Source of the DNA: Escherichia coli | Lineage (GTDB): Bacteria; Pseudomonadota; Gammaproteobacteria; Enterobacterales; Enterobacteriaceae | Assembly: GCF_036507355.1 (NCBI RefSeq) | Contig: NZ_AP027877.1 | Strand: one strand, 5' to 3' | Length of the DNA: 64,000 bases | In this document: one piece after another, positions 1 to 64,000 of the stretch | How the letters are laid out: every line of letters begins with the position of its first letter | How positions within the stretch are numbered: the first letter of the stretch is position 1 | Notes under the pieces: generated by a model | What the model saw: the letters and a program-made list of their open reading frames with translations, nothing else | What the model was told of the DNA's origin: nothing | Databases searched by the model: none | Made by a program: the position numbers and the translations under genes

Positions 1-1503
1 CCTACCAATACGTCGAACTCGCCCAGACGCAAGTCGCGGATGATTTCCATACGCTCGACGGTGTCGATATCTGAGTGAAGATAACGCACGCGCTCACCGT
101 GTTCTTCGAGATATTCGGTAAGATCTTCCGCCATTCGCTTGGTCAGTGTGGTGACCAGTACGCGTTCGTTAATTGCCGCTCGCTGACGAATCTCCGAAAG
201 AAGATCATCAACCTGTGTCGCCACTGGCCGCACTTCGATAATCGGATCAAGCAATCCGGTTGGACGCACCACCTGATCCACCACATCGCCGCCGGATTTT
301 TCCAGCTCGTAATTACCCGGCGTCGCCGAAACATAGATGGTTTGCGGCGCTAATGCTTCGAACTCTTCAAATTTCAGCGGACGGTTATCCAGCGCTGATG
401 GCAGGCGGAAGCCGTACTCCACCAGTGTCTCTTTACGCGCCCGGTCACCGCGATACATGCCGCCAATTTGTGGAATGGTGACATGAGATTCATCGACCAC
501 CAGCAGCCCATCGGCAGGCAGGTAATCAAACAGCGTCGGCGGTGGCTCACCCGGTCCACGACCGGAGAGGAAGCGCGAGTAGTTTTCAATCCCCGAACAG
601 TAGCCCAGCTCGTTCATCATCTCCAGATCAAACTGGGTACGCTGGGTCAGCCGCTGCTCTTCCAGCAGTTTGTTGTTTTCCAATAGCACTTTGCGTCTGG
701 CGGCCAGCTCTTCTTTGATCTCCTCCATCGCCTGTACGATGCGCTCGCGCGGTGTGACGTAGTGCGTTTTCGGGTAGATGGTAAAACGTGGAATGGTGGA
801 AACAATCTGCCCGGTTAGCGGGTCAAATAACGACAATCGTTCCACTTCCTCGTCAAACAGTTCCACGCGAAGTGCAATGTCATCCGATTCTGCCGGGAAG
901 ATATCAATCACCTCGCCACGAACACGGAAAGTACCACGCTGGAATGCTTGATCATTACGAGCGTATTGCAGCTCCGCCAGTCGGCGCAGAATCGCGCGCT
1001 GATCGATAATCATACCGACCGTGAGATGGAGCATCATCTTGAGATATAAATCAGGATCGCCCAGACCATAAATCGCGGAAACAGACGCGACCACAACCAC
1101 ATCACGCCGCTCCAGCATCGCTTTGGTGGCGGACAAACGCATCTGTTCGATATGTTCGTTTACCGAGGCATCTTTCTCAATGAAGGTGTCGGAACTCGGT
1201 ACATAGGCTTCTGGCTGATAGTAGTCGTAGTAGGAGACGAAATATTCCACCGCGTTTTCCGGGAAGAACTCTTTCATTTCGCCATACAGCTGGGCCGCCA
1301 GCGTTTTGTTGGGCGCAAGTACCATGGTAGGGCGCTGAAGGTCAGCAATGACATTGGCAATGGTGAAGGTTTTCCCGGAACCAGTCACACCAAGTAACGT
1401 CTGGTGCGCCAGGCCATCTTCCAGCCCCTCTTCGAGACGTCGAATCGCCTCTGGCTGATCGCCAGAAGGTTTAAAAGCGGAATTCAGTTTGAACGGTTTA
1501 CTC
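1..1503 (-). CDS. uvrB: Excinuclease ABC subunit B, 3' end truncated by window edge
   Basis: Minus-strand ATG at 1501-1503 gives [13 protein letters not shown]...; reading frame continues to position 1. Conserved position downstream of bioD. Confidence 0.93.
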
Positions 1504-1578
1504 ATGAGTCGCTACCTGAAGGAGTTGGGCGGGCAGGTATGTAATTTTACTCGTCGTACTTAATTATGCCAACAAATT

Positions 1579-1599
1579 ACACTGGATAAAAAAACAGTT
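1579..1599 (-). promoter_or_regulatory. LexA (SOS) box in uvrB promoter region
   Basis: Minus strand reads CTGT-ttttttatc-CAG, close to the CTGT-N8-ACAG SOS box consensus, about 80 bp upstream of the uvrB start. Confidence 0.55.
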
Positions 1600-2083
1600 C
1601 ATCACCATAATATTTCTGTTACAGCGTAAACTCCGCTGTCAATCATGAGCAAAATTTACTCTGTGGCGAGATAAAACTCGGGCCTTACCGGGTTATCCCC
1701 AAAGCAACGGCTTTTTTAACATTTGTCAAGATGAGTGATGACAGTTTTATGGCAAGAGATGCCTCTTCAGTGACTGCCATTGCAATTATCTAACCAGTTA
1801 AAAAATAAAAGATATTTCTTTGAGCCGTCTTTAACGCCAATTCGCGTGCAAGCCGCGTATTCTCTCGCTTGCCTCGTGTTTTCTAACTCTAATACACATG
1901 GTTATCCACAGGAATAGTGGATAACTGTCTGCAGCCCCTATCCCCTGCCGCCTGGGCAATTCCCACATTCGTCGCATGATGCGGAAGTAAAATTTTTTTC
2001 GTGATTATTTTAGAATTTAGTTGGTTAAATTGCAGTCAATCGAAGACGCGATCTCGCTCGCAATTTAACCAAATACAGAATGG

Positions 2084-2761
2084 CTACAACAAGGCAAGGT
2101 TTATGTACTTTCCGGTTGCCGCATTTTCTGGATTTTCTGCAAGCCAGGGGATCTCTCCCAGCAGCGGCGCGGGAATCATGCGGGTGAGCGTGGTCATATA
2201 TTCAGAGTGACGTTTTCCAGGAGGCGTAACATCGTTCGCCACCCAACCCGCCAGCGTCAGTCCGGCGTGTTGTATTGCCTGTGCAGTCAACATCGCGTGA
2301 TTAATACAGCCGAGTTTCACGCCAACCACCAGTATTACCGGCAGTTGTTCCTGTGTTACCCAATCCGCAAAAGTGAAAGTGTCAGAAAGGGGCGTAAACC
2401 AGCCGCCAGCGCCTTCCACTAACACCCAGTCAGCCTGTTGTTCAAGCGCGCGTAATCCGGAGCTCATTACCGATGATTCTATCGGCCTGCCCTCTTGCGC
2501 GCTGATGATGTGCGGTGAGGTGGGTTCTGCGAAGGTGTAAGGATTTACCGTTGCGTAATCCAGCTGCAGGCTGCTGTTGCGCTGTAACGCCAGCGCGTCA
2601 CTATTACGTAAACCCTCCGGGGTCTTTTCGCTGCCAGAGGCGACCGGTTTATAACCTGCCGTCCGATAGCCTGCTGCCTTTGCGGCTTGTAAAAGTGCAC
2701 AACTGGCGACAGTTTTCCCCACTTCGGTATCCGTTCCGGTGACAAAATAACGTTTACTCAC
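2084..2761 (-). CDS. bioD: Dethiobiotin synthetase
   Basis: Translation (V)[16 protein letters not shown]... with P-loop; apparent GTG start at 2759-2761 overlapping the bioC stop; the ORF-track M at 2767 is a TTG codon. Confidence 0.93.
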
Positions 2762-3509
2762 GAACAATCACTCCCAAAAAAAGATGATACGTCAGAGGAT
2801 ATCGCCCCTGTTGTTGCGGCCAGGCCAGTTGCAATCGCTGCAACTGTGAACGCGTTAATATTCGCTGGTCGCGCCCTTCATGAAGATGCGTGGCACCGAT
2901 GCCTTTCAGCGAACGCATGGCACTGAGCGCATCATCAAACCATAGTGTGATGGGCTGAATACGATGTTGATAATGCACGCCGTTCAGCGACTGTTCGATT
3001 TCATCTGGCGGTAAAAAGCGATTAGCATGCGGGCGCTCGTCCACCGCCTGCCACGCCTGATGCAGTTCGGGTAACGATCCCTGCACCAGCGTGGTAAACG
3101 CGACCACGCCTCCGGGGCGCACCACCCGATACAGCTCGCGGAGTGCCGTTGATAAATTACCGCACCACTGCACCGCGAGATTGCTCCATGCAAGATCGAA
3201 CGTCGCAGTCGCTAACGGCAGGGATTCGATATCTCCCGCCAGATAATGGTCTGCAGCATCTTTCTGGCGGGCTTGCGCAAGCATTGGCGGCGAGAGATCT
3301 AACGCCGTCACCTGCGCGTGACGCTCTCGCCAGTGGCGGCTCATCCAGCCAGGCCCACACCCCGCGTCCAGTACGTGGGTGTATTTACGCTGTGGGAGCA
3401 TTGCCAGTAAGACATCAGCACTCTGGCGCTGTAACTCTGCGTGTTGCTCATAGTGCGCGGCTGCCCGACCAAATGCCGCTGCAATGGCTTGTTTATTAAC
3501 CGTTGCCAT
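2754..3509 (-). CDS. bioC: Malonyl-ACP O-methyltransferase
   Basis: [24 protein letters not shown]... with SAM-methyltransferase motif DAGCGPG; start trimmed from the ORF-track 3548 to the internal Met. Confidence 0.92.
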
Positions 3510-4650
3510 GCAGCACCTCCAGCAGACGGTCGATATCCTGCATTTCATGCGCGGCGGTTAGCGTTAAGCGCAGTCGCGCAGTACCAGAGGGTACGGTTGG
3601 CGGGCGAATCGCCGTGACCCAGCAGCCTTGCTGGCGCAGTTTTTCTGCCAGTTGTAACGCACGGCTGTTATCACCGACGATCAATGGCTGGATGGCGCTG
3701 CATGAATCAGCAAGCGTAAACGGCAAATCCTGTACTCCGGCACGAAAACGCGTAATGAGTGCCGCCAGTTTTTCGCGCCGTGCATCACCCTCATCACTGC
3801 GAATGACCGCCAGTGACGCACGTAATGCCTGCGCCTGAGCGGGCGGCATACTGGTGCTGTAGATAAGATGGCGGGCGAATTGCAGCAGATAATCCGCCAC
3901 CGTATTGGAGCAAAGCACCGCTGCCCCGCTGACGCCAAATCCTTTGCCAAAAGTCACTACCAGCAATTCTGGTTTTACCTTTTGCAACCAGCAGGTGCCG
4001 CGCCCCTGCTCCCCGATAACGCCCGTGCCGTGGGCATCATCGACCATCAACCAGCCATTGTGCTGTTGCGTTACCTGCTGGATTTCCGCCAGTGGCGCAC
4101 AATCGCCGTCCATGCTGAACACGCCTTCTGTCACCACCAGTTGCTGCCCCGGACAGGGGGAAGCAAGCAGTCGCGCCAGATGAGCGACATCGTTATGGAT
4201 AAAACGGCGAAGCTGCGACGGGCTTAAACTGGCAGCCTCCAGCAATGAGGCATGGCTAAGCCGGTCGGCAACAATACGGTCCTCTTTCGCCATCATCGCG
4301 GCAATGACCGCCTGATTAGCGGCAAAACCAGAGATAAATAGCAGTGCCCGCGAATAGCCCAGCCACTCGGCCAGTTCTTCTTCCAGCGCCTGATGCGCAA
4401 CGCTATAACCACTGACGTGACCGGAACCGCCGCTACCGACGCCAAATTGCTCCGCCCCCTGCTTCCAGGCACGGATAATTTGCGGATGATGGCTTAAACC
4501 TAAATAATCGTTACTGGAAAAATTCAGATACTGGCGATCGTCCGCCACCAGCCAGCGTCCGGCTCCTTGCGCCACCGGATAACGGCGACGCAGGGCATCG
4601 GCAGCACGCCGCGCATCGAGCGCCGCGTTGATTTTCTCCTGCCAGCTCAT
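3496..4650 (-). CDS. bioF: 8-amino-7-oxononanoate synthase
   Basis: 384-aa PLP-dependent enzyme [25 protein letters not shown]...; in operon order between bioB and bioC. Confidence 0.95.
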
Positions 4651-5687
4651 CGTGCTGCCGCGTTGTAATATTCGTCAGTGTCCGGGGTCATCAGTGCCTG
4701 CTCCAGACGCTGCTGTTGTTCGTTATCCCCTGCCAGCACGGCAGTTTGCTGCGGATTTAACCCCAGTTTGCGAAACAGTTGCAGGTCTTTATCTTCTTCC
4801 GGATTCGGCGTAGTCAGCAGTTTGCAGCCGTAGAAAATCGAGTTTGCGCCAGCCATAAAGCACATTGCCTGTGTCTGTTCATTCATCTGCTCACGTCCGG
4901 CAGAAAGGCGTACGTAAGAGGTCGGCATCATGATCCGCGCTACGGCAATGGTGCGAATAAAATCAAAGGCATCGACATCATCGTTATCCGCCAGCGGCGT
5001 GCCTTTCACCTTCACCAGCATGTTGATTGGTACGCTTTCCGGCGGCGTCGGCAGGTTTGCCAGTTGCAGCAATAATCCGGCGCGATCTTTTACCGTTTCG
5101 CCTAAGCCAACAATGCCACCAGAACAGACTTTGATCCCGGCATCGCGCACTTTTTCCAGCGTATCGAGGCGTTCCTGATAAGTGCGGGTGGTGATGATAT
5201 TGCCGTAAAACTCCGGCGAGGTGTCGAGGTTGTGGTTGTAGTAATCCAGCCCGGCGTTCGCGAGGCGCTGCGCCTGAGATTCACTCAACGTGCCCAGCGT
5301 CATACACGCCTCCAGCCCCATCGCTTTTACCCCCTGCACCATCTGCTCCAGGTACGGCATATCGCGTTCGTGGGGATTCTTCCACGCCGCGCCCATGCAA
5401 AAACGCGTCGATCCCGCCGCTTTCGCTTTGCGCGCCGACTCCAGCACCTGTTCAACTTCCATCAACCGCTCGGCTTCCAGCCCGGTTTTATAGCGCGAGC
5501 TTTGCGGGCAATATTTGCAATCTTCCGGGCAAGCACCGGTTTTAATCGACAGTAACGTGCTGACCTGCACCTGACGAGGATCGAAATGCTGGCGATGCAC
5601 CTGCTGCGCTTCAAACAGCAGATCCAGCAACGGTTTTTCAAATAATTCTGTGACTTGCGACAATGTCCAGCGTGGGCGGTGAGCCAT
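4647..5687 (-). CDS. bioB: Biotin synthase (radical SAM)
   Basis: 346 aa with [10 protein letters not shown] radical-SAM cysteine motif; divergent from bioA. Confidence 0.96.
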
Positions 5688-5732
5688 GGGGCTTCTCCAA
5701 AACGTGTTTTTTGTTGTTAATTCGGTGTAGAC

Positions 5733-5766
5733 TTGTAAACCTAAATCTTTTCAATTTGGTTTACAA
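5733..5766. promoter_or_regulatory. bio operator (BirA-binding palindrome) in the divergent bioA/bioBFCD promoter region
   Basis: Inverted repeat ttgtaaacc...ggtttacaa lying between the divergent bioB and bioA starts. Confidence 0.8.
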
Positions 5767-5773
5767 GTCGATT

Positions 5774-7063
5774 ATGACAACGGACGATCTTGCCTTTGAC
5801 CAACGCCATATCTGGCACCCATACACATCCATGACCTCCCCGCTGCCGGTTTATCCGGTGGCGAGCGCCGAAGGTTGCGAGCTAATTTTGTCTGACGGCA
5901 GACGCCTGGTTGACGGTATGTCGTCCTGGTGGGCGGCGATCCACGGCTACAATCACCCGCAGCTTAATGCGGCGATGAAGACGCAAATTGATGCCATGTC
6001 GCATGTGATGTTTGGCGGTATCACTCATGCGCCAGCCATTGAGCTGTGCCGCAAACTGGTGGCGATGACGCCGCAACCGCTGGAGTGCGTTTTTCTCGCG
6101 GACTCCGGTTCTGTAGCGGTGGAAGTGGCGATGAAAATGGCGTTGCAGTACTGGCAAGCCAAAGGCGAAGCGCGCCAGCATTTTCTGACCTTCCGCAATG
6201 GTTATCATGGCGATACCTTTGGCGCGATGTCGGTGTGCGATCCGGACAACTCAATGCACAGCCTGTGGAAAGGCTATCTGCCAGAAAACTTGTTTGCTCC
6301 CGCCCCGCAAAGCCGCATGGATGGTGAATGGGATGAGCGCGATATGGTGGGCTTTGCCCGCCTGATGGCGGCGCATCGTCATGAAATCGCGGCGGTGATC
6401 ATTGAACCGATTGTCCAGGGCGCAGGCGGGATGCGCATGTACCATCCGGAATGGTTAAAACGAATCCGCAAAATGTGCGATCGCGAAGGTATCTTGCTGA
6501 TTGCCGACGAGATCGCCACCGGATTTGGTCGTACCGGCAAACTGTTTGCCTGTGAACATGCAGAAATCGCGCCGGACATTTTGTGCCTCGGTAAAGCCTT
6601 AACCGGCGGCACAATGACCCTTTCCGCCACACTCACCACGCGCGAGGTTGCGGAAACCATTAGTAACGGCGAAGCCGGTTGCTTTATGCATGGGCCAACT
6701 TTTATGGGTAATCCGCTGGCCTGCGCGGCAGCAAACGCCAGCCTCGCCATTATCGAAACTGGTGAATGGCAACAGCAGGTGGCGGCTATTGAAGCGCAGC
6801 TACGCGAGCAATTGGCCCCCGCCCGTGATGCCGAAATGGTTGCCGATGTGCGCGTGCTGGGAGCAATCGGCGTAGTCGAAACAACTCGTCCGGTGAATAT
6901 GGCGGCGCTGCAAAAATTCTTTGTCGAACAGGGTATCTGGATCCGGCCTTTTGGCAAACTGATTTACCTGATGCCGCCCTATATTATTCTCCCGCAACAG
7001 TTGCAGCGTCTGACCGCAGCGGTTAACCGCGCGGTACAGGATGAAACATTTTTTTGCCAATAA
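5774..7063 (+). CDS. bioA: Adenosylmethionine-8-amino-7-oxononanoate aminotransferase
   Basis: ATG at 5774 gives [19 protein letters not shown]... (429 aa); the ORF-track start at 5663 is an upstream extension. Confidence 0.95.
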
Positions 7064-7099
7064 CGGGAAGTCAGCGAGAGGGTTTCTGGCTACACTTTC

Positions 7100-8398
7100 T
7101 GCAAACTAGAAAGGAGGGTTCTTGACGGCTCCCCGCCCCGAATGACGGGGATTCCCACTTCAACGAGCCGAACCTAAGCCGCGTGCTGCGATTCAGGGTT
7201 TACAGGCTCTCCGTGGGCTAACACTGCCAACCCGGCAGCTTTAATATTACGTGCCGCGTTAATGTCGCGATCATAGTCTGCGCCGCATTCAGGGCAGTGC
7301 CATTTACGAACATTAAGAGGCATTTTTTGCATGGTGAAACCGCAGCAACTACAGCATTTTGAGGACGGTAAATACTGGTCAATGGCGACCACTGACCGCT
7401 CGGCCCATTTGCCTTTGTACTGGAGCTGGCGAACAAGTTCGCTCCAGCCTGCGTCAGCTATTGCTTTAGACAGCTTCGGGTTGCGGATCATGTTTTTCAC
7501 CTTGAGGGATTCGACGCAAACAACTTGGTTTTCGTTAATCAGTTTGCGGGACAACTTGTGCAGATTGTCCATCCGGCAATCGGCGATTTTCGCGTGGAGT
7601 CGGGCGACCTTTAAGCGGGCTTTAATACGGTTTCTTGAGCCTTTTTGCTTCCTGCTTAAACATCGCTGTAGCAGCGTTAATCGCTTCGCATATTTAGCGG
7701 TGTGGCGGGGATTGTCGGTTTTGAATCCGGTATCGGTAACGAATAAATCTTTTAAGCCCACATCAATGCCGACCGTTTTAGCGGTAACAGGCATTGATAC
7801 AGGTTCAAACTCACACAGGCAGGAAACAAAGTACCTGCCAGCGCTATCTCTGGAAATGGTAACGGTTGACGGCGCAGAGGGTAATTCTCGACTCCAGCGA
7901 ACATCCAGCGGCGACTTGCTTTTGCTATATACAACTCGCCGTCACGGTGTTTAAACGCGCTGGCAGTGAACTCAGCCACCTGTTTGTGCCGTTTGCTTTT
8001 GAAAGCCGGATATGCAGCTCGTCCGGCAAAGAAGTTAGCAAAGGCGGCTTGTTGGTGGCGCAACGACTGCTGGAGGGGACATTCAGCCATATGTATTCAG
8101 GCTCTTTTTTGAGCGCCGTAAGGCGAGCGTTGGCCTGTAGATAACCGATCTTTTCCTTTCGCTCGTAGTACGCATCGGTACGCCAACGAAGGATGGAATT
8201 GTAGACGAAGCGCACACAGCCGAACGTCTGAGCTAAAAGCTCAGCCTGCTCAGTTGTCGGGTAAAACCGGTATTTATATGCGCGTTTCATGTGTTCACAT
8301 ACTAAAGAGGAAAATGTGATTATGCAAAGTACAGTTAGTCGGAAAACCGCCTCCTTTCCTCCCCGGCCTGAAGGCCGAGGTTTCCCGGAGGCATTCTA
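7100..8398 (-). mobile_element. IS200/IS605-family tnpB-only element (IS609-like), boundaries approximate
   Basis: TnpB-like coding region flanked by hairpin-forming ends (ccccg...cgggg near 7127-7150; cggcctgaaggccg near 8350-8395); no tnpA; occupies the bioA-ybhB spacer. Confidence 0.6.
7174..8290 (-). pseudogene. tnpB: tnpB (IS605 OrfB-type RNA-guided nuclease homolog) interrupted by two frameshifts
   Basis: Three overlapping minus-strand frames (7925..8290 MKRAYKYRFYPT...; 7752..8090 ...FFAGRAAYPAFKSKRHKQ...; 7174..7794 ...CCSCCGFTMQ...CPECGADYDRDINAARNI) together span one TnpB-length protein with the C-terminal zinc finger. Confidence 0.7.
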
Positions 8399-8875
8399 AT
8401 GAAACTCATCAGTAACGATCTGCGCGATGGCGATAAGTTGCCGCATCGTCATGTCTTTAACGGCATGGGTTACGATGGCGATAATATTTCACCGCATCTG
8501 GCGTGGGATGATGTTCCTGCGGGAACGAAAAGTTTTGTTGTCACCTGCTACGACCCGGATGCGCCAACCGGCTCCGGCTGGTGGCACTGGGTAGTTGTTA
8601 ATTTACCCGCTGATACCCGCGTATTACCGCAAGGGTTTGGCTCTGGTCTGGTAGCAATGCCAGACGGCGTTTTGCAGACGCGTACCGATTTTGGTAAAAC
8701 CGGATACGATGGCGCAGCGCCGCCGAAAGGCGAAACCCATCGCTACATTTTTACCGTTCACGCGCTGGATGTAGAGCGTATTGATGTCGATGAAGGAGCC
8801 AGCGGCGCGATGGTCGGGTTTAACGTTCATTTCCACTCTCTGGCAAGCGCCTCGATTACGGCGATGTTTAGTTAA
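8399..8875 (+). CDS. ybhB: PEBP/YbhB-family protein
   Basis: 158-aa ORF MKLISNDLRDGDKLPHRHVF... in the conserved position next to bioA. Confidence 0.9.
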   Translation: MKLISNDLRDGDKLPHRHVFNGMGYDGDNISPHLAWDDVPAGTKSFVVTCYDPDAPTGSGWWHWVVVNLPADTRVLPQGFGSGLVAMPDGVLQTRTDFGKTGYDGAAPPKGETHRYIFTVHALDVERIDVDEGASGAMVGFNVHFHSLASASITAMFS

Positions 8876-9026
8876 TCACTCTGCCAGATGGCGCAATGCT
8901 ATCTGGTATCACTTAAAGGTATTAAAAACAACTTTTTGTCTTTTTACCTTCCCGTTTCGCTCAAGTTAGTATAAAAAAGCAGGCTTCAACGGATTCATTT
9001 TTCTATTTCATAGCCCGGAGCAACCT

Positions 9027-10310
9027 GTGAACACATTTTCAGTTTCCCGTCTGGCGCTGGCATTGGCTTTTGGCGTGACGCTGACCGCCTGTAGCTCAAC
9101 ACCACCCGATCAACGTCCTTCTGATCAAACTGCGCCTGGTACCTCTTCTCGCCCGATTCTGTCGGCAAAAGAAGCGCAGAATTTCGATGCTCAACACTAT
9201 TTTGCATCCCTGACACCAGGTGCTGCAGCGTGGAATCCTTCCCCGATTACCCTGCCTACACAACCTGACTTTGTTGTCGGCCCGGCGGGTACTCAAGGTG
9301 TAACGCATACCACGATTCAGGCGGCGGTAGATGCGGCAATTATCAAGCGTACCAACAAGCGCCAGTATATTGCCGTGATGCCTGGTGAGTATCAGGGAAC
9401 GGTGTATGTCCCTGCCGCTCCGGGTGGAATTACTCTGTACGGTACAGGTGAAAAACCGATTGATGTGAAGATTGGGCTTTCCCTTGATGGGGGTATGAGC
9501 CCTGCCGACTGGCGTCACGACGTCAACCCGCGCGGCAAATATATGCCAGGTAAACCAGCGTGGTATATGTACGATAGCTGCCAGAGCAAACGCAGCGACA
9601 GTATCGGTGTTCTCTGCTCTGCGGTCTTCTGGTCACAAAACAATGGCCTGCAACTGCAAAACCTGACCATCGAAAACACGCTGGGCGATAGCGTAGATGC
9701 GGGTAACCATCCGGCGGTGGCACTGCGTACTGATGGTGACCAGGTACAGATTAACAACGTTAACATTCTCGGTCGTCAGAACACCTTCTTTGTCACCAAC
9801 AGCGGTGTGCAGAACCGTCTGGAAACCAACCGTCAGCCGCGTACGCTGGTGACCAACAGCTATATTGAAGGGGATGTGGATATCGTTTCTGGTCGCGGTG
9901 CAGTGGTGTTCGATAACACCGAATTCCGCGTGGTGAACTCACGTACTCAGCAAGAAGCGTATGTGTTTGCACCGGCTACGCTGTCCAACATCTATTACGG
10001 TTTCCTCGCCGTAAACAGCCGTTTCAATGCTTCCGGTGATGGCGTGGCGCAACTGGGCCGCTCGCTGGATGTTGATGCCAATACCAACGGTCAGGTGGTG
10101 ATCCGTGATAGCGCCATCAACGAAGGTTTTAACACGGTTAAACCGTGGGGCGATGCGGTGATCTCTAATCGTCCGTTTGCGGGTAATACCGGCAGCGTTG
10201 ACGATAGCGACGAAATACAGCGCAATCTGAATGACACTAACTACAACCGCATGTGGGAATACAATAACCGCGGCGTGGGTAGCAAAGTGGTTGCAGAGGC
10301 GAAGAAGTAA
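9027..10310 (+). CDS. ybhC: Outer-membrane lipoprotein YbhC (pectinesterase-like fold)
   Basis: GTG start; lipoprotein signal ...LTACSS; 427 aa. Confidence 0.9.
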   Translation: MNTFSVSRLALALAFGVTLTACSSTPPDQRPSDQTAPGTSSRPILSAKEAQNFDAQHYFASLTPGAAAWNPSPITLPTQPDFVVGPAGTQGVTHTTIQAAVDAAIIKRTNKRQYIAVMPGEYQGTVYVPAAPGGITLYGTGEKPIDVKIGLSLDGGMSPADWRHDVNPRGKYMPGKPAWYMYDSCQSKRSDSIGVLCSAVFWSQNNGLQLQNLTIENTLGDSVDAGNHPAVALRTDGDQVQINNVNILGRQNTFFVTNSGVQNRLETNRQPRTLVTNSYIEGDVDIVSGRGAVVFDNTEFRVVNSRTQQEAYVFAPATLSNIYYGFLAVNSRFNASGDGVAQLGRSLDVDANTNGQVVIRDSAINEGFNTVKPWGDAVISNRPFAGNTGSVDDSDEIQRNLNDTNYNRMWEYNNRGVGSKVVAEAKK

Positions 10311-10319
10311 GAGCTATTA

Positions 10320-10434
<115 letters not shown>

Positions 10435-10435
10435 G

Positions 10436-11729
<1,294 letters not shown>

Positions 11730-12809
11730 TTACATCTGACGGTTTTTATTGAAGTTAATCAAACTACCTGCCTTGATAATCTCGCGCTCTTCAGCAGTCA
11801 GACTTTCCATATAGAGCGTAATTTCCGTTACCGGCGCATCTTCATGGATCACATAACCTTTAAACGTCGTACCCGGATTATCCAGCGCCGCTTTAATGCC
11901 AGGGATGTAAATGTAATCCCCCACTTCAAAGGTTGGTACTTCCGCCATTTGCAGCGGTAACATCCCCCAGTTGATGACGTTAGAACGATAGCGTTTAGTC
12001 GCGTACTCCTCGGCAATATTCGCCAGACCGCCAATCACACGCTGGCAGCTCGCCGCCTGTTCACGCGCAGAACCATCGCCTGGTTTCACCGCATAGACCA
12101 TGCTGCCAATTTCAGTTTGCAGCGGATCAATATGCTCCTGACCAGCAATCTGCTTAATGCGCGCAAACACCTCTGTCAGCTCGCTGACATTCCCCGCCAG
12201 ACGCTGATTTTCCAGCTCAGCAGTCGCTTTACTTCTGCCAACATAACCGGGATCGCGGCGAGACAGGGTAAACTCCGCCAGACCAATCGGATTTGAACGA
12301 TAAGAAGAGGTTTCACCGGAAGGGATCAGTTCGTCGGTGGTGGTCACTTCGTCGAGGATCTTCGAGCACACTTTGAGGACGATATTGTCAGTCAGCGCAC
12401 CTAATTCCGGCCAGTCTTTAATGTTCGGTCCGTAAATCAGCGGTTGCTGAGTTGCCCCTTTCACAAAGCCCTGATAAACACGGTTTTTATACGGCGTTAC
12501 ATCGAAGGCGTACTCCGGCACGTTGTCCCAGCAATAAAGTTCGCTGGCAGAAGTTAAATAGCCACCGTTTGCCGCAGTCGCAGCGATAGAACGAGCGTCC
12601 ATCAACGCCACCGCTGACATCTGCCCATTGGCTGGCTTAGAGCCTTCGCGATTCGGGAAGTTACGCGTGGTGTGGCGAATACTCAAACCGTTGTTGATTG
12701 GCGTATCGCCCGCGCCAAAGCATGGGCCGCAAAACGCGGTTCTGATAATTGCGCCTGCGCCAATCAAATCTGCTACCACACCTTTTTTGGCTAAATCCAT
12801 AAACACCGG
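11730..12809 (-). pseudogene. ybhJ: ybhJ (aconitase-family hydratase), C-terminal fragment
   Basis: Aconitase-like C-terminal domain; frame is contiguous with the N-terminal fragment once the IS600-like insertion is removed. Confidence 0.85.
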
Positions 12810-12873
12810 TGAGGTAGCCTGAGTTTAACGGACACTCCTTCCTGAAATAGAATGGCATCAGAAGGAGCTAATA

Positions 12874-13176
12874 ATGAGCAGAAAAACCCAACGTTACTCT
12901 AAAGAGTTCAAAGCCGAAGCTGTCAGAACGGTTCTTGAAAATCAACTTTCGATCAGTGAAGGCGCTTCCCGATTATCTCTTCCTGAAGGCACTTTAGGAC
13001 AATGGGTTACCGCCGCCAGAAAAGGGCTCGGTACTCCTGGTTCCCGCACGGTGGCTGAACTGGAATCTGAAATTCTGCAACTGCGTAAGGCGTTAAATGA
13101 AGCTCGCCTTGAGCGAGATATATTAAAAAAAGCAACAGCGTATTTTGCACAGGAGTCGCTGAAAAATACGCGTTAA
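12874..13176 (+). CDS. IS3-family transposase OrfA (HTH)
   Basis: 100 aa MSRKTQRYSKEFKAEAVRTV... with leucine-zipper-like C-terminus. Confidence 0.85.
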   Translation: MSRKTQRYSKEFKAEAVRTVLENQLSISEGASRLSLPEGTLGQWVTAARKGLGTPGSRTVAELESEILQLRKALNEARLERDILKKATAYFAQESLKNTR

Positions 13177-13211
13177 TCGAACAATGGCGACAACAATTTC
13201 CCATTGAAGCG

Positions 13212-14030
13212 ATGTGTCAGGTATTTGGTGTATCCAGGAGCGGTTATTACAACTGGGTACAGCATGAACCCTCAGACAGAAAACAAAGTGATGAGCGGCT
13301 AAAACTGGAGATTAAGGTGGCACATATCCGCACTCGCGAAACATATGGAACCCGGCGGCTCCAGACGGAGCTGGCAGAGAATGGCATCATCGTTGGTCGT
13401 GACCGACTGGCACGTCTTCGTAAGGAGCTAAGGCTACGCTGTAAGCAGAAACGCAAGTTCAGAGCGACTACGAACTCGAACCACAATCTGCCAGTTGCGC
13501 CAAATCTGCTGAACCAGACGTTCGCTCCTACAGCACCAAATCAGGTCTGGGTGGCGGACCTGACGTATGTTGCCACACAGGAGGGATGGTTGTACCTCGC
13601 TGGCATCAAAGATGTTTATACGTGCGAAATTGTCGGCTACGCCATGGGAGAGCGCATGACAAAAGAGCTGACAGGTAAAGCCCTGTTTATGGCGCTCAGG
13701 AGCCAGCGCCCACCTGCCGGGCTAATCCACCACTCTGATCGAGGTTCACAGTACTGCGCATACGATTACCGGGTCATACAGGAGCAGTTTGGTCTGAAAA
13801 CATCAATGTCGCGTAAAGGTAACTGTTACGACAACGCTCCGATGGAAAGCTTCTGGGGAACGCTGAAAAATGAGAGCCTGAGCCACTATCGTTTTAATAA
13901 CCGGGATGAAGCCATCTCAGTAATACGGGAATACATTGAGATTTTCTACAATCGTCAGCGTCGTCACTCTCGTCTGGGGAATATCTCCCCGGCAGCCTTC
14001 AGGGAAAAATATCATCAGATGGCTGCTTAA
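13212..14030 (+). CDS. IS3-family transposase OrfB (DDE integrase core)
   Basis: 272 aa with rve-type integrase core (...HHSDRGSQY...); would be expressed as an OrfAB fusion by -1 frameshift. Confidence 0.85.
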
Positions 14031-14073
14031 AAAAAGAACAAATGGTAGTGTCCGCTATTGCCAGTACACCTCA

Positions 14074-15259
14074 CCGGCTGTGATGACGGGTAAACCGCCA
14101 ACGAGAAGGTGTCATTGCCACAGGATTGACCGCGCAGTGCATTCGCCGCCGCGATGACGTTTTCGTAGTTACCGCCAGAACAGCCCGCGATAATCCCCTG
14201 CTGCACTTTCAGGCGACCATTTTCCACTTTATCCAGCAGCGAGAGTTTGGCTTTACCGTGCGCCACGCGTTCGGACTCAATTTCAATCTCACGCAGAATG
14301 TCGGTCAGGTTCTGGTTCAGTGTGTCGATTTCATACACGTTGCTCGGGTGGAACGGCAGCGCAATCATTGGTTTGATGGCGCTTAAATCAACGCTGATGC
14401 AGCCATCGTAGTACGCCATCGGTTGAGGGTTAAGCTGGCAGTAATCCTGGCCGCGACCGTGCAGCGCCAGCCAGTTATGGACTTCTTCATCGGTTTGCCA
14501 GACAGAACTTAAACAGGTCGTTTCAGTGGTCATAACGTCAACGCTGTTACGGAAATCGGTAGAGAGCGCAGCAACACCGGGACCTACGAATTCCATCACT
14601 TTGTTTTTGACGTAGCCGTTTTTGAACACGGCACCGATGATAGCCAGCGCCACATCCTGCGGCCCCACATACGGCGCTGGTTTTCCGGTCAGATGCACCG
14701 CAACAACTCCCGGATAGTCGATATCCCAGGTGTCATTAAGCAGCTGTTTTACCAACTCGCCACCGCCCTCACCGACTGCCATTGTCCCTAATGCACCGTA
14801 ACGGGTGTGGCTGTCTGACCCGAGGATCATTTTGCCGCCGCCTGCCATCATTTCACGCATATATTGATGGATGACCGCAATATGCGGAGGCACAAAAATA
14901 CCGCCATAACGCTGCGCTGCGGATAAGCCAAAAATATGGTCATCACCGTTAATAGTACCGCCCACCGCACACAGAGAGTTATGGCAGTTGGTCAGCACAT
15001 ACGGCAGCGGGAAACGTTCCATCCCGGAGGCTTTGGCTGTCTGAATAATGCCGACAAAGGTAATATCGTGAGAGGCTAAGGAATCAAACTTAATTTTAAG
15101 TTTATCCATATTTCCGGACGTATTATGAGAAGAGAGAATAGACCAGGCAATAGTGCCTTTTTTGGCTTCTTCTTTTTTAATTTCGCCGGTGAAATGTTCT
15201 TCAGCAATTATTTCGTTATTACTGGCGAGAAACACGCCTTTTTCAGATAACTTGATCAT
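14074..15259 (-). pseudogene. ybhJ: ybhJ (aconitase-family hydratase), N-terminal fragment
   Basis: [18 protein letters not shown]...; the reading frame runs into the IS600-like right end and terminates there. Confidence 0.85.
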
Positions 15260-15441
15260 CAAATGCTCCAGATATCTGCGCACCGTGAAGTGCGCAGAAA
15301 GATAATAAATGGATATACTCTAAATAATTCGAGTTGCAGGAAGGCGACAAGCGAGTGAATCCCCAGGAGCTTACATAAGTAAGTGACTGGGGTCAGCGAA
15401 CGCAGACGCAGCACATGCAACTTGAAGTATGACGAGTATAT

Positions 15442-16875
15442 TTACAGCATGTTCCAGCCGATCAGCATATTCCACCACCACACGCCGAGGGTGATATGCA
15501 CCAGGAAGGTTAATATCGTCAGTACCGCACCGACCAACCACCAGGATTTAATATCGTTATAACCCACGCCAAAGATGACAGGACCTGCCGCGCCGCCATA
15601 GTGAGTAACCATGCCGCCATAGGAGTTGGAGAACAACAGTGCCAGCGCGGTTAACATTAACGGTGCGCCGGAGACGTTCGCCAGCATGGCAAATACCGGT
15701 AACATAGCAACGATATAGGCACTACCGGAAGCGAAGAAATAACGCACGATGATGCTGAGGAAAATAATAACGAAGAAAGCAACGTTACCGTGACCATCAA
15801 ATGCCAGGTTATTTTTAAAGACTTCAGCTAACCATTCGAAGAATTTAACTTTCGATAATAAGGAGCTTAAGCCGATAATACCACCGTACCAGATTAAGGT
15901 ATTCCAGCCGCCTTTATTTTTAACCACGTCTTCCCAGGTAACAATACCCAGCAGCAGCATGGTTGCCATAACAACGATTGCCACGGTGGATTCATCAACC
16001 CCCAGAGACTTACTGAAAATCCAGCCCAGCAGCGCCAGCACAAAGACACCGAGCAGCATTTTTTCGCGGATTTTCATCGGTCCCAGTTCGGCAAGGCCCG
16101 CTTTAGCGATGGTTTTGTTATCCACCTTCTTAATTTCTGGCGGATACATGGTGTAAATCACCAGCGGAGTAACCAGCAGCATAATGATGCCCGGCAATCC
16201 GGCGGCCAGCGCCCATCCCCCCCAGCTAATTTGCAGGTGCAGAATGTCGTTGATCATTTTCAGCGCCAGAATGTTCCCCGCCATTGCGGTAAAGAACATA
16301 TAGCTGGTGGTTTTGGTGACCATGTAAATGGACATCATCAGGTAATGTCCGACACGACGCGGACTTTTTTCCGGTTCGGACCCCAAAGCCACCGCCACGC
16401 TGTTGATGATCGGTAACACAATGCCGCCCGCACGCGCGGTGTTAGACGGTGTTGCCGGAGCCAATACCAGATCGAGGAATACCGTAACGTAACCCAGACC
16501 CAGCGTGGTGTTACCGATTTTACCAATCAGCAGATAGGCAATACGTTTACCTAAACCGGTGGTCACAAATGCGGCGCTTAAGGTAAACGCCGAGAACACC
16601 AGCCAGGTAGTACCTGAAGAGTAACCGCTTAATACGGCGGTGGTCTTAAACGCACCGTCGGATAAGTTACCGACCACCACCATTGAGGCAGCAACGGCAA
16701 TTAACAGTACGACAGGTTCCGGGAAAGGCTTGATAACCAGACCCACAATGGCCGCCAGGTAAATACCAAAAAGCACCCACGCCAGTTCGCTTAATCCTGC
16801 CGGAGCTGGCATAAAGCCAATAATACATGGGATCGCTAATATCAGAATTAGCTTCCATAACGATTTCTTATTCAT
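15442..16875 (-). CDS. ybhI: DASS-family anion transporter
   Basis: 477-aa polytopic membrane protein MNKKSLWKLILILAIP... Confidence 0.88.
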   Translation of the reverse strand: MNKKSLWKLILILAIPCIIGFMPAPAGLSELAWVLFGIYLAAIVGLVIKPFPEPVVLLIAVAASMVVVGNLSDGAFKTTAVLSGYSSGTTWLVFSAFTLSAAFVTTGLGKRIAYLLIGKIGNTTLGLGYVTVFLDLVLAPATPSNTARAGGIVLPIINSVAVALGSEPEKSPRRVGHYLMMSIYMVTKTTSYMFFTAMAGNILALKMINDILHLQISWGGWALAAGLPGIIMLLVTPLVIYTMYPPEIKKVDNKTIAKAGLAELGPMKIREKMLLGVFVLALLGWIFSKSLGVDESTVAIVVMATMLLLGIVTWEDVVKNKGGWNTLIWYGGIIGLSSLLSKVKFFEWLAEVFKNNLAFDGHGNVAFFVIIFLSIIVRYFFASGSAYIVAMLPVFAMLANVSGAPLMLTALALLFSNSYGGMVTHYGGAAGPVIFGVGYNDIKSWWLVGAVLTILTFLVHITLGVWWWNMLIGWNML

Positions 16876-16950
16876 TTAAAATCCTGTTCTTTCTGTATGA
16901 CTCATACAGAAGTCCTTTATTGATTGTCCTTATCCTGACAACGAATTTTT

Positions 16951-18003
16951 TCAGGGAAGATAAACTTCACCGGAAAATATTTTTCTGGTCGTCCGAATAA
17001 CAGATGCGCGTAACGTCGTGGCATCCTGACCTTCATTACTTAAATGAACGTCGAGCGCACCACTGGGGTGTTCAATATTGATATTGCCGTATCCTACAGA
17101 AGGGACGATTTGTCGGGTGACGGTGCCTTCCAATGCACAACTACTGGAAATAGCAATAGCACCGGTTATCGCCAGCGCGCGATGGCAAGAATGCGGCATA
17201 AAATAACGCACATTAATTGCCCCGTCTTTCTGCGCTGGAGAAATAAGCACAGGTTTAGGGATAACCATATTACTGACATCACCTAAGCCCATTGCTTTAC
17301 CCGCTTGTAGACGGATAGATTCAATGCGGGCTAATAATGCTTTGTCGGCATCCAGTTCCGCCGGTAATTCATAACCTGTTTTTCCCAGATATTCAGCCGG
17401 AATAATGACGACTGGCATCGCCATATCGATACAGGTCACCGGGACATCGTCAAAATAATCAATCTGATTATCAGTCGGGAAAACTTTTCCGGTTTTCGTT
17501 CCAGCGGCATTCAGGAAAGTGAGCGCAACCGGTGCGGCAGTACCCGGTACGCCGTCAATTCTGGCGCTACCCTCGTACTCGACAACACCATTTGGCGTTT
17601 GCACATCAGCTTCGATGAACGTACCCGTATTGACGTTGCGGATACGTACACGGGTAACTGGCGAAGTCGCTGCAATCAAACCATTTTCAATGGCGAATGC
17701 GCCAACGCCAGACAGCATATTGCCGCAGTTAGGCGTGGTATCGACACGTTGCTCATGGACGATAACTTGAGCAAACAGATAATCAACATCAGCACGCGGA
17801 TCGCTGGAACGGCTAATAATGGCGACTTTACTGGTCAGTGGATTACCGCCGCCAATACCGTCAATTTCCAGATCATTACCGGAACCCATAATTGCCATCA
17901 ATATTTTATCGCGCTGCGTTTGATCTTCGGGTAAATGTTCCGCTAACAGGAACGCGCCCCTCGAGGTTCCACCTCGCATCATCACGCAGGGTATTTTTTT
18001 CAT
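16951..18003 (-). CDS. ybhH: PrpF-family isomerase
   Basis: 350 aa MKKIPCVMMRGGTSRGAFL... Confidence 0.88.
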   Translation of the reverse strand: MKKIPCVMMRGGTSRGAFLLAEHLPEDQTQRDKILMAIMGSGNDLEIDGIGGGNPLTSKVAIISRSSDPRADVDYLFAQVIVHEQRVDTTPNCGNMLSGVGAFAIENGLIAATSPVTRVRIRNVNTGTFIEADVQTPNGVVEYEGSARIDGVPGTAAPVALTFLNAAGTKTGKVFPTDNQIDYFDDVPVTCIDMAMPVVIIPAEYLGKTGYELPAELDADKALLARIESIRLQAGKAMGLGDVSNMVIPKPVLISPAQKDGAINVRYFMPHSCHRALAITGAIAISSSCALEGTVTRQIVPSVGYGNINIEHPSGALDVHLSNEGQDATTLRASVIRTTRKIFSGEVYLP

Positions 18004-18186
18004 AATAATGCCCTCAATTTAAAAACATAACTTATTGCGATATGGTTACATTAAGGGCAAAGCATCTCTAATGACTTTAGCTCAACGATTAATAACATTT
18101 TTTCATTAATTTAAGTTGGCTAAATGCAGTTAAAATTTTTAACGGCCAGCCACCCAAAATCAACGCTTCCATTTTCCGGAGTAATA

Positions 18187-19140
18187 ATGAAGCATGAATT
18201 ATCAAGTATGAAGGCATTTGTCATACTGGCAGAGTCCAGTTCATTTAACAATGCCGCTAAATTACTCAATATTACGCAACCTGCATTAACGCGAAGAATA
18301 AAAAAGATGGAGGAAGATTTACATATTCAACTATTTGAGCGTACAACTCGCAAGGTTACGTTAACAAAAGCAGGAAAAAGGTTGCTCCCGGAGGCGCGGG
18401 AATTAATAAAGAAATTCGATGAAACGCTTTTTAATATTCGTGATATGAATGCTTATCATCGTGGTATGGTGACGTTAGCGTGTATTCCGACCGCAGTATT
18501 TTATTTTTTACCGCTGGCAATCGGTAAATTTAATGAGCTGTATCCCAATATTAAAGTGCGGATTCTGGAACAAGGCACGAATAATTGCATGGAATCGGTG
18601 CTATGTAACGAATCAGACTTTGGCATAAACATGAACAACGTCACAAATTCATCCATTGATTTTAGCCCACTGGTCAACGAGCCGTTCGTGCTGGCCTGTC
18701 GGCGTGACCATCCATTGGCCAAAAAGCAGCTTGTAGAATGGCAGGAGTTAGTGGGTTACAAAATGATTGGCGTACGCTCCTCCAGCGGCAACCGACTGTT
18801 GATAGAACAACAGCTAGCCGACAAGCCCTGGAAGCTGGACTGGTTTTACGAAGTGCGTCATCTTTCGACGTCATTAGGACTGGTGGAGGCAGGACTGGGG
18901 ATTTCAGCGCTTCCTGGTCTGGCAATGCCCCATGCGCCCTATTCTTCGATTATTGGTATCCCACTGGTGGAACCCGTTATACGTCGGACATTGGGGATTA
19001 TTCGCCGCAAAGATGCCGTGCTTTCTCCGGCAGCTGAACGCTTTTTTGCCTTGCTGATTAATTTGTGGACTGACGATAAAGACAATTTGTGGACCAATAT
19101 CGTCGAACGCCAGAGACATGCGTTACAGGAGATAGGTTAA
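18187..19140 (+). CDS. ybhD: LysR-family transcriptional regulator
   Basis: HTH ...AAKLLNITQPALTRRIKKMEEDL...; start placed at MKHELSS (ATG 18187), divergent from ybhH. Confidence 0.85.
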   Translation: MKHELSSMKAFVILAESSSFNNAAKLLNITQPALTRRIKKMEEDLHIQLFERTTRKVTLTKAGKRLLPEARELIKKFDETLFNIRDMNAYHRGMVTLACIPTAVFYFLPLAIGKFNELYPNIKVRILEQGTNNCMESVLCNESDFGINMNNVTNSSIDFSPLVNEPFVLACRRDHPLAKKQLVEWQELVGYKMIGVRSSSGNRLLIEQQLADKPWKLDWFYEVRHLSTSLGLVEAGLGISALPGLAMPHAPYSSIIGIPLVEPVIRRTLGIIRRKDAVLSPAAERFFALLINLWTDDKDNLWTNIVERQRHALQEIG

Positions 19141-19180
19141 TACACCGGCGCAGGAGAGACTGCGCCGGGTAAATCAGCGG

Positions 19181-20212
<1,032 letters not shown>

Positions 20213-20330
20213 CTAAAATTAGTCGCTTTTGGCGGTGAATGCTGAATTAAAACGCAGAATTTTGTCCGATAGTGGTATCGGTGTACCATTCGCGCAGAAG
20301 AAAATTCTTAACCTTAATCTGGAATACGCC

Positions 20331-21149
20331 ATGACCACACGCGTGATTGCTCTCGACTTAGACGGCACCTTATTGACCCCGAAAAAGACCTTGCTTCCAT
20401 CATCGATAGAAGCCCTGGCCCGCGCTCGCGAAGCAGGCTATCAATTAATCATCGTCACAGGTCGCCATCACGTCGCTATTCATCCTTTTTATCAGGCGCT
20501 GGCGCTGGATACACCTGCTATTTGCTGTAATGGCACCTATTTGTATGATTATCATGCAAAAACCGTGCTGGAAGCGGACCCAATGCCCGTTAATAAAGCC
20601 CTGCAACTCATTGAGATGCTGAATGAACATCACATTCACGGTCTGATGTATGTGGATGATGCAATGGTCTATGAGCACCCGACCGGGCATGTCATTCGCA
20701 CGTCTAACTGGGCGCAAACCCTGCCGCCGGAACAGCGTCCGACTTTCACACAAGTCGCTTCTCTGGCTGAAACGGCGCAACAAGTTAACGCCGTATGGAA
20801 GTTCGCCCTGACGCACGATGACCTGCCGCAATTGCAGCATTTTGGTAAGCATGTCGAACATGAACTGGGACTGGAGTGTGAATGGTCCTGGCACGATCAG
20901 GTTGATATTGCACGCGGCGGCAACAGCAAAGGTAAACGTTTGACGAAATGGGTTGAGGCGCAAGGCTGGTCGATGGAAAACGTCGTGGCGTTCGGCGATA
21001 ACTTTAATGATATCAGTATGCTGGAGGCCGCTGGTACAGGCGTGGCGATGGGCAATGCCGATGACGCGGTAAAAGCGCGCGCCAACATTGTGATTGGTGA
21101 TAACACCACCGACAGCATTGCCCAGTTCATTTATAGCCACCTGATTTAA
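20331..21149 (+). CDS. ybhA: HAD-family sugar/pyridoxal phosphate phosphatase
   Basis: MTTRVIALDLDGTLL... HAD motif I; ATG at 20331. Confidence 0.9.
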   Translation: MTTRVIALDLDGTLLTPKKTLLPSSIEALARAREAGYQLIIVTGRHHVAIHPFYQALALDTPAICCNGTYLYDYHAKTVLEADPMPVNKALQLIEMLNEHHIHGLMYVDDAMVYEHPTGHVIRTSNWAQTLPPEQRPTFTQVASLAETAQQVNAVWKFALTHDDLPQLQHFGKHVEHELGLECEWSWHDQVDIARGGNSKGKRLTKWVEAQGWSMENVVAFGDNFNDISMLEAAGTGVAMGNADDAVKARANIVIGDNTTDSIAQFIYSHLI

Positions 21150-22208
21150 TCAGGCGGTTATCGACACACTTTTAATTTGCGCGTACAGCCACAGGCCAGG
21201 TTTGATCGCCAGTTCATCCCTGGCCCACGGGCTGATACGCGCCCACAGCGTTTTACCGCCGACTTCCAGCTCCACTTCCACCTGGCCGTTGTCGTCATAA
21301 CTATTAACAACTTTTGCCCGCAATACGTTACGAATGCTGGTTTGCTGCGGCGGTTGTAAAACCAGAGAAACATCAGAAGCCTGAATGCGGATACGTAGCG
21401 CAGCTTGCAGCGGTTCGTCCAGCTTATTGACCCACAAATGCTGATCGCCCAGCGCCAGCGCGGTCATCGCGTAATGCGGATGATGCTCAAGCACCGTCAC
21501 TTTCAGAATGCTACTTTGTTGCTCTTTCGGCAGCCACGGATTCATCACGCTACTACCCCAGACTTCTTCCAGCGCGCCAAAGGCTTTCACCTGACCGTTT
21601 TCCAGTACCATCACTCTGTCTGCCAGATGGAGGATCTCATCCAGCGAATGGCTGACATACAACATCGGAATGTTGATTTCCCGTGTCAGCCGTTGCAGAT
21701 AAGGCAACAGTTCGCGTTTACGCGGAATATCCAGTGACGCCAGCGGTTCATCCAGCAACAGCAATTCCGGTGCTGTCAGCAAAGCCCGACCAATCGCCAC
21801 GCGCTGTTTTTCGCCTCCGGACAGGCTGCCTGGTAAACGGTCAAGCAACGGTTCAATGCCTAAAAGCGCCACCAGCTTATCGAACTGATCGACCATACTT
21901 TTCGACATGCCGTAGCGCAGATTGCCACGCACTTTGTAATGCGGGAACAGCCGCGCATCCTGAAAAACATAGCCAACGCGACGTTTTTCTGGCGTCAGGC
22001 AGATACCTTTATCCGCGTCATTTAGTACCCGACCATTGAGGACAATCCTCCCTTTTTGCGGGCGCGTCAGTCCACTGATGGCGTTAATCAGCGAAGTTTT
22101 TCCGGCACCGGAGACGCCAAAGATAGCAGTGATGCCATTGGCGGGCAGCGTTTCATTAATGGTCAGGCAATGGTTGCCCAACGTCTGGGAAAAATTCAGT
22201 TCCAGCAT
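21150..22208 (-). CDS. modC: Molybdate ABC transporter ATP-binding protein
   Basis: Walker [10 protein letters not shown] and LSGGEKQRV signature; 352 aa. Confidence 0.95.
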
Positions 22209-22210
22209 GA

Positions 22211-22900
22211 TTAGCGCCCCGCCCGTTCACGGCTGATTCTGGCCAGCCATTCTGAAATCAACAGGGAGATCATCGCCAGTGCAATAGAAATAATGCACAG
22301 TCTCGCTGCGCCACTTTCCCCGCCGGGGGTTTGGATCAGGGTATACATGGCAGAAGGAATGGTTCGCGTTTCACCAGGAATGTTCGACACAAAGGTGATG
22401 GTTGCACCAAACTCACCGAGAGAACGAGCAAAAGCCAGTACCGTACCAACAATAATGCCCGGTAAGGTCAGCGGTAACGTGATAGTAAAGAAAACGCGCC
22501 AGCGCCCGGCACCCAGTGTTCTTGCGGCCTGTTCCAGTTTGACATCAACCCCTTCCAGCGCCAGACGAATTGCCCGCACCATCAGCGGAAACGACATGAC
22601 GGCGGCAGCGAGAACCGCGCCGCGCCAGCTAAAGGCGAAGGTAATACCAAACCAGTCATACAGACGTTCACCGATAAATCCGCGCCGTCCCATCGAAACT
22701 AATAATAAGTAACCGACGACCACGGGCGGTAACACCAGCGGTAGATGCAGTACGCTGTCGAGCAGAGCTTTGCCCGGAAACGTGCAACGCACCAGTAACC
22801 AGGCAAAAAAGATCCCAAACGGCAGGCTAAACAGCACAGCCAGGGAAGAAACTTTCAGGCTTAATAAAACTGCCTGCCATTCTGGATCGGTCAGTATCAT
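22211..22900 (-). CDS. modB: Molybdate ABC transporter permease
   Basis: 229-aa permease immediately upstream of modC. Confidence 0.95.
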
Positions 22901-23673
22901 TACTTGGTTGTAAATCCGTAACGTTTAAAGATTTCCGCAGCCTGCGGTCCCTTCAGATAATCATAAAATGCTTTCACTGTCGCATTGTTATGCCCTTCCA
23001 CAACAGCAACCGGATATTCCACTTTTTTATGTGAATCTTCCGGGAAGGTGGCAACCACTTTTACCCCTTTGCTGGCAACTGCGTCAGAACCGTAAACAAT
23101 GCCCAACGGCGCTTCATTGCGTTCGACCAACGCCAGCGCGCCACGAACATCTTCCGCCGGAGCCAGTTTCGGGGAGAGCGTATCCCATGCGCCCAGTTTT
23201 TGCAGTGCTTCTTTTGCATAAATGCCAGCAGGGACATGTTCCGGATCGCCAACCGCGAGGCGACCGCCATTCAGCAGCGAAGTCCAGTTAGTTTTGCTGT
23301 CGATGATGAAATCTTTCTGCTCGCTGGCTTTCGGTGCTACAACGACCAGGCTATTGCCGAGCAGTGTCTGACGCGTAGCTGTATCGATCGCTTTTTTATC
23401 AACCGCATAATCCATCCATTTCTGATCGGCAGAAATAAACAGATCCGCAGGCGCACCCGCTTCAATCTGACGGGCGAGAGTAGATGACGAAGCGAAAGAA
23501 GAAACCACATCCACGCCTTTCTCTTTTTTATACTGCGTAGCAATGTCCTGCATTGCGTTAGTCAGTGATGCGGCGGCGAACACCGTGATTTTCCCTTCAT
23601 CTGCCAGTGCATTGCCAGCAACAGCGAAAGAGAGTGCCGCCCCAGCAAACAAGTTCAACCATTTACGAGCCAT
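22900..23673 (-). CDS. modA: Molybdate-binding periplasmic protein
   Basis: MARKWLNLFAGAALSFAVAGNALA signal peptide; 257 aa. Confidence 0.95.
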   Translation of the reverse strand: MARKWLNLFAGAALSFAVAGNALADEGKITVFAAASLTNAMQDIATQYKKEKGVDVVSSFASSSTLARQIEAGAPADLFISADQKWMDYAVDKKAIDTATRQTLLGNSLVVVAPKASEQKDFIIDSKTNWTSLLNGGRLAVGDPEHVPAGIYAKEALQKLGAWDTLSPKLAPAEDVRGALALVERNEAPLGIVYGSDAVASKGVKVVATFPEDSHKKVEYPVAVVEGHNNATVKAFYDYLKGPQAAEIFKRYGFTTK

Positions 23674-23681
23674 TGGTAACC

Positions 23682-23716
23682 CCTTAATGTAACGTTATGT
23701 AGGCGACAATATAACG
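23682..23716. promoter_or_regulatory. Putative ModE operator in the modABC promoter region
   Basis: taatgtaacgttatgtaggcgacaatataacg, a TAYAT-type repeat region immediately upstream of modA; recalled from the modA operator, not verified. Confidence 0.45.
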
Positions 23717-23839
23717 ACTAACTCGGAATTTTCCCAGCAGTTATTGCTAACCTTTGTGAGGTAGATAAGAAAAAATATCGGCAGGAAAAGCAGGAAGTTG
23801 AGAAAAAGAAAATGCCCGACTAAGCGGGCATTCAGGGAA

Positions 23840-24007
<168 letters not shown>

Positions 24008-24117
24008 TCATGAGACTATTCTAACCGCTAAGCACAGAAAAGCACTCCCCTTTTGTGCGGTCAGCTTTGCGTGGCGTTCGTTTTCCGTCACAATAAGACT
24101 TTTGCCAGGACATTGTT

Positions 24118-24906
24118 ATGCAGGCCGAAATCCTTCTCACCCTTAAGCTCCAACAAAAATTATTCGCCGACCCGCGCCGCATTTCGCTACTAAAACACAT
24201 TGCGCTTTCCGGTTCCATTAGCCAGGGAGCGAAAGATGCCGGTATCAGCTATAAAAGCGCCTGGGATGCCATTAACGAGATGAATCAGTTAAGTGAGCAT
24301 ATTCTGGTCGAGCGCGCAACAGGCGGTAAAGGTGGCGGCGGCGCAGTACTGACCCGCTATGGTCAGCGACTGATTCAGCTCTATGACTTACTGGCGCAAA
24401 TCCAGCAAAAAGCCTTTGATGTGTTAAGTGACGATGACGCCCTGCCGCTGAACAGCCTGCTGGCCGCGATCTCACGTTTTTCACTGCAAACCAGCGCCCG
24501 TAACCAGTGGTTCGGTACCATCACCGCCCGCGATCATGATGACGTTCAACAGCATGTTGATGTCTTACTGGCTGATGGAAAAACACGCCTGAAAGTCGCA
24601 ATTACCGCACAAAGCGGCGCGCGTCTGGGGCTGGATGAAGGCAAAGAAGTGTTGATATTGCTAAAAGCGCCGTGGGTAGGCATTACTCAGGACGAAGCGG
24701 TCGCGCAAAACGCTGACAACCAATTACCGGGTATTATTAGTCATATTGAGCGCGGCGCAGAGCAGTGCGAAGTATTAATGGCGCTACCGGACGGGCAAAC
24801 ACTGTGCGCCACAGTGCCGGTAAATGAAGCGACTTCTCTTCAGCAAGGACAGAATGTCACGGCCTACTTTAATGCCGACAGCGTGATTATCGCCACGCTG
24901 TGCTAA
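24118..24906 (+). CDS. modE: Molybdate-responsive transcriptional regulator
   Basis: 262 aa MQAEILLTLKLQQKLFADPRRISLL... Confidence 0.95.
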   Translation: MQAEILLTLKLQQKLFADPRRISLLKHIALSGSISQGAKDAGISYKSAWDAINEMNQLSEHILVERATGGKGGGGAVLTRYGQRLIQLYDLLAQIQQKAFDVLSDDDALPLNSLLAAISRFSLQTSARNQWFGTITARDHDDVQQHVDVLLADGKTRLKVAITAQSGARLGLDEGKEVLILLKAPWVGITQDEAVAQNADNQLPGIISHIERGAEQCEVLMALPDGQTLCATVPVNEATSLQQGQNVTAYFNADSVIIATLC

Positions 24907-24973
24907 GCGTGTTGACAATTTGTTATGAAACACGTATCCCTGTCAGTAATCGCTGCACAAAATGGGATATAAA

Positions 24974-26446
24974 ATGTCATCGTTGCAAATTTTGCAAGGC
25001 ACGTTTCGTCTTAGCGACACAAAAACGCTGCAATTGCCTCAGCTAACGTTAAACGCGGGTGATAGTTGGGCGTTTGTCGGTTCGAATGGAAGCGGGAAAT
25101 CGGCCCTGGCCCGCGCGCTGGCGGGGGAACTTCCGCTTTTGAAAGGTGAACGGCAAAGCCAGTTTTCCCACATCACTCGTCTCTCCTTCGAGCAATTGCA
25201 AAAGCTCGTCAGCGACGAATGGCAGCGGAATAACACCGATATGCTCGGCCCTGGCGAAGATGACACCGGACGCACTACGGCTGAGATTATTCAGGATAAA
25301 GTAAAGGATGCACCGCGCTGCATGCAACTGGCACAGCAGTTCGGTATTACCCCCCTCCTCGACCGACGCTTTAAATACCTTTCCACTGGCGAGACGCGAA
25401 AAACCCTGCTGTGTCAGGCGCTGATGTCGGAGCCTGACTTGTTGATTCTTGATGAGCCGTTCGATGGCCTGGATGTTGCCTCACGTCAGCAGCTGGCTGA
25501 GCGACTCGCCTCGTTACATCAGTCCGGTATTACTCTGGTACTGGTGCTCAATCGCTTCGATGAGATCCCGGAGTTTGTCCAGTTTGCTGGCGTGCTGGCG
25601 GATTGCACTTTAGCGGAAACTGGCGCTAAAGAGGAACTGCTCCAACAAGCACTCGTCGCGCAACTGGCGCATAGTGAACAGCTTGAAGGTGTGCAACTGC
25701 CGGAGCCGGATGAACCTTCAGCACGTCACGCCTTACCCGCCAACGAACCGCGCATTGTGCTGAATAATGGCGTGGTTTCTTATAACGATCGCCCCATTCT
25801 TAATAACCTTAGCTGGCAGGTGAATCCAGGTGAACACTGGCAAATTGTCGGGCCAAATGGCGCGGGAAAATCGACGTTATTAAGCCTGATTACTGGCGAT
25901 CATCCGCAAGGTTACAGCAACGATTTGACGCTTTTCGGACGACGTCGTGGCAGCGGCGAAACCATCTGGGATATCAAAAAGCATATCGGTTACGTCAGCA
26001 GTAGTTTGCATCTGGATTACCGGGTCAGTACTACTGTGCGTAATGTGATTCTTTCTGGCTATTTCGATTCGATTGGCATTTATCAGGCCGTTTCGGATCG
26101 CCAGCAAAAACTGGTGCAGCAGTGGCTGGATATTCTCGGCATTGATAAACGCACGGCTGACGCTCCGTTCCATAGTCTTTCCTGGGGACAGCAGCGTCTG
26201 GCGCTGATAGTCCGCGCGCTGGTGAAACATCCGACGTTGCTTATTCTCGATGAACCACTACAGGGGCTTGATCCGCTGAATCGCCAGCTTATCCGCCGTT
26301 TTGTTGATGTGCTGATTAGCGAAGGTGAAACGCAATTGTTGTTTGTTTCGCACCACGCTGAAGATGCGCCTGCCTGTATTACCCATCGTCTTGAGTTCGT
26401 GCCGGACGGTGGACTCTATCGCTATGTGCTGACAAAAATATATTGA
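24974..26446 (+). CDS. modF: ABC-type ATPase with two nucleotide-binding domains
   Basis: MSSLQILQGTFRL...; two Walker A motifs (GSNGSGKS, GPNGAGKS). Confidence 0.93.
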   Translation: MSSLQILQGTFRLSDTKTLQLPQLTLNAGDSWAFVGSNGSGKSALARALAGELPLLKGERQSQFSHITRLSFEQLQKLVSDEWQRNNTDMLGPGEDDTGRTTAEIIQDKVKDAPRCMQLAQQFGITPLLDRRFKYLSTGETRKTLLCQALMSEPDLLILDEPFDGLDVASRQQLAERLASLHQSGITLVLVLNRFDEIPEFVQFAGVLADCTLAETGAKEELLQQALVAQLAHSEQLEGVQLPEPDEPSARHALPANEPRIVLNNGVVSYNDRPILNNLSWQVNPGEHWQIVGPNGAGKSTLLSLITGDHPQGYSNDLTLFGRRRGSGETIWDIKKHIGYVSSSLHLDYRVSTTVRNVILSGYFDSIGIYQAVSDRQQKLVQQWLDILGIDKRTADAPFHSLSWGQQRLALIVRALVKHPTLLILDEPLQGLDPLNRQLIRRFVDVLISEGETQLLFVSHHAEDAPACITHRLEFVPDGGLYRYVLTKIY

Positions 26447-26454
26447 GTCGGTAG

Positions 26455-26520
26455 TGCTGACCTTGCCGGAGGCGGCCTAAGCGCCCTCTCCGGCCAACGG
26501 TTCGACGCATGCAGGCATGA
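26455..26520. repeat. REP-like palindromic element
   Basis: gccggaggcggcctaagcgccctctccggcc... between modF and galE. Confidence 0.5.
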
Positions 26521-26613
26521 AACCGCGTCTTTTTTTCAGATAAAAAGCGCAATCATTCATAAACCCTCTGTTTTATAATCACTTAATCGCACATAAAAAA
26601 TGGCTAAACTCTT

Positions 26614-26629
26614 GTGTAAACGATTCCAC
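26614..26629. promoter_or_regulatory. gal operator OE (GalR/GalS site)
   Basis: Exact gtgtaaacgattccac upstream of galE. Confidence 0.85.
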
Positions 26630-26707
26630 TAATTTATTCCATGTCACACTTTTCGCATCTTTGTTATGCTATGGTTATTTCATACCATAAGCCTAATGGA
26701 GCGAATT

Positions 26708-27724
26708 ATGAGAGTTCTGGTTACCGGTGGTAGCGGTTACATTGGAAGTCATACCTGCGTGCAACTACTGCAAAACGGTCATGATGTCATCATTCTTGAT
26801 AACCTCTGTAACAGTAAGCGCAGCGTACTGCCTGTTATCGAGCGTTTAGGCGGCAAACATCCAACGTTTGTTGAAGGCGATATCCGTAACGAAGCGTTGA
26901 TGACCGAGATCCTGCACGATCACGCTATCGACACCGTGATCCACTTCGCCGGGCTGAAAGCCGTTGGCGAATCGGTACAAAAACCGCTGGAATATTACGA
27001 CAACAATGTCAACGGTACTCTGCGCCTGATTAGCGCCATGCGCGCCGCTAACGTCAAAAACTTTATTTTTAGCTCCTCCGCCACCGTTTATGGCGATCAG
27101 CCCAAAATTCCATACGTTGAAAGCTTCCCGACCGGCACACCGCAAAGCCCTTACGGCAAAAGCAAGCTGATGGTGGAACAGATCCTCACCGATCTGCAAA
27201 AAGCCCAGCCGGACTGGAGCATTGCCCTGCTGCGCTACTTCAACCCGGTTGGCGCGCATCCGTCGGGCGATATGGGCGAAGATCCGCAAGGCATTCCGAA
27301 TAACCTGATGCCATACATCGCCCAGGTTGCTGTAGGCCGTCGCGACTCGCTGGCGATTTTTGGTAACGATTATCCGACCGAAGACGGTACTGGCGTACGC
27401 GATTACATCCACGTAATGGATCTGGCGGACGGTCACGTCGTGGCGATGGAAAAACTGGCGAACAAGCCAGGCGTACACATCTACAACCTCGGTGCTGGCG
27501 TAGGCAGCAGCGTGCTGGACGTGGTTAATGCCTTCAGCAAAGCCTGCGGCAAACCGGTTAACTATCATTTTGCACCGCGTCGCGAGGGCGACCTTCCGGC
27601 CTACTGGGCGGACGCCAGCAAAGCCGACCGTGAACTGAACTGGCGCGTAACGCGCACACTCGATGAAATGGCGCAGGACACCTGGCACTGGCAGTCACGC
27701 CATCCACAGGGATATCCCGATTAA
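26708..27724 (+). CDS. galE: UDP-glucose 4-epimerase
   Basis: MRVLVTGGSGYIGSHT... Rossmann motif; 338 aa. Confidence 0.97.
   Translation: MRVLVTGGSGYIGSHTCVQLLQNGHDVIILDNLCNSKRSVLPVIERLGGKHPTFVEGDIRNEALMTEILHDHAIDTVIHFAGLKAVGESVQKPLEYYDNNVNGTLRLISAMRAANVKNFIFSSSATVYGDQPKIPYVESFPTGTPQSPYGKSKLMVEQILTDLQKAQPDWSIALLRYFNPVGAHPSGDMGEDPQGIPNNLMPYIAQVAVGRRDSLAIFGNDYPTEDGTGVRDYIHVMDLADGHVVAMEKLANKPGVHIYNLGAGVGSSVLDVVNAFSKACGKPVNYHFAPRREGDLPAYWADASKADRELNWRVTRTLDEMAQDTWHWQSRHPQGYPD
26727..26742. promoter_or_regulatory. gal operator OI (inside galE)
   Basis: Exact gtggtagcggttacat within the first codons of galE. Confidence 0.85.
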
Positions 27725-27733
27725 GGAACGACC

Positions 27734-28780
27734 ATGACGCAATTTAATCCCGTTGATCATCCACATCGCCGCTACAACCCGCTCACCGGGCAATGGATTC
27801 TGGTTTCACCGCACCGCGCTAAGCGCCCCTGGCAGGGGGCGCAGGAAACGCCAGCCAAACAGGTGTTACCTGCGCACGATCCAGATTGCTTCCTCTGCGC
27901 AGGTAATGTGCGGGTGACAGGCGATAAAAACCCCGATTACACCGGGACTTACGTTTTCACTAATGACTTTGCGGCCTTGATGTCTGACACGCCAGATGCG
28001 CCAGAAAGCAACGATCCTTTGATGCGTTGCCAGAGCGCGCGCGGTACCAGCCGGGTGATCTGCTTTTCACCGGATCACAGTAAAACGCTGCCAGAGCTCA
28101 GTGTTGCGGCATTGACGGAAATCGTCAAAACCTGGCAGGAGCAAACCGCAGAACTGGGGAAAACGTACCCATGGGTGCAGGTCTTTGAAAACAAAGGCGC
28201 GGCGATGGGCTGCTCTAACCCGCATCCGCACGGACAGGTTTGGGCAAATAGCTTCCTGCCTAACGAAGCTGAGCGCGAAGACCGCCTGCAAAAAGAATAT
28301 TTTGCCGAGCAGAAATCACCAATGCTGGTGGATTATGTTCAGCGCGAGCTGGCAGACGGTAGCCGTACCGTTGTCGAAACCGAACACTGGTTAGCCGTAG
28401 TGCCTTACTGGGCTGCCTGGCCGTTCGAAACGCTACTGCTGCCCAAAGCCCACGTTTTACGGATCACCGATTTGACCGACGCCCAGCGCAGCGATCTGGC
28501 GCTGGCGTTGAAAAAGCTGACCAGTCGTTATGACAACCTCTTCCAGTGCTCCTTCCCCTACTCTATGGGCTGGCACGGCGCGCCATTTAATGGCGAAGAG
28601 AATCAACACTGGCAGCTGCACGCGCACTTTTATCCGCCTCTGTTGCGCTCCGCCACCGTACGTAAATTTATGGTTGGTTATGAAATGCTGGCAGAGACCC
28701 AGCGAGACCTGACCGCAGAACAGGCAGCAGAGCGTTTGCGCGCAGTCAGCGATATCCATTTTCGCGAATCCGGAGTGTAA
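27734..28780 (+). CDS. galT: Galactose-1-phosphate uridylyltransferase
   Basis: 348 aa with HPHGQ active-site motif. Confidence 0.97.
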
Positions 28781-28783
28781 GAA

Positions 28784-29932
28784 ATGAGTCTGAAAGAAAA
28801 AACGCAATCTCTGTTTGCCAACGCATTTGGCTACCCTGCCACTCACACCATTCAGGCGCCTGGCCGCGTGAATTTGATTGGTGAACACACCGACTACAAC
28901 GACGGTTTCGTTCTGCCCTGCGCGATTGATTATCAAACCGTGATCAGTTGTGCGCCACGCGATGACCGTAAAGTTCGCGTAATGGCAGCCGATTATGAAA
29001 ATCAGCTCGACGAGTTTTCCCTCGATGCGCCCATTGTCGCGCATGAAAACTATCAATGGGCGAACTACGTTCGTGGCGTGGTGAAACATCTGCAACTGCG
29101 TAACAACAGCTTCGGCGGCGTGGACATGGTGATCAGCGGCAATGTGCCGCAGGGTGCCGGGTTAAGTTCTTCCGCTTCACTGGAAGTCGCGGTCGGAACC
29201 GTATTGCAGCAGCTTTATCATCTGCCGCTGGACGGCGCACAAATCGCGCTTAACGGTCAGGAAGCAGAAAACCAGTTTGTTGGCTGTAACTGCGGGATCA
29301 TGGATCAGCTAATTTCCGCACTCGGCAAGAAAGATCATGCCTTGCTGATTGACTGTCGCTCACTGGGGACCAAAGCAGTTTCCATGCCGAAAGGTGTGGC
29401 TGTCGTCATCATCAACAGTAACTTCAAACGTACCCTGGTTGGCAGCGAATACAACACCCGTCGTGAACAGTGCGAAACCGGTGCGCGTTTCTTCCAGCAG
29501 CCAGCTCTGCGCGATGTCACCATTGAAGAGTTCAACGCTGTTGCACATGAGCTGGACCCAATCGTGGCGAAACGCGTGCGTCATATCCTGACTGAAAACG
29601 CCCGCACCGTTGAAGCTGCCAGCGCGCTGGAGCAAGGCGACCTGAAACGTATGGGCGAGTTGATGGCGGAGTCTCATGCCTCTATGCGCGATGATTTCGA
29701 AATTACCGTGCCGCAAATTGACACTCTGGTAGAAATCGTCAAAGCTGTGATTGGCGACAAAGGTGGCGTACGCATGACCGGCGGCGGATTTGGCGGCTGT
29801 ATCGTCGCGCTGATCCCGGAAGAGCTGGTGCCTGCAGTACAGCAAGCTGTCGCTGAACAATATGAAGCAAAAACAGGTATTAAAGAGACTTTTTACGTTT
29901 GTAAACCATCACAAGGAGCAGGACAGTGCTGA
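28784..29932 (+). CDS. galK: Galactokinase
   Basis: 382 aa GHMP kinase (...GAGLSSSAS...). Confidence 0.97.
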
Positions 29933-30966
29933 ACGAAACTCCCGCACTGGCACCCGATGGTCAGCCGTACCGACTGTTAACTTTGCGTAACAACGCAGGG
30001 ATGGTAGTCACGCTGATGGACTGGGGTGCGACTTTACTTTCAGCCCGTATTCCGCTTTCCGATGGCAGCGTCCGCGAGGCGCTGCTCGGCTGTGCCAGTC
30101 CGGAATGCTATCAGGATCAGGCTGCGTTTCTGGGGGCCTCTATTGGTCGTTATGCCAACCGCATCGCCAATAGCCGTTATACCTTTGACGGTGAAACCGT
30201 GACGCTTTCGCCAAGTCAGGGCGTTAACCAGCTGCACGGCGGCCCGGAAGGGTTCGACAAACGTCGCTGGCAGATTGTGAACCAGAACGATCGTCAGGTG
30301 CTGTTTGCCCTGAGTTCAGATGATGGCGATCAGGGCTTCCCGGGTAATCTCGGCGCGACGGTGCAATATCGTCTGACCGACGATAACCGTATCTCTATTA
30401 CTTATCGCGCCACAGTTGATAAACCTTGCCCGGTGAATATGACTAATCACGTCTATTTCAATCTTGACGGCGAGCAGTCTGACGTGCGCAATCACAAGTT
30501 GCAGATTCTGGCGGACGAATATCTGCCGGTTGATGAAGGCGGCATTCCGCTCGACGGCCTGAAATCTGTCGCCGGAACGTCTTTTGATTTCCGCAGCGCC
30601 AAAATCATAGCCAGTGAGTTTCTTGCCGACGACGATCAGCGCAAAGTGAAAGGTTACGATCACGCATTCTTGTTACAGGCCAAAGGCGATGGCAAGAAAG
30701 TGGCGGCGCATGTCTGGTCAGCAGATGAAAAATTGCAGCTGAAGGTCTACACCACCGCTCCGGCTCTGCAATTCTACTCCGGCAACTTCCTCGGCGGCAC
30801 ACCGTCGCGGGGAACCGAACCTTACGCCGACTGGCAAGGGCTGGCTCTGGAAAGCGAGTTTCTGCCGGACAGCCCGAACCACCCTGAATGGCCGCAACCG
30901 GACTGCTTCCTGCGTCCTGGCGAAGAGTATTCCAGCCTGACGGAATATCAGTTTATTGCTGAGTAA
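29926..30966 (+). CDS. galM: Aldose 1-epimerase (galactose mutarotase)
   Basis: 346 aa; overlaps the galK stop. Confidence 0.95.
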
Positions 30967-31122
30967 TGTTAAGCCCTCGTCATGAGGGCTTTATCTTCAT
31001 ATTGTTCAAATCACCAGCAAACACCGACATATTTGCAACTCAATATTCACAACAACCTTACACTGCGACACTATTTTCGCTATGGTTATGCGTAAGCATT
31101 GCTGTTGCTTCGTCACGGCAAT

Positions 31123-31143
31123 ATAATGAGAATTATTATCATT
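31123..31143. promoter_or_regulatory. Putative Fur box upstream of gpmA
   Basis: ataatgagaattattatcatt resembles the gataatgataatcattatc Fur consensus. Confidence 0.5.
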
Positions 31144-31167
31144 AAAGATGATTTGAGGAGTAAGTAT

Positions 31168-31920
31168 ATGGCTGTAACTAAGCTGGTTCTGGTTCGTCAT
31201 GGCGAAAGTCAGTGGAACAAAGAAAATCGTTTCACCGGTTGGTACGACGTGGATCTGTCTGAGAAAGGCGTAAGCGAAGCAAAAGCGGCAGGTAAGCTGC
31301 TGAAAGAGGAAGGTTACAGCTTTGACTTTGCTTACACCTCTGTGCTGAAACGCGCTATCCATACCCTGTGGAATGTGCTGGACGAACTGGATCAGGCATG
31401 GCTGCCCGTTGAGAAATCCTGGAAACTGAACGAACGTCACTACGGTGCGTTGCAGGGTCTGAACAAAGCAGAAACTGCTGAAAAGTATGGCGACGAGCAG
31501 GTGAAACAGTGGCGTCGTGGTTTTGCAGTGACTCCGCCGGAACTGACTAAAGATGATGAGCGGTATCCGGGTCACGATCCCCGTTACGCGAAACTGAGCG
31601 AGAAAGAACTGCCGCTGACGGAAAGCCTGGCGCTGACCATTGACCGCGTGATCCCTTACTGGAATGAAACCATTCTGCCGCGTATGAAGAGCGGTGAGCG
31701 CGTAATCATCGCTGCACACGGTAACTCGTTACGTGCGCTGGTGAAATATCTCGATAACATGAGCGAAGAAGAGATTCTTGAGCTGAATATCCCGACCGGC
31801 GTGCCGCTGGTTTATGAGTTTGACGAGAACTTCAAACCGCTGAAACGCTATTATCTGGGTAATGCTGACGAGATCGCGGCGAAAGCAGCAGCCGTTGCGA
31901 ACCAGGGTAAAGCGAAGTAA
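31168..31920 (+). CDS. gpmA: 2,3-bisphosphoglycerate-dependent phosphoglycerate mutase
   Basis: [17 protein letters not shown]... RHGE motif; 250 aa. Confidence 0.97.
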
Positions 31921-31942
31921 ACGTCATTCGTTTAAAAATGAG

Positions 31943-31973
31943 AAAGCCGACTGCAAGTGAGTCGGCTTTTTTG
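31943..31973 (+). terminator. Rho-independent terminator after gpmA
   Basis: Hairpin agccgact-gcaagtg-agtcggct followed by a T-run. Confidence 0.8.
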
Positions 31974-32000
31974 TTTGTCGTTGCTAACAATGGAGCACAT

Positions 32001-32078
32001 TGCCTGATGCGACGCTGCGCGTCTTGTCAGGGCTACGGTGATTCATCGGATACGCCACTCTGACGGCGCATCCGACAA
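32001..32078. repeat. REP pair (BIME-like)
   Basis: gcctgatgcgacgctgcgcgtcttgtcagggctac and an inverted partner cggatacgcc...gcatccgaca. Confidence 0.6.
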
Positions 32079-32085
32079 TTAAACT

Positions 32086-33138
32086 TTACCCGCGACGCGC
32101 TTTTACTGCATTCGCCAGTTGACGTAACAGAGCATCGGTATCTTCCCAGCCGATGCAGGCATCGGTGATGCTCTTACCGTAGGCCAGCGGCTCCCCGCTC
32201 TCGAGGCTCTGATTGCCTTCAACCAGATGACTTTCCACCATCACGCCAATAATGGCCTTTTCGCCACCGGCAATCTGCTGGCAAACGTCAGCACAAACAT
32301 CCATCTGCTTTTTGAATTGTTTTGACGAGTTAGCATGGCTGAAATCGATCATCACCTGTGCTGGCAGGCCTGCTTTGTTCAGCCCTTCTTTCACTTCAGC
32401 AACGTGCTTCGCGCTGTAGTTAGGCTCTTTACCGCCGCGCAGAATGATATGGCAATCGCCGTTACCGCTGGTATTCACAATCGCCGAATGCCCCCATTTC
32501 GTTACGGACAGGAAGCAGTGCGGCGCACCGGCGGCATTAATAGCATCGATAGCCACTTTAATCGTACCGTCGGTGCCATTTTTGAAGCCGACCGGACAAG
32601 AAAGCCCTGATGCCAGTTCGCGGTGCACCTGCGATTCGGTGGTACGTGCGCCAATTGCGCCCCAGCTCATCAGGTCAGCGAGATACTGAGGAGTGATCAT
32701 ATCGAGAAACTCACCCGCCGCTGGCAGACCGCTGTCGTTAATATCAAGCAGCAATTTACGGGCTATACGCAGACCGTCGTTGATCTGGAAGCTGTTATCC
32801 ATATGCGGATCGTTAATCAGCCCTTTCCAGCCCACCGTGGTACGCGGCTTTTCAAAATAGACGCGCATTACGATTTCCAGCTCATCTTTCAGCTCTTCAC
32901 GCAGCGCCAGCAAGCGAGTGGCATACTCTTTAGCCGCGACAGGATCATGAATTGAGCACGGGCCAATCACCACCAACAGGCGATCATCATTACCTTTCAG
33001 GATCTTATGGATCGCTTTTCGGGCATGGGCAACCGTATTCGCGGCATTTTCAGTAGCGGGGAATTTTTCCAGCAATGCGACAGGAGGAAGTAACTCTTTG
33101 ATTTCTTTGATGCGTAAATCGTCGTTCTGATAATTCAT
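32086..33138 (-). CDS. aroG: Phe-sensitive DAHP synthase
   Basis: 350 aa MNYQNDDLRIKEIKELLPPVALLEKFP... Confidence 0.97.
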   Translation of the reverse strand: MNYQNDDLRIKEIKELLPPVALLEKFPATENAANTVAHARKAIHKILKGNDDRLLVVIGPCSIHDPVAAKEYATRLLALREELKDELEIVMRVYFEKPRTTVGWKGLINDPHMDNSFQINDGLRIARKLLLDINDSGLPAAGEFLDMITPQYLADLMSWGAIGARTTESQVHRELASGLSCPVGFKNGTDGTIKVAIDAINAAGAPHCFLSVTKWGHSAIVNTSGNGDCHIILRGGKEPNYSAKHVAEVKEGLNKAGLPAQVMIDFSHANSSKQFKKQMDVCADVCQQIAGGEKAIIGVMVESHLVEGNQSLESGEPLAYGKSITDACIGWEDTDALLRQLANAVKARRG

Positions 33139-33208
33139 GTCTGTTCCAGTGTTGCCATACTTATCTTAGTGAATGCAATACTTCCAATCTATATCTTCCG
33201 TCAGAATG

Positions 33209-33226
33209 TGTAAACGGGGTTTTACA
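33209..33226. promoter_or_regulatory. TyrR box upstream of aroG
   Basis: TGTAAA-cggggt-TTTACA matches TGTAAA-N6-TTTACA. Confidence 0.75.
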
Positions 33227-33453
33227 CTATGAACGGATTAATCCTGGAATTAGCAAGAAAAACGCCAGATTGTCGCGAAAAACGAGATCTCTCCTACAAT
33301 TTCTAACTGTAACTCCTTTGTTTGTTAATTATTTCAAGATTCTCTGCTGCGTTTCATAACCTGGCTGAAATCTTAAACCAATGCCTTATATTCACCTGCA
33401 AATGCACTGTTGGAAGAGGTTATCCGACATAACGACCATAACAGGAGCATCCT

Positions 33454-33834
33454 ATGAAAATGACAAAACTGGCCACATTATTTCTGACTGCCACTCTAAG
33501 CCTTGCCAGCGGTGCCGCACTGGCTGCCGATAGCGGAGCGCAAACTAATAACGGCCAGGCAAACGCCGCCGCTGATGCGGGCCAGGTAGCCCCTGACGCC
33601 CGTGAAAATGTCGCGCCAAATAACGTCGACAATAACGGGGTAAATACCGGTTCTGGCGGCACAATGCTGCATCCGGATGGTTCTTCAATGAACAATGACG
33701 GCATGACCAAAGATGAAGAGCACAAGAACACCATGTGCAAAGATGGTCGCTGTCCGGATATCAATAAAAAGGTACAAACCGGTGATGGCATCAATAATGA
33801 TGTCGATACCAAAACCGACGGTACCACGCAGTAA
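33454..33834 (+). CDS. ybgS: Secreted low-complexity protein YbgS
   Basis: 126 aa with signal peptide, rich in N/D/G. Confidence 0.85.
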
Positions 33835-33947
33835 CCCTGCAAAATAGCCAATAATGGGAGAGCGGAGTCTCTCCCTTTTAATTTTTCCCTTCTAAAAGCA
33901 GTATGATGTCATAAAGTTAAGTGAGAATAATTAAGGGATGACTCGTC

Positions 33948-34889
33948 ATGGCGCACTCACACTCACACACGTCCTCACACCTGCCAGAAGATAATAATGC
34001 TCGTCGCTTGTTGTATGCTTTCGGCGTGACTGCCGGGTTTATGCTGGTAGAAGTCATTGGTGGTTTTCTTTCTGGTTCTCTGGCTTTGCTGGCCGATGCG
34101 GGTCATATGTTGACCGATACTGCCGCCCTGCTTTTCGCCCTACTCGCCGTGCAATTTTCACGTCGTCCTCCCACCATTCGCCACACTTTCGGTTGGCTAA
34201 GACTGACCACGCTCGCGGCGTTTGTGAATGCCATCGCCCTCGTGGTAATTACCATTTTGATTGTCTGGGAGGCGATAGAACGCTTCCGCACGCCGCGTCC
34301 GGTCGAGGGCGGCATGATGATGGCAATTGCCGTGGCTGGGTTGCTGGCAAATATACTTTCTTTCTGGTTACTTCATCACGGCAGCGAAGAGAAAAACCTC
34401 AACGTACGAGCAGCGGCACTGCATGTGCTCGGGGACCTGCTGGGTTCGGTTGGGGCTATTATTGCCGCGTTGATTATTATCTGGACCGGCTGGACACCTG
34501 CTGACCCCATTCTCTCGATACTGGTGTCGCTTCTGGTTCTGCGTAGCGCGTGGCGACTGTTGAAAGATAGCGTGAATGAATTACTTGAGGGTGCACCGGT
34601 ATCGCTGGATATCGCTGAACTGAAGCGTCGTATGTGCCGGGAAATCCCGGAAGTCCGCAATGTGCACCATGTGCATGTATGGATGGTAGGCGAGAAGCCG
34701 GTGATGACGTTGCATGTGCAGGTGATCCCGCCACACGATCACGATGCCTTGTTGGATCAGATCCAACACTACCTGATGGATCACTATCAGATTGAGCACG
34801 CCACCATTCAGATGGAATATCAACCTTGTCATGGGCCAGACTGCCACCTGAATGAAGGGGTGTCTGGCCATTCACATCATCACCATTAA
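33948..34889 (+). CDS. zitB: Zinc efflux cation diffusion facilitator
   Basis: 313 aa; His-rich N- and C-termini ([11 protein letters not shown]...GHSHHHH); CDF membrane domain. Confidence 0.93.
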
Positions 34890-35605
34890 TGGGACAGCGC
34901 GCGTGAGCCTCTTTCACATGCGCTGTTGATCCACATCCGGCTGCCGTTGAGCGCAATAAAGGTCAGGATGATGTACTCCAGAGACATGGCGTAAACGCCC
35001 TGAAGTGCAAAAATAACGACGCTAATCACGTTAATAATCACCCACAACAGCCAGTTTTCCACATACTTACGCGTCATCAGAATCATTGCCACGATAGATA
35101 ACACCATCATGCATGAATCCCAAAACGGGAAAGCGTCCGGTTGCAGTTCAGGCATCACAACCTGTAATCCTAATGCTTGCATGATCATGACTGCCACGCG
35201 GGTCAAAAATGCAAACACCGGATTGATAAATACCGTCATCAGACCAATCGAAACAACGCAAACCGCCAACCAGCTTAGCGCCTTCGGCAATGGCAACCAG
35301 CGAATTTTCAACTCCGCCTCGTTCTGACTGGTTTGTCGCGACCACGCATACCAACCGTAAATATTCGCGGCAAAGAAAAACACCTGTAATAGCAGGCTGG
35401 CATACAGCTGAATCTGAAAGAAAATAATGCCAAACAAGGTGACGTTGATCAGGCCAAAGAAGTAGTTGCTGATCTTCTCCAGACTGGCAAGGCCAATACA
35501 CAGCAACCCGGCGATCGTGCCTACCGCTTCGATCCATGAGAGATCATAACCGCCTGCTCCTATTGGTATATGTACCAGGATATTCTGCACACTAAAAAAA
35601 TCCAT
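34886..35605 (-). CDS. pnuC: Nicotinamide riboside transporter
   Basis: 239-aa membrane protein directly downstream of nadA. Confidence 0.93.
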
Positions 35606-35642
35606 CTTTCCCCCAAAGCGTAACGTTACGCCTTATTATTCG

Positions 35643-36686
35643 TTATCCACGTAGTGTAGCCGCAAAATCCAGCATACGATTGAGCGGCACCAGCGCCCTC
35701 TCTCGCAGCCTTTCATCAACATGAACCTCGTGATTGCTTCCTTCCTGTTCTAATGCCTCTGCGATGGCCTGAAGGCCATTCATGGCCATCCACGGACAAT
35801 GCGCGCAGCTGCGGCAGGTTGCACCCTCACCTGCGGTTGGTGCTTCCAGTAACTCTTTATCTGGCACCGCCTGCTGCATTTTGTAGAAAATACCCCGATC
35901 GGTTGCCACAATAAGCCTCTGATGTGGCAATGTTTTCGCAGCAGCGATCAGTTGACTGGTGGAACCGACCGCATCCGCCATATCGACAATAGCTTGTGGT
36001 GATTCTGGATGCACCAGTATGGCAGCATCCGGGTATTCTTCTTGCAAGCGGGTTAACGCCTGAGTCTTAAATTCATCATGCACAATGCAGGCCCCCTGCC
36101 AGCATAAAATGTCTGCGCCCGTCTGTTTTTGCACGTAACGCCCCAGGTGTTTGTCGGGTGCCCAGATGATTTTTTCACCCAAACTATCCAGATGATCAAT
36201 AAGTTCGACGGCAATGCTTGAAGTTACCACCCAATCTGCCCGCGCTTTTACCGCAGCAGAAGTGTTGGCGTAGACGACGACAGTATGATCGGGATGGGCA
36301 TCGCAAAATGCGTTAAATTCTTCAACAGGGCAGCCGAGATCCAGTGAACATTCAGCCTGAAGTGTCGGCATCAGAATTGTTTTTTCCGGACTGAGAATTT
36401 TGGCGGTTTCTCCCATAAATCTCACCCCAGCGACTAACAACGTAGAAGCGGGATGCTTTGCACCGAAGCGCGCCATTTCCAGAGAATCAGAAATACAGCC
36501 ACCGGTTTCTTCTGCCAGTTGTTGAATTTCGGGATCGGTATAGTAATGGGCAACCATCACCGCATTACGTTCTTTTAGCAGACGTTTTATCTTCTCGCGG
36601 TAATACGCTTTTTCATCAATGCTTAACGGCGTCGGCTTCGGGGGGAAAGGATAAATCGCCGTGTCTGGATCAAACATCACGCTCAT
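35643..36686 (-). CDS. nadA: Quinolinate synthase A
   Basis: 347 aa [29 protein letters not shown]... Confidence 0.96.
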
Positions 36687-37087
36687 CTTACCATCTCGTT
36701 TTACAGGCTTAACGTTAAAACCGACATAAGCGTCATATTCGCTGTTATCGGTGTAATTTGTTTTATATACTAAACAAGATAGTCGAATGGTGGGGAAAAG
36801 TCACTCGAATTACGCCTAATGTGCAGGATGCGTCATTTTACGCCTAATTCCACCGACATAGAGTTGCTTGCACAGTAAGCTCTGACTATGTCATCAGGTT
36901 TACAAAGTTAAATTGAGGGATGCCTGAATAGCAAAAAAGCGTCTTTAGGGCGCTTTTTTACATTGGTGGGTCGTGCAGGATGACTCGCTTCGCTCGCCCT
37001 TCGGGCCGTCGCCGCGAGCGGCTCCGTTGTTTCGCTGCGCTCAACTCGAACCTGCTGCAGGTTCGAATCTTTGAATATCTCAGATAG

Positions 37088-37116
37088 CAAAAAAGCGCCT
37101 TTAGGGCGCTTTTTTA
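37088..37116 (-). terminator. Rho-independent terminator after the last tRNA-Lys
   Basis: aaaaaagcgcc-ttta-gggcgctttttt hairpin flanked by A/T runs; a second near-identical copy lies at about 36930-36960. Confidence 0.7.
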
Positions 37117-37119
37117 CAT

Positions 37120-37195
37120 TGGTGGGTCGTGCAGGATTCGAACCTGCGACCAATTGATTAAAAGTCAACTGCTCTACCAACTGAGCTAACGACCC
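37120..37195 (-). tRNA. lysQ: tRNA-Lys (UUU)
   Basis: Exact reverse complement of GGGTCGTTAGCTCAGTTGGTAGAGCAGTTGACTTTTAATC...CCA; 76 nt. Confidence 0.93.
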
Positions 37196-37228
37196 CTTGC
37201 GGGATTATGCTGCTTTAATCATTCAGGA

Positions 37229-37304
37229 TGGTGGGTCGTGCAGGATTCGAACCTGCGACCAATTGATTAAAAGTCAACTGCTCTACCAACTGAGCTAACG
37301 ACCC
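37229..37304 (-). tRNA. lysZ: tRNA-Lys (UUU)
   Basis: 76-nt copy identical to the other tRNA-Lys genes. Confidence 0.93.
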
Positions 37305-37450
37305 ATACGGGTGTTACCTGAAAGATTTCTACTCGGAACCAATCTTTAAAATTGGTGGGTCGTGCAGGATGACTCGCTTCGCTCGCCCTACGGGCCGTTG
37401 CTGGCGCAACGTTATCCTTCACGCTTAACATCTGAGTTTGATGTTAAAAT

Positions 37451-37526
37451 TGGTGGGTCGTGCAGGATTCGAACCTGCGACCAATTGATTAAAAGTCAAC
37501 TGCTCTACCAACTGAGCTAACGACCC
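37451..37526 (-). tRNA. lysY: tRNA-Lys (UUU)
   Basis: 76-nt copy identical to the other tRNA-Lys genes. Confidence 0.93.
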
Positions 37527-37529
37527 GAG

Positions 37530-37605
37530 TGGTGGGTGATGACGGGATCGAACCGCCGACCCCCTCCTTGTAAGGGAGGTGCTCTCCCAGCTGAGCTAAT
37601 CACCC
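37530..37605 (-). tRNA. valZ: tRNA-Val (UAC)
   Basis: Reverse complement of GGGTGATTAGCTCAGCTGGGAGAGCACCTCCCTTACAAGGAGG...CCA. Confidence 0.93.
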
Positions 37606-37656
37606 GATACTGCGCTGGATACTACAAACTACTTCCACCGAACCCACCGTAATTAG

Positions 37657-37732
37657 TGGTGGGTCGTGCAGGATTCGAACCTGCGACCAATTGATTAAAA
37701 GTCAACTGCTCTACCAACTGAGCTAACGACCC
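37657..37732 (-). tRNA. lysW: tRNA-Lys (UUU)
   Basis: 76-nt copy identical to the other tRNA-Lys genes. Confidence 0.93.
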
Positions 37733-37734
37733 GG

Positions 37735-37810
37735 TGGTGGGTGATGACGGGATCGAACCGCCGACCCCCTCCTTGTAAGGGAGGTGCTCTCCCAGCTGAG
37801 CTAATCACCC
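37735..37810 (-). tRNA. valT: tRNA-Val (UAC)
   Basis: 76-nt tRNA-Val copy. Confidence 0.93.
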
Positions 37811-37845
37811 GATACTACGCTGGATACTACAACTAACTAGGTTAG

Positions 37846-37921
37846 TGGTGGGTCGTGCAGGATTCGAACCTGCGACCAATTGATTAAAAGTCAACTGCTC
37901 TACCAACTGAGCTAACGACCC
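37846..37921 (-). tRNA. lysT: tRNA-Lys (UUU)
   Basis: 76-nt tRNA-Lys copy, first gene of the operon. Confidence 0.93.
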
Positions 37922-38085
37922 ACTTTTTCGTTGCTTTCGGTTTGTTTGATATCCCGTGGCAACGGCGGCATATATTACTGATTTCAGACTTGAGCGCAAC
38001 AAAAATTTCGATGTAGATCACTCAACTGCTTATGATTCGCACGACACGACCAGAAATAATGCGACTTCTGGTCGTGTGTTATGCA

Positions 38086-38877
38086 TTACATCGCGTTCAG
38101 ACGTTTTTGTGCCTGTTTAGCGCCATCAGTACCAGGGTATTTACTGATAACCTGCTGGTATACGGCTTTCGCTTTTGCGGTGTCACCTTTGTCCTGCATG
38201 ATGACGCCGACTTTAAACATCGCATCTGCAGCCTTTGGTGACTTCGGATAGTTTTTCACTACCGAAGCAAAATAGTACGCCGCATCATCTTTTTTACCCT
38301 TGTTGTAGTTTAACTGACCCAGCCAATAATTGGCGTTTGGCAGGTAAGTTGAATCAGGGTAATTTTTGATGAAATTCTGAAATGCCACCATTGCGTCATC
38401 CTGGCGGGATTTATCCTGCACCAGCGCAATAGCTGCATTGTAATCCGTGTTTGCATCACCGCTTTTCACCGGCGCGCCAGCATTCGCAGTACCAGCATCA
38501 GCTGTCGGCGTCGTTGATGCCGCCGCACCGCTTTGATCACCGCTGGTTGATTGCGCCGCTGCACCACCGCTGCTGAGGCTGTCGATCTGCAACAGGATCT
38601 GCTTTTGCCGCTCCACGACCTGATTCAGTTGATACTGATTTTCCTGAATCTGACCACGCAGGGAATCAATATCGGATTGATTATCAGAGAGTTGTTGCTG
38701 GAGTTGGGTTAAAAGCTGGCTGTGAGCATTAGAAATACGCTCAAGTTGAGTGACGCGGTCTTCGACCGAGCCTGAGCCGACACTACTGATTGGTGCCTGA
38801 GCAAAAGCGGCCCAGGGGGCCGCTATACCAACCAGTAACGACAGACTCAATAGTTGATGTCTGAAGTTACTGCTCAT
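38086..38877 (-). CDS. cpoB: Cell-division coordinator CpoB (YbgF), TPR protein
   Basis: 263 aa with signal peptide, coiled coil and C-terminal TPR repeats; downstream of pal. Confidence 0.93.
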   Translation of the reverse strand: MSSNFRHQLLSLSLLVGIAAPWAAFAQAPISSVGSGSVEDRVTQLERISNAHSQLLTQLQQQLSDNQSDIDSLRGQIQENQYQLNQVVERQKQILLQIDSLSSGGAAAQSTSGDQSGAAASTTPTADAGTANAGAPVKSGDANTDYNAAIALVQDKSRQDDAMVAFQNFIKNYPDSTYLPNANYWLGQLNYNKGKKDDAAYYFASVVKNYPKSPKAADAMFKVGVIMQDKGDTAKAKAVYQQVISKYPGTDGAKQAQKRLNAM

Positions 38878-38886
38878 GCAATTCTC

Positions 38887-39432
<546 letters not shown>

Positions 39433-39442
39433 TTAATTATTA

Positions 39443-40735
39443 TCACAGATACGGCGACCAGGCAGGGAATTTGACCTGTCCATCAGTTGCCGGAAGACGC
39501 GCTTTGAAACGCCCATCTGTAGAAACCAAATTCAGCACGGATCCCATCCCCTGAGAAGAGCTGTAGATTACCATAGTGCCGTTAGGTGCCAGACTTGGCG
39601 TTTCATCCAGGAACGTGGACGACAGAACTTGTACGCCTCCCGTTGCCAGATCTTGTTTGGCAATGTGCTGCTGCCCACCGTTGGAGCTGACCATTACCAT
39701 AAATTTACCGTCGCTGCTGACATCCGCATCCTGGTTCTGCGAACCTTCCCAGGTAATACGTTGTGGCGCACCGCCGTTGATATTCACTTTATAAACCTGT
39801 GGACGACCGGCCTGGTCAGAAGTAAATGCCAGGTTCTGGCTGTCCGGGAACCAGGTCGGTTCGGTATTGTTACTGCGACCATCAGTCACCTGGCGGATCT
39901 GACCAGAAGCCAAATCCATTACGTACAGGTTCAGGCTACCGGTTTTCGACAAGGCGAATGCCAGTTTGCTGCCGTCTGGCGAGAATGCAGGCGCACCGTT
40001 GTGACGCGGGAATGAAGCCACCTGACGTACAGCGCCGTTTGCCAGCGTTTGGATAACCAGCGCGGAACGACCGCTTTCGAAGGTCACATAAGCCAGTTTA
40101 GAACCGTCTGGTGACCACGCCGGGGACATCAGCGGCTGTGGTGAACGGTGAACGACAAACTGGTTGTAACCGTCATAGTCAGATACGCGCAGTTCATACG
40201 GGAACTGACCGCCGTTGGTCTGAACAACGTAGGCAATACGGGTACGGAACGCACCTTTAATACCGGTCAGTTTTTCAAACACTTCATCACTGGCGGTATG
40301 ACCAGCATAACGCAGCCACTGCTTGTTCACTTTGTACGCGTTCTGAGCAAGTACAGTACCCGGTGCGCCGCCAGTGTCAACAAGTTGATAAGCAACATTG
40401 TAAGAACCATCCGGATTCGGAGTGACCTGACCGACAACTACAGCGTCAATACCCAGCGCGGACCATGCAGCTGGTTGTACTTCCTGCGCACTACCCGGCT
40501 GCTGTGGCAGACGAGCGCGATCTAACGGATTAAATTTACCGCTGTTACGCAAGTCGGCAGCAACGATGCCGCCAATATCTTCAGGTGCCGCACCAGGGCC
40601 CGCCCACTGGAAAGGAACAACTCCAATAGGACGACCGGAATCTACACCGCTGTCGATCACAATGCGGACTTCAGCATGAAGAACTGATGCCCACAATATG
40701 AGAAAACCAAATGCTACTCGTAATGCCTGCTTCAT
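39443..40735 (-). CDS. tolB: Tol-Pal system periplasmic protein TolB
   Basis: [21 protein letters not shown] signal peptide and beta-propeller; 430 aa. Confidence 0.96.
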
Positions 40736-40867
40736 CATATCTCCCTTATCTGGACCGATGGCCCACGATAATTTAGCAGAATGTTAACAAACTAAAATAC
40801 ACAAAACTACCAGAACCCCGTGGCAACCGGTGCCTGATGTTGACCGTCGGAACAGTCAGCATCGCGA

Positions 40868-42133
40868 TTACGGTTTGAAGTCCAATGGCGCGTTTTTGAA
40901 CACTTCATATACTGCCTGGCTTGGTGGTTTCGGGATCTTCGCAAGTTTAGCTGCTGCCAACGCAGCTTGACAAAGTGCGGGATCGCCACCTTCAGGTTTG
41001 ATATCCAGTAACATACCATCGGGTGCCAGTTTTATGCGCAGCGTACAGGTTTTGCCTGCATAGGACGATGCGTCATAGAACTTACTTTCGATAGCAGATT
41101 TAATCTGCCCGGCATAGTTATTGATATCGGCCCCTGATGCGCCATTGTTTTTAGTATTACCACTCCCGGCAGGCGAAGCATTGTTCCCTTTCGCCCCTCC
41201 CCCCGTTTTCGGTGCATTCTTACCAGAGCTTAGCTCACCGAAAATATCATCTGCCTCTGCGGCAGCTTTTGCTGCAGCGGCTTTTTCAGCTGCTGCTTTT
41301 GCAGCTGCCGCTTTTTTGTCTGCGGCGGCTTTTTCTGCCGCTGCTTTCTTATCAGCTGCTGCCTTTTCTGCAGCCGCTTTTTCTGCTGCTTTTTTGTCGG
41401 CTGCAGCTTTCTCTGCTGCCGCTTTCTTATCAGCTGCAGCCTTTTCAGCAGCCGCTTTCTTCTCAGCTTCTGCCTTGGCTTTTTCAGCAGCTTCAGTTGC
41501 CGCTTTCTTTCTTGCTTCAGCTGCAGCTGCTTCTGCCGCTTCCGCTTTCTTCTTCAGCGCCGCAGCGGCTGCCTCGGCTTTTTTCTGCGCTTCGGCTGCG
41601 GCTTTGGCGGCTTCTGCTTCTGCTTTTTTCTTCGCATCTGCAGCCGCTTTCTTCGCTGCATCTTCCGCAGCTTTAGCATCCGCTTCGGCCTTCGCTTTAG
41701 CATCTGCCGCCGCTTTCGCTGCCGCCTCTTCCGCTTGCTTCTGCTTTAACTCGGCCTGTTTTGCGGCTTCTTCAGCCTGCTTTTTCTGTTCCTGAGCAGC
41801 TAACCGCTCTTTCTCAAGTTGCTTCAGGCGTTCCTGTTCAGCCGCTTGTTTCTCACGCAGTTCTTCAGCAGCCTGCTGTTCCTTCATCTTGCGCTGCTCA
41901 TCAGAACGCTTCGCGCTTGATTCCTGGCTTTGCATGCGTTTGTACTGCTCAACTACCGCACCTGAATCAACCATGACAGCGTCGATGGACGAACCACCGC
42001 CGCCTCCAGCTGAAGCTTCTATATTCTCATCGAACGAACTCCAGATCAGCGCCGCAAATAAGATGACATGCAGCACTGCTGAAATAATTATCGCCCGCTT
42101 GAGCTTGTCGTTTTGTTCGGTTGCCTTTGACAC
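40868..42133 (-). CDS. tolA: Tol-Pal system protein TolA
   Basis: 421 aa; N-terminal TM anchor, long Ala/Lys/Glu-rich helical domain, C-terminal globular domain. Confidence 0.96.
   Translation of the reverse strand: MSKATEQNDKLKRAIIISAVLHVILFAALIWSSFDENIEASAGGGGGSSIDAVMVDSGAVVEQYKRMQSQESSAKRSDEQRKMKEQQAAEELREKQAAEQERLKQLEKERLAAQEQKKQAEEAAKQAELKQKQAEEAAAKAAADAKAKAEADAKAAEDAAKKAAADAKKKAEAEAAKAAAEAQKKAEAAAAALKKKAEAAEAAAAEARKKAATEAAEKAKAEAEKKAAAEKAAADKKAAAEKAAADKKAAEKAAAEKAAADKKAAAEKAAADKKAAAAKAAAEKAAAAKAAAEADDIFGELSSGKNAPKTGGGAKGNNASPAGSGNTKNNGASGADINNYAGQIKSAIESKFYDASSYAGKTCTLRIKLAPDGMLLDIKPEGGDPALCQAALAAAKLAKIPKPPSQAVYEVFKNAPLDFKP
41220..41800. repeat. Low-complexity coding repeat inside tolA (domain II)
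   Basis: Iterated gcagc(c/t)gc(t/c)tt... units encoding AAEKAAADKKA-type repeats. Confidence 0.8.
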
Positions 42134-42197
42134 TCTCGGTTTCCAAAAACTGTTCGCCTGTTACCCGCTCTCTTTCAAGCAAGGGAAACGCAGATGT

Positions 42198-42626
42198 TTA
42201 GATAGGCTGCGTCATTAAACCAACCGATTTCACACCCGCACTATGTAACAAGTTCAGTGCTTTAATTATTTCATCGTAAGGCACATCTTTTGCGCCACCG
42301 ATCAGAAAGACCGTTTTCGGGTTGGCCTTGAAACGGCTGGACACTTCCGCCACCACCTGCTCTGGTGGTAAACGCTCAAGGCGATCTTTCTCAACCACTA
42401 CGGTGTACTGACCAATACCAGACACTTCAACAATCACTGGCGGATTATCGTTACTGCTCACCGCCTGTGATTCAGTTGCGTCTGGCAGATCGACCTCCAC
42501 GCTCTGGGTGATGATGGGCGCTGTCGCCATAAAGATCAGCAACAGCACCAGCAGTACGTCCAGCAACGGTACAATGTTGATTTCGGACTTGAGATCGCGA
42601 CGACCTCGTCCACGCGCTCTGGCCAT
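42198..42626 (-). CDS. tolR: Tol-Pal system protein TolR
   Basis: 142 aa MARARGRGRRDLKSEINIVPLLDVLLVLL... Confidence 0.96.
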   Translation of the reverse strand: MARARGRGRRDLKSEINIVPLLDVLLVLLLIFMATAPIITQSVEVDLPDATESQAVSSNDNPPVIVEVSGIGQYTVVVEKDRLERLPPEQVVAEVSSRFKANPKTVFLIGGAKDVPYDEIIKALNLLHSAGVKSVGLMTQPI

Positions 42627-42629
42627 GGC

Positions 42630-43723
<1,094 letters not shown>

Positions 43724-43872
43724 TTTACATCCCGGTAATGCAACAAAAGTTAGAGCTTTTAAACGCTGCTACTATACGCGCGCGATTGAGGTTTGGGAAT
43801 GAGGGCAAGTTAAGGGAGCGTAAAAATTTATGGGCCTGGAGCGGCCCATAATTTTTTAAAGAGAATTCTGAT

Positions 43873-44166
43873 TTAAAAGAAGAAGAAAATCAGCCCGACA
43901 ATGAGAACAATATCGGCAAGCAATGGGCAAAAAATCCCTTGCCAAAGAACCTTCTGCGGACGAAAGCCCACGCCGTGAATCACACCAGCACAGACGGCCC
44001 ACATCAGCAATAAACCATGCCAGATTTCCAGTTCACTGGTCTTCGCGGCAAAACGAGATGGGTCCCAAAACATACATCCTGCTAACAGAAGCGCCATCAC
44101 GAAGGAAAGCGCCCGCAGGGGGCGCTTGTCCATTACCGCATACAAGGTCGCGATAATCTTACTCAT
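43873..44166 (-). CDS. ybgE: cyd operon small membrane protein YbgE
   Basis: 97-aa hydrophobic protein downstream of cydX. Confidence 0.88.
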   Translation of the reverse strand: MSKIIATLYAVMDKRPLRALSFVMALLLAGCMFWDPSRFAAKTSELEIWHGLLLMWAVCAGVIHGVGFRPQKVLWQGIFCPLLADIVLIVGLIFFFF

Positions 44167-44279
44167 CAGATGTCTTCTTGACCGGCTTTGCCTGATTCGA
44201 CGTGCTCAAGCGCCAGCGCGGTGATTACCCCAAACGAACAGGCAAGAAGCGTTCCCAGAATCCATGCGAAATACCACAT
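44166..44279 (-). CDS. cydX: Cytochrome bd-I small subunit CydX
   Basis: Hand-translated 37 aa MWYFAWILGTLLACSFGVITALALEHVESGKAGQEDI; its stop overlaps the ybgE start (ATGA). Confidence 0.9.
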   Translation of the reverse strand: MWYFAWILGTLLACSFGVITALALEHVESGKAGQEDI

Positions 44280-44293
44280 TTTTAGCTCCTTAC

Positions 44294-45433
44294 TTAGTAC
44301 AGAGAGTGGGTGTTACGTTCAATATCTTCTTTGGTGATACGACCGAACATTTTCCAGTAACACCAGGCGGTGTAGAGCAGAATGATCGGTACCAGAACCA
44401 CCGCAACCCAGGTCATGACGTTAAGCGTCAGCTGGCTGGAAGTTGCATCCCACATTGTCAGACTTGCGTTCATCATGGTGCTGGACGGCATCACAAACGG
44501 GAACATTGCGATACCGGCTGTCAGGATGATGCAGGCCAGCGTCAGGGAGGAGAACACAAACGCCCACGCGGCTTTATCCATACGTGCAGTCAGGATGGTC
44601 AGCAGCGGCAGAACCACACCCAGTGCCGGAATAGCCCACAGAATTGGCGTGTTGTTGAAGTTAACCAGCCATGCGCCAGCTTCACGAACCACTTCTTTAT
44701 TCAGTGGGTTAGAGGCTGCGTAATGGTCCATTGTCGATTTCACGACATAACCATCGATACCGTACATCACCCATACGCCAGCCAGTGCGAAGCAGACCAG
44801 TGTCACCAGTGCCGCCACCTGAGCCGTTGCACGGGTACGCAGGTGCAGTTCGCCCACGGTACGCATTTGCAGATAGGTTGCGCCCTGAGTAATGATCATC
44901 CCTACGCTCACCACGCCAGCCAGCAGGCCGAACGGGTTAAGCAGCTGGAAGAAGTTACCGGTGTAGTACAGACGCAGATATTCATCAACGTTGAACGGTA
45001 CGCCCTGCAACAGGTTACCGAACGCTACACCAATCACCAGCGGCGGAACGAAGCTACCAATGAAGATGCCCCAGTCCCACATGTTACGCCAGCGGGTTTC
45101 TTCAATCTTGGAGCGGTAGTCAAAACCGACCGGACGGAAGAACAAAGACGCCAGCACGAGGATCATCGCCACATAGAAGCCGGAGAACGCAGCGGCATAG
45201 ACCATCGGCCAGGCAGCAAAGAGTGCGCCGCCCGCGGTGATCAGCCAAACCTGGTTACCGTCCCAGTGTGGAGCAATGGAGTTAATCATAATTCGACGCT
45301 CGGTGTCGTTACGACCGAGGAAACGGGTGAGCATGCCCACCCCCATGTCGAAACCGTCAGTGACTGCAAAACCAATCAGCAGAACGCCAACCAGCAGCCA
45401 CCAGATAAAACGCAATACTTCATAATCGATCAT
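44294..45433 (-). CDS. cydB: Cytochrome bd-I ubiquinol oxidase subunit II
   Basis: 379-aa membrane protein. Confidence 0.96.
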   Translation of the reverse strand: MIDYEVLRFIWWLLVGVLLIGFAVTDGFDMGVGMLTRFLGRNDTERRIMINSIAPHWDGNQVWLITAGGALFAAWPMVYAAAFSGFYVAMILVLASLFFRPVGFDYRSKIEETRWRNMWDWGIFIGSFVPPLVIGVAFGNLLQGVPFNVDEYLRLYYTGNFFQLLNPFGLLAGVVSVGMIITQGATYLQMRTVGELHLRTRATAQVAALVTLVCFALAGVWVMYGIDGYVVKSTMDHYAASNPLNKEVVREAGAWLVNFNNTPILWAIPALGVVLPLLTILTARMDKAAWAFVFSSLTLACIILTAGIAMFPFVMPSSTMMNASLTMWDATSSQLTLNVMTWVAVVLVPIILLYTAWCYWKMFGRITKEDIERNTHSLY

Positions 45434-45448
45434 TTGACGACTCCTGTC

Positions 45449-47017
45449 TTAGCGTGCCGGCTGAGTAGTCGTGGAAGACTGCTCAAAGTGATAGCGACCG
45501 GTTTTCAGGCTGCTTGGGCCGAGGCGTGCAAACTTGAACATTAAGAACAATTCTGCCACCAGGAACAGGGTATACAGGCCGCAAATCAGCACCATTGAGA
45601 AGATGAGATCGCCTGCGGTCAGTGACGAGTTCGCCACAGCTGTCGGCAGCACTTCACCGATAGCCCACGGTTGGCGGCCATATTCAGCCACGAACCAGCC
45701 CGCTTCTACAGCAATCCACGGCAGCGGAATACCGTACAGCGCGGCGCGCAGCAGCCATTTTTTCTCGCCAATGCGGTTGCGGATAACACTCCAGAAAGAG
45801 AGCGCGATGATTGCCAGCAGCAGGAAGCCACACGCCACCATGATACGGAACGCGAAGTACAGCGGCGCTACACGCGGAATGGAGTCTTTGGTTGCCTGTT
45901 GAATCTGAGCTTCAGTCGCATCAGCCACGTTTGGCGTATAGCGTTTCAGCAGCAGACCATAACCGAGGTCTTTCTTCATGCTATTGAACTGGTCACGAAC
46001 CGCCTGGTCGGTAGAACCAGAACGCAGCTGTTCGAGCAGAGAGTACGCCTTCATCCCGTTACGAATGCGTTCTTCATGCTGCACCATCAGTTCTTTCAGG
46101 CCGATAACTGGAGTATCCACGGAACGCGTTGCAATGATGCCCAGCGCGTAAGGGATCTGGATCGCAAATTTGTTCGTCTCCTCTTCCTGATCAGGAATGC
46201 CGAACAGAGTAAAGGCAGCAGGCGCAGGTTGCGTTTCCCACTCGGCTTCAATAGCAGCCAGTTTGGTTTTCTGCACGTCGCCCATTTCGTAGCCGGATTC
46301 ATCACCCAGAACAATAACAGACAGAACGGCAGCCATACCGAAGCTGGCAGCGATAGCAAAGGAGCGTTTAGCGAAGGCGAAGTCACGACCTTTCAGCATA
46401 TACCATGCGCTGATACCGAGGATGAACATCGCGCCAGTCACATAACCAGACGCTACAGTGTGAACGAATTTCACCTGAGCAACCGGGTTAAGCACCAGCT
46501 CGGAGAAGCTCACCATCTCCATACGCATAGTTTCAAAGTTGAAATCGGACGCGATTGGGTTTTGCATCCAGCCGTTCGCAACCAGAATCCACAGTGCGGA
46601 CAGGTTTGAACCGAGCGCCACCAGCCAGGTGACACACATATGCTGAACTTTACCCAGACGATCCCAACCGAAGAAGAACAGACCTACAAAGGTGGATTCG
46701 AGGAAGAAGGCCATCAGACCTTCGATTGCCAGCGGCGCACCGAAGATATCCCCTACATAGTGGGAATAGTAAGACCAGTTAGTCCCGAACTGGAACTCCA
46801 TGGTCAGACCGGTAGCCACACCCAGAGCGAAGTTGATACCAAACAACTTGCCCCAGAACTTGGTCATATCTTTATAAATCTGTTTGCCGGAAAGGACGTA
46901 GACCGTTTCCATAATGGCCAGCAGGAACGCCATACCGAGCGTCAGTGGCACAAAAAGGAAGTGGTACATCGCGGTCAAGGCAAACTGTAAGCGCGACAGT
47001 TCGACTATATCTAACAT
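45449..47017 (-). CDS. cydA: Cytochrome bd-I ubiquinol oxidase subunit I
   Basis: [24 protein letters not shown]...; 522 aa from the second ATG. Confidence 0.96.
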
Positions 47018-47355
47018 CATGACTCCTTGCTCATCGCATGAAGACTCCGAGAGTGAACCCCGTTAGAAAGGGTCACACGCATGCCCCAATACAAAATTAT
47101 TTGCTCGCCTCTATCGTTGCCATTTCATCAAAAGAGGAAAAGACAATGATAAAAAAAGTTACAAATATGTTAATGAATAAACCAAATTGATCCCGTAATT
47201 ATATTACGCCGCAAAATCCTTACAATAAACAGGTTTTTATTGAGCAAATTTGCATTTTTCGACAGTGATCAATTTATAGCGAAATTGTCACGATCTCACC
47301 AATTTGATCTACGACAATTTATCGTGTTTTGCAGAATTTTTTCAAGAATTAAAAA

Positions 47356-47369
47356 TTGATTTATATCAA
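47356..47369. promoter_or_regulatory. FNR-type site in the cydA upstream region
   Basis: TTGAT-ttat-ATCAA, a perfect match to TTGAT-N4-ATCAA, in the long AT-rich cydA control region. Confidence 0.6.
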
Positions 47370-47823
47370 AACCAATCAAATATGTTAATTATGTATAAAC
47401 CATAGATCATTGGTGATTTTATTGTTAATTTATTGTGAAATATTTATGCAACACAATTATTACAATGAAAAGGTATAGATAAAAAACCAGTATTTTATTT
47501 AACAGAACCGCCTTATCCACTTTTTATAATACCAATTGATTAGAGTAGCCAATTTGTTGCTATTTTACATAACATATTTTTATCAAAGTTAATTGATTGT
47601 TACCTTTATGAGCACCGACCGTAAGCCCGTTATGTTATTGTTTCATTAGTAATAATCACTTAAATGTATCGATGAAACAGGTATGACTTACCGGGAGTGA
47701 TTGTTTCTGAGTGAACAGAGGCCACTTTCGCCTGATAAATGAAAAATGAGCGATTTTTGCAAGTTAGTTTTTCTATAGCCGAGTACGCTCAGCGCCTCGC
47801 TTGATTACAATGAGGTTGCTGCT

Positions 47824-48768
47824 ATGAGTCCTGATAATATCGGTTCGGCTGTCAATCGCTTCTCAGGTTGGCCATCTAATGATTCTCTAAAAACAGATAA
47901 AGAATCAATGACATCACCCGTGACTGTGCAGGTAATAAAGATGATTGCCGCCATCCTTGACCCACATCGGATAGTCGTTGGAATCGATACACTTTATACA
48001 ACGCAGCGCGAAACATTTACCTCAGAGAGTCAACAGCTCATTGAATCAGCATTGCAAACACTTCATGTGATGAATTTAAATAATCTGGAAACAAATCGCG
48101 ATGAAGAAGGTCACTATCTGGCTTTTGAATATAACGTTGACACCTCTGACAGAATAACCGTTTCTGCTTATAATGAAAAAAAGCCTGGCTGCTATGGCCA
48201 ATGTCTTGTAATACAGGATGACGAAACAGACTTATTTAACCTGATAAAAATTAAAATTTTCGAAGCCAGGCATAATTATGTCGCTCAATTGATGAGCGAT
48301 CCGGAATTTATGTTCAAATTCAGTTATAGCGCTCAACAAAATAGATTAGAACCTCATCTTCTGGTTCCCGCTTATTTCCCTCTAAAAACAAACGAACCGG
48401 TTACGCAAGAGGATGTACTGTTACTTTATCGTTTCTTTAAAATGAATGATGATTTTAATAAATTAACATCAGATGAATACATGAGTATCCTGACACCTCT
48501 GATGAAGTGTGAGCGTAGCGTCCACGACAACAACAGGTATGTGACGGGCAAAGATACCCTTCTTCTGGACTATCCTCCTTCTGGTAACCAGATACATTTC
48601 CATGTTTTCCCTGACGAATCAGCAACACTAGTCCTTTATTTTTCAAACAATGACCTTGAATGTTTCGTCTTTGAAAGAGATATTCCTAGCCAGTATCGCT
48701 TTTTCAAAATGTTTACCAATCTGGCACTGGTTATAGATCAGTTAACCGAAGCCAATAAAATACTTTAA
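47824..48768 (+). CDS. Hypothetical protein, AT-rich, no recognisable domain
   Basis: 314-aa uninterrupted ORF with visibly lower GC than flanking core genes; absent from the K-12 gene order at this locus. Confidence 0.55.
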   Translation: MSPDNIGSAVNRFSGWPSNDSLKTDKESMTSPVTVQVIKMIAAILDPHRIVVGIDTLYTTQRETFTSESQQLIESALQTLHVMNLNNLETNRDEEGHYLAFEYNVDTSDRITVSAYNEKKPGCYGQCLVIQDDETDLFNLIKIKIFEARHNYVAQLMSDPEFMFKFSYSAQQNRLEPHLLVPAYFPLKTNEPVTQEDVLLLYRFFKMNDDFNKLTSDEYMSILTPLMKCERSVHDNNRYVTGKDTLLLDYPPSGNQIHFHVFPDESATLVLYFSNNDLECFVFERDIPSQYRFFKMFTNLALVIDQLTEANKIL

Positions 48769-48848
48769 TTTTCTATATATCCCTATGGCTAATATTGCTA
48801 AACAATGCCTGGGGATTAATTTTTATTACTCACGGAAAGATTTAAATA

Positions 48849-49271
48849 ATGATACCATCTCAGATCTCTTTCAATACCCTTCCAGTCAATGCAACATACG
48901 CTTCAGAGACAACAGTTGACACACAAAAATTCTCTGACATCCTCTACTCAGCGGGGTGTTCCCTAAAGGATATGGCTTATCTGAGCAGATGTCTGGCATC
49001 AATACACCCGACTATCGCCAAAAACATTTATGAAACAGAAAATCTCAGCGATCAAAAATTACTGCATATTGATTGCCGTAGTACAAATGAAATCAAGATA
49101 AATATCTTTTTTGGTCAGCAAAGAGAAGGGTTAATTGAAATTAGTTCTGACACAGTTATTTTTTCGATACTGTCTTCATTGATTGACTCCGCCATTTCTA
49201 AATTTCAACACCAAAACCCGGTTAACGGTTTAGTTAATCCTGAAATATTGTATGAGGATTATACTGATTAA
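48849..49271 (+). CDS. Hypothetical protein, AT-rich
   Basis: 140-aa ORF immediately downstream of and co-oriented with the 314-aa ORF; plausible RBS (ggaaag) upstream. Confidence 0.45.
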   Translation: MIPSQISFNTLPVNATYASETTVDTQKFSDILYSAGCSLKDMAYLSRCLASIHPTIAKNIYETENLSDQKLLHIDCRSTNEIKINIFFGQQREGLIEISSDTVIFSILSSLIDSAISKFQHQNPVNGLVNPEILYEDYTD

Positions 49272-49818
49272 ATCCACCCTGTCGCGAAAAATGGCCTGCG
49301 TTATTGCCAGACGTAATAAAACCTTTGATTAACGTTACTCATACTGGTAGCACCTTCATGTACCTCTCTTTTTTACGAAAAATCAAAAGAGCTAACTAAG
49401 GTCATAATTCGCATGAATCATTAACCATTTGTTATTTTCAACATTATTTTTACATTAAGCAGAGATGAATTGCAGTGAAATTCGACTTAAATCTTATGAA
49501 ATGCATTTACTCATGGCTAAAACCACGTCACAAAAATGCAAATTAGAAGTAGATCACAATTATCTCAATACATTAAATCAAGTTAATTTTAAAAATTTAA
49601 CATTCATGACATTAGTTGACATAACACACTGAATTAACATGGAAATTTAAAAACACACTTTAAACAATCATTTCCCGAAAGACATTTTGAAAATAGATCA
49701 ATTGCAACATTACGGTCAGATAAAGACACTCCTGTGATATTAAACCTGTGCCGTTATGAACGGCCATAAATACGACGTGTGTAACTTATTTTACTCTCTG
49801 TCTTACAAAGGATTACCC

Positions 49819-50268
49819 ATGAAGAAAGCAACACTTGTGATTGGCGTTATTGGCGCGGACTGCCATGCAGTAGGCAATAAAGTTCTGGACCGCGTTTTTA
49901 GCAACCACGACTTCAGAGTCATTAATCTGGGCGTAATGGTCAGCCAGGACGAATATATTGATGCTGCCATTGAAACTGGCGCTGACGCGATTGTCGTCTC
50001 CTCTATCTATGGGCATGGCGATATCGACTGTCTGGGCATGCGCGAACGCTGCATCGAGCGTGGACTGGGGGACATCCTGCTCTATGTGGGCGGTAACCTG
50101 GTGGTCGGAAAACATGACTTCGCTGACGTGGAAACCAAATTCAAAGAGATGGGATTTGATCGCGTCTTTGCCCCAAGTCATGACTTAGAAGATGTTTGTC
50201 AGCTGATGGCCCACGATATCAACCAACGTCATGACATTGATACTCGTATTCTTGAAGAGGCTATCTGA
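49819..50268 (+). CDS. glmS: Glutamate mutase sigma subunit (B12-binding)
   Basis: [22 protein letters not shown]... with the DxHxxG cobalamin-binding motif; about 149 aa; RBS aaagga. Confidence 0.85.
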
Positions 50269-51656
50269 TGCAAATCGTCTCTGTCGATATTGGATCGACG
50301 TGGACCAAAGCAGCCCTCTTCACCCGGGAGGGGGACGCGTTAACGTTGGTTAACCACGTACTGACCCCAACCACCACCCATCATCTGGCGAAGGGGTTTT
50401 TCTCCAGCCTGAACCAAGTGTTAAACGTAGATAATGCCCTCCCCCTGTTAAACAGCGGTGAGGTTGCATTGAAGTATTCCTCCTCTGCCAAAGGTGGGCT
50501 GGCGGTTGCCGCAATGGGATTGGTGCCTTCTATCACCCTGGAAACCGCGAAAGTAACCGCTCACTCTGCGGGTGCTAAAATTGCGCAATATTACGCCTAC
50601 AAGCTGAACCGCCGTGATATCCAGGCACTGGAAGAAACGCAGCCCGATATTCTCTTGTTCACCGGCGGCACCGACGGCGGAGAAGAAAGCTACGGACTGA
50701 ATAACGCCCGTGTGCTGGCAGAATCCAAACTCGACTGCGCCATTATTTATGCCGGAAACCGGGATATTCAGGACGAGGTGCAGGAGCTCCTCGGGCATAA
50801 AGACCTGACCATCGTCGACAATGTTCTGCCCGATCTTGACCATCCGAACCCTTTAGCCGCACGCCAGGCTATTTGCGACATATTCCTTAAACGCATCGTT
50901 AAAGGGAAAGGGCTGGATGTCATTGTTGATAAAACAGGCGAAGAACCAATGCCGACACCATGGACGGTCTTTGAACTGGTCAAGGCAATCAGTAACGTCG
51001 ATCACAGCTGGAAAGAGTTCATGCTGATCGACATGGGCGGCGCAACCACCGATGTTTATTCCGTCTGTGCCAACACGCTCTCGCCCGACACCGTTTTACA
51101 CGGCGTACCGGAACCCTTCGTAAAACGGACGGTGGAAGGCGATCTGGGAATGCGCGTCTCGGCAGTGGTGGTTGGTGAAAGTGCGAAAGAGTTAGTCAAT
51201 GTGAATTTTGCTCAGCAACCCGCACAGCTGGACGCTTTTTATCATTACCTCCGTCATCTAGTCGCTCATCCCGACTACTTACCCGCAAATGCAGAAGAGA
51301 AATATTTCGATACCGTCCTGGCCGGACTGTGTGTGGGTTATGCCACCGAAAGACATGCGGGCACCAAAAAAGAGGTCTGCACCTGCGTCGGCAATGTCGA
51401 TTTACAGATGGGACGTGACCTGACAACCGTGCGTAAAGTCGTCGGATCCGGCGGATGGCTCTCGCGTGCCAGTCAGTTCGATATGCATCACTGGTTGAAA
51501 TACCGCGAGTTAAACGACGACGGTAAACGCATTCTCTTACCGACCGAATTTGAATATTACCGCGATTCCCGGGGGCTATTACCACTGCTGGCAAACGTCG
51601 CCAGAGTCGATCCGCTGGCCGCCGCGCGCACCAGTATTCAATGCTTAACCCTATAA
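50268..51656 (+). CDS. glmL: Glutamate mutase accessory protein GlmL/MutL-like
   Basis: 462 aa between the S and E subunit genes, the size and position expected for GlmL. Confidence 0.75.
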   Translation: MQIVSVDIGSTWTKAALFTREGDALTLVNHVLTPTTTHHLAKGFFSSLNQVLNVDNALPLLNSGEVALKYSSSAKGGLAVAAMGLVPSITLETAKVTAHSAGAKIAQYYAYKLNRRDIQALEETQPDILLFTGGTDGGEESYGLNNARVLAESKLDCAIIYAGNRDIQDEVQELLGHKDLTIVDNVLPDLDHPNPLAARQAICDIFLKRIVKGKGLDVIVDKTGEEPMPTPWTVFELVKAISNVDHSWKEFMLIDMGGATTDVYSVCANTLSPDTVLHGVPEPFVKRTVEGDLGMRVSAVVVGESAKELVNVNFAQQPAQLDAFYHYLRHLVAHPDYLPANAEEKYFDTVLAGLCVGYATERHAGTKKEVCTCVGNVDLQMGRDLTTVRKVVGSGGWLSRASQFDMHHWLKYRELNDDGKRILLPTEFEYYRDSRGLLPLLANVARVDPLAAARTSIQCLTL

Positions 51657-51674
51657 CAATTAAGGCTGCAATCA

Positions 51675-53120
51675 ATGGAACTTCGAAATAAGAAATTAAC
51701 CCATGACGAATTCATGACCGAGCGGCAACAGGTACTGAAAACCTGGGAAACCGGCAAGGATGTTGAAAACTTTGAAGATGGCGTTAAATACCAACAAACC
51801 ATCCCTGAGCATAAACGCTTCTCTCTTGCGCTGCTGAAAGCAGACAAGGAAGGTAAAACCCTTAGCCAACCGCGCGCAGGTGTGGCGCTGATGGACGAAC
51901 ACATCGAACTGCTGAAAACACTACAAGAAGAGTGCGATCTGCTGCCAAGCACCATCGATGCATATACCCGTCTGAATCGGTACGAAGAAGCGGCTGTAGG
52001 GATTAAAAAATCCATCGAAGCCGGAACCTCTAAACTGAACGGTTTACCGGTAGTTAACCATGGTGTCGCAGCTTGCCGTCGCCTCACCGAAACCCTGCAA
52101 AAACCGCTACAGATCCGCCACGGCACGCCAGATGCGCGTCTGCTGGCTGAAATCTCAATGGCCAGCGGCTTTACCAGTTATGAAGGCGGTGGCATTTCCT
52201 ACAACATTCCGTATGCCAAACGCGTAACGCTGGAAAAATCGATCCGCGACTGGCAGTACTGCGACCGTTTAATGGGGATGTATGAAGAACACGGGATCCG
52301 CATCAACCGCGAACCGTTTGGCCCACTAACGGGTACGCTGATCCCGCCGTTTATCTCGCATTCTATCGCGATAATCGAAGGCTTGCTGGCACTGGAACAG
52401 GGTGTGAAATCTATCACCGTTGGTTATGGCCAGGTCGGCAGCCTGACGCAGGATGTTGCGGCGATCCAGTCTCTGCGTGAACTTGCACACGAATATTTTC
52501 AGAGCTATGGCTATACCGACTATGAATTGAGTACCGTGTTTCACCAGTGGATGGGCGGCTTTCCGGAAGACGAATCGAAAGCGTTCGCTATTATCTCCTG
52601 GGGTGCAGCCGTCGCGGGGATGTCTGGTGCCACCAAAGTCATCACCAAAAGTCCGCACGAAGCCTGGGGTATCCCGACTGCCGCTGCCAACATTCAGGGG
52701 CTGAAAGCCTCCCGCCAGATGCTCAACATGGTCAATGAGCAGAAATTCCCGCCGTGCCCTGCGGTTGAACTGGAAATTGAACTGATTAAGAGCGAGGTTC
52801 GCGCTGTACTGAATAAAGTGTTCGAACTGGGTAATGGTGATATTGCGCGCGGTACGGTGCTGGCATTTGAAGCGGGCGTACTGGATGTGCCATTTGCGCC
52901 AGCCGCCTGCAACGCGGGCAATATTCTTCCGGTCCGTGACAACACCGGCGCGATACGCGTACTGGAAGCCGGAGCCGTTCCATTGCCAAAAGATATTCTC
53001 GATCTCCACCACGATTACGTTGCGGAACGCGCACGCTTTGAAGGACGCCAACCGACATTCCAGATGGTTGTAGATGACATCAATGCTGTATCCCACAGTA
53101 AATTAATAGGAAGACCATAA
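51675..53120 (+). CDS. glmE: Glutamate mutase epsilon (catalytic) subunit
   Basis: 481 aa, the size and position expected for GlmE/MutE. Confidence 0.8.
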   Translation: MELRNKKLTHDEFMTERQQVLKTWETGKDVENFEDGVKYQQTIPEHKRFSLALLKADKEGKTLSQPRAGVALMDEHIELLKTLQEECDLLPSTIDAYTRLNRYEEAAVGIKKSIEAGTSKLNGLPVVNHGVAACRRLTETLQKPLQIRHGTPDARLLAEISMASGFTSYEGGGISYNIPYAKRVTLEKSIRDWQYCDRLMGMYEEHGIRINREPFGPLTGTLIPPFISHSIAIIEGLLALEQGVKSITVGYGQVGSLTQDVAAIQSLRELAHEYFQSYGYTDYELSTVFHQWMGGFPEDESKAFAIISWGAAVAGMSGATKVITKSPHEAWGIPTAAANIQGLKASRQMLNMVNEQKFPPCPAVELEIELIKSEVRAVLNKVFELGNGDIARGTVLAFEAGVLDVPFAPAACNAGNILPVRDNTGAIRVLEAGAVPLPKDILDLHHDYVAERARFEGRQPTFQMVVDDINAVSHSKLIGRP

Positions 53121-54361
53121 TGAAAATAAAACAGGCTCTGTTCACCGCTGGCTACTCCTCATTCTATTTCGATGACCAGCAGGCGATAAAAAACGGAGCG
53201 GGTCATGACGGCTTTTTTTATACCGGGGAGCCGGTAACACAGGGGTTTAACGCCGTTCGTCAGGCCGGGGAGTGCGTATCGGTACAGTTGATTCTGGAAA
53301 ACGGCGCGGTCGCTGTAGGTGACTGTGCTGCCGTACAGTATTCCGGGGCAGGTGGTCGCGACCCACTGTTCCTCGCAGAGCTCTTTATTCCGTTCCTCAA
53401 CGACCATATCAAGCCATTACTGGTAGGCCGCGATGTGGATGCTTTCCTGCCGAATGCCCGTTTCTTCGACAAATTGCGTATTGACGGCAACTTGCTGCAT
53501 ACCGCCGTGCGCTACGGATTATCACAGGCGCTGCTTGATGCTACCGCGCTGGCAACCGGCCGTCTGAAAACTGAAGTGGTCTGTGATGAATGGCAGTTGC
53601 CACGCGTGGCGGAATCCATTCCATTATTTGGTCAGAGCGGCGACGATCGATATATCGCCGTCGATAAGATGATCCTTAAGGGCATCGACGTGCTGCCCCA
53701 TGCGCTGATTAATAACGTCGAAGAGAAGCTGGGCTTTAAAGGTGAAAAACTGCGCGAATATGTCCGCTGGTTGTCGGATCGCATTCTAAGCAAGCGCACC
53801 AGCGCACGCTACCACCCAACCTTGCACATCGATGTATACGGCACTATCGGTCTGATCTTCGATATGGATCCGCTTCGCTGTGCGCAATACATCGCCAGCC
53901 TGGAAAAAGAAGCGCAAGGCCTGCCGCTCTACATTGAAGGGCCGGTCGATGCCGGTAACAAGCCCGATCAAATTCGCCTGCTGACCGCGATTACCAAAGA
54001 GCTGACGCGCCTCGGTTCCGGCGTGAAAATTGTGGCCGATGAATGGTGTAACACCTACCAGGATGTTGTTGATTTCACTGATGCCGCCAGTTGTCACATG
54101 GTGCAAATCAAAACCCCGGATCTGGGCAGTATTCACAACATCGTCGATGCGGTTCTTTACTGCAACAGCCACAGCATGGAAGCGTACCAGGGCGGCACCT
54201 GCAATGAAACTGATGTCAGTGCCCGCACCTGTGTCCACGTCGCCCTTGCCGCTCGCCCTATGCGTATGCTGGTAAAGCCAGGGATGGGCTTTGACGAAGG
54301 CCTCGATATCGTCTTCAACGAAATGAATCGTACTATCGCGCTGTTGCAGGCTAAGGATTAA
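53120..54361 (+). CDS. 3-methylaspartate ammonia-lyase (enolase superfamily)
   Basis: 413 aa, directly downstream of glmE. Confidence 0.82.
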   Translation: MKIKQALFTAGYSSFYFDDQQAIKNGAGHDGFFYTGEPVTQGFNAVRQAGECVSVQLILENGAVAVGDCAAVQYSGAGGRDPLFLAELFIPFLNDHIKPLLVGRDVDAFLPNARFFDKLRIDGNLLHTAVRYGLSQALLDATALATGRLKTEVVCDEWQLPRVAESIPLFGQSGDDRYIAVDKMILKGIDVLPHALINNVEEKLGFKGEKLREYVRWLSDRILSKRTSARYHPTLHIDVYGTIGLIFDMDPLRCAQYIASLEKEAQGLPLYIEGPVDAGNKPDQIRLLTAITKELTRLGSGVKIVADEWCNTYQDVVDFTDAASCHMVQIKTPDLGSIHNIVDAVLYCNSHSMEAYQGGTCNETDVSARTCVHVALAARPMRMLVKPGMGFDEGLDIVFNEMNRTIALLQAKD

Positions 54362-54364
54362 CAA

Positions 54365-55734
54365 ATGGCTCGTTCTTTTAAAGTCTTATCGCCAACAGCA
54401 ATCCTCGGGTATGGATTCCCGGAAGAGAGCTTCCGCAAAGCGATGGCAGAATCACCCGATCTGATCGCCGTTGATGCAGGCTCTTCCGATCCAGGCCCCC
54501 ACTACCTCGGGCAGGCAAACCGTTTACCGATCGCGCAGGGGTCAAGCGCGATCTGCGCTATATGATCACCGCAGGCGTGCAAAATAATATACCGGTGGTG
54601 ATCGGAACGGCCGGCGGTTCTGGTGCCGCTCCACACCTGGAGTGGTGCCGAGAAATAATTCATGAGATTGCCCAGGAAGAGCACCTCTCGTTCTCGATGG
54701 CGTTGATCCCGGCAGACGTTGACAAAGCCATCGTCCACCAGGCGCTGGATAACGGCAAAATCACGGCGCTGGATTTTGTCCCGCCGTTAACCCACGACGC
54801 GATTGACGAAAGTACGTATATCGTCGCGCAAATGGGCATCGAACCCTTCCAGCGGGCGCTAAAAGAAGGCGCGCAAGTGGTGCTGGGTGGGCGCGCTTAC
54901 GACCCGGCCTGCTTTGCTGCGCTACCGATCATGCAAGGCTTTGATGAAGGTCTGGCGCTGCATTGTGGGAAAATCCTTGAATGCGCGGCAATCGCCGCAA
55001 CGCCCGGCTCAGGCTCTGACTGTGCGATGGGCATCATTGATGACAACGGCTTTACGCTGAAGACATTTAATCCGAAGCGTAAATTTACCGAAACGTCAGC
55101 AGCTGCACACACACTGTATGAGAAATCCGATCCCTACTTCCTGCCAGGACCTGGCGGCGTGTTGAACCTGAAAGGCTGCACATTTAAAGCAGTCAATGAC
55201 GGCGAAGTCTACGTCAGCGGTTCTAAGCATGAAGAAACGCCGTATGCCCTGAAACTGGAAGGTGCACGACGGGTGGGCTTCCGCTGTCTGACCATCGCCG
55301 GAACGCGCGACCCGATTATGATCGCCGGGATCGATAAACTCATCGATGAAGTCAAAACCAGCGTTTCGCGTAACCTGTCGCTCGACGATGACAGCATTCG
55401 CATCAATTTCCACCTGTACGGCAAAAACGGGGTGATGGGAGACCATGAACCGATGCAAACTGCCGGGCATGAGCTGGGGATTGTTCTTGATGTAGTTGCA
55501 CCGACCCAGGAAATTGCCAATAGCGTTTGCTCGCTGGTGCGCTCTACCATGCTGCACTACGGCTATGAAAACCGCATCGCTACCGCAGGTAATCTGGCGT
55601 TCCCGTTCTCCCCTTCTGATATCCAGGGCGGGCCGGTATACGAATTTTCCATATATCACCTGATTGAAGCCAACGACGCTCTGCGTTTTGATTTCCATAT
55701 TGAACAGGTGACGCCAGAAGGAGTTCAGGCATGA
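54365..55734 (+). pseudogene. AtuA-like DUF1446 protein with an apparent +1 frameshift near 54515-54565
   Basis: Two consecutive ORFs (54365..54565 and 54562..55734) in different frames together make one ~455-aa DUF1446-type protein. Confidence 0.55.
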
Positions 55735-56048
55735 AACAGTCAATTGTCTCACTGGCGCAAGTCATTCGTTCGAAAAATGCCGGACCTTACGAACTGGTTT
55801 TAGATATTTTATTTAAAACGAAAGAAAACTATGAGCGAGTTAAATCATCAGGGCAATTAACCCCAGAACTGATTGCGCGCTTATATCATGTTGAACCTGA
55901 CTTTATTCATCGTATTGTCTGGTTTGATCCTTCTAACGCAGTAAAAATCGTCATGCCACGAGATATTATCTCCGGGAATGTAGGTGACAATGATGTCTAT
56001 GGTGCACAGCAACATGCACCTTTATTAAATATGAGTTTCGATTTGTAA
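55731..56048 (+). CDS. DUF4387-family small protein (partner of DUF1446)
   Basis: 105 aa, start overlaps the DUF1446 stop. Confidence 0.6.
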   Translation: MKQSIVSLAQVIRSKNAGPYELVLDILFKTKENYERVKSSGQLTPELIARLYHVEPDFIHRIVWFDPSNAVKIVMPRDIISGNVGDNDVYGAQQHAPLLNMSFDL

Positions 56049-56208
56049 AAATCCGAATACTTTTAGCCAACTGACATCCCGTCACTTATTGCAGTTCAAC
56101 ACTTCAGCTATTTGTAAGGTTGTAATAGCAGGTAGATGCCTGAATCTCTATTCAGGCATCTACTTCTCCTGATTCTGATTTATCGCCGTGCACCTGATGG
56201 AGGAAAAA

Positions 56209-57489
56209 ATGAAGAAAATAAGTTTAACCACGATGATTCTTTTGGCGCTGGTACTTGGAATGATTATCGGCGTAGTGCTCAATAACACTGCTTCACCGGA
56301 AACAGCAAAACTCTATGCGCAAGAAATATCGATATTCACGACGATTTTCTTACGACTGATAAAAATGATTATCGCTCCGTTAGTGGTCTCTACCCTGGTG
56401 GTAGGTATTGCTAAAATGGGCGATGCCAAAGCCCTTGGTCGTATTTTTTCTAAAACACTCTTTTTATTTATTTGCGCCTCATTGCTGTCAATTGCCTTAG
56501 GCTTGATAACGGTAAATTTCTTCATGCCAGGCACAGGAATTAATTTTGTTGCACACGGTGCCGAAACCACAGGAGTGGTCGCGTCAGAACCCTTTACGCT
56601 AAAAGTATTTATTTCGCATGCTTTCCCCACCAGCATTGTCGATGCCATGGCGCACAATGAAATTTTGCAAATCGTGGTGTTCTCAATTTTCCTCGGCTGT
56701 AGCCTGACGGCGATTGGCGAGAAAGGCAGCGCCATCGTTCACGCCTTAGATTCGCTGGCACATGCCATGTTAAAGCTCACTGGCTACGTCATGCTCTTCG
56801 CTCCCCTGACCGTATTCGCCGCTATTTCAGCATTGATTGCTGAACGAGGACTGGCAGTTATGGTGAGCGCCGGGATCTTTATGGGTGAATTTTATTTCAC
56901 CATGTTATTACTTTGGGTGCTGCTTATCGGTCTGGCCATCGTTTATGTCGGCCCCTGCATCAGACGCCTGACCCGCGCCCTTTCGGAACCCGCCCTGCTG
57001 GCATTTACCACATCCAGTTCTGAAGCGGCTTTTCCGGGAACGCTTGAAAAACTGGAGCAATTTGGCGTTTCCCCCAAAATTGCCAGCTTTGTCTTACCCA
57101 TTGGCTACTCATTTAATCTCGTTGGATCAATGGCCTACTGCTCCTTCGCCACAGTTTTCATCGCCCAGGCCTGCAATATCCATTTATCCATCGGTGAGCA
57201 AATCACCATGCTGTTGATCCTGATGTTGACCTCGAAAGGAATGGCTGGCGTACCACGCGCCTCAATGGTGGTTATCGCCGCCACGCTCAACCAGTTCAAT
57301 ATTCCGGAAGCGGGGCTGATCTTGCTGATGGGCGTTGATCCGTTCCTTGATATGGGGCGTTCCGCGACAAACGTCATGAGCAACGCAATGGGCGCTGCGA
57401 TGGTGAGTCGGTGGGAAGGCGAACATTTCGGCGAGGGCTGTCGGGGTAAAGCATTAAAACCCAATGAATCGAACGTTGCTCTGCCCTGA
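56209..57489 (+). CDS. Dicarboxylate/amino acid:cation symporter (DAACS/GltP-DctA family)
   Basis: About 427-aa polytopic membrane protein; ATG at 56209 preceded by RBS ggagg. Confidence 0.8.
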   Translation: MKKISLTTMILLALVLGMIIGVVLNNTASPETAKLYAQEISIFTTIFLRLIKMIIAPLVVSTLVVGIAKMGDAKALGRIFSKTLFLFICASLLSIALGLITVNFFMPGTGINFVAHGAETTGVVASEPFTLKVFISHAFPTSIVDAMAHNEILQIVVFSIFLGCSLTAIGEKGSAIVHALDSLAHAMLKLTGYVMLFAPLTVFAAISALIAERGLAVMVSAGIFMGEFYFTMLLLWVLLIGLAIVYVGPCIRRLTRALSEPALLAFTTSSSEAAFPGTLEKLEQFGVSPKIASFVLPIGYSFNLVGSMAYCSFATVFIAQACNIHLSIGEQITMLLILMLTSKGMAGVPRASMVVIAATLNQFNIPEAGLILLMGVDPFLDMGRSATNVMSNAMGAAMVSRWEGEHFGEGCRGKALKPNESNVALP

Positions 57490-57596
57490 GGGGGATCTTA
57501 AGCAATCAGAAGCCAATGACTACGCATTTTTATAAGCCGGATCATGAAGTTAGACGGCAATTAAGTAACACTAACGTTTAAGGTGAAAAGTGAAAT

Positions 57597-59249
57597 ATGT
57601 CCAAACCATTTATCTGGCAAGAACCGTTTCTACAAAATAAAGACGGTACAGAATATACATTAATTAGCGATCAACATATTACAGTAACGGAATTAGACGG
57701 CGAAGAAGTGATAAAAATCGCTCCTGAAGCATTAACGCTGCTTGCCCGGCAGGCATTTTATGAAGCCTCTTTTTTCTTACGTTCCGCTCATTTGCAACAG
57801 GTCGCCAGCATTCTTAACGATCAGCAGGCCAGCAGTAATGATAAATACGTTGCGTTGCAGTTATTACGTAATGCTGAAGTCTCAGCAAAAGGGGTATTAC
57901 CCAACTGTCAGGATACCGGCACCGCAACTATTGTTGCCAGTAAAGGGCAACAGATATGGACCGGAAGTAACGACGCCGAAGCTTTAAGTAAAGGCATTTA
58001 CAGTACTTTCCAGGAAAATAATCTGCGCTTTTCACAAAATGCGCCGCTGGATATGTATACCGAAGTCAATACGCAAACCAATCTCCCGGCGCAGATTGAT
58101 ATCAGCGCTGTCGCTGGTGATGAGTACCATTTTCTCTGTGTTAATAAAGGGGGCGGCTCCGCCAATAAAGCCGCGCTTTATCAGGAAACCAAATCCTTAT
58201 TGCAACCAGAAAAACTGACCGCATTTTTAATCGAAAAAATGAAATCGCTGGGCACCGCTGCCTGCCCGCCTTACCACATCGCCTTTGCCGTCGGAGGGCT
58301 TTCAGCCGATCAAACCTTAAAAGTTGCCAAGCTGGCCTCAACGAAATATTACGACAATTTGCCCACCAGCGGAAACGAGCAGGGACAAGCATTCCGTGAT
58401 ATTGAGCTGGAAAAAGCGTTGCTCGAGGCCAGTCAGCAATTTGGTATTGGTGCACAATTTGGGGGGAAATATTTCGCTCATGATATTCGCGTCATTCGTC
58501 TGCCGCGTCACGGTGGCTCTTGCCCGATAGCTATGGCGCTCTCCTGTTCTGCCGATCGCAATATCAAAGCAAAAATTAACAAACACGGTATCTGGCTAGA
58601 AAAACTCGAACACAATCCGGGGCAATATATTCCAGCCTCATTGCGGGAAGAAAATCACGCGCAACATGTACAACTGGATCTAAACCGTCCGTTGCGTGAC
58701 GTGATGCTGGATCTCGCCAGATTACCGGTAGGTACCCGCGTGTCGTTAAGTGGTCCCATCGTAGTGGCGCGCGATATCGCCCACGCCAAAATAAAAGCGC
58801 GGCTGGATAGCGGCGAATCGATGCCGGAGTACCTGAAGCATCATATTGTCTATTACGCTGGCCCGGCGAAAACACCGGAGAACATGGCCTGCGGTTCACT
58901 GGGTCCAACCACGGGCGGTCGAATGGATGGTTATGTCGATACCTTCCAGGCGGCCGGCGGCAGTCTGGTGATGTTATCGAAAGGTAACCGCAGCCAGCAG
59001 GTCACCGATGCCTGTCACAAACATGGCGGCTTCAATCTGGGAAGTATTGGCGGTGCAGCTGCGTTACTGGCGCAAGAATATGTCAAAAGTCTGCGTTGCC
59101 TGGAATACCCGGAGCTGGGTATGGAAGCGGTGTGGATGATGGAAGTGGAAAATCTGCCCGCATTCATCCTGGTAGATGATAAAGGCAATAATTTCTTTAG
59201 TCAGTTTGAGCAGCAACACCGCTGCGCCAGTTGCCCTGCGGGACATTAA
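57597..59249 (+). CDS. fumD: Class I (Fe-S) fumarate hydratase paralog, likely mesaconase (FumD-type)
   Basis: 550 aa with class I fumarase features; embedded in the methylaspartate cluster. Confidence 0.8.
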
Positions 59250-59258
59250 GGAAAATGA

Positions 59259-59861
59259 ATGGAAGCGCGAATTTCAACTGAACGGCATGTGCAGCGCCAA
59301 CAGAAATTGAAGGAACAGGTCGATACGCGCGTCGCGGCGGCGATAGAGAAAAAAGGGATCTTGATTGTTTTCACCGGCAACGGCAAAGGGAAATCCACTG
59401 CCGCGTTTGGTACTGTGACGCGCGCGGTGGGTCATGGCAAAACGGTGGGGGTTGCGCAGTACATCAAGGGGCAATGGGACAACGGCGAATACAACCTTCT
59501 CCAGCCGCTGGGGGTTGAGTTTCATATTATGGGAACCGGTTTTACCTGGGAGACACAGAACCGGCAAGCGGATATCGACGCGGCGAAAGAGGTCTGGTCG
59601 GAAAGCAAACGGATGCTGGCTGACAAGCGTTACGACTTAGTGGTGCTTGATGAGCTGACCTATATGCTGGCTTACCATTATTTGGATACCGAAGAAGTGA
59701 TCGCTTCTCTGCAAAACCGCCCGGCACAACAAAGTGTCATTGTCACCGGACGCGGTTGCCACAGTCAGATATTAAAAATGGCGGATACGGTAAGCGAAAT
59801 CCGCCCCGTCAAACATGCTTTTGATAACGGCATTCAGGCCCAGCCGGGTATAGACTGGTAA
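59259..59861 (+). CDS. Cob(I)alamin adenosyltransferase (CobA/BtuR-type paralog)
   Basis: 200 aa with P-loop VFTGNGKGKSTAAFG and strong similarity to BtuR. Confidence 0.85.
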   Translation: MEARISTERHVQRQQKLKEQVDTRVAAAIEKKGILIVFTGNGKGKSTAAFGTVTRAVGHGKTVGVAQYIKGQWDNGEYNLLQPLGVEFHIMGTGFTWETQNRQADIDAAKEVWSESKRMLADKRYDLVVLDELTYMLAYHYLDTEEVIASLQNRPAQQSVIVTGRGCHSQILKMADTVSEIRPVKHAFDNGIQAQPGIDW

Positions 59862-59894
59862 TAACTGCGCCTGGCATCCCGCCAGGCGCAGGTT

Positions 59895-60557
59895 TTACAT
59901 CTCCTGCGGTACGACCGATTTCGCCAGCAACCATTCACGAAATTGCTGCAAGTGCGGTGAGTCAGACTTCTCTTCCTGCCACGTCATAATAAAACGATTA
60001 CCGGTACGAATAGGCACATCACAGGGAATCACCATATCGCCACTATCCAAATCATGTTGAATAGCGAAACGTGGTAACAGCGCCACGCCGAGATTAGAGC
60101 GCACGGCGGCAATCAGCATTGAAAGCAAATCGAAACGTGGTCCGTTATTGACCAACGGACTGCTAACGCCAGATAAAGCAAACCACTCTTCCCAGCCAGT
60201 AATACGGGTGCTTTGATGCAGAAGCGGTAACTCAGTAAGCAGTTCTGCCACTGACAGCTTTTGATCGGACATTGCAAGCAAACTGCCGCTGCATACCGGC
60301 AAAATCTCCTCATCAAAGAGATATTCTACTTCCGCCCAGGGCGCGCAAAAATTTTCGCGCATAATGACAGCATCGTACTCCCGATTAAGAAAATCGCCGT
60401 TATTAGCTAAAGAATGAATATTAACAATAATATCGGGATGTAACTTTGTGAATTCATGTAAATTTGGGATCAACCAGTGGGTACTAAAAGTAGGATTAAC
60501 GGCAAGTTCAATAACCTGAACCGTAGGCTGCCAGGTCATAATGGTATTGGTATCGCG
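59895..60557 (-). pseudogene. LysR-family regulator, C-terminal part (interrupted by IS1)
   Basis: LysR substrate-binding domain; frame is continuous with the N-terminal HTH fragment once IS1 and one copy of the 9-bp duplication are removed. Confidence 0.8.
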
Positions 60558-60612
60558 GGTGATGCTGCCAACTTACTGATTTAGTGTATGATGGTGTTTT
60601 TGAGGTGCTCCA

Positions 60613-60888
60613 GTGGCTTCTGTTTCTATCAGCTGTCCCTCCTGTTCAGCTACTGACGGGGTGGTGCGTAACGGCAAAAGCACCGCCGGACATCAGCGCT
60701 ATCTCTGCTCTCACTGCCGTAAAACATGGCAACTGCAGTTCACTTACACCGCTTCTCAACCCGGTACGCACCAGAAAATCATTGATATGGCCATGAATGG
60801 CGTTGGATGCCGGGCAACAGCCCGCATTATGGGCGTTGGCCTCAACACGATTTTACGTCACTTAAAAAACTCAGGCCGCAGTCGGTAA
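60613..60888 (+). CDS. insA: IS1 InsA
   Basis: [41 protein letters not shown]...; slippery A6C site (ttaaaaaactc) near 60868 for the InsAB' fusion. Confidence 0.95.
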
Positions 60889-61310
60889 CCTCGCGCATAC
60901 AGCCGGGCAGTGACGTCATCGTCTGCGCGGAAATGGACGAACAGTGGGGCTATGTCGGGGCTAAATCGCGCCAGCGCTGGCTGTTTTACGCGTATGACAG
61001 GCTCCGGAAGACGGTTGTTGCGCACGTATTCGGTGAACGCACGATGGCGACGCTGGGGCGTCTTATGAGCCTGCTGTCACCCTTTGACGTGGTGATATGG
61101 ATGACGGATGGCTGGCCGCTGTATGAATCCCGCCTGAAGGGAAAGCTGCACGTAATCAGCAAGCGATATACGCAGCGAATTGAGCGGCATAACCTGAATC
61201 TGAGGCAGCACCTGGCACGGCTGGGACGGAAGTCGCTGTCGTTCTCAAAATCGGTGGAGCTGCATGACAAAGTCATCGGGCATTATCTGAACATAAAACA
61301 CTATCAATAA
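60807..61310 (+). CDS. insB: IS1 InsB (transposase C-terminal frame)
   Basis: 167-aa frame overlapping insA in -1 frame; ...[44 protein letters not shown]... Confidence 0.93.
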
Positions 61311-61326
61311 GTTGGAGTCATTACCG

Positions 61327-61577
61327 GTATCGCGTTCCAGCTTATTTAATGTTTCTTTTACTATCCCCAGGTAATACTTCCCAGCATCATTAAGAAAAAT
61401 GCGTTTTTTAGAGTGTGAAAATAACGGAGTACGTAAAAATTCCTCCAGCGCACTTACTTGTCTGAATACTGCACTTTGGGTTAACGCTAACTCCTCTGCC
61501 GCTCTGGTATAACTTTCATGACGTGCGACGACCTCAAAAGTCACCAGCAGTTCCGTTTTAGGTATTTTCCCTCGCAT
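61327..61577 (-). pseudogene. LysR-family regulator, N-terminal HTH part (interrupted by IS1)
   Basis: ...FEVVARHESYTRAAEELALTQSAVFRQVSALEEFL... helix-turn-helix; the frame runs into IS1. Confidence 0.8.
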
Positions 61578-62142
61578 AATGCCGTCCCTTAAAAATAGTT
61601 TAAACCATCAAAAATACATTACTTATTACGAAGTAATGGTAACCAAAGCAGCAATAAATAATTTATAAGAATCATGATTGACATTTATAAACCAGTAAGC
61701 CTGGCGTGACAAATATCTTAATCAGATAATAATAATCCGAAAAGCACAGCGCCTTTCGAATTATCCGGAATCACATTAAGTGAAAATTATTAAATTGATA
61801 TCATTTATCATATCTGTGGATATTATGATAAACAATCAACAAAGATTTTATTTTTGATTTATAGCATATCCCTCTAAGAATTTTTGCGATGCTGCAATAT
61901 CCGGGGTAAAGACCCGATCCTGGCTGACAAATGGCACGACTTGACGAAAAGCGGTGAACATCGCTTTTGTTGATTTACTTAACGCTACGGTCAAACGCTG
62001 GGAAGCCAGTGCATCAGGTAACGATTCGAAATTCGCCGTCGTTCTTATTCGTGGCTTGCGGTCGGTTGCGGCAATCCACAGTGGCTGTGGTCATGCAGTC
62101 AAGCCTGCAGTCAGATTTCGACCGTGGTTAACCGTTTAAGGC

Positions 62143-62169
62143 ATAAAAAAGGCCATCATACGATGGCCA
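62143..62169 (-). terminator. Rho-independent terminator downstream of sucD
   Basis: ggccatcgtatgatggcc hairpin followed by a T-run on the minus strand. Confidence 0.7.
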
Positions 62170-62243
62170 ACCATGTCGAAACCGACAGCCCTTCGCCATT
62201 CCTGTAGAGGGAAGCGGCGAGGGCTATTTCTTATTACAGATAT

Positions 62244-63113
62244 TTATTTCAGAACAGTTTTCAGTGCTTCACCGATATCCGCCAGGCTGCGAACGGTTTT
62301 CACGCCTGCGGCTTCCAGAGCAGCGAATTTCTCATCCGCAGTCCCTTTCCCACCGGCAATGATGGCACCCGCGTGGCCCATACGTTTGCCTTTCGGCGCA
62401 GTCACACCAGCGATGTAACCCACAACTGGCTTGGTAACGTGCTCTTTGATGTACGCAGCTGCTTCTTCTTCAGCGCTACCGCCGATCTCACCGATCATCA
62501 CGATCGCTTCGGTCTGCGGATCTTTTTCGAACATTTCGAGAATGTCGATAAAGTTAGAGCCAGGGATCGGGTCACCGCCGATACCGACACAGGTCGACTG
62601 ACCGAAACCGTAATCCGTGGTCTGTTTAACCGCTTCATAGGTCAGTGTACCGGAACGGGAAACGATACCCACTTTACCCGGTTTGTGAATGTGACCCGGT
62701 TGGATACCAATTTTGCATTCACCCGGGGTGATAACGCCTGGGCAGTTCGGGCCGATCATACGAACGCCGGCTTCATCCAGTTTCACTTTCACAGTCAGCA
62801 TATCCAGCGTCGGGATGCCTTCAGTGATGGTGATAATCAGTTTGATGCCTGCGTCGATGGCTTCCAGAATGGAGTCTTTGCAGAACGGTGCTGGTACGTA
62901 GATAACAGAAGCGGTAGCGCCAGTAGCAGCAACAGCTTCACGCACGGTGTTGAACACCGGCAGGCCGAGGTGGGTAGTACCGCCTTTACCTGGAGTTACG
63001 CCACCAACCATTTTGGTGCCGTATGCAATGGCCTGTTCAGAGTGGAAAGTCCCCTGGCTACCGGTAAAGCCCTGGCAGATAACCTTGGTGTTTTTATCAA
63101 TTAAAATGGACAT
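62244..63113 (-). CDS. sucD: Succinyl-CoA synthetase alpha subunit
   Basis: 289 aa [33 protein letters not shown]... Confidence 0.97.
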
Positions 63114-64000
63114 TATTTCCCCTCCACTGCGGCAACAACCTGCTGAGCTGCATCCGTCAGACCTTTTGCTGCAATAATATTCAGGCCGCTGTCAGCCAGT
63201 TTCTTCGCGCCGAGTTCGGCGTTGTTACCTTCCAGACGTACCACGACCGGTACGTTAACACCCACTTCCGCTACCGCGCCGATGATACCGTCAGCGATCA
63301 GATCGCAACGAACGATACCGCCGAAGATGTTAACCAGAACGGCTTTCACTTTGTCGTCAGAGAGGATGATTTTGAACGCTTCGGTTACACGTTCTTTGGT
63401 TGCGCCGCCGCCAACGTCCAGGAAGTTAGCCGGTTCTCCGCCGTGCAGTTTAACGATGTCCATCGTACCCATCGCCAGACCTGCGCCGTTAACCATACAA
63501 CCGATGTTACCGTCCAGCGCAACGTAGTTCAGTTCCCACTGTGCAGCCTGTGCTTCACGTGGATCTTCCTGCGACTGGTCACGCATTTCGCGCAGATCAG
63601 GCTGGCGGAACAGGGCGTTGCCATCAGCGCCCAGTTTGCCGTCGAGGCAAATCAGATCACCCTGTTTGGTGATGACCAGCGGGTTGATTTCGATCAACGC
63701 CAGGTCGCGCTCCAGGAAAATGGTCGCCAGGCCCATGAAGATTTTGGTGAACTGCTGAACCAGTTTACCTTCCAGACCCAGTTTGAACGCCAGCTCGCGT
63801 CCCTGATACGGCATCGGGCCAGTCAGCGGATCAAGCGCAACTTTGTGGATCAGGTGCGGAGTTTCTTCCGCCACTTTTTCGATTTCCACGCCGCCTTCGG
63901 TAGAGGCCATAAAGACCACGCGACGTGAACTACGGTCTACAACGGCACCGAGATACAGCTCTTTAGCGATATCGGTCGCCGCTTCAACCAGAATCTGGTT
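63113..64000 (-). CDS. sucC: Succinyl-CoA synthetase beta subunit, 5' end beyond window
   Basis: C-terminal ~295 aa ending ...[10 protein letters not shown]; frame open to the window edge. Confidence 0.95.

Follow-up and report, generated by a model that had tools for sequence, protein, structure and literature searches.

The window analysed here, a 64,000-nt stretch of Escherichia coli DNA, carries between bioA and ybhB an insertion on the opposite strand that belongs to the IS1341 group of the IS200/IS605 family and contains a broken tnpB gene. The features of the locus are collected in Table 1. Alignment of the empty site of locus L001, ...AAAGGAGGGTTC|ATGAAACTC, with the occupied junctions of the window, ...AAAGGAGGGTTC|TTGACGG...GGCATTCTA|ATGAAACTC (in a longer form ...AAAGGAGGGTTC|TTGACGGCTCCCC...GGAGGCATTCTA|ATGAAACTC), delimits the insertion to 7122-8398, without target duplication. 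The first-pass annotation of this region, made from the letters alone, had started the unit at 7100; the element itself lies within those limits, and the first 22 nt are flank. The insertion point falls exactly between the Shine-Dalgarno sequence and the ATG of ybhB. The element measures 1277 bp in the window versus 1291 bp in intact copies, and the bioA-ybhB spacer is 58 nt long in the two empty sites that we opened.

Table 1. Position and strand of the features at the bioA-ybhB locus of the window.
Feature	Position	Strand	Basis or remarks
bioA, 429 aa	5774..7063	plus	stop 58 nt before the right end of the element
Predicted 16-nt guide GAACCCUCCUUUCUAG	7106..7121	minus	right-end flank just outside the conserved GTCAA end
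Original ybhB Shine-Dalgarno AAAGGAGGGTTC, inside guide region	7110-7121	plus	sequence
Whole element (ISEc42-like, IS1341 group of IS200/IS605)	7122..8398	minus	empty-site comparison; similarity of relatives ends exactly at both ends; ISEc42 properties match
Terminal GTCAA after right-end hairpin	7122-7126	minus	sequence
Right-end subterminal hairpin TCCCCGTCATTCGGGGCGGGGA	7130..7151	minus	DNA fold, RNAalifold
Omega-RNA scaffold (predicted)	7122..7248	minus	covers the complete right end and ~70 nt at the end of tnpB; helices within 7122-7239
tnpB pseudogene	7174..8290	minus	13-bp deletion after 8079 (codon ~71), 1-bp deletion after 7920 (codon ~128), H344Y at 7273-7275
TnpB aa 127-376	7926-7177	minus	tblastn
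TnpB aa 76-129	8078-7917	minus	tblastn
TnpB aa 1-70	8290-8081	minus	tblastn
Left end, 108 nt	8291..8398	minus	alignment-anchored boundary
Promoter-like site TTCACA, 18 nt, TG-GATTAT, facing ybhB	8294..8323	plus	inside left end; only plus-strand site in consensus scan
Left-end outer stem TGCCTCC/GGAGGCG	8387-8393 and 8348-8354	minus	DNA fold
Left-end inner hairpin	8361-8380	minus	DNA fold
Left-end tetranucleotide GAAA, covarying with target	8381-8384	minus	comparison of relatives
GGAGG from left end, candidate replacement ribosome-binding site	8387..8391	plus	7 nt before ybhB ATG
Target / transposon-adjacent motif TCAT	8399..8402	minus	reverse complement of ATGA, the ybhB start codon and the base after it
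ybhB, 158 aa, intact	8399..8875	plus	start codon abuts the left end

A megablast search recovered the full 7064-8398 stretch in 381 of 5426 complete E. coli genomes, while in about 5000 others the match is restricted to the initial ~60 nt of the query and the annotation there is ybhB, the result that empty sites should give. Both chromosomal copies that were opened lie between bioA and ybhB. No second copy was found in the matching genomes at megablast sensitivity, and the closest relatives have one copy per genome.

Identity of the element and absence of tnpA

ISEc42, an E. coli element of the IS1341 group, is tabulated with a TnpB of 376 aa, a length of 1294-1295 bp, TCAT on the left and TCAA on the right, and an abundance of 165 copies in 164 genomes (PMC9956272 Table S1). 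Every tabulated property matches the element described here, including its length (1291 bp plus the 4-nt target) and its frequency of about one copy per genome, and the window copy differs in having lost 14 bp and in being a pseudogene. We thus regard the element as matching ISEc42, a comparison made by tabulated properties and not by alignment to the ISfinder reference.

With a left end of only 108 nt and a right end of 52 nt, there is no space for a tnpA inside the element. In the 64-kb window we also found no significant match to an IS200-type TnpA or to a second TnpB, although the TnpA query was approximate and this is therefore a weak negative. A genome scan provided 40 relatives with 63-87% protein identity, from Escherichia, Salmonella, Klebsiella, Serratia, Providencia, Pseudomonas, Zobellella, Endozoicomonas and other genera. 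All of them, together with four distinct full-length plasmid copies that we opened, present the same compact layout of left end, tnpB and right end without tnpA, and the left end of the plasmid copies is likewise 108 nt long. On this comparison, the missing tnpA is the normal design of the IS1341 group and not a sign of decay; only the open reading frame has decayed. The first-pass annotation, which had reported the absence of tnpA correctly, described the locus as a remnant, a misleading term for an element in which both ends are complete. Near-identical copies occur at different sites of one Pseudomonas genome (L016 and L018), and therefore the family moves.

The tnpB pseudogene and its alleles

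The lesions were defined by aligning the window to the intact copy of strain SCU-125 (L002), which has at the same insertion an uninterrupted 376-aa gene annotated as 'RNA-guided endonuclease InsQ/TnpB family protein'. Besides the 13-bp and 1-bp deletions, which account for the two frameshifts already noticed at first pass, the window element has 15 substitutions relative to the SCU-125 copy. The amino-acid changes in its gene are R to C, G to E and H344Y, the last one adjoining the final catalytic Asp. Three overlapping minus-strand ORFs (8290-7925, 8090-7752 and 7794-7174) now fill the space between bioA and ybhB, and the intact 376-aa TnpB aligns to the window by tblastn in three pieces, located in three frames. 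The uninterrupted ORF that a functional OMEGA nuclease needs is thus absent, tnpB being split by the two deletions, and the longest leftover ORF (206 aa, comprising the RuvC and zinc finger parts) lacks an obvious ribosome-binding site.

Both deletion junctions appear together in the same seven of the 5426 complete E. coli genomes, which come from at least four sources (meat, chicken, a calf farm and two human isolates), while the undeleted junctions were found in 333 and 334 genomes, Nissle 1917 included. Since both deletions recur in seven independent complete genomes, the frameshifts are real, and the distribution of the deleted allele among the assemblies marks a minority lineage. PGAP already calls the same allele 'frameshifted' in strain 33F4. 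A programmed frameshift was rejected, as a 13-bp deletion cannot be one.

Regarding the protein family, the intact TnpB contains the Pfam domains HTH_OrfB_IS605 (PF12323), OrfB_IS605 (PF01385) and the Cas12f1-like TNB zinc-ribbon (PF07282), and scores 369.5 bits with the NCBIfam model guided_TnpB, versus a cut-off of 100. The structures of ISDra2 TnpB from Deinococcus radiodurans (8exa/8h1j) were matched over the full length (E 9e-75), with the zinc-finger cysteines aligned and the RuvC triad of the intact allele, D181/E265/D347, in register with D191/E278/D361, the catalytic residues of the ISDra2 enzyme (PMC10097598). Pfam, guided_TnpB and the ISDra2 match all agree with the initial assignment to a tnpB-only IS200/IS605-family element, and an unrelated protein family is discarded. 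Domestication of the TldR type (a nuclease-dead TnpB) was also rejected, given that the intact copies keep the catalytic residues and that of the window is simply a frameshifted pseudogene.

Element ends and target recognition

Hairpins had been proposed at both sides of the element, and they do exist: the two subterminal hairpins form a direct repeat, with DNA folds of -13.5 and -8.2 kcal/mol. Hairpins on the same strand at both ends, without terminal inverted repeats or target-site duplication, are traits of the IS200/IS605 family, as is insertion 3' of a fixed tetra- or pentanucleotide that a left-end tetranucleotide reads. The similarity among relatives ends exactly after GTCAA at the right end and at the target motif at the left end.

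By their target, the relatives separate into TCAT, TTAT and TTAC subfamilies, and the tetranucleotide just 5' of the left-end hairpin changes with it, being GAnA with TCAT, AAnA with TTAT and AAAG with TTAC. Position 2 of the target tracks position 1 of the left-end tetranucleotide in 31/31 loci, and position 4 tracks position 4 in 30/31. Reading of the target by the left-end tetranucleotide is reportedly the established recognition rule of the TnpA of IS608 (Helicobacter pylori). The IS608 tetranucleotide is AAAG, as in the TTAC subfamily here, and the right end of IS608 also finishes in TCAA. This covariation, as in IS608, argues for mobilisation of the elements by a Y1 transposase acting in trans. 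However, IS608 encodes its own TnpA, while here the transposase must come from elsewhere, and none was found in the 64-kb window with the approximate query. ISDra2 also ends in ...TCAA, but it carries tnpA and uses TTGAT, whereas the ISEc42-like family has no tnpA and uses TCAT.

Omega-RNA scaffold and guide

For 18 distinct relatives, the terminal ~75 nt of tnpB were aligned together with the right end, and RNAalifold predicted 29 pairs in six helices, 20 of these pairs with compensatory changes. In this alignment 96.2% of the cells are paired, versus 38-51% in slid controls, and on four of five measures no shuffle out of 500 attained the observed value (2/500 did on the fifth). A covariance model (R1), built from 16 non-E. 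coli relatives only, gave a single, full-length match in the window, with 130.5 bits and an E value of 1.6e-38, at precisely the minus-strand stretch listed in Table 1. Judged by this model, the omega-RNA scaffold is intact in sequence. The window has a U at loop position 7230, where all 16 non-E. coli relatives have a C, and the scaffold may therefore be slightly impaired. As the single-sequence fold of 7102-7260 is unexceptional (z = -1.34), the evidence for structure is covariation and not folding energy. The suggestion made at first pass, that a guide RNA derived from the right end would be located within 7080-7300, agrees with the predicted positions of both scaffold and guide.

The search of the right end proposed together with that suggestion was successful with the custom model and not with Rfam, where no family reached the gathering score in 6500-9200, nor at the locus in the scan of the whole window (the locus was scanned up to E 1). 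The faint matches to sot0042 and HgcC, at 18.7 bits with thresholds of 88 and 50, are located in the left-end hairpin and not at the right end. Like the omega-RNA of ISDra2, the one predicted here covers the end of tnpB as well as the right end, with a scaffold of ~118 nt and the same order of helices (stems 2, 3a, 3b and 4), although it has an extra 5' hairpin with a 5-nt loop, unlike stem 1 of ISDra2. A pseudoknot of the ISDra2 type, between the 3' tail and a 5' segment, which is the defining feature of the ISDra2 scaffold, was not identified, the candidates UUGA/UCAA and GGC/GUC being invariant or located inside a covarying helix.

The length of the guide is an inference from ISDra2, in which it has 16 nt (PMC10097598). 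In the empty site of L001, the same sequence as the window guide stands beside the motif, TCAT-GAACCCTCCTTTCTAGTTTGCA. Against the empty site of phylogroup B2 (ST131), the guide of the intact copy L005 is exact and that of L002 has one mismatch at position 2; guides therefore track the local allele. A consensus promoter scan of the minus strand found no promoter for tnpB or for the omega-RNA. In described systems TnpB itself processes its own mRNA into omega-RNA (PMC10278001), and TnpB with omega-RNA cuts the donor joint (motif plus right-end flank) after excision, so that recombination restores the element (bioRxiv 10.1101/2023.03.14.532601).

Occurrence of TCAT-type relatives at host start codons

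The position of the window element at the start codon of ybhB is shared by most of its TCAT-type relatives. Of 13 independent TCAT sites in the genome scan, 12 have the left end directly at the ATG of an ORF on the opposite strand (150-779 codons), and so do two of three further sites from viral contigs. At four annotated plasmid sites, the starts of traX, trbC, traW and a phage minor-tail gene are found exactly 108 nt before the tnpB ATG. Altogether, 18 of 20 independent TCAT sites abut the ATG of a divergent host gene, versus a background of 21 start codons among 86 non-disruptive ATGA sites (24%) in 50 kb of annotated E. coli sequence (P about 1e-9). Relatives with TTAT and TTAC targets occupy ordinary intergenic positions. 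We also scanned metagenomes independently with the left-end hairpin plus the GAAA tetranucleotide, leaving the target unspecified. Once redundant sites and those with too little flank were set aside, 70 TCAT sites were left, and in 44 of them the ATG next to the left end starts an ORF of 80 codons or more (background 27%; P about 5e-10).

At the opposite end of the element, GTCAA reads TTGAC on the host strand, and this gives the upstream gene a TGA stop again. We observed six long host ORFs (127-804 codons) that come from upstream, enter the right end and terminate at this TGA; among them are an annotated DUF2726 gene, a tail gene and trbI. An upstream stop together with a downstream ATG indicates that these sites were overlapping stop/start junctions (ATGA or TAATG) inside operons, in which the insertion kept the ATG of the downstream gene and gave the upstream gene a new stop. 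In 14 of the 20 TCAT sites the left end also has a motif 7-8 nt before the host ATG (GGAGG in 12, GGGGG in two). In the metagenomic set Shine-Dalgarno-like motifs were not more frequent in the left ends facing a long ORF (26/47) than in those without it (9/23), and since they are not general there, the idea of a replacement ribosome-binding site is limited to the enterobacterial clade.

TCAT-type elements may be built to dock antisense on ATGA start codons, so that both neighbouring genes survive, a proposal that we put forward tentatively, giving it slightly less than an even chance. The TnpB recognition site (motif plus seed) would then be the start codon and ribosome-binding region of a host gene, and the host could not easily mutate such a site to escape cutting. 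The docking pattern could come from a bias of insertion or from selection acting after insertion. We found no report of start-codon docking by IS200/IS605 or TnpB elements in the searched literature.

Origin and fate of the window copy

We consider it highly probable that the locus is a non-autonomous, TnpB-only insertion of the ISEc42 type whose ORF was killed by two deletions, leaving an immobile fossil with an omega-RNA region intact in sequence. The element would once have inserted 3' of TCAT on the minus strand, landing between the ribosome-binding site and the ATG of ybhB. Most carriers still encode the 376-aa TnpB with its complete triad, along with an omega-RNA that takes its guide from the right-end flank. 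Intact ISEc42 copies possess all the parts that donor-joint cutting requires, and their nuclease activity is inferred; if active, their TnpB and omega-RNA would cleave the bioA-ybhB spacer where it is vacant (TCAT followed by GAACCCTCC...), the predicted target being TCAT-GAACCCTCCTTTCTAG, and such cutting would favour keeping the element, following the established donor-joint model. In the lineage of the window, the 13-bp and 1-bp deletions destroyed the frame, and with no nuclease made and no tnpA present the copy would be an immobile fossil. The first-pass annotation suggested that a non-coding transcript may persist here despite the loss of the protein. The sequence of the scaffold has indeed persisted, but a functional ribonucleoprotein is unlikely, because TnpB self-processes its RNA and no second copy appeared at megablast sensitivity. 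As TnpB is needed to process and bind the RNA, a mature omega-RNA probably neither accumulates nor acts, and any transcript would probably be unprocessed and useless. We read the guide-RNA region as simply not yet decayed. The tnpB-only elements and PATEs of Geobacillus stearothermophilus are similar in lacking tnpA and being mobilised in trans, and their decayed copies can still have an omega-RNA when the nuclease no longer works (Meers et al., bioRxiv 10.1101/2023.03.14.532601). However, there are many copies per genome there, so that orphan RNAs can borrow TnpB, in contrast to the single copy per genome found here.

Two other explanations were considered. As tnpA lies upstream of tnpB in many IS200/IS605 elements, the window copy could be what is left of a two-gene element of the IS605 type that lost tnpA by deletion, as the word remnant had implied. 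This is very improbable, since the 108-nt left end spans the whole distance from the target motif to the tnpB ATG and aligns end to end with relatives of many genera, none of them with tnpA, and published surveys classify ISEc42 as an IS1341-group element without sequence derived from a Y1 transposase (PMC9956272). The opposite view, that the frameshifts are sequencing or assembly errors in an active TnpB/omega-RNA unit, could appeal to the undeleted copy present in ~334 genomes and to 1-bp indels being a common type of error. It is essentially refuted already by the joint recurrence of both deletions, the 13-bp one too, in the seven assemblies from meat, chicken, calves and humans, while the additional amino-acid changes of the window copy are those expected of a decaying gene.

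A different question is whether the dead copy stays in place because it serves the host. ybhB, whose own Shine-Dalgarno sequence was separated from its ATG by the insertion, is probably translated from the GGAGG located in the left end 7 nt upstream of its start. In the DNA fold this GGAGG is base-paired with GCCTCC, and the same stem could make it inaccessible in the ybhB mRNA. The promoter-like site facing ybhB is only a lead, because such sites are no more numerous than in shuffled sequence. Co-option, in which the omega-RNA or the left end would for example drive or regulate ybhB, would make sense of these two signals, of a scaffold that remains intact though the gene is dead, and of a guide complementary to the original ybhB ribosome-binding site on a bioA read-through transcript. 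We nevertheless find it unlikely: the pseudogene allele is so rare (seven genomes) that an intact 127-nt scaffold needs no selection, the number of promoter-like sites is not above chance, and the RuvC residues are kept in the intact copies, unlike in the domesticated, nuclease-dead TldR. The fossil insertion therefore continues to be our preferred reading.

Significance

The locus is an ordinary one: the insertion sequence is known, its allele is a decayed minority one, and PGAP already labels the TnpB gene as frameshifted. It provides a natural example of the step between 'active' (~334 genomes, among them that of the probiotic Nissle 1917) and 'dead, guide-RNA region intact' (seven genomes). 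While the locus itself matters little, start-codon docking is the part worth following up. If true, and if the ends do provide a substitute stop and ribosome-binding site, it would account for the survival of conjugation and phage-tail operons that harbour a 1.3-kb element, and would represent a design principle for 'harmless' insertion distinct from that of the self-splicing IStrons. The site of the nuclease would moreover be the start codon and ribosome-binding region of a host gene, which bears on how selfish nucleases avoid the escape of their targets.

Insertion of the TCAT elements at gene starts

The ISEc42-like element of the window sits against the start codon of ybhB, a position that recurs among its relatives. 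Among the relatives that target the tetranucleotide TCAT, the element lies directly against the ATG of a divergently oriented host gene at 18 of 20 independent sites, where some 24-27% would be expected; the loci concerned are the window itself (8399-8402) and loci L004, L007, L008, L010, L015, L016, L018, L032, L033, L040, L041, L063, L074, L085, L087, L088, and L090. The same arrangement was found in metagenomes, at 44 of 70 TCAT sites (again ~24-27% expected), with the sites chosen by the left-end hairpin alone (loci L091-L210). Start-codon abutment was not seen among the relatives that target TTAT and TTAC.

The opposite end of the element bears on the host gene located upstream. The right end GTCAA (window 7122-7126) reads TTGAC on the host strand, and in six sites (L033, L063, L085/L086, L088, L090, and L007) a long upstream host ORF ends at the TGA thus provided, which places these insertions in operons, at junctions where stop and start overlap (ATGA or TAATG). 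The operons concerned include tra genes and phage tail genes, and both flanking genes are intact. At L004 and L008 the stop of the upstream ORF is instead a TAA lying 17 nt within the right end. The right-end TGA also closes a host ORF of 211-318 codons in three sites of the TTAT/TTAC relatives (L013, L022, and L039), which would be consistent with insertion directly ahead of a stop codon, A|TAA or G|TAA, that the element then replaces with its own.

Target recognition and the tnpB leader

Comparison of the left ends of 31 loci revealed near-perfect covariation between the target and the tetranucleotide located 5' of the left-end hairpin (window 8381-8384), TCAT being paired with GAnA, TTAT with AAnA, and TTAC with AAAG. 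This is the tetranucleotide/target correspondence of the IS608 recognition rule. Directly upstream of the tnpB start codon there is a short inverted repeat (TCACAT...ATGTGA, window 8291-8330, minus strand), found in relatives as TTACAT...ATGTAA. Across relatives the repeat seems to covary, and by analogy with the IS200 tnpA mRNA it may be a hairpin for translational control. Rfam searches gave faint matches of sot0042 and HgcC, 18.7 bits each, on the left-end hairpin (window 8341-8504, minus strand). HgcC, like sot0042, is tnpB-associated. sot0042 is a haloarchaeal RNA overlapping IS1341-type tnpB genes at their 3' end (PMC4615843). The terminal hairpin of both RNAs resembles the end hairpins of the ISEc42-like family.

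Changes in the window lineage and guide polymorphism

Two substitutions set the window copy apart. Loop position 7230 of the omega-RNA is U, versus C in 16/16 non-E. coli relatives, a change that is synonymous (Leu) in tnpB, and at 7273-7275 there is an H344Y replacement adjoining a catalytic Asp of TnpB. Strain 33F4, which has both tnpB deletions in common with the window, carries neither change (G at 7230 and at 7275), so both must have arisen later, in the window's own lineage. Polymorphisms of the guide or flank beside the right end (window 7107 and 7119-7120; L002, L005, and L084) vary with the host background. The flank in the window is identical to the empty bioA-ybhB site (L001); the guide of L005 is identical to the ST131 empty site, from which the guide of the intact SCU-125 copy (L002) departs at one seed position.

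Other copies and neighboring features

Two further features of the window are listed below. The IS110-type ORF is located just past ybhC, and the tRNA cluster is accompanied by two RtT RNA matches and the CpoB/ybgF thermometer; strain SCU-125 has a similar cluster, of tRNA-Lys/Val genes, upstream of cpoB.

Additional features of the window
Feature	Position	Strand	Evidence
ORF matching 'IS110 family RNA-guided transposase', 326 aa	10485-11465	minus	NCBIfam model, 256 bits (cut-off 140)
tRNA cluster	36964-38986	minus	seven tRNA matches

Seventeen predicted proviral contigs (L046-L062) run exactly as far as the tnpB stop codon, and their tnpB is identical. Provirus callers probably extend a prophage near the bio region as far as the ISEc42-like element, and these ends are likely a boundary artefact rather than a phage-borne copy. 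Many Klebsiella and E. coli plasmids (hits H99-H107) carry, unannotated, only the C-terminal half of a relative (residues 177-376, 88.5% identity); these copies are truncated and should still include the omega-RNA region.

Follow-up and report, generated by a model that had tools for sequence, protein, structure and literature searches.

A very recent IS600 insertion with a 4-bp target duplication in ybhJ of an Escherichia coli strain

Introduction

In the 64-kb stretch of Escherichia coli DNA analysed here (the window), the gene ybhJ is split by an insertion sequence (IS), which raises the questions of what the element is, whether it arrived by simple insertion, what it did to the gene and whether it marks a genome undergoing IS expansion of the Shigella kind. 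An earlier note, made from the sequence alone, had described an IS600-like element lying cleanly within ybhJ and had compared the IS density of the window with that of Shigella. Here we identify the element by comparison with annotated copies, reconstruct the empty site and place the insertion against complete E. coli genomes and close relatives of the source strain. We conclude, with a probability of about 95%, that IS600 inserted into ybhJ very recently and privately in this strain, leaving an allele that is almost certainly null, with polarity not expected.

The element in ybhJ is a complete IS600

Window positions 12810–14073 (plus strand) hold a complete IS600 of 1264 bp that starts with TGAGGT and ends with ACCTCA, precisely the span and length that the earlier note had given; the left terminus reads TGAGGTAGCC and the right terminus GTACACCTCA. 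Across positions 1–1264 the DNA is 100% identical to loci named 'IS3-like element IS600 family transposase' in RefSeq, among them one on Shigella sonnei 53G plasmid A and others on several chromosomes and plasmids of E. coli. The proposed IS3 family assignment is therefore right, and the qualifier '-like' can be dropped, since 100% identity over 1264 bp makes this IS600 proper. IS600, of the IS3 group within the IS3 family, was first described in Shigella sonnei. The features of the element are as follows.

12810..12836, plus strand: left terminal inverted repeat (IRL), starting 5'-TG and matching the reverse complement of the right end
12825..12853, plus strand: promoter-like site, TTAACG and TAGAAT with a 17-nt spacer, partly within IRL and upstream of orfA (consensus match only)
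12874..13176, plus strand: orfA, 100 aa, HTH and leucine-zipper regulatory/DNA-binding protein (Pfam HTH_Tnp_1, E = 1.5e-20)
13125..13131, plus strand: slippery heptamer A AAA AAA, followed by G, in a computed phase relative to orfA that suits a −1 frameshift
13131..14030, plus strand: orfB frame (−1), catalytic part of the OrfAB transposase (Pfam HTH_21, rve, rve_2 and rve_3)
13138..13171, plus strand: hairpin (MFE fold), putative frameshift stimulator, 6 nt 3' of the slippery site
14047..14073, plus strand: right terminal inverted repeat (IRR), ending CA-3'

Both the orfA/orfB organization and the imperfect terminal inverted repeats seen by the earlier note are present, with 19 matches in the first 27 positions of the repeats where chance would give about 7. 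A GGAG Shine-Dalgarno-like sequence lies 8 nt 5' of the orfA ATG, and the position of the promoter-like site suggests a role in orfA expression. The two reading frames stand in 0/−1 relative phase, as the IS3 family requires; the orfB frame is open from 13113, with an ATG-started orfB of 272 aa at 13212–14030. The conceptual OrfAB fusion is 385 aa long and spans the same bases as the RefSeq coding sequence WP_085948186.1, which is annotated 'programmed frameshift', and −1 frameshifting on A AAA AAA is predicted for this copy. The hairpin may stimulate that frameshift, to judge from its position, with a fold z-score for the whole region (−1.68) that is not significant. A scan of the whole window against Rfam found no family at the frameshift region or at the left end of the IS621 element described below, and its matches were limited to tRNAs, RtT and the cpoB thermometer.

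The family assignment is equally clear at the protein level. OrfAB matched the NCBIfam model NF033516 'IS3 family transposase' along its full length (model positions 1–369 of 369) with 414.5 bits against a cut-off of 160 bits, and the next best NCBIfam model, IS481, scored 76.8 bits, far below its cut-off of 224; together with the 100% identity to copies that RefSeq names IS600, this leaves the element in the family first proposed for it. The Pfam rve match in OrfB has E = 3.2e-26, and the DDE residues of OrfAB (D229, D289 and E325) have a D-60-D-36-E spacing that fits the family. The copy is intact and presumably active.

IS3-family elements transpose by a copy-out–paste-in route through a figure-of-eight and a circle, for which IS911, IS3 and IS2 are the models (PMC3299598, PMC1636345). 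By analogy, the OrfAB transposase would be made by −1 ribosomal frameshifting on A AAA AAA and would excise a copy of IS600 as a circle, the circle would be integrated at a staggered target cut, and repair of the stagger would double CCGG. Like the three models, the ybhJ copy has orfA and orfB, an A-rich heptamer for −1 frameshifting, a DD(35)E core, TG..CA repeats and a short duplication; it differs from them in that the figure-of-eight and circle are here extrapolated from the family and the downstream hairpin is a fold prediction only. Set against known IS600 (WP_085948186.1), it has the same 1264-bp sequence, ends, 385-aa transposase span and IS3-family HMM match, and differs only in its insertion site (ybhJ codon 395/396) and in a duplication of 4 bp rather than 3 bp.

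Reconstruction of the empty site

The element and the two parts of the gene that it separates are arranged as follows.

11730..12809, minus strand: ybhJ 3' part, codons 395/396–753 and stop (tblastn to K-12 YbhJ residues 392–753, 98.6% identity)
12806..12809: target-site duplication CCGG, left copy, with a single CCGG at the empty site of five contigs (L001, L006, L133, L134 and L135)
14074..14077: target-site duplication CCGG, right copy, from the sequence and the empty-site comparison
14074..15259, minus strand: ybhJ 5' part, codons 1–395 and the first base of codon 396 (tblastn to K-12 YbhJ residues 1–396, 99.2% identity)

IS600 entered ybhJ past the first base of codon 396. Intact E. coli ybhJ and the contigs of clone-mates (close relatives of the source strain) read AAACACCGGCTGTG with one CCGG, so the ccgg that the earlier note had seen on both sides is a true target duplication. 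Removal of the element together with 4 bp yields a 753-aa ybhJ open reading frame with no stop, whereas taking out 3 bp with it leaves ybhJ frameshifted, which sets the length of the duplication at 4 bp. In place, the 1268-bp insert shifts the ybhJ frame by 2, and the halves, which had been described as in frame with each other, are so after the conceptual removal of the element and 4 bp and not in the DNA as it stands. We also rebuilt the empty site by joining 300 bp from each side with one CCGG dropped, and this sequence matched ybhJ of E. coli PapM-32-1 at 599 of 600 positions without a gap. The insertion is thus as clean as had been supposed, with a gap-free empty site and an intact 753-aa frame upon excision.

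Consequences for ybhJ

Both minus-strand open reading frames that flank the element match Pfam Aconitase. The 5' part of ybhJ reads into the IS and stops at 14027, giving a 410-aa product identical to BED23193.1, in which 395 native residues are followed by a 15-aa tail whose first residue, Val, coincides with the native V396. YbhJ residues C360, C421 and C424 align with the three Fe-S ligand cysteines of pig mitochondrial aconitase (5acn), and the CGPC pair (C421, C424) is encoded by the ybhJ 3' part. IS600 parts the first Fe-S ligand, C360, from the C421-x-x-C424 pair of an aconitase-family hydratase, so that the 410-aa N-terminal product would be inactive and the allele is almost certainly null. 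Because ybhJ is the last gene of ybhH-ybhI-ybhJ and is convergent with ybhC, its interruption is not expected to be polar on other genes.

The gene itself has been described as a putative hydrolase beside the YbhD-regulated ybhHI genes (PMC9068703), and we found no literature that names both IS600 and ybhJ. Another truncated YbhJ (P0002, 405 aa, ending ...DLAKKVW) is encoded on 18 E. coli contigs, with a break 7 codons downstream of the IS600 site, which indicates that ybhJ has been disrupted independently, close to the same place, in other E. coli.

The insertion is private to the source strain

We searched 5426 complete E. coli genomes and found no IS600/ybhJ junction; the ybhJ site was uninterrupted in 5373 of them (at least 99%). 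The exact split products, BED23193.1 and BED23190.1, labelled E. coli, come from one deposited genome only, where they lie on a contig of 4,643,937 bp, and the exact intact 753-aa YbhJ allele is found in several E. coli assemblies. Clone-mates include GCA_016660925.1, GCA_905398585.1, ERR3330519 and SRR17480487. Three clone-mate contigs (L006, L134 and L135) match both flanks of the insertion at 100% identity, and a fourth (L133) has 2 mismatches in 12.3 kb (99.98% flank identity); all four carry an intact ybhJ with a single CCGG. Judging from these comparisons, the IS600 event is private to the source strain and very recent. Two of the contigs, L006 and L134, run into IS621 downstream of an uninterrupted ybhJ, and IS621 is therefore older than the IS600 insertion. 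The closest complete RefSeq genome is only 98.9% identical to the window over 23 kb, so the lineage is poorly represented among complete genomes.

IS load of the window and the Shigella question

Comparison with K-12 bore out the earlier count of four IS-type elements in 64 kb, namely IS600 and the following three.

7126–8398: IS200/IS605-type tnpB remnant, frameshifted, in at least three open reading frames and without tnpA, between bioA and ybhB
10380–11658: IS621 of the IS110 family (bridge-RNA recombinase type), 1279 bp with one AG/CT core counted in, flanked by two REP sequences and sited between ybhC and ybhJ
60558–61325: IS1 of 768 bp, flanked by a perfect duplication of 9 bp (GGTATCGCG), breaking a LysR-type regulator gene

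The elements differ in how widely their junctions are shared. That of the tnpB remnant is common to 341 of the 5426 E. coli genomes, which marks the remnant as an old, lineage-shared relic. The IS621 junction at the ybhC/ybhJ site occurs in 2 of the 5426; the left end of this IS621 (11466–11656) is 191 bp, the same length as the bridge-RNA-encoding left end reported for IS621 (PMC11208160), and at least three entries from the source genome (BED21007, BED21590 and BED23189) hold an identical IS621 transposase.

The LysR-type gene is left as flanking open reading frames at 59895–60539 and 61245–61577 (minus strand), and excision of IS1 yields a LysR-type protein of 301 aa, a common one in E. coli. 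Many other E. coli also have this gene split, there by a frameshift rather than by IS1. Tracing the IS1 insertion through the 214-aa C-terminal open reading frame was uninformative, the same frame arising from IS1-free frameshift alleles in many E. coli. The gene adjoins a methylaspartate cluster within a 14.7-kb segment (47395–62136) that stands in place of K-12 mngR-mngA-mngB between cydA and sucD and encodes methylaspartate mutase S, L and E, methylaspartate ammonia-lyase, a class I fumarate hydratase, a DctA/GltP-like transporter and a cobalamin adenosyltransferase, the components of the methylaspartate route of glutamate catabolism. At the edge of this island, two adjacent plus-strand open reading frames of 314 aa and 140 aa (47824–49271) matched no NCBIfam family; the exact 314-aa protein is recorded as hypothetical from Shigella boydii and E. 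coli.

The four elements amount to 6.25 per 100 kb, numerically in the Shigella range; Shigella chromosomes carry 229–348 IS each (PMC7373316). The comparison with Shigella stands only as a local figure and is weakened as a sign of lineage by the old remnant, the intact orthologues and the E. coli label. One could still suppose a source lineage of the Shigella or EIEC type, undergoing Shigella-like IS expansion and genome decay, with ybhJ one of hundreds of hits. The duplications or core repeats of IS600, IS621 and IS1 are all intact, few or none of the 5426 E. coli genomes have these elements at the same positions, and this, with the local density, the distance to the nearest complete genome and the repeated IS621 transposase entries, would fit such a lineage. 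We nevertheless consider it unlikely. The window's proteins are labelled E. coli, and 42 of its 43 K-12 orthologues are intact: all besides ybhJ are full length and free of stops, nadA among them. IS621 and the tnpB remnant, half of the count, are not among the five IS types expanded in Shigella (IS1, IS2, IS4, IS600 and IS911; PMC7373316). Near-full-length IS600 occurs in 1613 of the 5426 complete E. coli genomes (about 30%) and is therefore no Shigella marker. In clone-mate drafts, IS621 contigs of about 1.25 kb are numbered about 108–109, which, as a rough guide, suggests ordinary fragmentation. S. sonnei and S. flexneri in particular were ruled out as sources, as their ybhJ fragments differ from the window allele at several residues and read through the site. 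The window thus resembles the IS-driven gene loss of Shigella (PMC7373316) in that IS600 and IS1 break metabolic and regulatory genes at a Shigella-range local density, and differs from it in its label, its intact neighbouring core genes and the kinds of IS that make up the count. A strain-level event in E. coli remains our reading of the insertion.

A second IS insertion in ybhHIJ

In the clone-mate assembly GCA_905398585.1 (L134, positions 1–77, at about window position 17869), ybhH is joined at codon 45 to 75 bp from the end of an IS1; the DNA of this assembly is otherwise 100% identical to the window and its ybhJ is intact. IS elements are therefore active in this clone. The two IS hits in ybhHIJ could be due to high IS activity, to selection against the pathway or to chance.

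If selection were at work, the ybhJ knock-out would be adaptive, the clone having been selected to lose the ybhH-ybhI-ybhJ pathway and IS elements having supplied the mutations. Two independent IS hits in one operon of about 5 kb among about five sampled clone members argue for this, as does the break of the 405-aa protein so close to the IS600 site. Yet there are only two events, noticed post hoc. The site is intact in at least 99% of complete E. coli genomes, ybhJ is intact in at least four clone-mates, and none of ybhH, ybhI and ybhJ is named in the supplements of the Shigella IS study (PMC7373316). We therefore regard an adaptive knock-out as improbable and keep to a recent insertion that is private to the strain.

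The 4-bp duplication among IS600 copies

To place the CCGG duplication, we surveyed 88 distinct full-length IS600 copies from IMG/VR loci plus two annotated copies (together L004, L005 and L013–L132). Duplications of 3 bp flanked 34 of the 88, none had 4 bp or more, and 54 had no duplication, which suggests frequent rearrangement after insertion in prophage-type contexts. All 34 copies with a duplication thus have 3 bp, compared with the palindromic 4 bp at ybhJ, and a 3-bp duplication has been given for IS3-family members outside the IS407 and IS2 subgroups (PMC10045372). At 4 bp, CCGG falls in the 3–5 bp range of the IS3 family and misses the 3 bp that is characteristic of IS600 without defining it. 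The departure is genuine but minor, and the event slightly atypical. A stagger of 4 bp explains it most simply; a 3-bp stagger with one stray or carried-over base would have the same outcome and cannot be distinguished from it by sequence.

The many copies without a duplication also show that rearranged IS600 is common elsewhere, but an assembly artefact or recombination between two IS600 copies in place of simple insertion can be taken as effectively refuted here and is very improbable, for the flanks are contiguous halves of one gene with a perfect duplication of the target bases, the empty site of the clone-mates matches to the base, and neither process would make CCGG on both sides.

Discussion

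The element, its family and its behaviour are all already known, and ybhJ::IS600 is an ordinary strain-specific mutation, not a novel kind of element. The same IS has been found in lacZ of STEC O121:H19, where the insertion is reversible through the IS-excision enhancer IEE (PMC9397093). As in that case, the IS600 insertion is a polymorphism at strain or lineage level that inactivates a metabolic gene of the chromosome; unlike it, the 64-kb window carries no IEE gene.

A broader proposal takes the insertions in ybhJ and ybhH as at least two independent, near-contemporaneous IS knock-outs of ybhH-ybhI-ybhJ in a nearly SNP-free clone that is at most 98.9% identical to the 5426 genomes. They would then point to selection against an uncharacterised tricarboxylate-type pathway or to an early-stage IS burst outside Shigella, and relaxed strand-transfer spacing would have produced the palindromic 4-bp duplication as a by-product. 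We hold this to be doubtful, although slightly less so than either the adaptive or the Shigella-type account taken singly.

For practical purposes, annotation of this strain should record ybhJ as a pseudogene disrupted by IS600 and name the element IS600. As the insertion is absent from otherwise identical clone-mates, it could also be used as a very recent clonal marker. The verified 4-bp CCGG duplication, against 3 bp in 34 of 34, may be a small point of interest to IS specialists. Beyond strain annotation ybhJ::IS600 carries little weight by itself; two different ISs in one uncharacterised operon offer an inexpensive starting point for asking whether ybhHIJ is dispensable or selected against in the niche of this clone.

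Follow-up and report, generated by a model that had tools for sequence, protein, structure and literature searches.

Two tRNA-linked repeats of the RtT family in the lysT operon of an Escherichia coli genome

The tRNA operon and its orphan 3′ ends

In the 64-kb stretch of Escherichia coli DNA analysed here (the window), a lysT-type tRNA operon is encoded on the minus strand, with cpoB upstream and nadA downstream. A preliminary description of this DNA had reported seven intact tRNA genes, five for lysine and two for valine. All seven (37120-37921) are called by ARAGORN, in the order Lys-Val-Lys-Val-Lys-Lys-Lys, and the Rfam tRNA model matches all of them with 65.9-79.2 bits. In an alignment, the operon is collinear with lysT-valT-lysW-valZ-lysY-lysZ-lysQ of E. 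coli K-12. Besides the genes, the operon carries two repeat elements, here designated TLR-1 and TLR-2, and two terminator hairpins, T1 and T2. In the direction of transcription, the features are the following:

37846-37921, minus strand: tRNA-Lys (ARAGORN)
37735-37810, minus strand: tRNA-Val (ARAGORN)
37657-37732, minus strand: tRNA-Lys (ARAGORN)
37530-37605, minus strand: tRNA-Val (ARAGORN)
37451-37526, minus strand: tRNA-Lys (ARAGORN)
37353-37450, minus strand: TLR-1, short form, 98 nt (Rfam RtT RF00391, K-12 orthology)
37229-37304, minus strand: tRNA-Lys (ARAGORN)
37120-37195, minus strand: tRNA-Lys (ARAGORN)
37089-37115, minus strand: terminator hairpin T1
36964-37088, minus strand: TLR-2, long form, 125 nt between T1 and T2 (Rfam RtT, K-12 orthology)
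36933-36959, minus strand: terminator hairpin T2

Both repeat elements end in a copy of a tRNA terminus. Specifically, the 18-mer TGGTGGGTCGTGCAGGAT (plus strand; sense form ATCCTGCACGACCCACCA) is the 3′ end of tRNA-Lys, tRNA positions 59-76, and has seven exact matches in the window, against about 0.01 expected by chance. Five of these lie inside the tRNA-Lys genes and the other two, at 36964-36981 and 37353-37370, are orphans. In the sense (minus) strand, each orphan is preceded by a shared segment, GACTCGCTTCGCTCGCCCTWCGGGCCGT, which is found exactly twice (36982-37009 and 37371-37398; 0 expected by chance), and in a repeat search the orphan pair extends over 57 nt with 93% identity. The preliminary description had placed two tRNA-Lys tail fragments at 36962-36983 and 37353-37377, with a common segment adjoining both. 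The fragments are real, their coordinates are right within a few bases, and the common segment is borne out by the exact duplicate and by the longer repeat.

The orphans were considered as tRNA pseudogenes, and this possibility was rejected: ARAGORN and the Rfam tRNA model call the seven intact genes only, with no degraded cloverleaf. In fact, the tRNA sequence contained in the orphans amounts to 18 nt, plus a 10-nt half T arm in TLR-2. Two other kinds of Rfam match at the locus, a weak one to YrlA (Y-RNA-like; 44 bits at 37144-37284, below the gathering score of 69) and those to Plastid-ycf2, were likewise dismissed as side effects of the tRNA genes.

Assignment to the RtT family and comparison with K-12

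With near certainty, both orphans are the tails of tRNA-linked repeats (TLRs), which form the Rfam family RtT (RF00391). Repeats of this kind were first seen in tyrT (Egan and Landy 1978, PMC8144298), and Rudd's catalogue of 1999 lists 22 of them in K-12, distributed over ten loci that have between one and five each (PMC8144298). They are defined by a 3′ end of 18-19 bp that is the same as that of the upstream tRNA or rRNA gene (PMC8144298). In the window, the last 18 nt of both elements are identical to the 3′ end of the upstream gene. Moreover, both elements lie downstream of a tRNA-Lys on the same (minus) strand, TLR-2 being separated from tRNA-Lys 37120-37195 by a terminator.

Alignment with the K-12 lysT operon and an Rfam scan had been named in the preliminary description as the appropriate checks, and both are informative. 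The scan matches the two fragments to RtT, and not to the tRNA model, above the gathering score of 45 and over the full model (1-130), with 54.4 bits for TLR-1 (37353-37519) and 51.5 bits for TLR-2 (36964-37095); the matches were also recovered in a whole-window Rfam scan at the gathering threshold. As for the quality of these matches, the covariance alignment of TLR-1 takes its 5′ part from the upstream tRNA via a 44-nt insertion, and in TLR-2 cmscan marks the base pairs of the outer stem as non-standard.

The alignment, in turn, makes both elements orthologous to K-12 copies. The K-12 operon contains five RtT matches, located after lysT, lysW, lysY and lysZ and distal to lysQ. The window is 98.7% identical to it, except that three stretches (100, 98 and 99 bp) are missing; each of these corresponds to one RtT unit and has the 18-nt repeat as its exact boundary. 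Consequently, the two operons share the TLRs after lysY and lysQ, their 18-nt tail and their core, whereas those after lysT, lysW and lysZ are present in K-12 only, which has five copies to the two of the window. TLR-1 is the ortholog of the TLR between lysY and lysZ and differs from it at 1 of 98 nt, the first base after the upstream CCA, with core and tail identical. TLR-2 is the ortholog of the element distal to lysQ, with three mismatches; in RefSeq E. coli genomes with the same layout, PGAP labels this ortholog ‘RtT sRNA’. In other words, TLR-1 and TLR-2 are of an already known kind, catalogued, found by Rfam and, for the distal copy, annotated in RefSeq.

Structure of the internal element

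TLR-1 begins immediately past the CCA of the third tRNA-Lys (37451-37526) and ends with a CCA of its own. Its RNA is predicted to fold with -32.7 kcal/mol, z = -3.55 relative to shuffled sequences. The parts of the element, with core coordinates read from the sequence, are:

37414-37422, minus strand: 5′ strand of the outer stem, GUGAAGGAU
37376-37422, minus strand: structured core (folds and reading of the sequence)
37396-37411, minus strand: hairpin H1, CGUUGC-GCCA-GCAACG, as listed in the centroid fold only
37385-37395, minus strand: hairpin H2, GCCC-GUA-GGGC, in the MFE and centroid folds
37376-37382, minus strand: mini-hairpin H3, GC-GAA-GC, read from the sequence
37353-37370, minus strand: tail, 18-nt tRNA-Lys 3′-end copy ATCCTGCACGACCCACCA, an exact match to the upstream tRNA's 3′ end

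The outer stem, which is formed by GUGAAGGAU and the tail segment AUCCUGCAC and contains one A-G mismatch, is present in both the MFE and the centroid fold.

The terminal element and its two terminators

The end of the operon has the layout lysQ, T1, TLR-2, T2. The preliminary description had recognised two near-identical terminator hairpins and placed both after the last tRNA. Their near-identity is confirmed; only the first, however, lies directly behind that gene, and the second follows the distal orphan. The features concerned are:

37089-37115, minus strand: T1, AAAAAAGCGCC-CUAAA-GGCGCUUUUUU, fold -19.1 kcal/mol, z = -5.75
37046-37066, minus strand: perfect 10-bp palindrome UCGAACCUGC-A-GCAGGUUCGA in TLR-2, read from the sequence
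36964-36981, minus strand: tail of TLR-2, 18-nt tRNA-Lys 3′-end copy, exact match
36933-36959, minus strand: T2, fold -12.3 kcal/mol, z = -5.25

T1 begins 5 nt past the CCA of the last tRNA-Lys and is identical in K-12. T2 is a copy of T1 in which one G-to-A change in the 3′ arm (GGCGC to GACGC) makes the stem weaker, and it is by this one base change that it differs from T2 of K-12. Both hairpins sit inside a 54-nt direct repeat with 98% identity. They have the form of a Rho-independent terminator, GCGCC-CUAAA-GGCGC followed by UUUUUU, and are predicted to terminate transcription. A pattern-based terminator scanner listed neither T1 nor T2, probably because the upstream A-run pairs with the U-run, and folding was used instead. 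TLR-2, T1 and the tail of lysQ together make up a repeat unit of 156 bp. As this unit is present only about 1.35 times, Tandem Repeats Finder reported nothing at the locus.

The structure of TLR-2 departs from that of the other family members in that their outer stem is absent from it: only 5 contiguous complementary bases are found, and the fold is no better than shuffles (z = -1.25). The dominant hairpin in both the MFE and the centroid fold is the palindrome, whose 3′ arm GCAGGUUCGA has the sequence of the 5′ side of the T stem of tRNA-Lys, continued by the first five bases of the T loop.

A reading frame also crosses the core of TLR-2. At 36958-37044 (minus strand) lies an Arg-rich frame of 28 aa, MSAAKQRSRSRRRPEGRAKRVILHDPPM, with a TTG start and no ATG start. 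It parallels tpr, the gene annotated as ‘protamine-like protein’ inside the K-12 tyrT TLR, and is probably the mere translation of a GC-rich hairpin core.

Variation in copy number among E. coli strains

Twelve E. coli operons, a small and non-random sample, were read over the cpoB-nadA interval. BLAST coverage joins pieces across indels, so the arrangements were scored by direct reading. The presence of a TLR was scored by spacer length, as exact-motif counts miss variants with diverged tails. In the 12 operons, each of the four internal spacers has two lengths, according to whether the TLR is absent or present: 35/135, 51/149, 48/146 and 33/132 nt. Similarly, the last tRNA lies 277, 433 or 589 nt from nadA, which corresponds to no, one or two copies of the 156-bp unit. 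All five TLR sites of this sample thus vary in clean steps of 98-100 bp or 156 bp, and the total per operon ranges from 0 (strain S22EC) to 5 (K-12). The number of tRNA genes is also variable, with 4-5 Lys and 1-2 Val. The pattern of the window (absent, absent, present, absent, one distal) is common to O145:H28 RM12581 and CUVET24.

Individual strains add further arrangements. GPEC859 carries two tandem 156-bp terminal units, SMN152SH1 has lost one Val-Lys pair, and 53_142304 has lost one Lys gene together with the distal unit. In CUVET24 and SMN152SH1, the distance between the last tRNA and nadA is 29 bp shorter.

Some TLR tails have diverged from the tRNA sequence (e.g., ATCCTGCACGACACACCA) and are therefore less tightly held than the tRNA gene. 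The preliminary description had stated that exact conservation in all relatives, as ordinary processed spacer sequence, would speak against its interpretation. Conservation goes only part of this way: the positions are the same in K-12 and the internal core is identical, but every site is polymorphic. As to the direction of change, Citrobacter werkmanii and Pluralibacter gergoviae both have a TLR after tRNA-Lys, followed by the valT-side spacer, and the empty first spacer of the window accordingly represents a loss. With two of five sites occupied, the window has lost TLR copies rather than gained a scar.

TLR cores in other genera

A species-representative genome collection was scanned with the core pattern GCRACGRCCCGNAGGGYGA, which gives a lower bound for the taxonomic range. 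About half of the matches listed are chance occurrences in GC-rich coding DNA or belong to an unrelated repeat of Alcanivorax. The others include TLR-like cores in many Enterobacterales and also in Gilliamella, in Marinobacterium and in metagenome-assembled genomes (MAGs) of Nevskiales and Ectothiorhodospiraceae. Where a tRNA can be identified upstream, the 18-19 nt after the core equal that tRNA's own 3′ end in nearly all matches listed, and the tail matches its host even where the tRNA is a lineage-specific variant. The host tRNAs of the listed cores are Lys, Tyr, Arg-ACG, Arg-CCG, Pro-CGG and Pro-UGG, and the break between core and tail always falls at tRNA position 58/59 among these matches.

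Host specificity is not confined to the tail. In Tyr, Arg, Pro and several Lys elements, a strand that can pair with the host-specific tail lies at a fixed distance upstream of the core and forms the 5′ side of the outer stem. The pairs are GGGGAAGGAT/ATCCTTCCCC for Tyr, GGGAGGAT/ATCCTCCC for Arg, AGAGGAT/ATCCTCT for Pro and GCCTGGAGGG/CCCTCCGGGC for Arg-CCG. Within the core, hairpin H3 is kept through at least 12 stem sequences across 37 variants, mostly with a three-base GNA loop; examples are GC, GAC/GTC, GGC/GCC, GGCC/GGCC, GCCAC/GTGGC, AGCGC/GCGCT, GCAT/ATGC and GGAGC/GCTCC. The stem has an average length of 3.57, compared with 2.76 +/- 0.11 for shuffled sequences. A covariation count gives no signal for H1 (CGTTGC-NNNN-GCAACG) and H2 (GCCC-GNA-GGGC), because these hairpins are nearly invariant, partly since the search pattern fixed them.

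TLR-like cores with 5S rRNA 3′-end tails were found by the same pattern at four loci of Superficieibacter electus and Siccibacter colletis. The arrangement of the 5S pieces, GAGAGTAGG, core, AACTGCCAGGCATCAAATTA, places the core where the 3′ strand of the terminal helix begins. These cores match the type of rrA, rrB and rrF, the 5S-linked TLRs of E. coli discussed below, and extend that type to other genera.

In Alcanivorax sp. 24, a dispersed and tandem repeat of 74-76 nt, present on many contigs, carries the GCGACGGCCCGNAGGGTGA hairpin motif of the TLR core. It does not lie beside tRNA genes and has no tRNA-like tail, and it appears to be a REP-like family in its own right, with one small hairpin in common.

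Relation to the rtT and 5S-linked repeats

Two groups of described TLRs offer points of comparison. In particular, rtT/RtT, the 178-bp repeats of tyrT-tyrV, have a core (AACGTTGC..GCAACGRCCCGAAGGGYGA..) homologous to that of the window TLRs, an 18-19-nt tail from the upstream tRNA, a tandem arrangement distal to the last tRNA and, in tpr, an Arg-rich reading frame across the core, like TLR-2. The tail and outer stem of rtT (GGGGAAGGAT/ATCCTTCCCC) are specific to tRNA-Tyr, whereas those of the window elements are specific to Lys. Furthermore, the tyrT copies have a clean 10-bp outer stem, in contrast to the one mismatch of TLR-1 and the missing outer stem of TLR-2. An early claim that tied rtT RNA to the stringent response and to recovery from amino-acid starvation was later withdrawn (PMC8144298).

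The second group consists of rrA, rrB and rrF, which follow 5S rRNA genes, between the dual terminators T1 and T2 of rrnA, rrnB and rrnD (PMC8144298). Their layout of gene, T1, TLR and T2 is that of TLR-2, and the 18-bp 3′-end copies are spaced 150 bp apart in rrnB and 156 bp in lysQ-T1-TLR-T2. Their core is related to that of the window, as the 5S-linked copies were found by the same core pattern. Their RNAs are made when transcription reads through T1, and in vitro they bind both Hfq and CsrA (PMC8144298). For their 3′ end, the authors suggest that the repeat directs an RNase E cut, as for 5S rRNA (PMC8144298). The upstream gene differs, and so does the predicted binding: for the other 19 TLRs, those of tRNA operons, the CsrA-binding predictor gave values <0.01, that is, they are predicted not to bind CsrA (PMC8144298). 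A discrete processed RNA has been reported for RrB and, among the TLRs of tRNA operons, only for rtT of tyrT.

Origin and fate of the repeats

The reading that we favour, with a probability of about 80%, is that the window fragments are lysT-operon TLRs which behave as dispensable spacers, co-transcribed with the tRNAs and processed out, and whose copy number changes by recombination between repeats. Both elements are situated within the operon and on its transcribed strand, single copies can be dispensed with, and gain or loss affects whole units that have direct repeats at their ends. How the elements are transcribed and cut, and how stable their RNA is, we infer, and confidence in processing and neutrality is lower than in family identity. 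TLR-1 would always be transcribed, as part of the polycistronic tRNA precursor, and TLR-2 only when the polymerase reads through T1. During tRNA maturation the elements would be cut out, their tRNA-like 3′ end recreating the 3′-processing context of a real tRNA, in TLR-1 also through pairing with the upstream complementary strand. The 18-nt tails, the tRNA-Lys genes (76 nt each and identical) and the terminal unit of 156 bp are all direct repeats, between which slippage or unequal recombination could delete or duplicate whole units; the reduced set of the window would be the product of such losses.

Other accounts of how the repeats arose explain less. The preliminary description read the locus as a recombination or duplication scar, that is, as partial tRNA-Lys copies of a one-off origin in this operon and without family identity. 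Part of this stands, as tRNA 3′ ends and terminators are duplicated, the locus structure varies between strains and recombination does take place there. A scar peculiar to this operon is nevertheless very unlikely, given that K-12 has these elements at the corresponding sites, that a curated covariance model derived from other loci matches them, that their core also follows other tRNAs and 5S rRNA in many genera and that the family is already catalogued (PMC8144298); as the sole explanation, it is ruled out by the RtT matches and the cross-genus conservation. A mobile or templated element that hits the 3′ terminal hairpin of stable RNAs (tRNA position 58/59 or the 5S equivalent) and duplicates an 18-19-nt target would account for the joining of one core to at least six tRNA species and to 5S rRNA, always with the same break in the tRNA. 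Such an element would also fit the 5′ half of the host T arm that precedes the core in the long forms, as in a T-loop insert, and the clean presence or absence bounded by a direct repeat. The indels, however, are explained equally well by deletion between direct repeats, and gene conversion by the neighbouring gene would likewise make the tail match its host tRNA. In addition, no transposase or integrase is associated with the repeats, presence is ancestral at one site according to the two outgroup genera, and the cores, judged by eye from an alignment, appear to fall into groups that follow tRNA type across genera, as expected of old loci inherited vertically. This origin is accordingly given little credence. 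The same 18 nt, starting in the T loop, might also be leftover attachment-site junctions of integrated phages or islands, and the size is right, since integrases that target tRNA genes typically duplicate a segment of such length. Yet no more than 98-156 bp separate the repeats, what lies in between is a conserved TLR core and a terminator rather than phage DNA, with short chance-type ORFs and neither integrase nor cargo, and up to five copies are found in one operon, so that attachment sites are extremely improbable.

A different question is whether the elements are functional small RNAs, TLR-2 being a low-level reporter or regulator made only by read-through of T1 and linked to transcription of the tRNA operon, as has been proposed for RrA, RrB and RrF, and TLR-1 a stable processed RNA with a separate role. 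The mirrored layouts of lysQ-T1-TLR-T2 and 5S-T1-rrB-T2 of rrnB, the core conserved across genera with compensatory changes in H3, and the better-than-shuffled fold of TLR-1 (z = -3.55) are all in line with such a role. On the opposite side, for every site there is a natural strain that does without it, and one strain is free of TLRs; T2 of the window is weakened by mutation, and TLR-2 has no outer stem. Published work points the same way, with the predicted CsrA binding of tRNA-operon TLRs below 0.01, the retraction of the stringent-response claim for rtT and the statement that the family has no known function (Stenum et al. 2021, PMC8144298). A small-RNA function is hence unlikely, though less so than the origins weighed above.

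Significance

The recombining, dispensable repeats of our preferred reading carry little significance for the window itself, because the family is catalogued, the copies are detected by Rfam and the distal one is annotated in RefSeq. What deserves attention is a contrast: the TLR core is conserved over several orders of Gammaproteobacteria, yet copies come and go within E. coli. Conservation of this breadth, together with the compensatory changes in H3, argues for some selected role and fits a dispensable spacer badly. The compensatory pattern could, on the other hand, reflect the upkeep of a palindrome at the DNA level and not an RNA function. TLRs have been without an accepted function since 1978 (PMC8144298), and the contrast between conservation and turnover, combined with natural strains that have 0 to 5 copies, makes their function cheaply testable.

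One speculative possibility, rather improbable at present, is that TLRs are selected structured RNAs that mimic tRNA 3′ ends, or compete with them, at the maturation machinery, with the terminal copy dosed by T1 read-through and thereby coupled to the output of the operon. It is suggested by the host-specific outer stem, which presents a tRNA-like 3′ end, and by hairpins kept through compensatory change. In a more radical variant, the core would spread to new stable-RNA genes by a targeted mechanism.

The surrounding region

Among 5,426 complete RefSeq E. coli genomes, the best identity is 98.7% for the tol-pal/nadA region that contains the operon (35500-39500) and 99.3% for the gal-mod region (20000-28000). 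Upstream of the tRNA operon, at 38848-38986 on the minus strand, the CpoB/ybgF intercistronic RNA thermometer (RF02782) is matched with 142.2 bits, against a gathering score of 51.

Follow-up and report, generated by a model that had tools for sequence, protein, structure and literature searches.

The AT-rich spacer upstream of cydA in an island-bearing Escherichia coli: probably a divergent allele of the cydABX control region, fused to a methylaspartate-island leader

The window analysed here is a stretch of 64,000 nucleotides of Escherichia coli DNA (contig NZ_AP027877.1 of assembly GCF_036507355.1), in which cydA lies on the minus strand with its start codon at 47017, as annotated in RefSeq for a protein of 522 aa. 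By the annotation of near-identical O157:H7 records, cydA, cydB, cydX, and ybgE are the genes directly downstream of the spacer. A second in-frame ATG at 47020 extends the cydA ORF and was taken as the boundary by the first-pass annotation of this DNA. The next ORF beyond the spacer encodes 314 aa (orf314) and starts at 47824 on the plus strand. Between the two genes lies:
47018-47823: the whole cydA-orf314 divergent intergenic region, 806 bp, 32.9% GC, with the RefSeq boundaries of O157:H7 records

The GC content of the window as a whole is 50.6%, and the spacer reaches as little as 23-26% near ~47150-47600 when averaged over 300 bp. No other spacer of the annotated 28-kb neighbourhood is as long; the next ones measure 666 and 547 bp, and most are shorter than 150 bp. 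The first-pass annotation had described some 800 bp of AT-rich DNA upstream of cydA, which agrees with what we find, but its wording "unusually long" does not hold for this gene: the mngB-cydA spacer of K-12 measures 846-847 bp and carries five promoters and H-NS binding (PMC3946193), and Enterobacterales with sucD upstream have AT-rich cydA spacers of ~560-1090 bp without any island. For Enterobacterales, a cydA spacer of 0.6-1.1 kb represents the ancestral condition.

In the low-oxygen gut E. coli relies on the high-affinity oxidase cytochrome bd-I, and the cyd promoter of K-12 is the textbook case of interplay between ArcA, FNR, and H-NS. FNR and ArcA were mapped in K-12 by ChIP-seq (Myers et al. 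2013 and Park et al. 2013, respectively); the K-12 site positions used below were taken from ChIP-seq and TSS supplements, the assignments to P1-P5 being indirect. The part of our spacer around the FNR sites contains:
47356-47369: perfect FNR palindrome TTGATTTATATCAA, no mismatches, at -53.5 of P1, counterpart of K-12 site 770333
47304-47317: second FNR site TTGATCTACGACAA, two mismatches (one in K-12), corresponding to K-12 site 770385 and placed at about -1.5 of P1
47309-47345, minus strand: P1-like promoter TTGAAA-18-TAAATT, predicted TSS at ~47309, equivalent of the K-12 TSS with a 288-nt UTR

By chance, 0.06 perfect matches to TTGATNNNNATCAA would be expected in the whole window, and 0.005 perfect palindromes in dinucleotide shuffles specific to the spacer (P = 0.005). 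TTGAT-N4-ATCAA had been reported earlier at exactly 47356-47369, and two lines of evidence back its reading as an FNR site: the K-12 counterpart TTGATATTTATCAA (770333), assigned to -53.5 of the cydAB promoter in a published site list, is covered by an FNR ChIP-seq peak, and the half-sites show no change in 13 of the 14 genera aligned. Between the half-sites, the N4 spacer reads AAAT in K-12 and TTAT here. The GATCAA half of the second site is invariant in all 14 sequences, as is the -10 of P1 (TAAATTG) across the aligned genera. The two FNR sites stand 52 bp apart, as in K-12, and are centred 345.5 and 293.5 bp from the ATG against 341.5 and 289.5 bp in K-12, distances that agree once the 4-nt longer UTR here is allowed for; the published value of -53.5 for the palindrome equals 341.5 minus the 288-nt UTR of P1.

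TSSs of strain EDL933, which were determined by Cappable-seq in eight conditions (PMC10469882, Table S5), were mapped to the window, from which EDL933 differs within the spacer by three SNPs and one indel. For cydA they give:
47259-47278, minus strand: promoter with -10 TATAAA, TSS 47266, UTR of 248-249 nt, seen in all eight EDL933 conditions
47196-47225, minus strand: main promoter block TTGTAA-16-TATAAT / TAATAT, TSS 47196, UTR of 178-179 nt, 10/12 match
47090, minus strand: cydA TSS with a 73-nt 5'UTR, in EDL933 in stationary LB only, with a -10-like AATAAT at 47096-47101

Several TSSs (47266, 47196, and 47090) are found within ~290 nt of the ATG, as in the K-12-type cydAB region, for which the same Table S5 gives cydA UTR lengths of 288, 256, 245, 174, and 90 nt. 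The EDL933 UTRs of ~248 and ~178 nt correspond to those of 245 and 174 nt in K-12, while the one of 73 nt is without exact K-12 counterpart, the nearest listed being 90 nt. The main promoter block, invariant across the aligned genera, is the counterpart of K-12 TSS 770509 (Kim 2012) and of an anaerobic sigma70 ChIP peak, and its EDL933 start (855563; window 47196) was seen in 6 of the 8 conditions. The 47266 promoter coincides with a block, GCTATAAATTGATCAC, that is conserved in the multi-genus alignment, and is overlapped by an FNR-like half-site (TCGACAGTGATCAA, 47259-47272). None of the eight EDL933 conditions, all of them aerobic-type cultures, yielded the predicted P1 start (~47309). Six sigma70-like matches were scored in the spacer, all on the cydA strand, a number not above that in shuffles (4.5±2.5).

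For ArcA, a PWM was built from Table S3 of Park et al., and the spacer was scanned and scored in bits against shuffles. Seven boxes of at least 10 bits were predicted, against 1.3±1.1 in shuffles (0/200), and they group into three clusters, located 147, 373-439, and 560-577 bp before the ATG:
47156-47173, plus strand: ArcA box III AAGTTACAAATATGTTAA, 20.5 bits, counterpart of K-12 ChIP-seq region cydA3
47382-47465: ArcA cluster II, with boxes at 47382-47399 (16.2 bits), 47411-47428 (14.5 bits), 47422-47439 (20.5 bits), and 47448-47465 (13.9 bits), counterpart of K-12 cydA2
47569-47603: distal ArcA boxes, at 47569-47586 (17.3 bits, cydA-sense) and 47586-47603 (16.6 bits), 560-578 bp upstream of the ATG

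These clusters coincide with the three ArcA ChIP-seq regions of K-12, situated 143, 378-409, and 581-626 bp from the ATG. Of the 31 sequences scanned, 28 have box III at 140-153 bp upstream of the ATG, and 22 have a box of at least 12 bits 540-630 bp upstream, where the shuffle rate predicts about two. The strongest ArcA ChIP site in the K-12 cydA spacer is cydA1, at 581 bp (Park et al. 2013); the distal boxes would match it by position only, the surrounding sequence being unalignable with K-12, and they may regulate orf314 instead of, or besides, cydA. Boxes II and III are predicted to be stronger here (20.5 and 20.5 bits) than in K-12 (13 and 15 bits), whereas box I is weaker than, and differently oriented from, K-12 box I. 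Such differences in predicted box strength could be tested as a reason why strains differ in microaerobic respiration.

Farther from cydA, the spacer is composed of the following parts:
47441-47659: distal block, 83-89% shared with E. coli having only a TPR gene here, unalignable with K-12
47546-47582, plus strand: divergent orf314 promoter TAGCCA-18-TAACAT, TSS 47582, 242-nt 5'UTR
47660-47823, plus strand: island-specific segment, 42% GC, distal part of the orf314 5'UTR, with SD GAGG at 47812-47815

The suggestion of the first-pass annotation that this end of the spacer may also serve as promoter for the adjacent AT-rich genes is confirmed by a published EDL933 start, gTSS 855177 (gene 3965, minus strand there; exponential LB and acid conditions), which maps to 47582 on the plus strand. 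The promoter is weak, matching the sigma70 consensus at 8 of 12 positions, and it overlaps the distal ArcA boxes; a simple sigma70 scan returned no plus-strand promoter for orf314 and, given the published TSS, was too strict. For annotation it is of note that the TSS of the orphan orf314 sits within the cydA control region. The distal block holds short patches that are conserved in other genera. The segment 47660-47823 is present in 1138 of 5426 genomes, and homology with genomes of the TPR type ends at 47659, which places the island boundary for annotation at ~47660 rather than at the orf314 start codon. Rightward of the spacer come the genes of the methylaspartate (glutamate fermentation) island, among them glmS, glmL, glmE, methylaspartate ammonia-lyase, and a class I fumarase (FumD); orf314 and orf140 gave no match in Pfam, NCBIfam, or PADLOC. 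We found no tRNA in 44000-64000, no annotated integrase in the island, and no junction repeat inside the spacer, i.e., none of the marks of a classical integrative-island junction (tRNA, integrase, flanking direct repeats). The alternative cargos between conserved flanks suggest, from sequence comparison, replacement by homologous recombination.

Comparison with K-12, which had been proposed as the check on the earlier reading, reveals a region that is not fully conserved, with the junction inside the spacer at ~47660. Only the stretch from 47018 to ~47440 (~420 bp) can be aligned with K-12, at 69-85% identity depending on the measure, and it is therefore a divergent allele and not the K-12 sequence. 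Homology to the K-12 spacer does not extend over the whole length, and local alignment of the distal spacer half here with that of K-12, scored against shuffles, uncovered no cryptic homology (z = -0.5 to 0.2). Over columns 30-375 of alignment A3 the two E. coli alleles are 69% identical, and either of them is 65-74% identical to Citrobacter, the closest outgroup among the matches listed; cydA itself is 99% identical between the alleles (15/1569 nt differ). Divergence rises from the cydA start outward in every comparison, and one patch stands out:
47105-47160: rapidly evolving spacer within the 5'UTR, variable in all genera, the two E. coli alleles being ~42% identical here (A3 columns 321-375)

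By spacer class the genomes comprise 3182 of the mng type, 1138 of the island type, and 1098 of the TPR type. Allele and cargo are linked: 3173 genomes carry the K-type allele and 3182 the mng-type spacer, while 2247 carry the W-type allele and 2236 the island- or TPR-type spacer. Of complete E. coli genomes, ~41% have the allele of the window, O157:H7 and B2-type strains among them. In 3045 of 3182 genomes the K allele has an identity of 99% or more, and a recombinant, HH97, joins a K-type proximal part to a TPR-type distal part. The mng and TPR cargos adjoin cydA in other genera too. The same core gene is preceded by three classes of region, the proximal alleles being 69-82% identical and cydA 99%, which fits IGR switching with its classes of less than 90% identity or without homology, a phenomenon said to go also by the name of horizontal regulatory switching, reportedly after Oren et al. 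2014.

Could the difference over the proximal 420 bp have arisen by fast neutral drift within E. coli, without exchange of whole regulatory alleles? The lack of constraint between genera on the most divergent patch (47105-47160), and the increase of divergence with distance from cydA, would fit such a history; we nevertheless regard it as improbable, for the alleles differ from one another as much as from Citrobacter while cydA is nearly unchanged, they are discrete and tightly linked to cargo, with a nearly uniform K allele and the recombinant HH97, and two of the cargos occur beside cydA in other genera. Less probable still is the view that most of the AT-rich DNA came in with the methylaspartate cluster as foreign island DNA, the FNR palindrome being a chance match and the cydA promoter only a short adjoining stretch. 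Although the GC content is low (23-33%), the distal 385 bp cannot be aligned with K-12, and the adjoining genes are AT-rich orphans of no known family, the palindrome is kept in 13 of 14 genera and matches the K-12 FNR ChIP-seq site; moreover, 47441-47659 also occurs in 1098 E. coli genomes without the island and shares patches and ArcA boxes with other genera. Only 47660-47823 is island-specific, and long AT-rich spacers are found across Enterobacterales without an island.

A further possibility concerns the distal half (~47441-47823), which might mainly be the promoter and 242-nt leader of orf314, with the ArcA boxes repressing orf314 by occluding its -10 and TSS. The plus-strand TSS at 47582 indeed lies between and over the distal boxes (47569-47603), no cydA TSS of EDL933 was mapped distal to 47266, and none of the five K-12 promoters is more than 288 nt from the ATG. 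Against this, the same block and boxes exist in TPR-type genomes without a divergent gene within ~700 bp, a distal box at ~580 bp recurs in genera with a co-oriented neighbour (sucD or mngB), and the distal site of K-12 gives the strongest ArcA ChIP signal in its cydA spacer. As the main role of the distal half we think this rather unlikely; control of cydA and control of orf314 are compatible with each other.

The spacer is very probably the transcriptional and translational control region of cydABX (cytochrome bd-I) in a divergent allele, fused to the leader that precedes the first methylaspartate-island gene. The element is already known, being the well-studied oxygen-responsive cydAB region of E. 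coli, and was read correctly in the first-pass annotation: its proximal ~420 bp are conserved across Enterobacteriaceae and contain the FNR sites, ArcA sites, and promoters known from K-12. The K-12 cydAB promoter/operator region was reportedly treated by Cotter et al. in 1997 and by Govantes et al. in 2000. Going away from cydA, the parts are arranged as leader, variable spacer, ArcA box III, TSS 47196, TSS 47266, P1 with the FNR sites, ArcA cluster II, and distal ArcA boxes. By analogy with K-12, ArcA, FNR, and H-NS would bind and act on this allele as well. H-NS, which the K-12 literature reports at the cydA spacer, would coat and silence the AT-rich DNA; when oxygen drops, phosphorylated ArcA would bind the three modules and relieve this silencing, and under full anaerobiosis FNR at the two sites around P1 would repress in part, the net outcome being a microaerobic peak of cydA expression. 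The distal block also holds a weak divergent promoter for the orphan orf314 (TSS 47582, plus strand).

The cydA-proximal end of the region may have a translational function:
47012-47095, minus strand: conserved cydA leader, a putative RNA of ~85 nt with helix 1, helix 2, and a mini-ORF

The leader is conserved across Enterobacterales, and an alignment of 14 Enterobacteriaceae retains it, together with ArcA box III. Helix 1 (47051-47078) is a covarying stem-loop, in which 10/10 pairs show compensatory changes (90 compensatory cells against 23.6±6 in shuffles; 0/500). Helix 2 (47021-47045) pairs UCUUC/UGC with GCA/GGAG and covers the cydA Shine-Dalgarno sequence (47023-47028); its sequence is invariant, and the pairing is without covariation support. 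Its 5' arm is overlapped by a mini-ORF, AUG CGA UGA (47039-47031), with an SD of its own. RNAalifold on a MAFFT alignment missed helix 1, whose arms were misaligned; per-sequence folding and covariance-model alignment were used instead, and they found the hairpin in 28 of 29 distinct sequences (mean z -2.1, per-sequence folding) and matches of covariance model R1 exclusively to cydA leaders, in 57 of 82 sources. The fold of the whole 205-nt 5'UTR has no excess stability (z = 0.04), a scan of 46800-48000 with Rfam 15 gave zero matches at E <= 1, and a literature search for an E. coli cydA leader, sRNA, or uORF returned nothing relevant. A 21-codon uORF (ATGCGTGTG...TGA) overlapping the cydA ATG was rejected, since indels of 1-2 nt in helix 1 break its frame in other genera. 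Tentatively, and with some doubt, we propose from these sequence patterns that 47012-47095 may encode an undescribed cis-regulatory leader RNA. A separate point, better supported and less surprising than the leader RNA, is that the two cydA regulatory alleles of E. coli diverge as genera do, each tied to a different cargo in the sucD-cydA hotspot, with ArcA and FNR sites kept in place in both. The cydA SD could, for instance, be freed by ribosomes translating the mini-ORF or by a bound factor; if real, the leader would add a translational layer to the oxygen control of cytochrome bd-I, and it is worth a test as a translational control element.

Compared with the K-12 cydAB region, the gene, the position, the two FNR sites, the three ArcA modules (~145, 375-415, and 560-580 bp), and the main promoter are the same, and both spacers are AT-rich and H-NS-prone (846 bp in K-12, 806 bp here). 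The upstream neighbour, in contrast, is divergent here with its own TSS in the spacer, whereas mngB of K-12 is co-oriented, and the distal 385 bp are not homologous. Evidently, K-12 promoter maps are not transferable base for base to pathogens, and that the transcription-factor sites hold their position argues for selection on regulatory logic. The genes to the right of the spacer are the methylaspartate cluster of O157:H7 (Kronen and Berg 2015, PMC4682846), a study of enzymology that leaves aside both the boundary with the cydA control region and the pair of orphan genes. The locus resembles the "switched" IGRs of Piggy (Thorpe et al. 2018, PMC5890482) in that the core gene cydA lies behind alternative divergent or non-homologous regions and, as in the "upstream" class of Piggy, the upstream gene differs too; our literature search did not find cydA named as an example of IGR switching. 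Unlike in switched IGRs, the transcription-factor sites of cydA keep their position in both alleles, so that the regulatory logic is preserved and not replaced. The putative leader, finally, is akin to SD-sequestering hairpins and to mini-ORF or start-stop leaders, in that helix 2 would mask the cydA SD and a two-codon ORF overlaps its 5' arm; it differs from the general class of SD-sequestering leaders in being without an Rfam family and in that its regulation is a prediction.

The first-pass annotation had drawn attention to a long, strongly AT-rich control region upstream of cydA, and this finding is real and was correctly interpreted. The window is E. coli, and its stretch 46900-47900 matches O157:H7 and related genomes at 99.6-99.9% identity. 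The cydA gene lies on the minus strand with its RefSeq start codon at 47017 (ORF calling gives an alternative boundary at 47020, from a second in-frame ATG), and orf314, a hypothetical ORF of 314 aa on the plus strand, starts at 47824; the spacer therefore comprises 47018-47823, or 806 bp. Its GC content is 32.9% compared with 50.6% window-wide, confirming the reported AT-richness and length of about 800 bp, and it is the longest spacer of the annotated neighbourhood. The perfect FNR palindrome TTGATTTATATCAA is indeed present at 47356-47369, and a perfect TTGATNNNNATCAA arises by chance in 0.5% of dinucleotide shuffles of the AT-rich spacer. Another perfect TTGATNNNNATCAA (TTGATTTCGATCAA), at 63684-63697, falls in a coding part of the suc operon and probably arose by chance.

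The description "unusually long" did not hold for cydA. The K-12 mngB-cydA spacer measures 846 bp (847 bp in the literature, with five promoters, bound H-NS and several peaks of RNA polymerase binding), and among the 80 CydA-bearing Enterobacterales loci listed the spacers are ca. 560-1090 bp where sucD is directly upstream and ca. 685 bp where mngB is. Given such long spacers in K-12 and other Enterobacterales, the long AT-rich cydA spacer is the ancestral state. The immediate upstream neighbour of cydA varies in Enterobacteriaceae (loci L006-L085 from other genera): sucD, mngB, a TPR protein, or other cargo; C. amalonaticus keeps only an mngB remnant (the last 86 aa, 51% identity).

The supplement of Myers et al. 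gives two predicted FNR sites under the K-12 cydA ChIP-seq peak, 770333 (TTGATATTTATCAA) and 770385 (TTGTTCTCGATCAA), and their main table places the cydAB FNR site at -53.5. Measured from the ATG, the centres of the K-12 sites lie 341.5 and 289.5 bp upstream and those of the window 345.5 bp (the perfect palindrome) and 293.5 bp (TTGATCTACGACAA, 47304-47317); the 4-bp shift is a 5'UTR indel. The palindrome is the counterpart of 770333, and TTGATCTACGACAA that of 770385. Published 5'UTR lengths of K-12 cydA are 288, 256, 245, 174, and 90 nt (PMC10469882), and since 341.5 - 288 = 53.5, the palindrome is identified as the -53.5 site of promoter P1, with the second site at -1.5. The window has a P1-like TTGAAA-18-TAAATT at 47345-47316. 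The cydA transcription starts listed below were transferred from EDL933, whose spacer differs from that of the window by three SNPs and one 1-bp indel.

Control features of the cydA spacer; conservation was judged over 14 Enterobacteriaceae, the intervening sequence being variable
47012-47095, minus strand: leader, conserved in this set and upstream of cydA across Enterobacterales
47090: cydA start (EDL933 855668), Cappable-seq, stationary LB only
47156-47173: ArcA box III, conserved
47196: cydA start (EDL933 855563), Cappable-seq, 6 of 8 conditions
47266: cydA start (EDL933 855493), Cappable-seq, all 8 conditions; GCTATAAATTGATCAC block here conserved
47304-47317: FNR site at -1.5, GATCAA half conserved
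47356-47369: FNR palindrome at -53.5, half-sites intact in 13 of 14
P1 -10 element: conserved
Main promoter: conserved

The start at 47196 is carried by a conserved TTGTAA-16-TATAAT block, the counterpart of K-12 start 770509 and of an anaerobic sigma70 ChIP peak.

ArcA boxes were sought with a PWM trained on 115 of the 128 boxes that Park et al. list in their Table S3. The spacer holds seven boxes of at least 10 bits against 1.3±1.1 in shuffles (0/200), and five of at least 16 bits against 0.05 expected. They fall into three predicted clusters, whose distances from the ATG (147, 373-439, and 560-577 bp upstream) match those of the K-12 ChIP-seq regions cydA3, cydA2 and cydA1 (143, 378-409, and 581 bp); retraining the PWM without the three cydA sites left this result unchanged. 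Of the 31 sequences scanned, 22 have a distal box scoring 12 bits or more in the interval 540-630 bp upstream of the cydA ATG; about two would be expected from the shuffle rate. An exact repeat, CAAATATGTTAAT followed by ATG(A/T)ATAAACCA, is found at 47162-47184 and 47377-47402, its copies 215 bp apart; judged from sequence, box III and one box of cluster II (47382-47465) look like duplicated modules.

The first-pass suggestion that the far part of the region may also serve the adjacent AT-rich genes is supported by a published transcription start. EDL933 gene 3965, whose product WP_001310136.1 is the protein annotated for orf314 in a near-identical O157:H7 record, has a Cappable-seq start at 855177 in two conditions, mapping inside the spacer to 47582 on the plus strand, downstream of TAGCCA-18-TAACAT and with a leader of 242 nt. 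This start falls inside the distal ArcA boxes (47569-47603), so we infer that ArcA may repress the orf314 promoter. The AT-rich orphan genes 47824-48768 (314 aa) and 48849-49271 (140 aa) lie between cydA and glmS, followed by a spacer of 547 bp (49272-49818, 27-31% GC); neither orf314 nor orf140 matched a family in Pfam, NCBIfam or PADLOC.

The last ca. 85 nt before the cydA ATG are 97-100% identical among E. coli alleles and Citrobacter. We trained a covariance model on 15 sequences; of 82 sources, 57 gave a match, one per locus and in every case at the cydA leader, among them Serratia, Yersinia, Xenorhabdus, and Photorhabdus. Helix 1 (47051-47078) varies in sequence by genus while its pairing is kept, with double changes in 10 of 10 pairs and 90 compensatory cells against 23.6±6 in shuffles (0/500) and 10-25 in slid controls, counted on an alignment fitted to the model and hence biased towards the structure. 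As an independent check, 29 distinct leader segments folded singly gave the hairpin in 28 (mean z -2.1). In helix 2 (47021-47045) UCUUC/UGC pairs with GCA/GGAG, the GGAG being the cydA Shine-Dalgarno sequence; this helix is invariant, so covariation speaks neither for nor against it. A 2-codon mini-ORF, AUG CGA UGA (47039-47031), has its own GGAG 5 nt upstream and shares bases with the 5' arm of helix 2; a few genera have a longer version of it rather than none. Synonymous codon identity over cydA codons 1-20 (46958-47017) is 0.81 versus ca. 0.55 later (53 Enterobacterales), and over its first 200 nt the gene shows 98-99% identity between E. coli and Citrobacter. An Rfam scan of the leader gave no match and we found no literature on it; as a conserved regulatory RNA it is a candidate, and both it and the raised synonymous conservation are leads rather than results.

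The proposed comparison with K-12 showed a mosaic: the part from 47018 to ca. 47440 can be aligned, and beyond ca. 47440 similarity is not detectable (z = -0.5).

Identity of the window allele along the spacer
47018-47104: identical across all E. coli types
47105-47160: ca. 42% to the K-12 allele
47161-47290: ca. 86-95% to K-12
47291-47440: ca. 70-75% to K-12

Short patches ca. 450-485 and 600-640 bp upstream of the ATG are also conserved, and with the conserved boxes they indicate that the stretch out to ca. 640 bp behaves as an ancestral control region with fast-evolving spacers, in support of an island edge at ca. 47660. A third E. coli type, with a TPR-protein gene alone between sucD and cydA, supports this edge: it shares the window allele to 47659 (distal block identity 83-89%), its homology picks up again at 62143, ca. 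100 bp past sucD, and the sequence past 47660 is confined to genomes that carry the methylaspartate island. No tRNA was found in 44000-64000, the island has no annotated integrase, and the spacer showed no junction repeat. In the long spacer of one TPR-type locus (L004, 5997-6065), a stretch of 72 nt matches part of glmS (50052-50123) at 76% identity (E = 1e-7), a resemblance hinting that this locus formerly carried, or recombined with, the island. Within the island, an IS1 of 768 bp (60558-61325; canonical end sequence, 9-bp target duplication GGTATCGCG) interrupts a LysR-family regulator gene and is missing in O157:H7 strain Z1835.

Across 5426 complete genomes, the K-12 (mng) arrangement is seen in 3182, the island in 1138 and the TPR gene in 1098, and the proximal allele is K-type in 3173 and window-type in 2247; from the agreement of these counts, allele and cargo are almost perfectly linked, with rare recombinants such as HH97. 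The two alleles are 69% identical over the alignable promoter (A3 alignment, columns 30-375), the same level as either to Citrobacter (65-74%); the cydA coding sequences of the two types differ at 15 of 1569 positions. The mng operon also adjoins cydA in Enterobacter, Lelliottia and Kluyvera, and the TPR gene in Enterobacter sp. BIGb0383, which marks the sucD-cydA interval as a long-standing hotspot for the replacement of cargo. Together with the cargo, the regulatory allele of cydA appears to move too, probably by homologous recombination; one of the breakpoints would then fall within the invariant leader and cydA start, or beyond them. New here are the exact architecture of this allele, given in window coordinates, a junction specific to the cargo at ca. 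47660, the divergent start at 47582, the deep split of E. coli into two alleles and the candidate conserved leader RNA; the leader and the dimorphism count as modest leads. The element itself is already known: it is the control region of cydAB with the FNR site at -53.5, and its two-allele spacer agrees with the known class of "switched" intergenic regions.

What the first reader, a model, noticed from the sequence alone, without database searches (positions are those of the whole stretch)
47824..49271. Two AT-rich genes of unknown function at the edge of the island
Two co-oriented ORFs (314 aa and 140 aa) follow an ~800-bp very AT-rich region upstream of cydA. Their GC content is visibly lower than that of flanking core genes, and I recognise no motif in either. 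Position and composition suggest horizontally acquired cargo, possibly H-NS-silenced; a toxin/partner or effector-like pair is possible but unsupported.
Basis: inference. Interest (0 to 1): 0.55.

Follow-up and report, generated by a model that had tools for sequence, protein, structure and literature searches.

The report
Escherichia-only orphan gene pair beside cydA
The two AT-rich ORFs are real, selectively maintained protein-coding genes (ECs_0767 and ECs_0766 of E. coli O157:H7 Sakai). They have no detectable relative outside E. coli/Shigella and Escherichia albertii, they are an old cydA-linked module rather than cargo of the neighbouring glutamate-mutase island, and their function is still unknown.

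Summary
ORF1 (47824-48768, 314 aa) and ORF2 (48849-49271, 140 aa) lie on the + strand in the only segment of the 64-kb window below 42% GC. They sit between the cydAB control region and the glmS-glmL-glmE methylaspartate cluster.

- **Real genes.** ORFs this long do not arise in composition-matched simulations. dN/dS is 0.42 for ORF1 (E. coli vs E. albertii, no indel) and 0.10-0.31 for ORF2.
- **Orphans.** Pfam, NCBIfam, PADLOC, PHROGs, PDB sequences, an exhaustive HMMER scan of 1.84 billion representatives, and plasmid and phage tblastn found only the same proteins. AlphaFold models are unreliable (pLDDT 46 and 40).
- **Distribution.** The pair is in 1135 of 5426 complete E. coli genomes, matching the count for the glm cluster. 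It is still separable from glm. E. albertii keeps an intact ORF1 next to cydA with no glm and a decayed ORF2. An EPEC E2348/69-derived genome keeps both ORFs although an IS element removed most of glm.
- **Hypotheses.** At least 438 carriers lack LEE, so a LEE effector is unlikely. An obligate toxin/antidote pair is also disfavoured. H-NS silencing fits the composition but was not tested.

Verdict: an ordinary but genuine, uncharacterised, lineage-restricted gene pair of modest interest.

The parts
47021..47400 (-). cydA-proximal part of the cydAB control region, shared by all haplotypes at this locus; not specific to the gene pair
   Evidence: It aligns in the glm-type window, E. albertii, the E. 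coli TPR-type and the K-12 mng-type. Identity between window and E. albertii is 92-100%. K-12-type genomes match only the first 395 nt upstream of cydA, at about 81%.
47356..47369 (.). Perfect FNR-consensus box TTGATTTATATCAA inside the cydAB control region
   Evidence: Exact match to TTGATNNNNATCAA. Conserved in all four haplotypes; K-12 has TTGATAAATATCAA. Its role as an FNR site of cydAB rests on general knowledge and was not tested here.
47520..47610 (.). Second conserved intergenic block; function unknown (a distal cydAB element or an ORF1 upstream element)
   Evidence: 90-92% identical between E. coli and E. albertii, flanked by stretches of 58-70%. Also present in the TPR-type haplotype but not alignable in the K-12 type.
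47730..47823 (+). Conserved ORF1 upstream region: inferred promoter and leader, with a Shine-Dalgarno GAGG at 47812-47815, 8 nt before the ATG
   Evidence: 87-88% identity to E. albertii, higher than most of the ORF1 coding sequence. The sequence was read directly. No strong sigma-70 consensus match there. No RNA-structure signal: z = 0.1 and no covariation. No Rfam match.
47824..48768 (+). ORF1, 314 aa, acidic (pI 4.8) soluble protein; orthologue of ECs_0767 (NP_308794.1) of O157:H7 Sakai; orphan family confined to E. coli/Shigella and E. albertii
   Evidence: annotation. (dN/dS 0.42 vs E. albertii, z about 5, no indel). (length versus chance). (only self and fragments among 1.84e9 representatives). 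(E. albertii cluster). (pI; no transmembrane segment).
48769..48848 (+). 80-nt intergenic spacer; no terminator-like site, so co-transcription of ORF1 and ORF2 is inferred
   Evidence: the only terminator-like hits are at 48186-48201 inside ORF1, at chance frequency. Sequence.
48849..49271 (+). ORF2, 140 aa, acidic (pI 4.7) soluble protein; orthologue of ECs_0766 (NP_308793.1); orphan, intact in E. coli and decayed in E. albertii and Shigella dysenteriae
   Evidence: (dN/dS 0.10-0.31 within E. coli, z 2.0-3.6). (Escherichia and Shigella only). (frameshifted or truncated copies). (ECs0766 transcript up about 2-fold 90 min after cold downshift in Sakai).
49272..49818 (+). 547-nt AT-rich gap (32% GC) separating ORF2 from glmS (ATG at 49819); inferred separate promoter region of the glm operon
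   Evidence: glmS boundaries are from the O157 annotation. No Rfam family, including no cobalamin riboswitch, at E <= 1.

Best explanation
ORF1 and ORF2 are genuine protein-coding genes, probably one bicistronic unit, encoding two small acidic soluble proteins. Each belongs to a family found only in Escherichia (E. coli/Shigella and E. albertii).

They form an old module physically tied to the distal side of the cydAB control region and transcribed divergently from cydA. They are not part of the methylaspartate (glutamate mutase) cluster that lies next to them in E. coli.

ORF1 is the autonomous, longer-lived component. It is kept intact where ORF2 has decayed and where glm is absent. ORF2 is an E. 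coli-maintained partner and possibly a distant paralogue of ORF1.

Shown here: coding status, purifying selection, orphan status, distribution, and separability from glm, from LEE and from mobile elements.

Inferred, not shown: the 2.8-kb AT-rich block is bound and normally silenced by H-NS. The genes are therefore expressed only conditionally, from a promoter in the conserved 47730-47823 block. The proteins act inside the cell as non-enzymatic binding or regulatory factors of niche-specific, non-essential benefit. The biochemical activity cannot be derived from the sequence.
For: - **ORF length versus chance:**
- **Purifying selection.** ORF1 vs E. albertii: dS 0.53, dN 0.22, omega 0.42, z about 5, identical length of 314 codons. 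ORF2 within E. coli: omega 0.10-0.31.
- **Annotation.** Two CDS are annotated in 60 of 60 sampled carrier genomes.
- **Orphan status.** Only self and fragments were found in an exhaustive HMMER scan of 1.84e9 representatives. K-mer searches of 5.8e9 clusters gave the same result. A DNA-pattern scan of 100,044 species genomes hit only two contigs, from MAGs labelled Collinsella and Citrobacter. Their ORF1 products match the common E. coli consensus, and one of them also carries ORF2, glmS and glmL.
- **Old, cydA-linked module.** A colinear 1.88-kb alignment at 80.7% runs from the cydA start through ORF1 into the ORF2 start in E. albertii. The E. albertii cluster has 131 members, mostly 314 aa. 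cydA dS for the same genome pair is 0.29.
- **Separable from glm.** E. albertii L002 has no glm genes. An E2348/69-derived genome has both ORFs intact although ISEc13 replaces everything beyond glmS. GC is 0.37-0.39 for the ORFs and 0.52 for glm, with a 547-nt gap between them.
- **ORF1 autonomous.** ORF2 is frameshifted or truncated in E. albertii.
- **Soluble and acidic.** pI 4.8 and 4.7; no hydrophobic segment.
- **H-NS-type composition:**
- **Some transcription.** ECs0766 mRNA rose by log2 1.05 at 90 min after a 35 to 14 C shift in Sakai (PMC4057180 supplement).
Against: - No direct evidence was found that either protein is made. Neither ECs0766 nor ECs0767 occurs in the stored supplement text of three O157 proteome or omics papers.
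- H-NS binding, operon structure and promoter position are inferences. No convincing sigma-70 consensus lies upstream of ORF1.
- ORF1's omega of 0.4-0.67 indicates only moderate constraint.
- Within E. coli the pair and the glm cluster occur in the same number of genomes (1135 each). A functional connection is therefore not excluded by E. coli data alone.
- The 'non-enzymatic binding or regulatory protein' statement has no positive evidence. It is a default drawn from size, acidity and the lack of any catalytic-family signal.
Confidence: 0.6

Rival explanations
1. One or both proteins are substrates of a type III secretion system, either two effectors or an effector with a small acidic partner. 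Their polar, disordered N-termini would serve as secretion signals.
For: - Residues 2-26 are rich in Ser/Thr/Pro/Asn/Gln: 44% in ORF1 and 56% in ORF2. These are the 94th and 100th percentile of 54 long ORFs in the window.
- Both N-termini are modelled without secondary structure. The ORF1 N-terminus is among the best-conserved parts of the gene.
- Both proteins are acidic.
- Carriers include O157:H7, O145, an E2348/69-derived O127:H6 genome and E. albertii. These are LEE-positive lineages by general knowledge.
Against: - LEE escN-escV is present in only 697 of 5426 genomes, whereas the pair is in 1135. At least 438 carriers therefore lack LEE.
- The pair is not in a prophage or integrative element, and tblastn found no homologue in 50,697 phage records.
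- No similarity to any effector family.
- The N-terminal composition is confounded by the AT-rich codon bias of the genes.
- No main-text mention of the locus tags was found, and nothing in the stored supplements of one Pch/H-NS study. The Ler-regulon paper had no supplement text to search.
Confidence: 0.08
2. The pair is a toxin/antidote or toxin/immunity module, possibly with ORF1 as an orphan immunity protein retained after loss of the toxin.
For: - Two small adjacent co-oriented genes, both acidic, AT-rich, fast-evolving and narrowly distributed.
- The first non-self Foldseek rows include 'Immunity protein 43', 'Immunity protein 52' and Knr4/Smi1-like proteins. These are at E 0.18-1.6 and TM <= 0.2, which is noise level on a low-confidence model.
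- Retention of ORF1 after decay of ORF2 would fit 'immunity kept, toxin lost'.
Against: - No PADLOC, Pfam or NCBIfam hit.
- The genes are 80 nt apart rather than overlapping.
- Single copy at a fixed chromosomal site, with no true plasmid or phage copies.
- No Rhs, CdiA or T6SS toxin gene or remnant lies upstream; the upstream DNA is the cydAB control region.
- ORF1 as toxin with ORF2 as antidote is contradicted by E. albertii.
- ORF2 is under the stronger purifying selection in E. coli (omega 0.1-0.3), and both ORFs stay intact together across sampled genomes.
Confidence: 0.07
3. The two proteins are accessory or regulatory components of the adjacent methylaspartate (mesaconate) pathway of glutamate fermentation.
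For: The pair and glmS-glmE are each found in 1135 of 5426 E. coli genomes, always adjacent in the loci inspected.
Against: - E. albertii keeps ORF1 without glm. An E2348/69-derived genome keeps both ORFs after loss of glmL onward.
- Kronen & Berg (PMC4682846) report the cluster in Klebsiella, Citrobacter, Enterobacter, Salmonella, Yersinia and Morganella and do not list these ORFs as part of it. ORF1 and ORF2 homologues exist only in Escherichia and Shigella.
- GC is 0.37-0.39 for the ORFs against 0.52 for glm, with a 547-nt AT-rich gap between them.
Confidence: 0.07
4. The ORFs are evolutionary leftovers: open by inertia, not translated into functional proteins, and on their way to decay.
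For: - No homologues, no confident fold (pLDDT 46 and 40) and no proteomic detection in the supplements searched.
- ORF2 is decayed in E. albertii and S. dysenteriae. ORF1 fragments occur in some assemblies.
- ORF1 omega is up to 0.67 within E. coli.
Against: - ORF1 has stayed exactly 314 codons with no stop or indel across 23% nucleotide divergence in AT-rich DNA, where stop codons arise easily.
- dS exceeds dN significantly: z about 5 for ORF1 and 2.0-3.6 for ORF2.
- Differences are enriched at third codon positions.
- A Shine-Dalgarno sequence lies at correct spacing before ORF1.
- Both ORFs are annotated as intact CDS in 60 of 60 sampled genomes.
Confidence: 0.08

Closest known systems
Taxonomically restricted (orphan) genes of Enterobacteriaceae, typically AT-rich and part of the H-NS-silenced accessory genome
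   Same: - No homologue outside a narrow clade despite exhaustive search.
- GC about 13 points below the genome average.
- Accessory distribution (21% of E. coli genomes).
- Short, acidic products with no confidently predictable fold.
- High density of H-NS-motif-like sites.
   Different: - Not associated with any mobile element, and no donor lineage found.
- Positionally stable next to a core operon across two species, which implies an age of at least the E. coli-E. albertii split or an en-bloc homologous exchange.
- H-NS binding was not demonstrated here.
Non-LEE type III effectors of EHEC, EPEC and E. albertii (Nle and Esp families) and their class I chaperones
   Same: - Polar Ser/Thr/Pro/Asn-rich, apparently disordered N-termini.
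- Low GC.
- A small acidic second protein.
- Present in several attaching-effacing lineages.
   Different: - Not in prophages or exchangeable effector loci.
- At least 39% of carrier genomes lack LEE.
- No sequence similarity to any effector or chaperone family.
- Secretion untested.
Type II toxin-antitoxin modules and polymorphic-toxin immunity genes
   Same: - A compact two-gene, co-oriented arrangement of small, fast-evolving, narrowly distributed proteins.
- One partner can be lost while the other persists.
   Different: - An 80-nt spacer rather than overlapping genes.
- No family hit in PADLOC or Pfam.
- Single fixed chromosomal site.
- No toxin-delivery gene nearby.
- Both partners are under purifying selection in E. 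coli.
Methylaspartate-pathway (glmS-glmL-glmE-mal-...-fumD) cluster of Enterobacteriaceae (Kronen & Berg 2015, PMC4682846)
   Same: - Immediate neighbour on the same strand.
- Found in the same number of complete E. coli genomes (1135 each).
   Different: - Different base composition, separated by a 547-nt AT-rich gap.
- The pair is absent from other genera that the paper reports as carrying the cluster.
- The pair, or ORF1 alone, persists where the cluster is absent or deleted.

Membership tests
Taxonomically restricted (orphan) protein-coding genes | No detectable homologue outside a narrow clade in a sensitive, exhaustive search | tested here: met
   A HMMER profile of ORF1 against 1.84e9 representatives gave 14 hits, all fragments or frameshifted copies of the same protein. 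K-mer plus HMMER searches of 5.8e9 clusters found Escherichia and Shigella only. PDB sequences, plasmids and phages gave nothing beyond three chromosome-size or chromosome-fragment E. coli records filed in the plasmid collection. ORF2 did not get the exhaustive scan, only the k-mer-seeded one.
Taxonomically restricted (orphan) protein-coding genes | Evidence that the ORF is coding and under purifying selection | tested here: met
   Omega is 0.42 for ORF1 (z about 5) and 0.10-0.31 for ORF2 (z 2.0-3.6). ORF length is beyond 3000 composition-matched simulations.
Taxonomically restricted (orphan) protein-coding genes | Evidence of expression | tested here: inconclusive
   The only datum found is a microarray result: ECs0766 (ORF2) mRNA up by log2 1.05 at 90 min after cold downshift (PMC4057180 supplement). 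No protein-level record in the three other supplements searched.
H-NS-silenced xenogeneic genes | AT content well above the genome average, with H-NS-preferred motifs | tested here: met
   GC is 0.32-0.39 across 47021-49818 against 0.506 for the window. These are the only sub-42% kb-bins of the 64 kb. TCGATAAATT-like sites (up to 2 mismatches) occur at 4.65 per kb against 1.3 per kb.
H-NS-silenced xenogeneic genes | H-NS occupancy and derepression in an hns mutant | not testable with these tools
   No ChIP or hns-mutant data could be retrieved. The stored supplements of the Pch/H-NS paper PMC4764244 do not mention the locus.
H-NS-silenced xenogeneic genes | Identifiable foreign origin (donor lineage or mobile-element context) | tested here: not met
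   No homologue in any other taxon. No integrase, IS element or tRNA at the borders in O157. No true plasmid or phage copies.
LEE/T3SS-translocated effectors and class I chaperones | Co-occurrence with the secretion system | tested here: not met
   The pair is in 1135 genomes and LEE escN-escV in 697, so at least 438 carriers lack LEE. ETT2 and flagellar export were not examined.
LEE/T3SS-translocated effectors and class I chaperones | N-terminal secretion-signal-like composition | tested here: inconclusive
   S/T/P/N/Q fraction of residues 2-26 is 0.44 (94th percentile) for ORF1 and 0.56 (100th percentile) for ORF2. This is confounded by AT-rich codon usage, and no trained predictor was available.
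LEE/T3SS-translocated effectors and class I chaperones | Homology to a known effector or chaperone family, or location in a prophage or exchangeable effector locus | tested here: not met
   locus context.
LEE/T3SS-translocated effectors and class I chaperones | T3SS-dependent secretion or translocation | not testable with these tools
   Needs reporter-fusion experiments.
Type II toxin-antitoxin / toxin-immunity pairs | Homology of either partner to known toxin, antitoxin or immunity families | tested here: not met
   PADLOC 0 hits. Pfam and NCBIfam gave nothing below E = 0.04. Foldseek 'Immunity protein' rows are at E >= 0.18 on an unreliable model.
Type II toxin-antitoxin / toxin-immunity pairs | Toxin never retained without its antidote | tested here: not met
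   This applies to the model 'ORF1 toxin, ORF2 antidote'. E. albertii keeps an intact ORF1, while ORF2 is frameshifted or truncated. The reverse polarity is not excluded.
Type II toxin-antitoxin / toxin-immunity pairs | Growth inhibition by the toxin, neutralised by the partner | not testable with these tools
   Needs expression experiments.
Methylaspartate-pathway gene cluster | Co-occurrence with glmS/glmE/mal across taxa | tested here: not met
   Met within E. coli (1135 genomes each). Not met in E. albertii, which has ORF1 and no glm, nor in the E2348/69-derived genome. Other genera reported to carry the cluster (PMC4682846) have no ORF1 or ORF2 homologue.
Methylaspartate-pathway gene cluster | Same transcription unit and composition as the pathway genes | tested here: not met
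   A 547-nt, 32% GC gap precedes glmS. ORF GC is 0.37-0.39 against 0.52 for glm. Transcript mapping was not available.

The most novel reading that the evidence does not exclude
ORF1 and ORF2 found a structurally new, Escherichia-born protein family. Both low-confidence models show the same pattern: a disordered polar N-terminus, then helices, a three-stranded beta-meander and a long helix. The pattern occurs once in ORF2 and twice in ORF1. Weak ORF2-to-ORF1 similarity falls at matching positions. The family would have arisen by duplication, possibly from AT-rich intergenic DNA next to cydA. Its expression would be wired into the oxygen-responsive, H-NS-, FNR- and ArcA-controlled divergent cydAB region, giving carriers a respiration- or gut-niche-linked function not yet described.
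Probability: 0.12. Interest if true: 0.55.

Novelty: new member of a known kind. Interest (0 to 1): 0.3.

Why it matters
About one in five complete E. coli genomes, including O157:H7, other EHEC and EPEC lineages, some Shigella and E. albertii, keep a 314-aa protein with no relative among about 15 billion predicted proteins. It is under purifying selection and sits back-to-back with the control region of cytochrome bd-I oxidase, an operon important for microaerobic gut life.

Showing that the pair is older than the glutamate-fermentation island and independent of it changes how the locus should be read. The pair should not be counted as part of that metabolic cluster, and not as a LEE effector. 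It should be treated as a separate, testable orphan module.

Beyond that, it is one more uncharacterised lineage-restricted gene pair. It is useful for studies of orphan-gene evolution and H-NS silencing, but is not in itself a surprise.

Tried and rejected
- **Family libraries.** Pfam, NCBIfam, PADLOC and PHROGs gave no significant hit.
- **PDB sequence profiles.** Best E-values were 0.79 and 0.93.
- **Internal repeat or ORF1-ORF2 paralogy.** hhalign gave E 0.02-0.4. blastp of ORF2 108-136 against E. albertii ORF1 137-165 gave E = 8e-4, with 4 of 1000 shuffles scoring as high. The three E. coli ORF1 alleles showed nothing (z < 0). This stays a hint only.
- **RNA elements.** No Rfam match at E <= 1 in 46.9-49.9 kb. 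The ORF1 leader fold has z = 0.1 and no covariation. A hairpin that could pair CCUC with the GAGG Shine-Dalgarno sequence is predicted but unsupported.
- **Promoter and terminator scan.** Counts are at shuffle expectation, with nothing convincing upstream of ORF1.
- **Mobile origin.** tblastn found no true plasmid or phage copies. The three 'plasmid' hits are records of 4.9 Mb, 4.9 Mb and 730 kb.
- **Species-genome scan.** A degenerate 30-mer from ORF1 hit only two contigs, from MAGs labelled Collinsella and Citrobacter. Their ORF1 products match the common E. coli consensus, and the Collinsella-labelled contig also carries ORF2, glmS and glmL. The pattern could miss diverged copies; it evidently missed the E. 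albertii representative genome.
- **Remnants in other haplotypes.** No trace of ORF1 or ORF2 was found in the K-12 (mng) or TPR haplotypes.
Full report
**Observation**

The two ORFs exist as described: 47824-48768 (+, 314 aa) and 48849-49271 (+, 140 aa), 80 nt apart. Upstream lies cydA on the minus strand (45449-47020), and the gap between them is 803 nt at 32.9% GC. ORF1 is 38.5% GC and ORF2 36.6%, against 52.8% for cydA, 52.2% for glmS-glmE and 50.6% for the window. The three 1-kb bins 47001-50000 are the only ones in the 64-kb window below 42% GC. In 3000 first-order Markov simulations of the 2.8-kb AT-rich segment, the longest ORF averaged 86 codons. None reached 314, and the second-longest never reached 140.

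**Identity and context**

The window is E. coli/Shigella DNA of the haplotype found in O157:H7. The gene order is cpoB-pal-tolBARQ-ybgC-ybgE-cydX-cydB-cydA on the minus strand, then ORF1 and ORF2. The methylaspartate-pathway cluster follows: glmS, glmL, glmE, methylaspartate ammonia-lyase, AtuA-like, DUF4387, a dicarboxylate symporter, the class I fumarase FumD and cobO. A LysR regulator and sucD come after it.

In O157:H7 Sakai, ORF1 is ECs_0767 (NP_308794.1) and ORF2 is ECs_0766 (NP_308793.1). cydA is ECs_0768 and glmS is ECs_0764. All annotations call the two proteins 'hypothetical'. The exact ORF1 sequence of the window also occurs in Shigella boydii records.

**Are they genes?**

ORF1 was compared with a 63%-identical copy from a Logan assembly (L002). 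That copy belongs to a cluster whose named members are all Escherichia albertii. The comparison gives dS 0.53, dN 0.22 and omega 0.42 (z about 5). Both copies are exactly 314 codons despite about 23% nucleotide divergence, and differences are enriched at third positions (67, 54 and 98 at codon positions 1, 2 and 3).

ORF2 among E. coli alleles has omega 0.10-0.31 (z 2.0-3.6). A GAGG Shine-Dalgarno sequence lies 8 nt before the ORF1 ATG. In a sample of 60 carrier genomes spread across the identity ranking, both CDS are annotated in all 60. Both are therefore real protein-coding genes under purifying selection, moderate for ORF1 and stronger for ORF2 in E. coli.

**Homology**

No library gave a hit: Pfam, NCBIfam, PADLOC, PHROGs, and PDB sequence profiles.

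The k-mer-seeded search of 5.8 billion clusters found ORF1 only as clusters at 94%, 88% and 63% identity plus fragments. ORF2 appeared only in Escherichia and Shigella. An exhaustive HMMER profile scan of 1.84 billion representatives with the ORF1 alignment returned 14 hits. All those inspected are fragments or frameshifted versions of the same protein.

tblastn found no phage copy. The only 'plasmid' hits are three E. coli records of 4.9 Mb, 4.9 Mb and 730 kb filed in the plasmid collection. A degenerate ORF1 DNA pattern scanned over 100,044 species genomes hit two contigs, from MAGs labelled Collinsella and Citrobacter. Their ORF1 products match the common E. coli consensus, and the Collinsella-labelled contig also carries ORF2, glmS and glmL. 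Both proteins are orphans restricted to E. coli/Shigella and E. albertii.

**Structure**

Both models show a structure-less polar N-terminus followed by helices, a three-stranded meander and a long helix. The pattern appears once in ORF2 and twice in ORF1. Weak ORF2-to-ORF1 similarities fall at equivalent elements: hhalign E = 0.02, and blastp E = 8e-4 against the E. albertii allele with 4 of 1000 shuffles scoring as high. The three E. coli alleles give nothing. Paralogy is a hint, not a result. Both proteins are acidic (pI 4.8 and 4.7) and have no hydrophobic segment.

**Distribution and history**

The pair occurs in 1135 of 5426 complete E. coli genomes, and the glmS-glmE segment also occurs in 1135. 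The remaining genomes carry other cargo between sucD and cydA. Two alternatives were seen: mngR-mngA-mngB as in K-12 (L007), and a TPR-protein gene (L008). Neither holds any remnant of ORF1 or ORF2.

Despite the matching counts, the pair is separable from glm:

- In E. albertii (L002) the order is cydA, ORF1, a frameshifted remnant of ORF2, a 258-aa signal-peptide protein, then sucD, with no glm genes. The homology to the window is one colinear 1.88-kb alignment at 80.7%, running from the cydA start into the ORF2 start. The E. albertii ORF1 cluster has 131 members, mostly full length. ORF2 there survives only as a 90-aa truncated form or a remnant.
- In an E2348/69-derived O127:H6 genome both ORFs are intact, although ISEc13 and an mngA fragment replace everything beyond glmS.
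- Kronen & Berg report the glm cluster in several other enterobacterial genera and do not list these ORFs as part of it (PMC4682846). ORF1 and ORF2 homologues exist only in Escherichia and Shigella.
- cydA dS between the window and L002 is 0.29. The module therefore predates E. coli diversification, or it moved together with the cydA flank by homologous exchange.

ORF2 is also disrupted in S. dysenteriae and in a few assemblies.

**The upstream AT-rich region**

The cydA-proximal ~400 nt align in all haplotypes and contain a perfect FNR-consensus box at 47356-47369. This is the ordinary cydAB control region; assigning that function rests on general knowledge of cydAB regulation by FNR, ArcA and H-NS.

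Against E. albertii, conservation comes in three blocks: 47021-47400 (92-100%), 47520-47610 (90-92%), and 47730-47880 (87-88%). The third block covers the ORF1 leader and the first codons. It is the best candidate for the ORF1 promoter and leader. The consensus scan finds no good sigma-70 match there, and no RNA structure is supported.

**Tests of the functional ideas**

- **LEE effector.** The N-termini are unusually rich in S/T/P/N/Q (94th and 100th percentile), and the ORF1 N-terminus is conserved. However, LEE escN-escV is in only 697 genomes, so at least 438 of the 1135 carriers lack it. The locus is not prophage-borne, and no effector family matches.
- **Toxin/antidote.** There are no family hits, the spacer is 80 nt, the module sits at a fixed single site, and ORF1 is retained without ORF2 in E. 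albertii. Only the model 'ORF2 toxin, ORF1 immunity' survives, without positive evidence.
- **glm accessory.** This is contradicted by the cross-taxon distribution, the base composition and the 547-nt gap.
- **H-NS silencing.** Composition and motif density fit, but no binding or mutant data could be retrieved.
- **Expression.** The only datum found is ECs0766 mRNA up by log2 1.05 at 90 min after a 35 to 14 C downshift in Sakai. Neither locus tag occurs in the stored supplement text of three other omics papers, and a fourth supplement mentions only cydA.

**Verdict**

This is a genuine, conserved, Escherichia-restricted orphan gene pair. ORF1 is the autonomous member. The pair is anciently linked to the cydAB control region, is independent of the neighbouring metabolic island, of LEE and of mobile elements, and is probably H-NS-silenced and conditionally expressed. 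Its biochemical function is unknown.

It is a new, uncharacterised member of a familiar kind: AT-rich, lineage-restricted accessory genes. Interest is modest at 0.3. The most novel reading not excluded is a new, duplicated fold family born in Escherichia and wired to oxygen-responsive control. I give it about 12% probability.

Noticed in passing
window 47021-47660; L007 6019-6400; L008 6019-6660: The cydAB upstream control region exists in at least three deeply diverged haplotypes within E. coli. K-12 (mng) type genomes match this window for only 395 nt at about 81%, and TPR-type genomes for 660 nt at about 91%, whereas cydA itself is nearly identical. Distal cydAB promoter DNA may therefore differ between strains.
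   Followed up: partly
L013 (NZ_LT903847.1, E2348/69-derived O127:H6) 5995-9277: The glm cluster is cut after glmS by an ISEc13 copy, followed by an mngA pseudogene fragment and mngR. This is a mosaic of the glm-type and mng-type haplotypes. ORF1 and ORF2 remain intact.
   Followed up: partly
L002 11786-12562 (E. albertii-type contig): A 258-aa protein with an N-terminal signal-peptide-like sequence occupies the place of the glm cluster between the ORF2 remnant and sucD. It has no Pfam hit on record. This is a third kind of cargo at the sucD-cydA hotspot.
   Followed up: no
[not shown]
   Followed up: no
window 38848-38986 (-): Full-length match to the Rfam CpoB/ybgF intergenic thermometer (142 bits).
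   Followed up: no
L009 (contig of a MAG labelled Collinsella sp.) and L010 (contig of a MAG labelled Citrobacter sp.): Both contigs encode an ORF1 that matches the common E. coli consensus. The Collinsella-labelled one also carries ORF2, glmS and glmL. They look like mis-binned Escherichia DNA in public species-representative MAGs.
   Followed up: partly
window 48849-49271: ORF2 shows unusually high synonymous divergence among E. coli alleles (dS 0.08-0.18), against 0.036 for cydA in a comparable pair. The window's allele differs from O157:H7 at 14 of 423 nt, while ORF1 differs at only 5 of 945. This suggests old allelic lineages or recombination inside the pair.
   Followed up: partly
window 48146-48174 (+): The best sigma-70-like match of the region (CTGACA-17-TATAAT, 11 of 12) lies inside ORF1. 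It is the sort of intragenic promoter-like site common in AT-rich DNA, and the overall count is at shuffle expectation.
   Followed up: no
window 47790-47820 (+): A predicted leader hairpin pairs a CCUC with the GAGG Shine-Dalgarno sequence of ORF1. It is not supported statistically (z = 0.1, no covariation), and one pair is broken in E. albertii.
   Followed up: yes
window 49465-49632 (+): A 55-aa ORF lies in the AT-rich gap before glmS. The tag ECs_0765 is absent from the current Sakai annotation between ECs_0764 and ECs_0766, so an ORF once called in this gap may have been withdrawn.
   Followed up: no
window 63684-63697: A second perfect FNR-consensus box (TTGATTTCGATCAA) lies near the far end of the window. 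Its context was not examined.
   Followed up: no

Follow-up and report, generated by a model that had tools for sequence, protein, structure and literature searches.

The 64-kb stretch of Escherichia coli DNA analysed here (the window) very probably carries the known enterobacterial methylaspartate-pathway island in a decaying state, produced by a deletion in the citramalate lyase gene cmlA and then by an IS1 insertion in the regulator gene. Given the frameshift in cmlA and the IS1 insertion in the LysR-type regulator gene, the pathway encoded here is probably not functional. The island comprises nine co-oriented genes on the + strand (49819–59861), and its ends are exact, from the ATG of glmS at 49819 to the stop codon of cobO at 59859–59861. 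The RefSeq annotation of orthologous loci agrees with all nine gene calls. The operon genes, the convergent regulator gene and its insertion are as follows.

49819–50268, + strand: glmS, methylaspartate (glutamate) mutase B12-binding subunit S (NCBIfam NF002612, 252.9 bits, cut-off 110)
50268–51656, + strand: glmL, glutamate mutase accessory (reactivating chaperone-like) protein (NF040745, 510 bits, cut-off 475; TIGR01319, 894 bits)
51675–53120, + strand: glmE, methylaspartate mutase catalytic subunit E (TIGR01503, 863.7 bits, cut-off 390)
53120–54361, + strand: mal, 3-methylaspartate ammonia-lyase, MAL (TIGR01502, 542 bits, cut-off 286)
54365–55734, + strand: cmlA (DUF1446/AtuA family), putative citramalate lyase large subunit, here a pseudogene through a 1-bp deletion
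55731–56048, + strand: cmlB (DUF4387), putative citramalate lyase small subunit, intact (Pfam PF14330, 2.9e-39)
56209–57489, + strand: DAACS-family dicarboxylate/amino acid:cation symporter (NCBIfam DctA, 312 bits, and GltP, 302 bits, both below cut-off)
57597–59249, + strand: fumD, class I (Fe-S) fumarase/mesaconase (NF011921, 1275.6 bits, cut-off 1060)
59259–59861, + strand: cobO/btuR-like cob(I)yrinic acid a,c-diamide (corrinoid) adenosyltransferase (NF004637, 295.6 bits, cut-off 185; TIGR00708, 246.6 bits, cut-off 167.75)
59895–61577, − strand: LysR-type regulator gene, orthologue of ECs0755, convergent to the operon and split by IS1 (sequence reading and blastn)
60558–61325, + strand: IS1, 768 bp (sequence reading and blastn)

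The family assignments of GlmS, GlmL, GlmE, MAL, the class I fumarase and CobO all pass the curated NCBIfam cut-offs. The homology searches that a first-pass annotation of this DNA had proposed return NCBIfam and PDB matches that fit the families it named, with the transporter placed in DAACS and below cut-off for both DctA and GltP. Against clostridial PDB entries, the enzymes of the window match with E-values from 1e-49 to 1e-189. GlmS matches PDB 1I9C (E=1.4e-49) and in that alignment retains the cobalamin motif D14-x-H16-x-x-G19 as D14-C-H16-A-V-G19, and GlmE matches chain B of 6H9E/1CB7 (E=1e-189). An S subunit with DxHxxG is thus present together with an E subunit, as in a B12-dependent glutamate mutase.

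MAL is about 92% identical to the Citrobacter amalonaticus enzyme (1KKO) and, when aligned without gaps to 1KCZ and 1KKO, retains Q172, H194, D238, E273, D307, Q329, K331, T360 and C361. In Clostridium tetanomorphum numbering, K331 and H194 are catalytic and D238, E273 and D307 are the Mg ligands, with Q329 also belonging to this set. The residues of an enolase-superfamily 3-methylaspartate ammonia-lyase are therefore in place. The MAL of O157:H7 is functional in vivo (bioRxiv 10.1101/2025.11.12.688011).

The fumarase paralog belongs by sequence to the FumD subgroup, and it scores below the cut-off of the FumA model. It differs from the protein of the O157:H7 strain TR01 at 4 of 550 residues (99.3% identical). 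A preference for mesaconate over fumarate marks the FumD mesaconases, and the O157:H7 enzyme ECs0757, characterised as a mesaconase/fumarase, is the one whose substrate preference has been measured (PMC4682846).

The first-pass annotation reported a DUF1446/DUF4387 pair. Pfam bears out the presence of both families (AtuA/DUF1446 and DUF4387), but the window carries the DUF1446 gene only as a pseudogene, and the pair can now be given a name. Intact CmlA aligns end to end with PDB 9ERQ_A, ‘citramalate lyase subunit A’, at about 92% identity (E=8.8e-292), and CmlB matches 9ERQ_B, ‘citramalate lyase subunit B’ (E=5.2e-57). From the molecule names of 9ERQ/9EVF, together with a preprint that used the genes, the pair appears to be the citramalate lyase CmlAB. 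In that work, cmlAB of Raoultella (R. planticola) reportedly split citramalate directly to pyruvate and acetate, and allowed mesaconate-dependent growth of an adaptively evolved host but not of the unevolved strain (bioRxiv 10.64898/2026.01.16.699985). As the pair matches CmlAB, the route encoded by an intact island is complete, on paper, to pyruvate and acetate. The match thus accounts for what was formerly the only unexplained gene pair of the pathway. In the output of annotation pipelines, CmlA still appears as ‘AtuA family’ or ‘3-methylaspartate ammonia-lyase’, and CmlB is called ‘DUF4387’ or ‘acyl-CoA synthetase’.

The route from glutamate through methylaspartate and mesaconate to (S)-citramalate had been proposed before, and the gene identities behind it hold according to NCBIfam, orthology and the published work on the island (PMC4682846). 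In an intact island, the DAACS symporter, presumed from its family to import glutamate or a C5-dicarboxylate, would supply glutamate, and CobO would make AdoCbl by adenosylating salvaged corrinoid. With GlmL maintaining its activity, GlmS/GlmE would rearrange L-glutamate to (2S,3S)-3-methylaspartate, from which MAL would release ammonia to give mesaconate. FumD would hydrate mesaconate to (S)-citramalate, as shown for the O157:H7 enzyme, and CmlAB would cleave citramalate directly to pyruvate and acetate. The convergent LysR-type protein is presumed to control the operon. E. coli is not known to make B12 de novo.

In the window the cmlA gene has lost one base, GGGG having become GGG at 54509–54511. 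The deletion splits the gene into a 66-codon 5′ open reading frame (54365–54565) and a 390-codon 3′ open reading frame (54562–55734) which overlap in ATGA, and only the first 48 residues of the 5′ fragment are native. Any product of the 3′ frame would lack the highly conserved first 66 residues. The intact 456-residue gene is found in MEW, WCHEC96200, TR01 and Sakai, and the intact GGGG allele in 812 of the 5,426 complete E. coli genomes. A full-length DUF1446 protein encoded beside a DUF4387 protein is accordingly missing from the window, where CmlA breaks off after codon 48 by comparison with the named reference proteins (9ERQ/9EVF and R. planticola CmlAB), although the locus is clearly orthologous to 9ERQ. 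CmlB shows no amino-acid difference from MEW, WCHEC96200 or TR01.

A homopolymer sequencing or assembly error, with cmlA truly intact, would be in keeping with a 1-bp change in a run of G, a classic error site, and with the finding of the GGG allele in none of the 5,426 complete E. coli genomes. However, the allele is also present in at least three independent assemblies from different projects (GCA_905398585.1, GCA_016660925.1 and Logan SRR31122001, here L008, L009 and L012), which are otherwise 99.95–99.99% identical to the window and all have an intact LysR gene. Because the same allele recurs in these near-identical assemblies, the frameshift is considered real, and an error is hardly credible. 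An island that is still fully functional is improbable too, if somewhat less so. The stop codon of the shifted frame overlaps an in-frame ATG (Met67 of CmlA), so that reinitiation at ATGA (54562–54565) could yield CmlA without residues 1–66, or a two-piece CmlA, working with CmlB, the regulator being dispensable or else a repressor, so that losing it would de-repress the genes. The remaining eight operon genes are full length with few amino-acid changes from the reference strains, and several related isolates have kept the frameshift. The persistence of the frameshift says little about selection, since these relatives are at least 99.95% identical. Against reinitiation, residues 8–64 are among the most conserved of the family (some 32 columns do not vary among 18 homologues down to 61% identity), and the 5′ fragment holds just 48 native residues. 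No split CmlA occurs among the 120 best homologues listed, in which the shorter entries resemble contig fragments. An exact look-up found no product identical to the 390-residue fragment, and the same look-up with GlmL returned the near-identical relatives.

The loss of cmlA could also have been adaptive, leaving an island that makes and excretes (S)-citramalate or mesaconate, or one that only frees ammonia from glutamate. All genes for the steps before the lyase are intact, and Kronen and Berg suggested citramalate secretion as a possibility (PMC4682846). The second lesion, IS1 in the regulator gene, fits general decay better than refinement, and recurrent loss of cmlA is not seen among the complete genomes, where the GGG allele is absent. 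We therefore consider adaptive loss very unlikely, and equally so its extension to the whole lineage of the window and L008, L009 and L012 as B12-dependent citramalate or mesaconate producers, or carriers of an ammonia module, in which the later IS1 altered expression and did not silence it. If adaptive loss were true, the lineage would offer a natural test of what the island does physiologically in enterobacteria. In the preferred reading of stepwise decay, the cmlA deletion would be lineage-specific and the insertion of IS1 later and strain-specific. In this strain the pathway would end at citramalate at best, and its normal induction has most likely been lost.

The IS1 copy is the sole IS element in the window. 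It interrupts the LysR gene at approximately codon 84, separating the coding region of the HTH domain from that of the effector-binding domain, and is bordered by 9-bp target-site duplications, GGTATCGCG, at 60549–60557 and 61326–61334, in agreement with a 9-bp overlap of the blastn flanks. Removal of IS1 and one duplication restores a 301-residue open reading frame, which is intact in the relative L008. At this site IS1 is absent from all complete E. coli genomes, and 1119 of the 1127 complete genomes with the island have a contiguous LysR gene. About 10 kb separate the gene from the promoter region of glmS. The idea that the gene is generally a pseudogene in O157:H7, which might have explained the lack of expression that Kronen and Berg described, was rejected, as Sakai has it intact and nearly all carriers have it contiguous. 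TR01 alone is annotated with a LysR pseudogene, owing to a local double frameshift. The near-identical relatives with and without IS1 (the window against L008, L009 and L012) could be used as natural mutants for the role of the regulator.

The island of the window is the already described O157:H7-type methylaspartate-pathway island with strain-level decay. It is 99.2% identical over 13,158 nt of DNA to ECs0755–ECs0767 of E. coli O157:H7 Sakai and to EDL933, with the same gene order, and this is also its best identity to any complete E. coli genome. That ceiling raised the idea of a Shigella origin, which the presence of just one IS element in 64 kb does not support. As in the described island, glmS-glmL-glmE-mal are clustered with a fourth class I fumarase gene, fumD, but not all component genes are intact. 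Sakai has the same genes in the same order in the same cydA-sucD slot, with ECs0760 (cmlA) and ECs0755 (LysR) intact, while their orthologues in the window are frameshifted and IS1-bearing, respectively. The earlier remarks that a similar FumD cluster occurs in O157:H7 and that the cluster is strain-variable are thus both borne out, the latter by its presence in about 21% of the 5,426 complete genomes. Little of this is new, as ECs0755–ECs0767, FumD and the patchy distribution were described by Kronen and Berg in 2015 (PMC4682846). These authors also found neither detectable expression of the cluster nor growth on glutamate in their O157:H7 strain (PMC4682846), so that any physiological role of an intact island is putative. 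As cmlA and the regulator are broken, the present strain should not be scored as methylaspartate-pathway positive by gene presence alone.

The island lies between cydA (45449–47020, − strand) and sucD (62244–63113, − strand), and no mng genes are found among the open reading frames of the window between them. Coordinates and annotation thus agree with the first-pass description of cluster content, orientation, location and absence of mngRAB. Its extent of 49819–59861 is exact for the island, but the strain-variable segment around it is larger. The features of this surrounding segment are listed below.

about 47395/47660–62140: strain-variable segment (blastn of the window against the island-free loci L005, L006 and L007)
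47824–48768, + strand: low-GC open reading frame of 314 residues, orthologue of ECs0767, hypothetical in every covered island-bearing locus
48849–49271, + strand: low-GC open reading frame of 140 residues, orthologue of ECs0766, annotated in orthologous loci
56132–56163, + strand: perfect inverted repeat with 14-bp arms and a loop of 4 nt, between cmlB and the transporter gene (RNA fold −25.6 kcal/mol, z = −4.8)
59865–59891: GC-rich hairpin where the cobO and LysR genes converge, with 11 base pairs (9 GC) and a T-tail
61596–62140: AT-rich spacer of 545 bp, particular to the arrangement of the island without mng

In the island-free loci, blastn homology ends at 47394 or 47659 and restarts at 62141. 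The left edge of the variable segment is hence 47395 against K-12-like loci and 47660 against TPR-gene loci, and the right edge, on the sucD terminator side, is 62140. The region from the cydA promoter to the sucD terminator is a hypervariable slot; other strains have mngRAB there, or a TPR gene, or the island plus mngRAB. The AT-rich spacer is missing from a locus with the island, rtcB and mng (L002) and from the island-free loci by blastn. The earlier statement that the island replaces mngR-mngAB is correct for this strain and for about 87% of island carriers but fails as a strict rule. In 145 complete E. coli genomes the island, rtcB and mngBAR stand in tandem, and the island and mngRAB are therefore not allelic alternatives.

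Other methylaspartate systems share part of this chemistry. The clostridial pathway (C. tetanomorphum/C. cochlearium) proceeds in the same way via GlmS/GlmE/GlmL, MAL and a mesaconase of the class I fumarase type. In clostridia the mesaconase has two subunits and the citramalate lyase resembles citrate lyase and contains ACP (PMC4682846), whereas the enterobacterial island has a fused FumD and a CmlAB pair unrelated to the clostridial lyase. The haloarchaeal methylaspartate cycle has glutamate mutase and MAL in common with the island. In that cycle, which serves acetate assimilation, mesaconate is activated to mesaconyl-CoA; the enterobacterial island, unlike it, has no CoA-transferase or hydratase genes.

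The marks of a mobile island (integrase, flanking direct repeats and tRNA target) are lacking. No integrase is found among the open reading frames of the window and no flanking repeats beyond chance, the closest tRNAs are 10 kb off, and the sole mobile element is the secondary IS1. No Rfam match to a cobalamin riboswitch or other known RNA is found at E≤1 within 46900–62400, and a sigma-70 promoter scan gives 19 sites against 23.1 expected from shuffles, which is no enrichment. The two low-GC open reading frames have no match in Pfam, PHROGs or PADLOC. The one of 314 residues (GC 35–38%) accompanies the island wherever the region is covered, and differs from that of strain MEW by 30 nt and 20 amino acids. 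The hairpin at 59865–59891 is likely a bidirectional terminator. The inverted repeat at 56132–56163 has the same sequence in O157:H7 loci and may serve either as a terminator/attenuator inside the operon or as an operator.

Between cydA and sucD, the window carries nine co-oriented genes, all on the plus strand, exactly where the first-pass annotation had placed a methylaspartate-pathway cluster. The features of the region are as follows.

45449-47020, minus strand, cydA (flank)
47824-48768, low-GC ORF, 314 aa
48849-49271, low-GC ORF, 140 aa
49819-50268, plus strand, glmS
50268-51656, plus strand, glmL
51675-53120, plus strand, glmE
53120-54361, plus strand, mal
54365-55734, plus strand, DUF1446/AtuA-family gene (cmlA), frameshifted in the window
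55731-56048, plus strand, DUF4387 gene (cmlB)
56132-56163, perfect 14-bp inverted repeat with a 4-nt loop
56209-57489, plus strand, DAACS symporter
57597-59249, plus strand, class I fumarase
59259-59861, plus strand, cobO
59865-59891, strong hairpin between cobO and the LysR gene
60558-61325, IS1, splitting the LysR gene
61596-62140, AT-rich spacer, 545 bp
62244-63113, minus strand, sucD (flank)

The gene identities read from the sequence are borne out. The cluster agrees gene for gene with the RefSeq annotation at orthologous loci, and GlmS, GlmL, GlmE, MAL, and CobO pass the NCBIfam curated cut-offs. The fumarase scores above the curated cut-off for NCBIfam model NF011921 but not for the FumA model, while the transporter is a DAACS-family protein and the NCBIfam equivalog of neither GltP nor DctA. 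GlmS retains the cobalamin motif D14-x-H16-x-x-G19. MAL shares ~92% identity with the enzyme of Citrobacter amalonaticus (1KKO) and retains Q172, H194, D238, E273, D307, Q329, K331, T360, and C361, residues to which the MAL literature assigns roles. Apart from cmlA and the LysR gene, every island gene is full length and has few substitutions. The inverted repeat lies between cmlB and the transporter gene, in a spacer of 160 bp; it folds as RNA at -25.6 kcal/mol (z = -4.8) and is identical at O157:H7 loci, which is not so in strains MEW or WCHEC96200. Its function may be that of an internal terminator/attenuator or of an operator. No riboswitch was found at the island.

The island is an already known, published feature. 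Over 13.2 kb, the segment shares 99.2% identity with many strains, among them O157:H7 Sakai and EDL933, and its Sakai counterpart is ECs0755-ECs0767, with FumD as ECs0757, in line with the similar O157:H7 cluster cited in the first-pass annotation. It is also strain-variable, as expected there, being carried by 1,116-1,127 of 5,426 complete E. coli genomes (~21%). Kronen & Berg reported that 26.5% of E. coli genomes, and 90.6% of those of O157:H7, have the cluster, and showed the mesaconase/fumarase function of FumD (PMC4682846). In strain ATCC 700728, the authors detected neither expression of the cluster nor growth on glutamate; they left the DUF1446 gene without explanation and termed the fate of (S)-citramalate "unclear" (PMC4682846).

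The DUF1446/DUF4387 pair is assigned here as citramalate lyase CmlAB, based on the names given by PDB depositors and on the use of the genes in a preprint. Over its full length, the intact DUF1446 protein of E. coli aligns with chain A of PDB 9ERQ/9EVF (E=8.8e-292, ~92% identity), named "Citramalate lyase, subunit A (cmlA)", and the DUF4387 protein matches chain B, named "subunit B (cmlB)". The preprint employs cmlAB of Raoultella planticola, reported to split citramalate directly into pyruvate and acetate. Together with FumA, it let an acetyl-CoA auxotroph of E. coli grow in dependence on mesaconate, but not before the strain had undergone adaptive laboratory evolution; Cml-expressing strains that had not been evolved grew on neither mesaconate nor RS-citramalate (bioRxiv 10.64898/2026.01.16.699985). 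Given this assignment, the intact island would therefore encode a complete route from glutamate to pyruvate and acetate. GlmSE, with GlmL and AdoCbl made by CobO, would convert glutamate to methylaspartate, MAL would release NH3 to give mesaconate, FumD would form (S)-citramalate, and CmlAB would cleave it to pyruvate and acetate. What the transporter carries, which genes the LysR-type regulator controls and in which direction, and what the island does for E. coli physiologically, even as an intact copy, would be matters of inference. In public records, CmlA and CmlB bear outdated or incorrect names ('3-methylaspartate ammonia-lyase', 'acyl-CoA synthetase', 'AtuA family', 'DUF4387'), for example at Sakai ECs0759 and ECs0760 and in proteins P0002, P0059, and P0073.

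The methylaspartate route read from the sequence was largely right but incomplete, and damage to cmlA and the LysR gene had been overlooked. The window copy is very probably this known catabolic island at an early stage of decay. The cmlA G-run at 54509-54511 reads GGG in the window versus GGGG in MEW, WCHEC96200, EC2641, and O157:H7 TR01, a 1-bp deletion that keeps the first 48 codons native and puts the next 18 out of frame. A 45-nt probe for the GGG allele matched 0 of the 5,426 complete genomes, and its GGGG version matched 812. The allele recurs in GCA_905398585.1, GCA_016660925.1, and Logan SRR31122001, which are 99.95-99.99% identical to the window; a sequencing artefact is highly improbable and the deletion is taken as real because these three independent assemblies share it. 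The resulting split into 66 and 390 residues is also called in two of them (L008, L009), and the third (L012) has no recorded AtuA call. The lineage of the window is missing from the complete-genome set, since complete RefSeq genomes reach at most 99.1-99.2% identity in core genes and island alike (25000-47000; 47400-60558), whereas these draft and metagenome assemblies are at least 99.95% identical.

The premature TGA (54563-54565) overlaps the ATG (54562) of the 390-codon remainder, and residual function through reinitiation there is a rival reading. We consider it unlikely: across 18 homologues, down to 61% identity, CmlA residues 8-64 hold ~32 invariant columns, and because this lost N-terminus is so conserved, a product reinitiated at Met67 is predicted very unlikely to be active. 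Adaptive conversion of the island to a citramalate producer is a still less probable account. Under the favored reading of early decay, the terminal lyase would have been lost first, in the lineage, and the regulator afterwards, in the window strain.

The regulator gene (301 codons, orthologue of ECs0755) is convergent to cobO, and the IS1 within it has a perfect 9-bp duplication, GGTATCGCG, on either side. Because the three close relatives keep the LysR gene uninterrupted, this insertion postdates the cmlA frameshift. IS1 was found at this site in no complete genome, and of the 1127 island carriers among them, 1119 have the gene in one piece.

Three independent IS1 events surround the LysR gene in different strains: that of the window, one in MEW (L001 16819-17586), and one in EC2641 (L003 8001-8768). 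In MEW, 17 bp separate the element from the start codon downstream of it; the target duplication is at window-equivalent 61586-61594, and the insertion point coincides with 61595, where the WCHEC96200 arrangement diverges. In EC2641, an IS1 has taken the place of the whole stretch from the middle of the transporter gene as far as the 3' portion of the LysR gene. Six further contigs (98.5-99.3% identical to the window), one of them from the NCBI genome assembly GCA_053850415.1 and the others from Logan run assemblies and from metagenomes of ENA and JGI, have their ends inside the LysR gene within 2 nt of one position (window-equivalent 60536-60538), ~20 bp from the window's IS1 site. This shared end may reflect a breakpoint that recurs, or else an insertion carried by another lineage. 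The annotation of the TR01 gene (L004 14096-15001) is that of a pseudogene containing an internal stop, with an apparent short local double frameshift replacing NREYDAVIMRENF with NRHHHTLNQ*; the lesion is strain-specific because the Sakai copy is intact.

Comparison with island-free loci delimits a variable segment from ~47395/47660, inside the long cydA upstream region, to 62140, just beyond the sucD terminator. Four states of this slot have been observed: mngRAB alone; a TPR gene with or without mngRAB; the island alone (window, Sakai); and the island followed by rtcB and mngBAR (WCHEC96200; 145 complete genomes). The earlier statement that the island replaces mngR-mngAB therefore describes the window strain but is no general rule, because both coexist in some genomes. 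No integrase, flanking repeat, or tRNA target was found for the island. Besides operon and regulator, the segment holds the AT-rich spacer and the two low-GC ORFs (35-38%), for which a family search found none recognisable. Both ORFs always co-occur with the island. The longer one differs from MEW by 30 nt and 20 aa (glmE, 19 nt and 1 aa), and this very high non-synonymous share suggests diversifying or relaxed selection, or no real gene. The spacer is found only in the arrangement of island without mng. Some RefSeq records label a 48-codon ORF in it 'histidine ammonia-lyase'; it was not recovered in the window at the mapped coordinates and looks spurious. The window's only internal direct repeat arises from seven minus-strand tRNA genes at 37120-37921 (five tRNA-Lys UUU, two tRNA-Val UAC), which look like the ordinary E. 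coli lysT-valT cluster.
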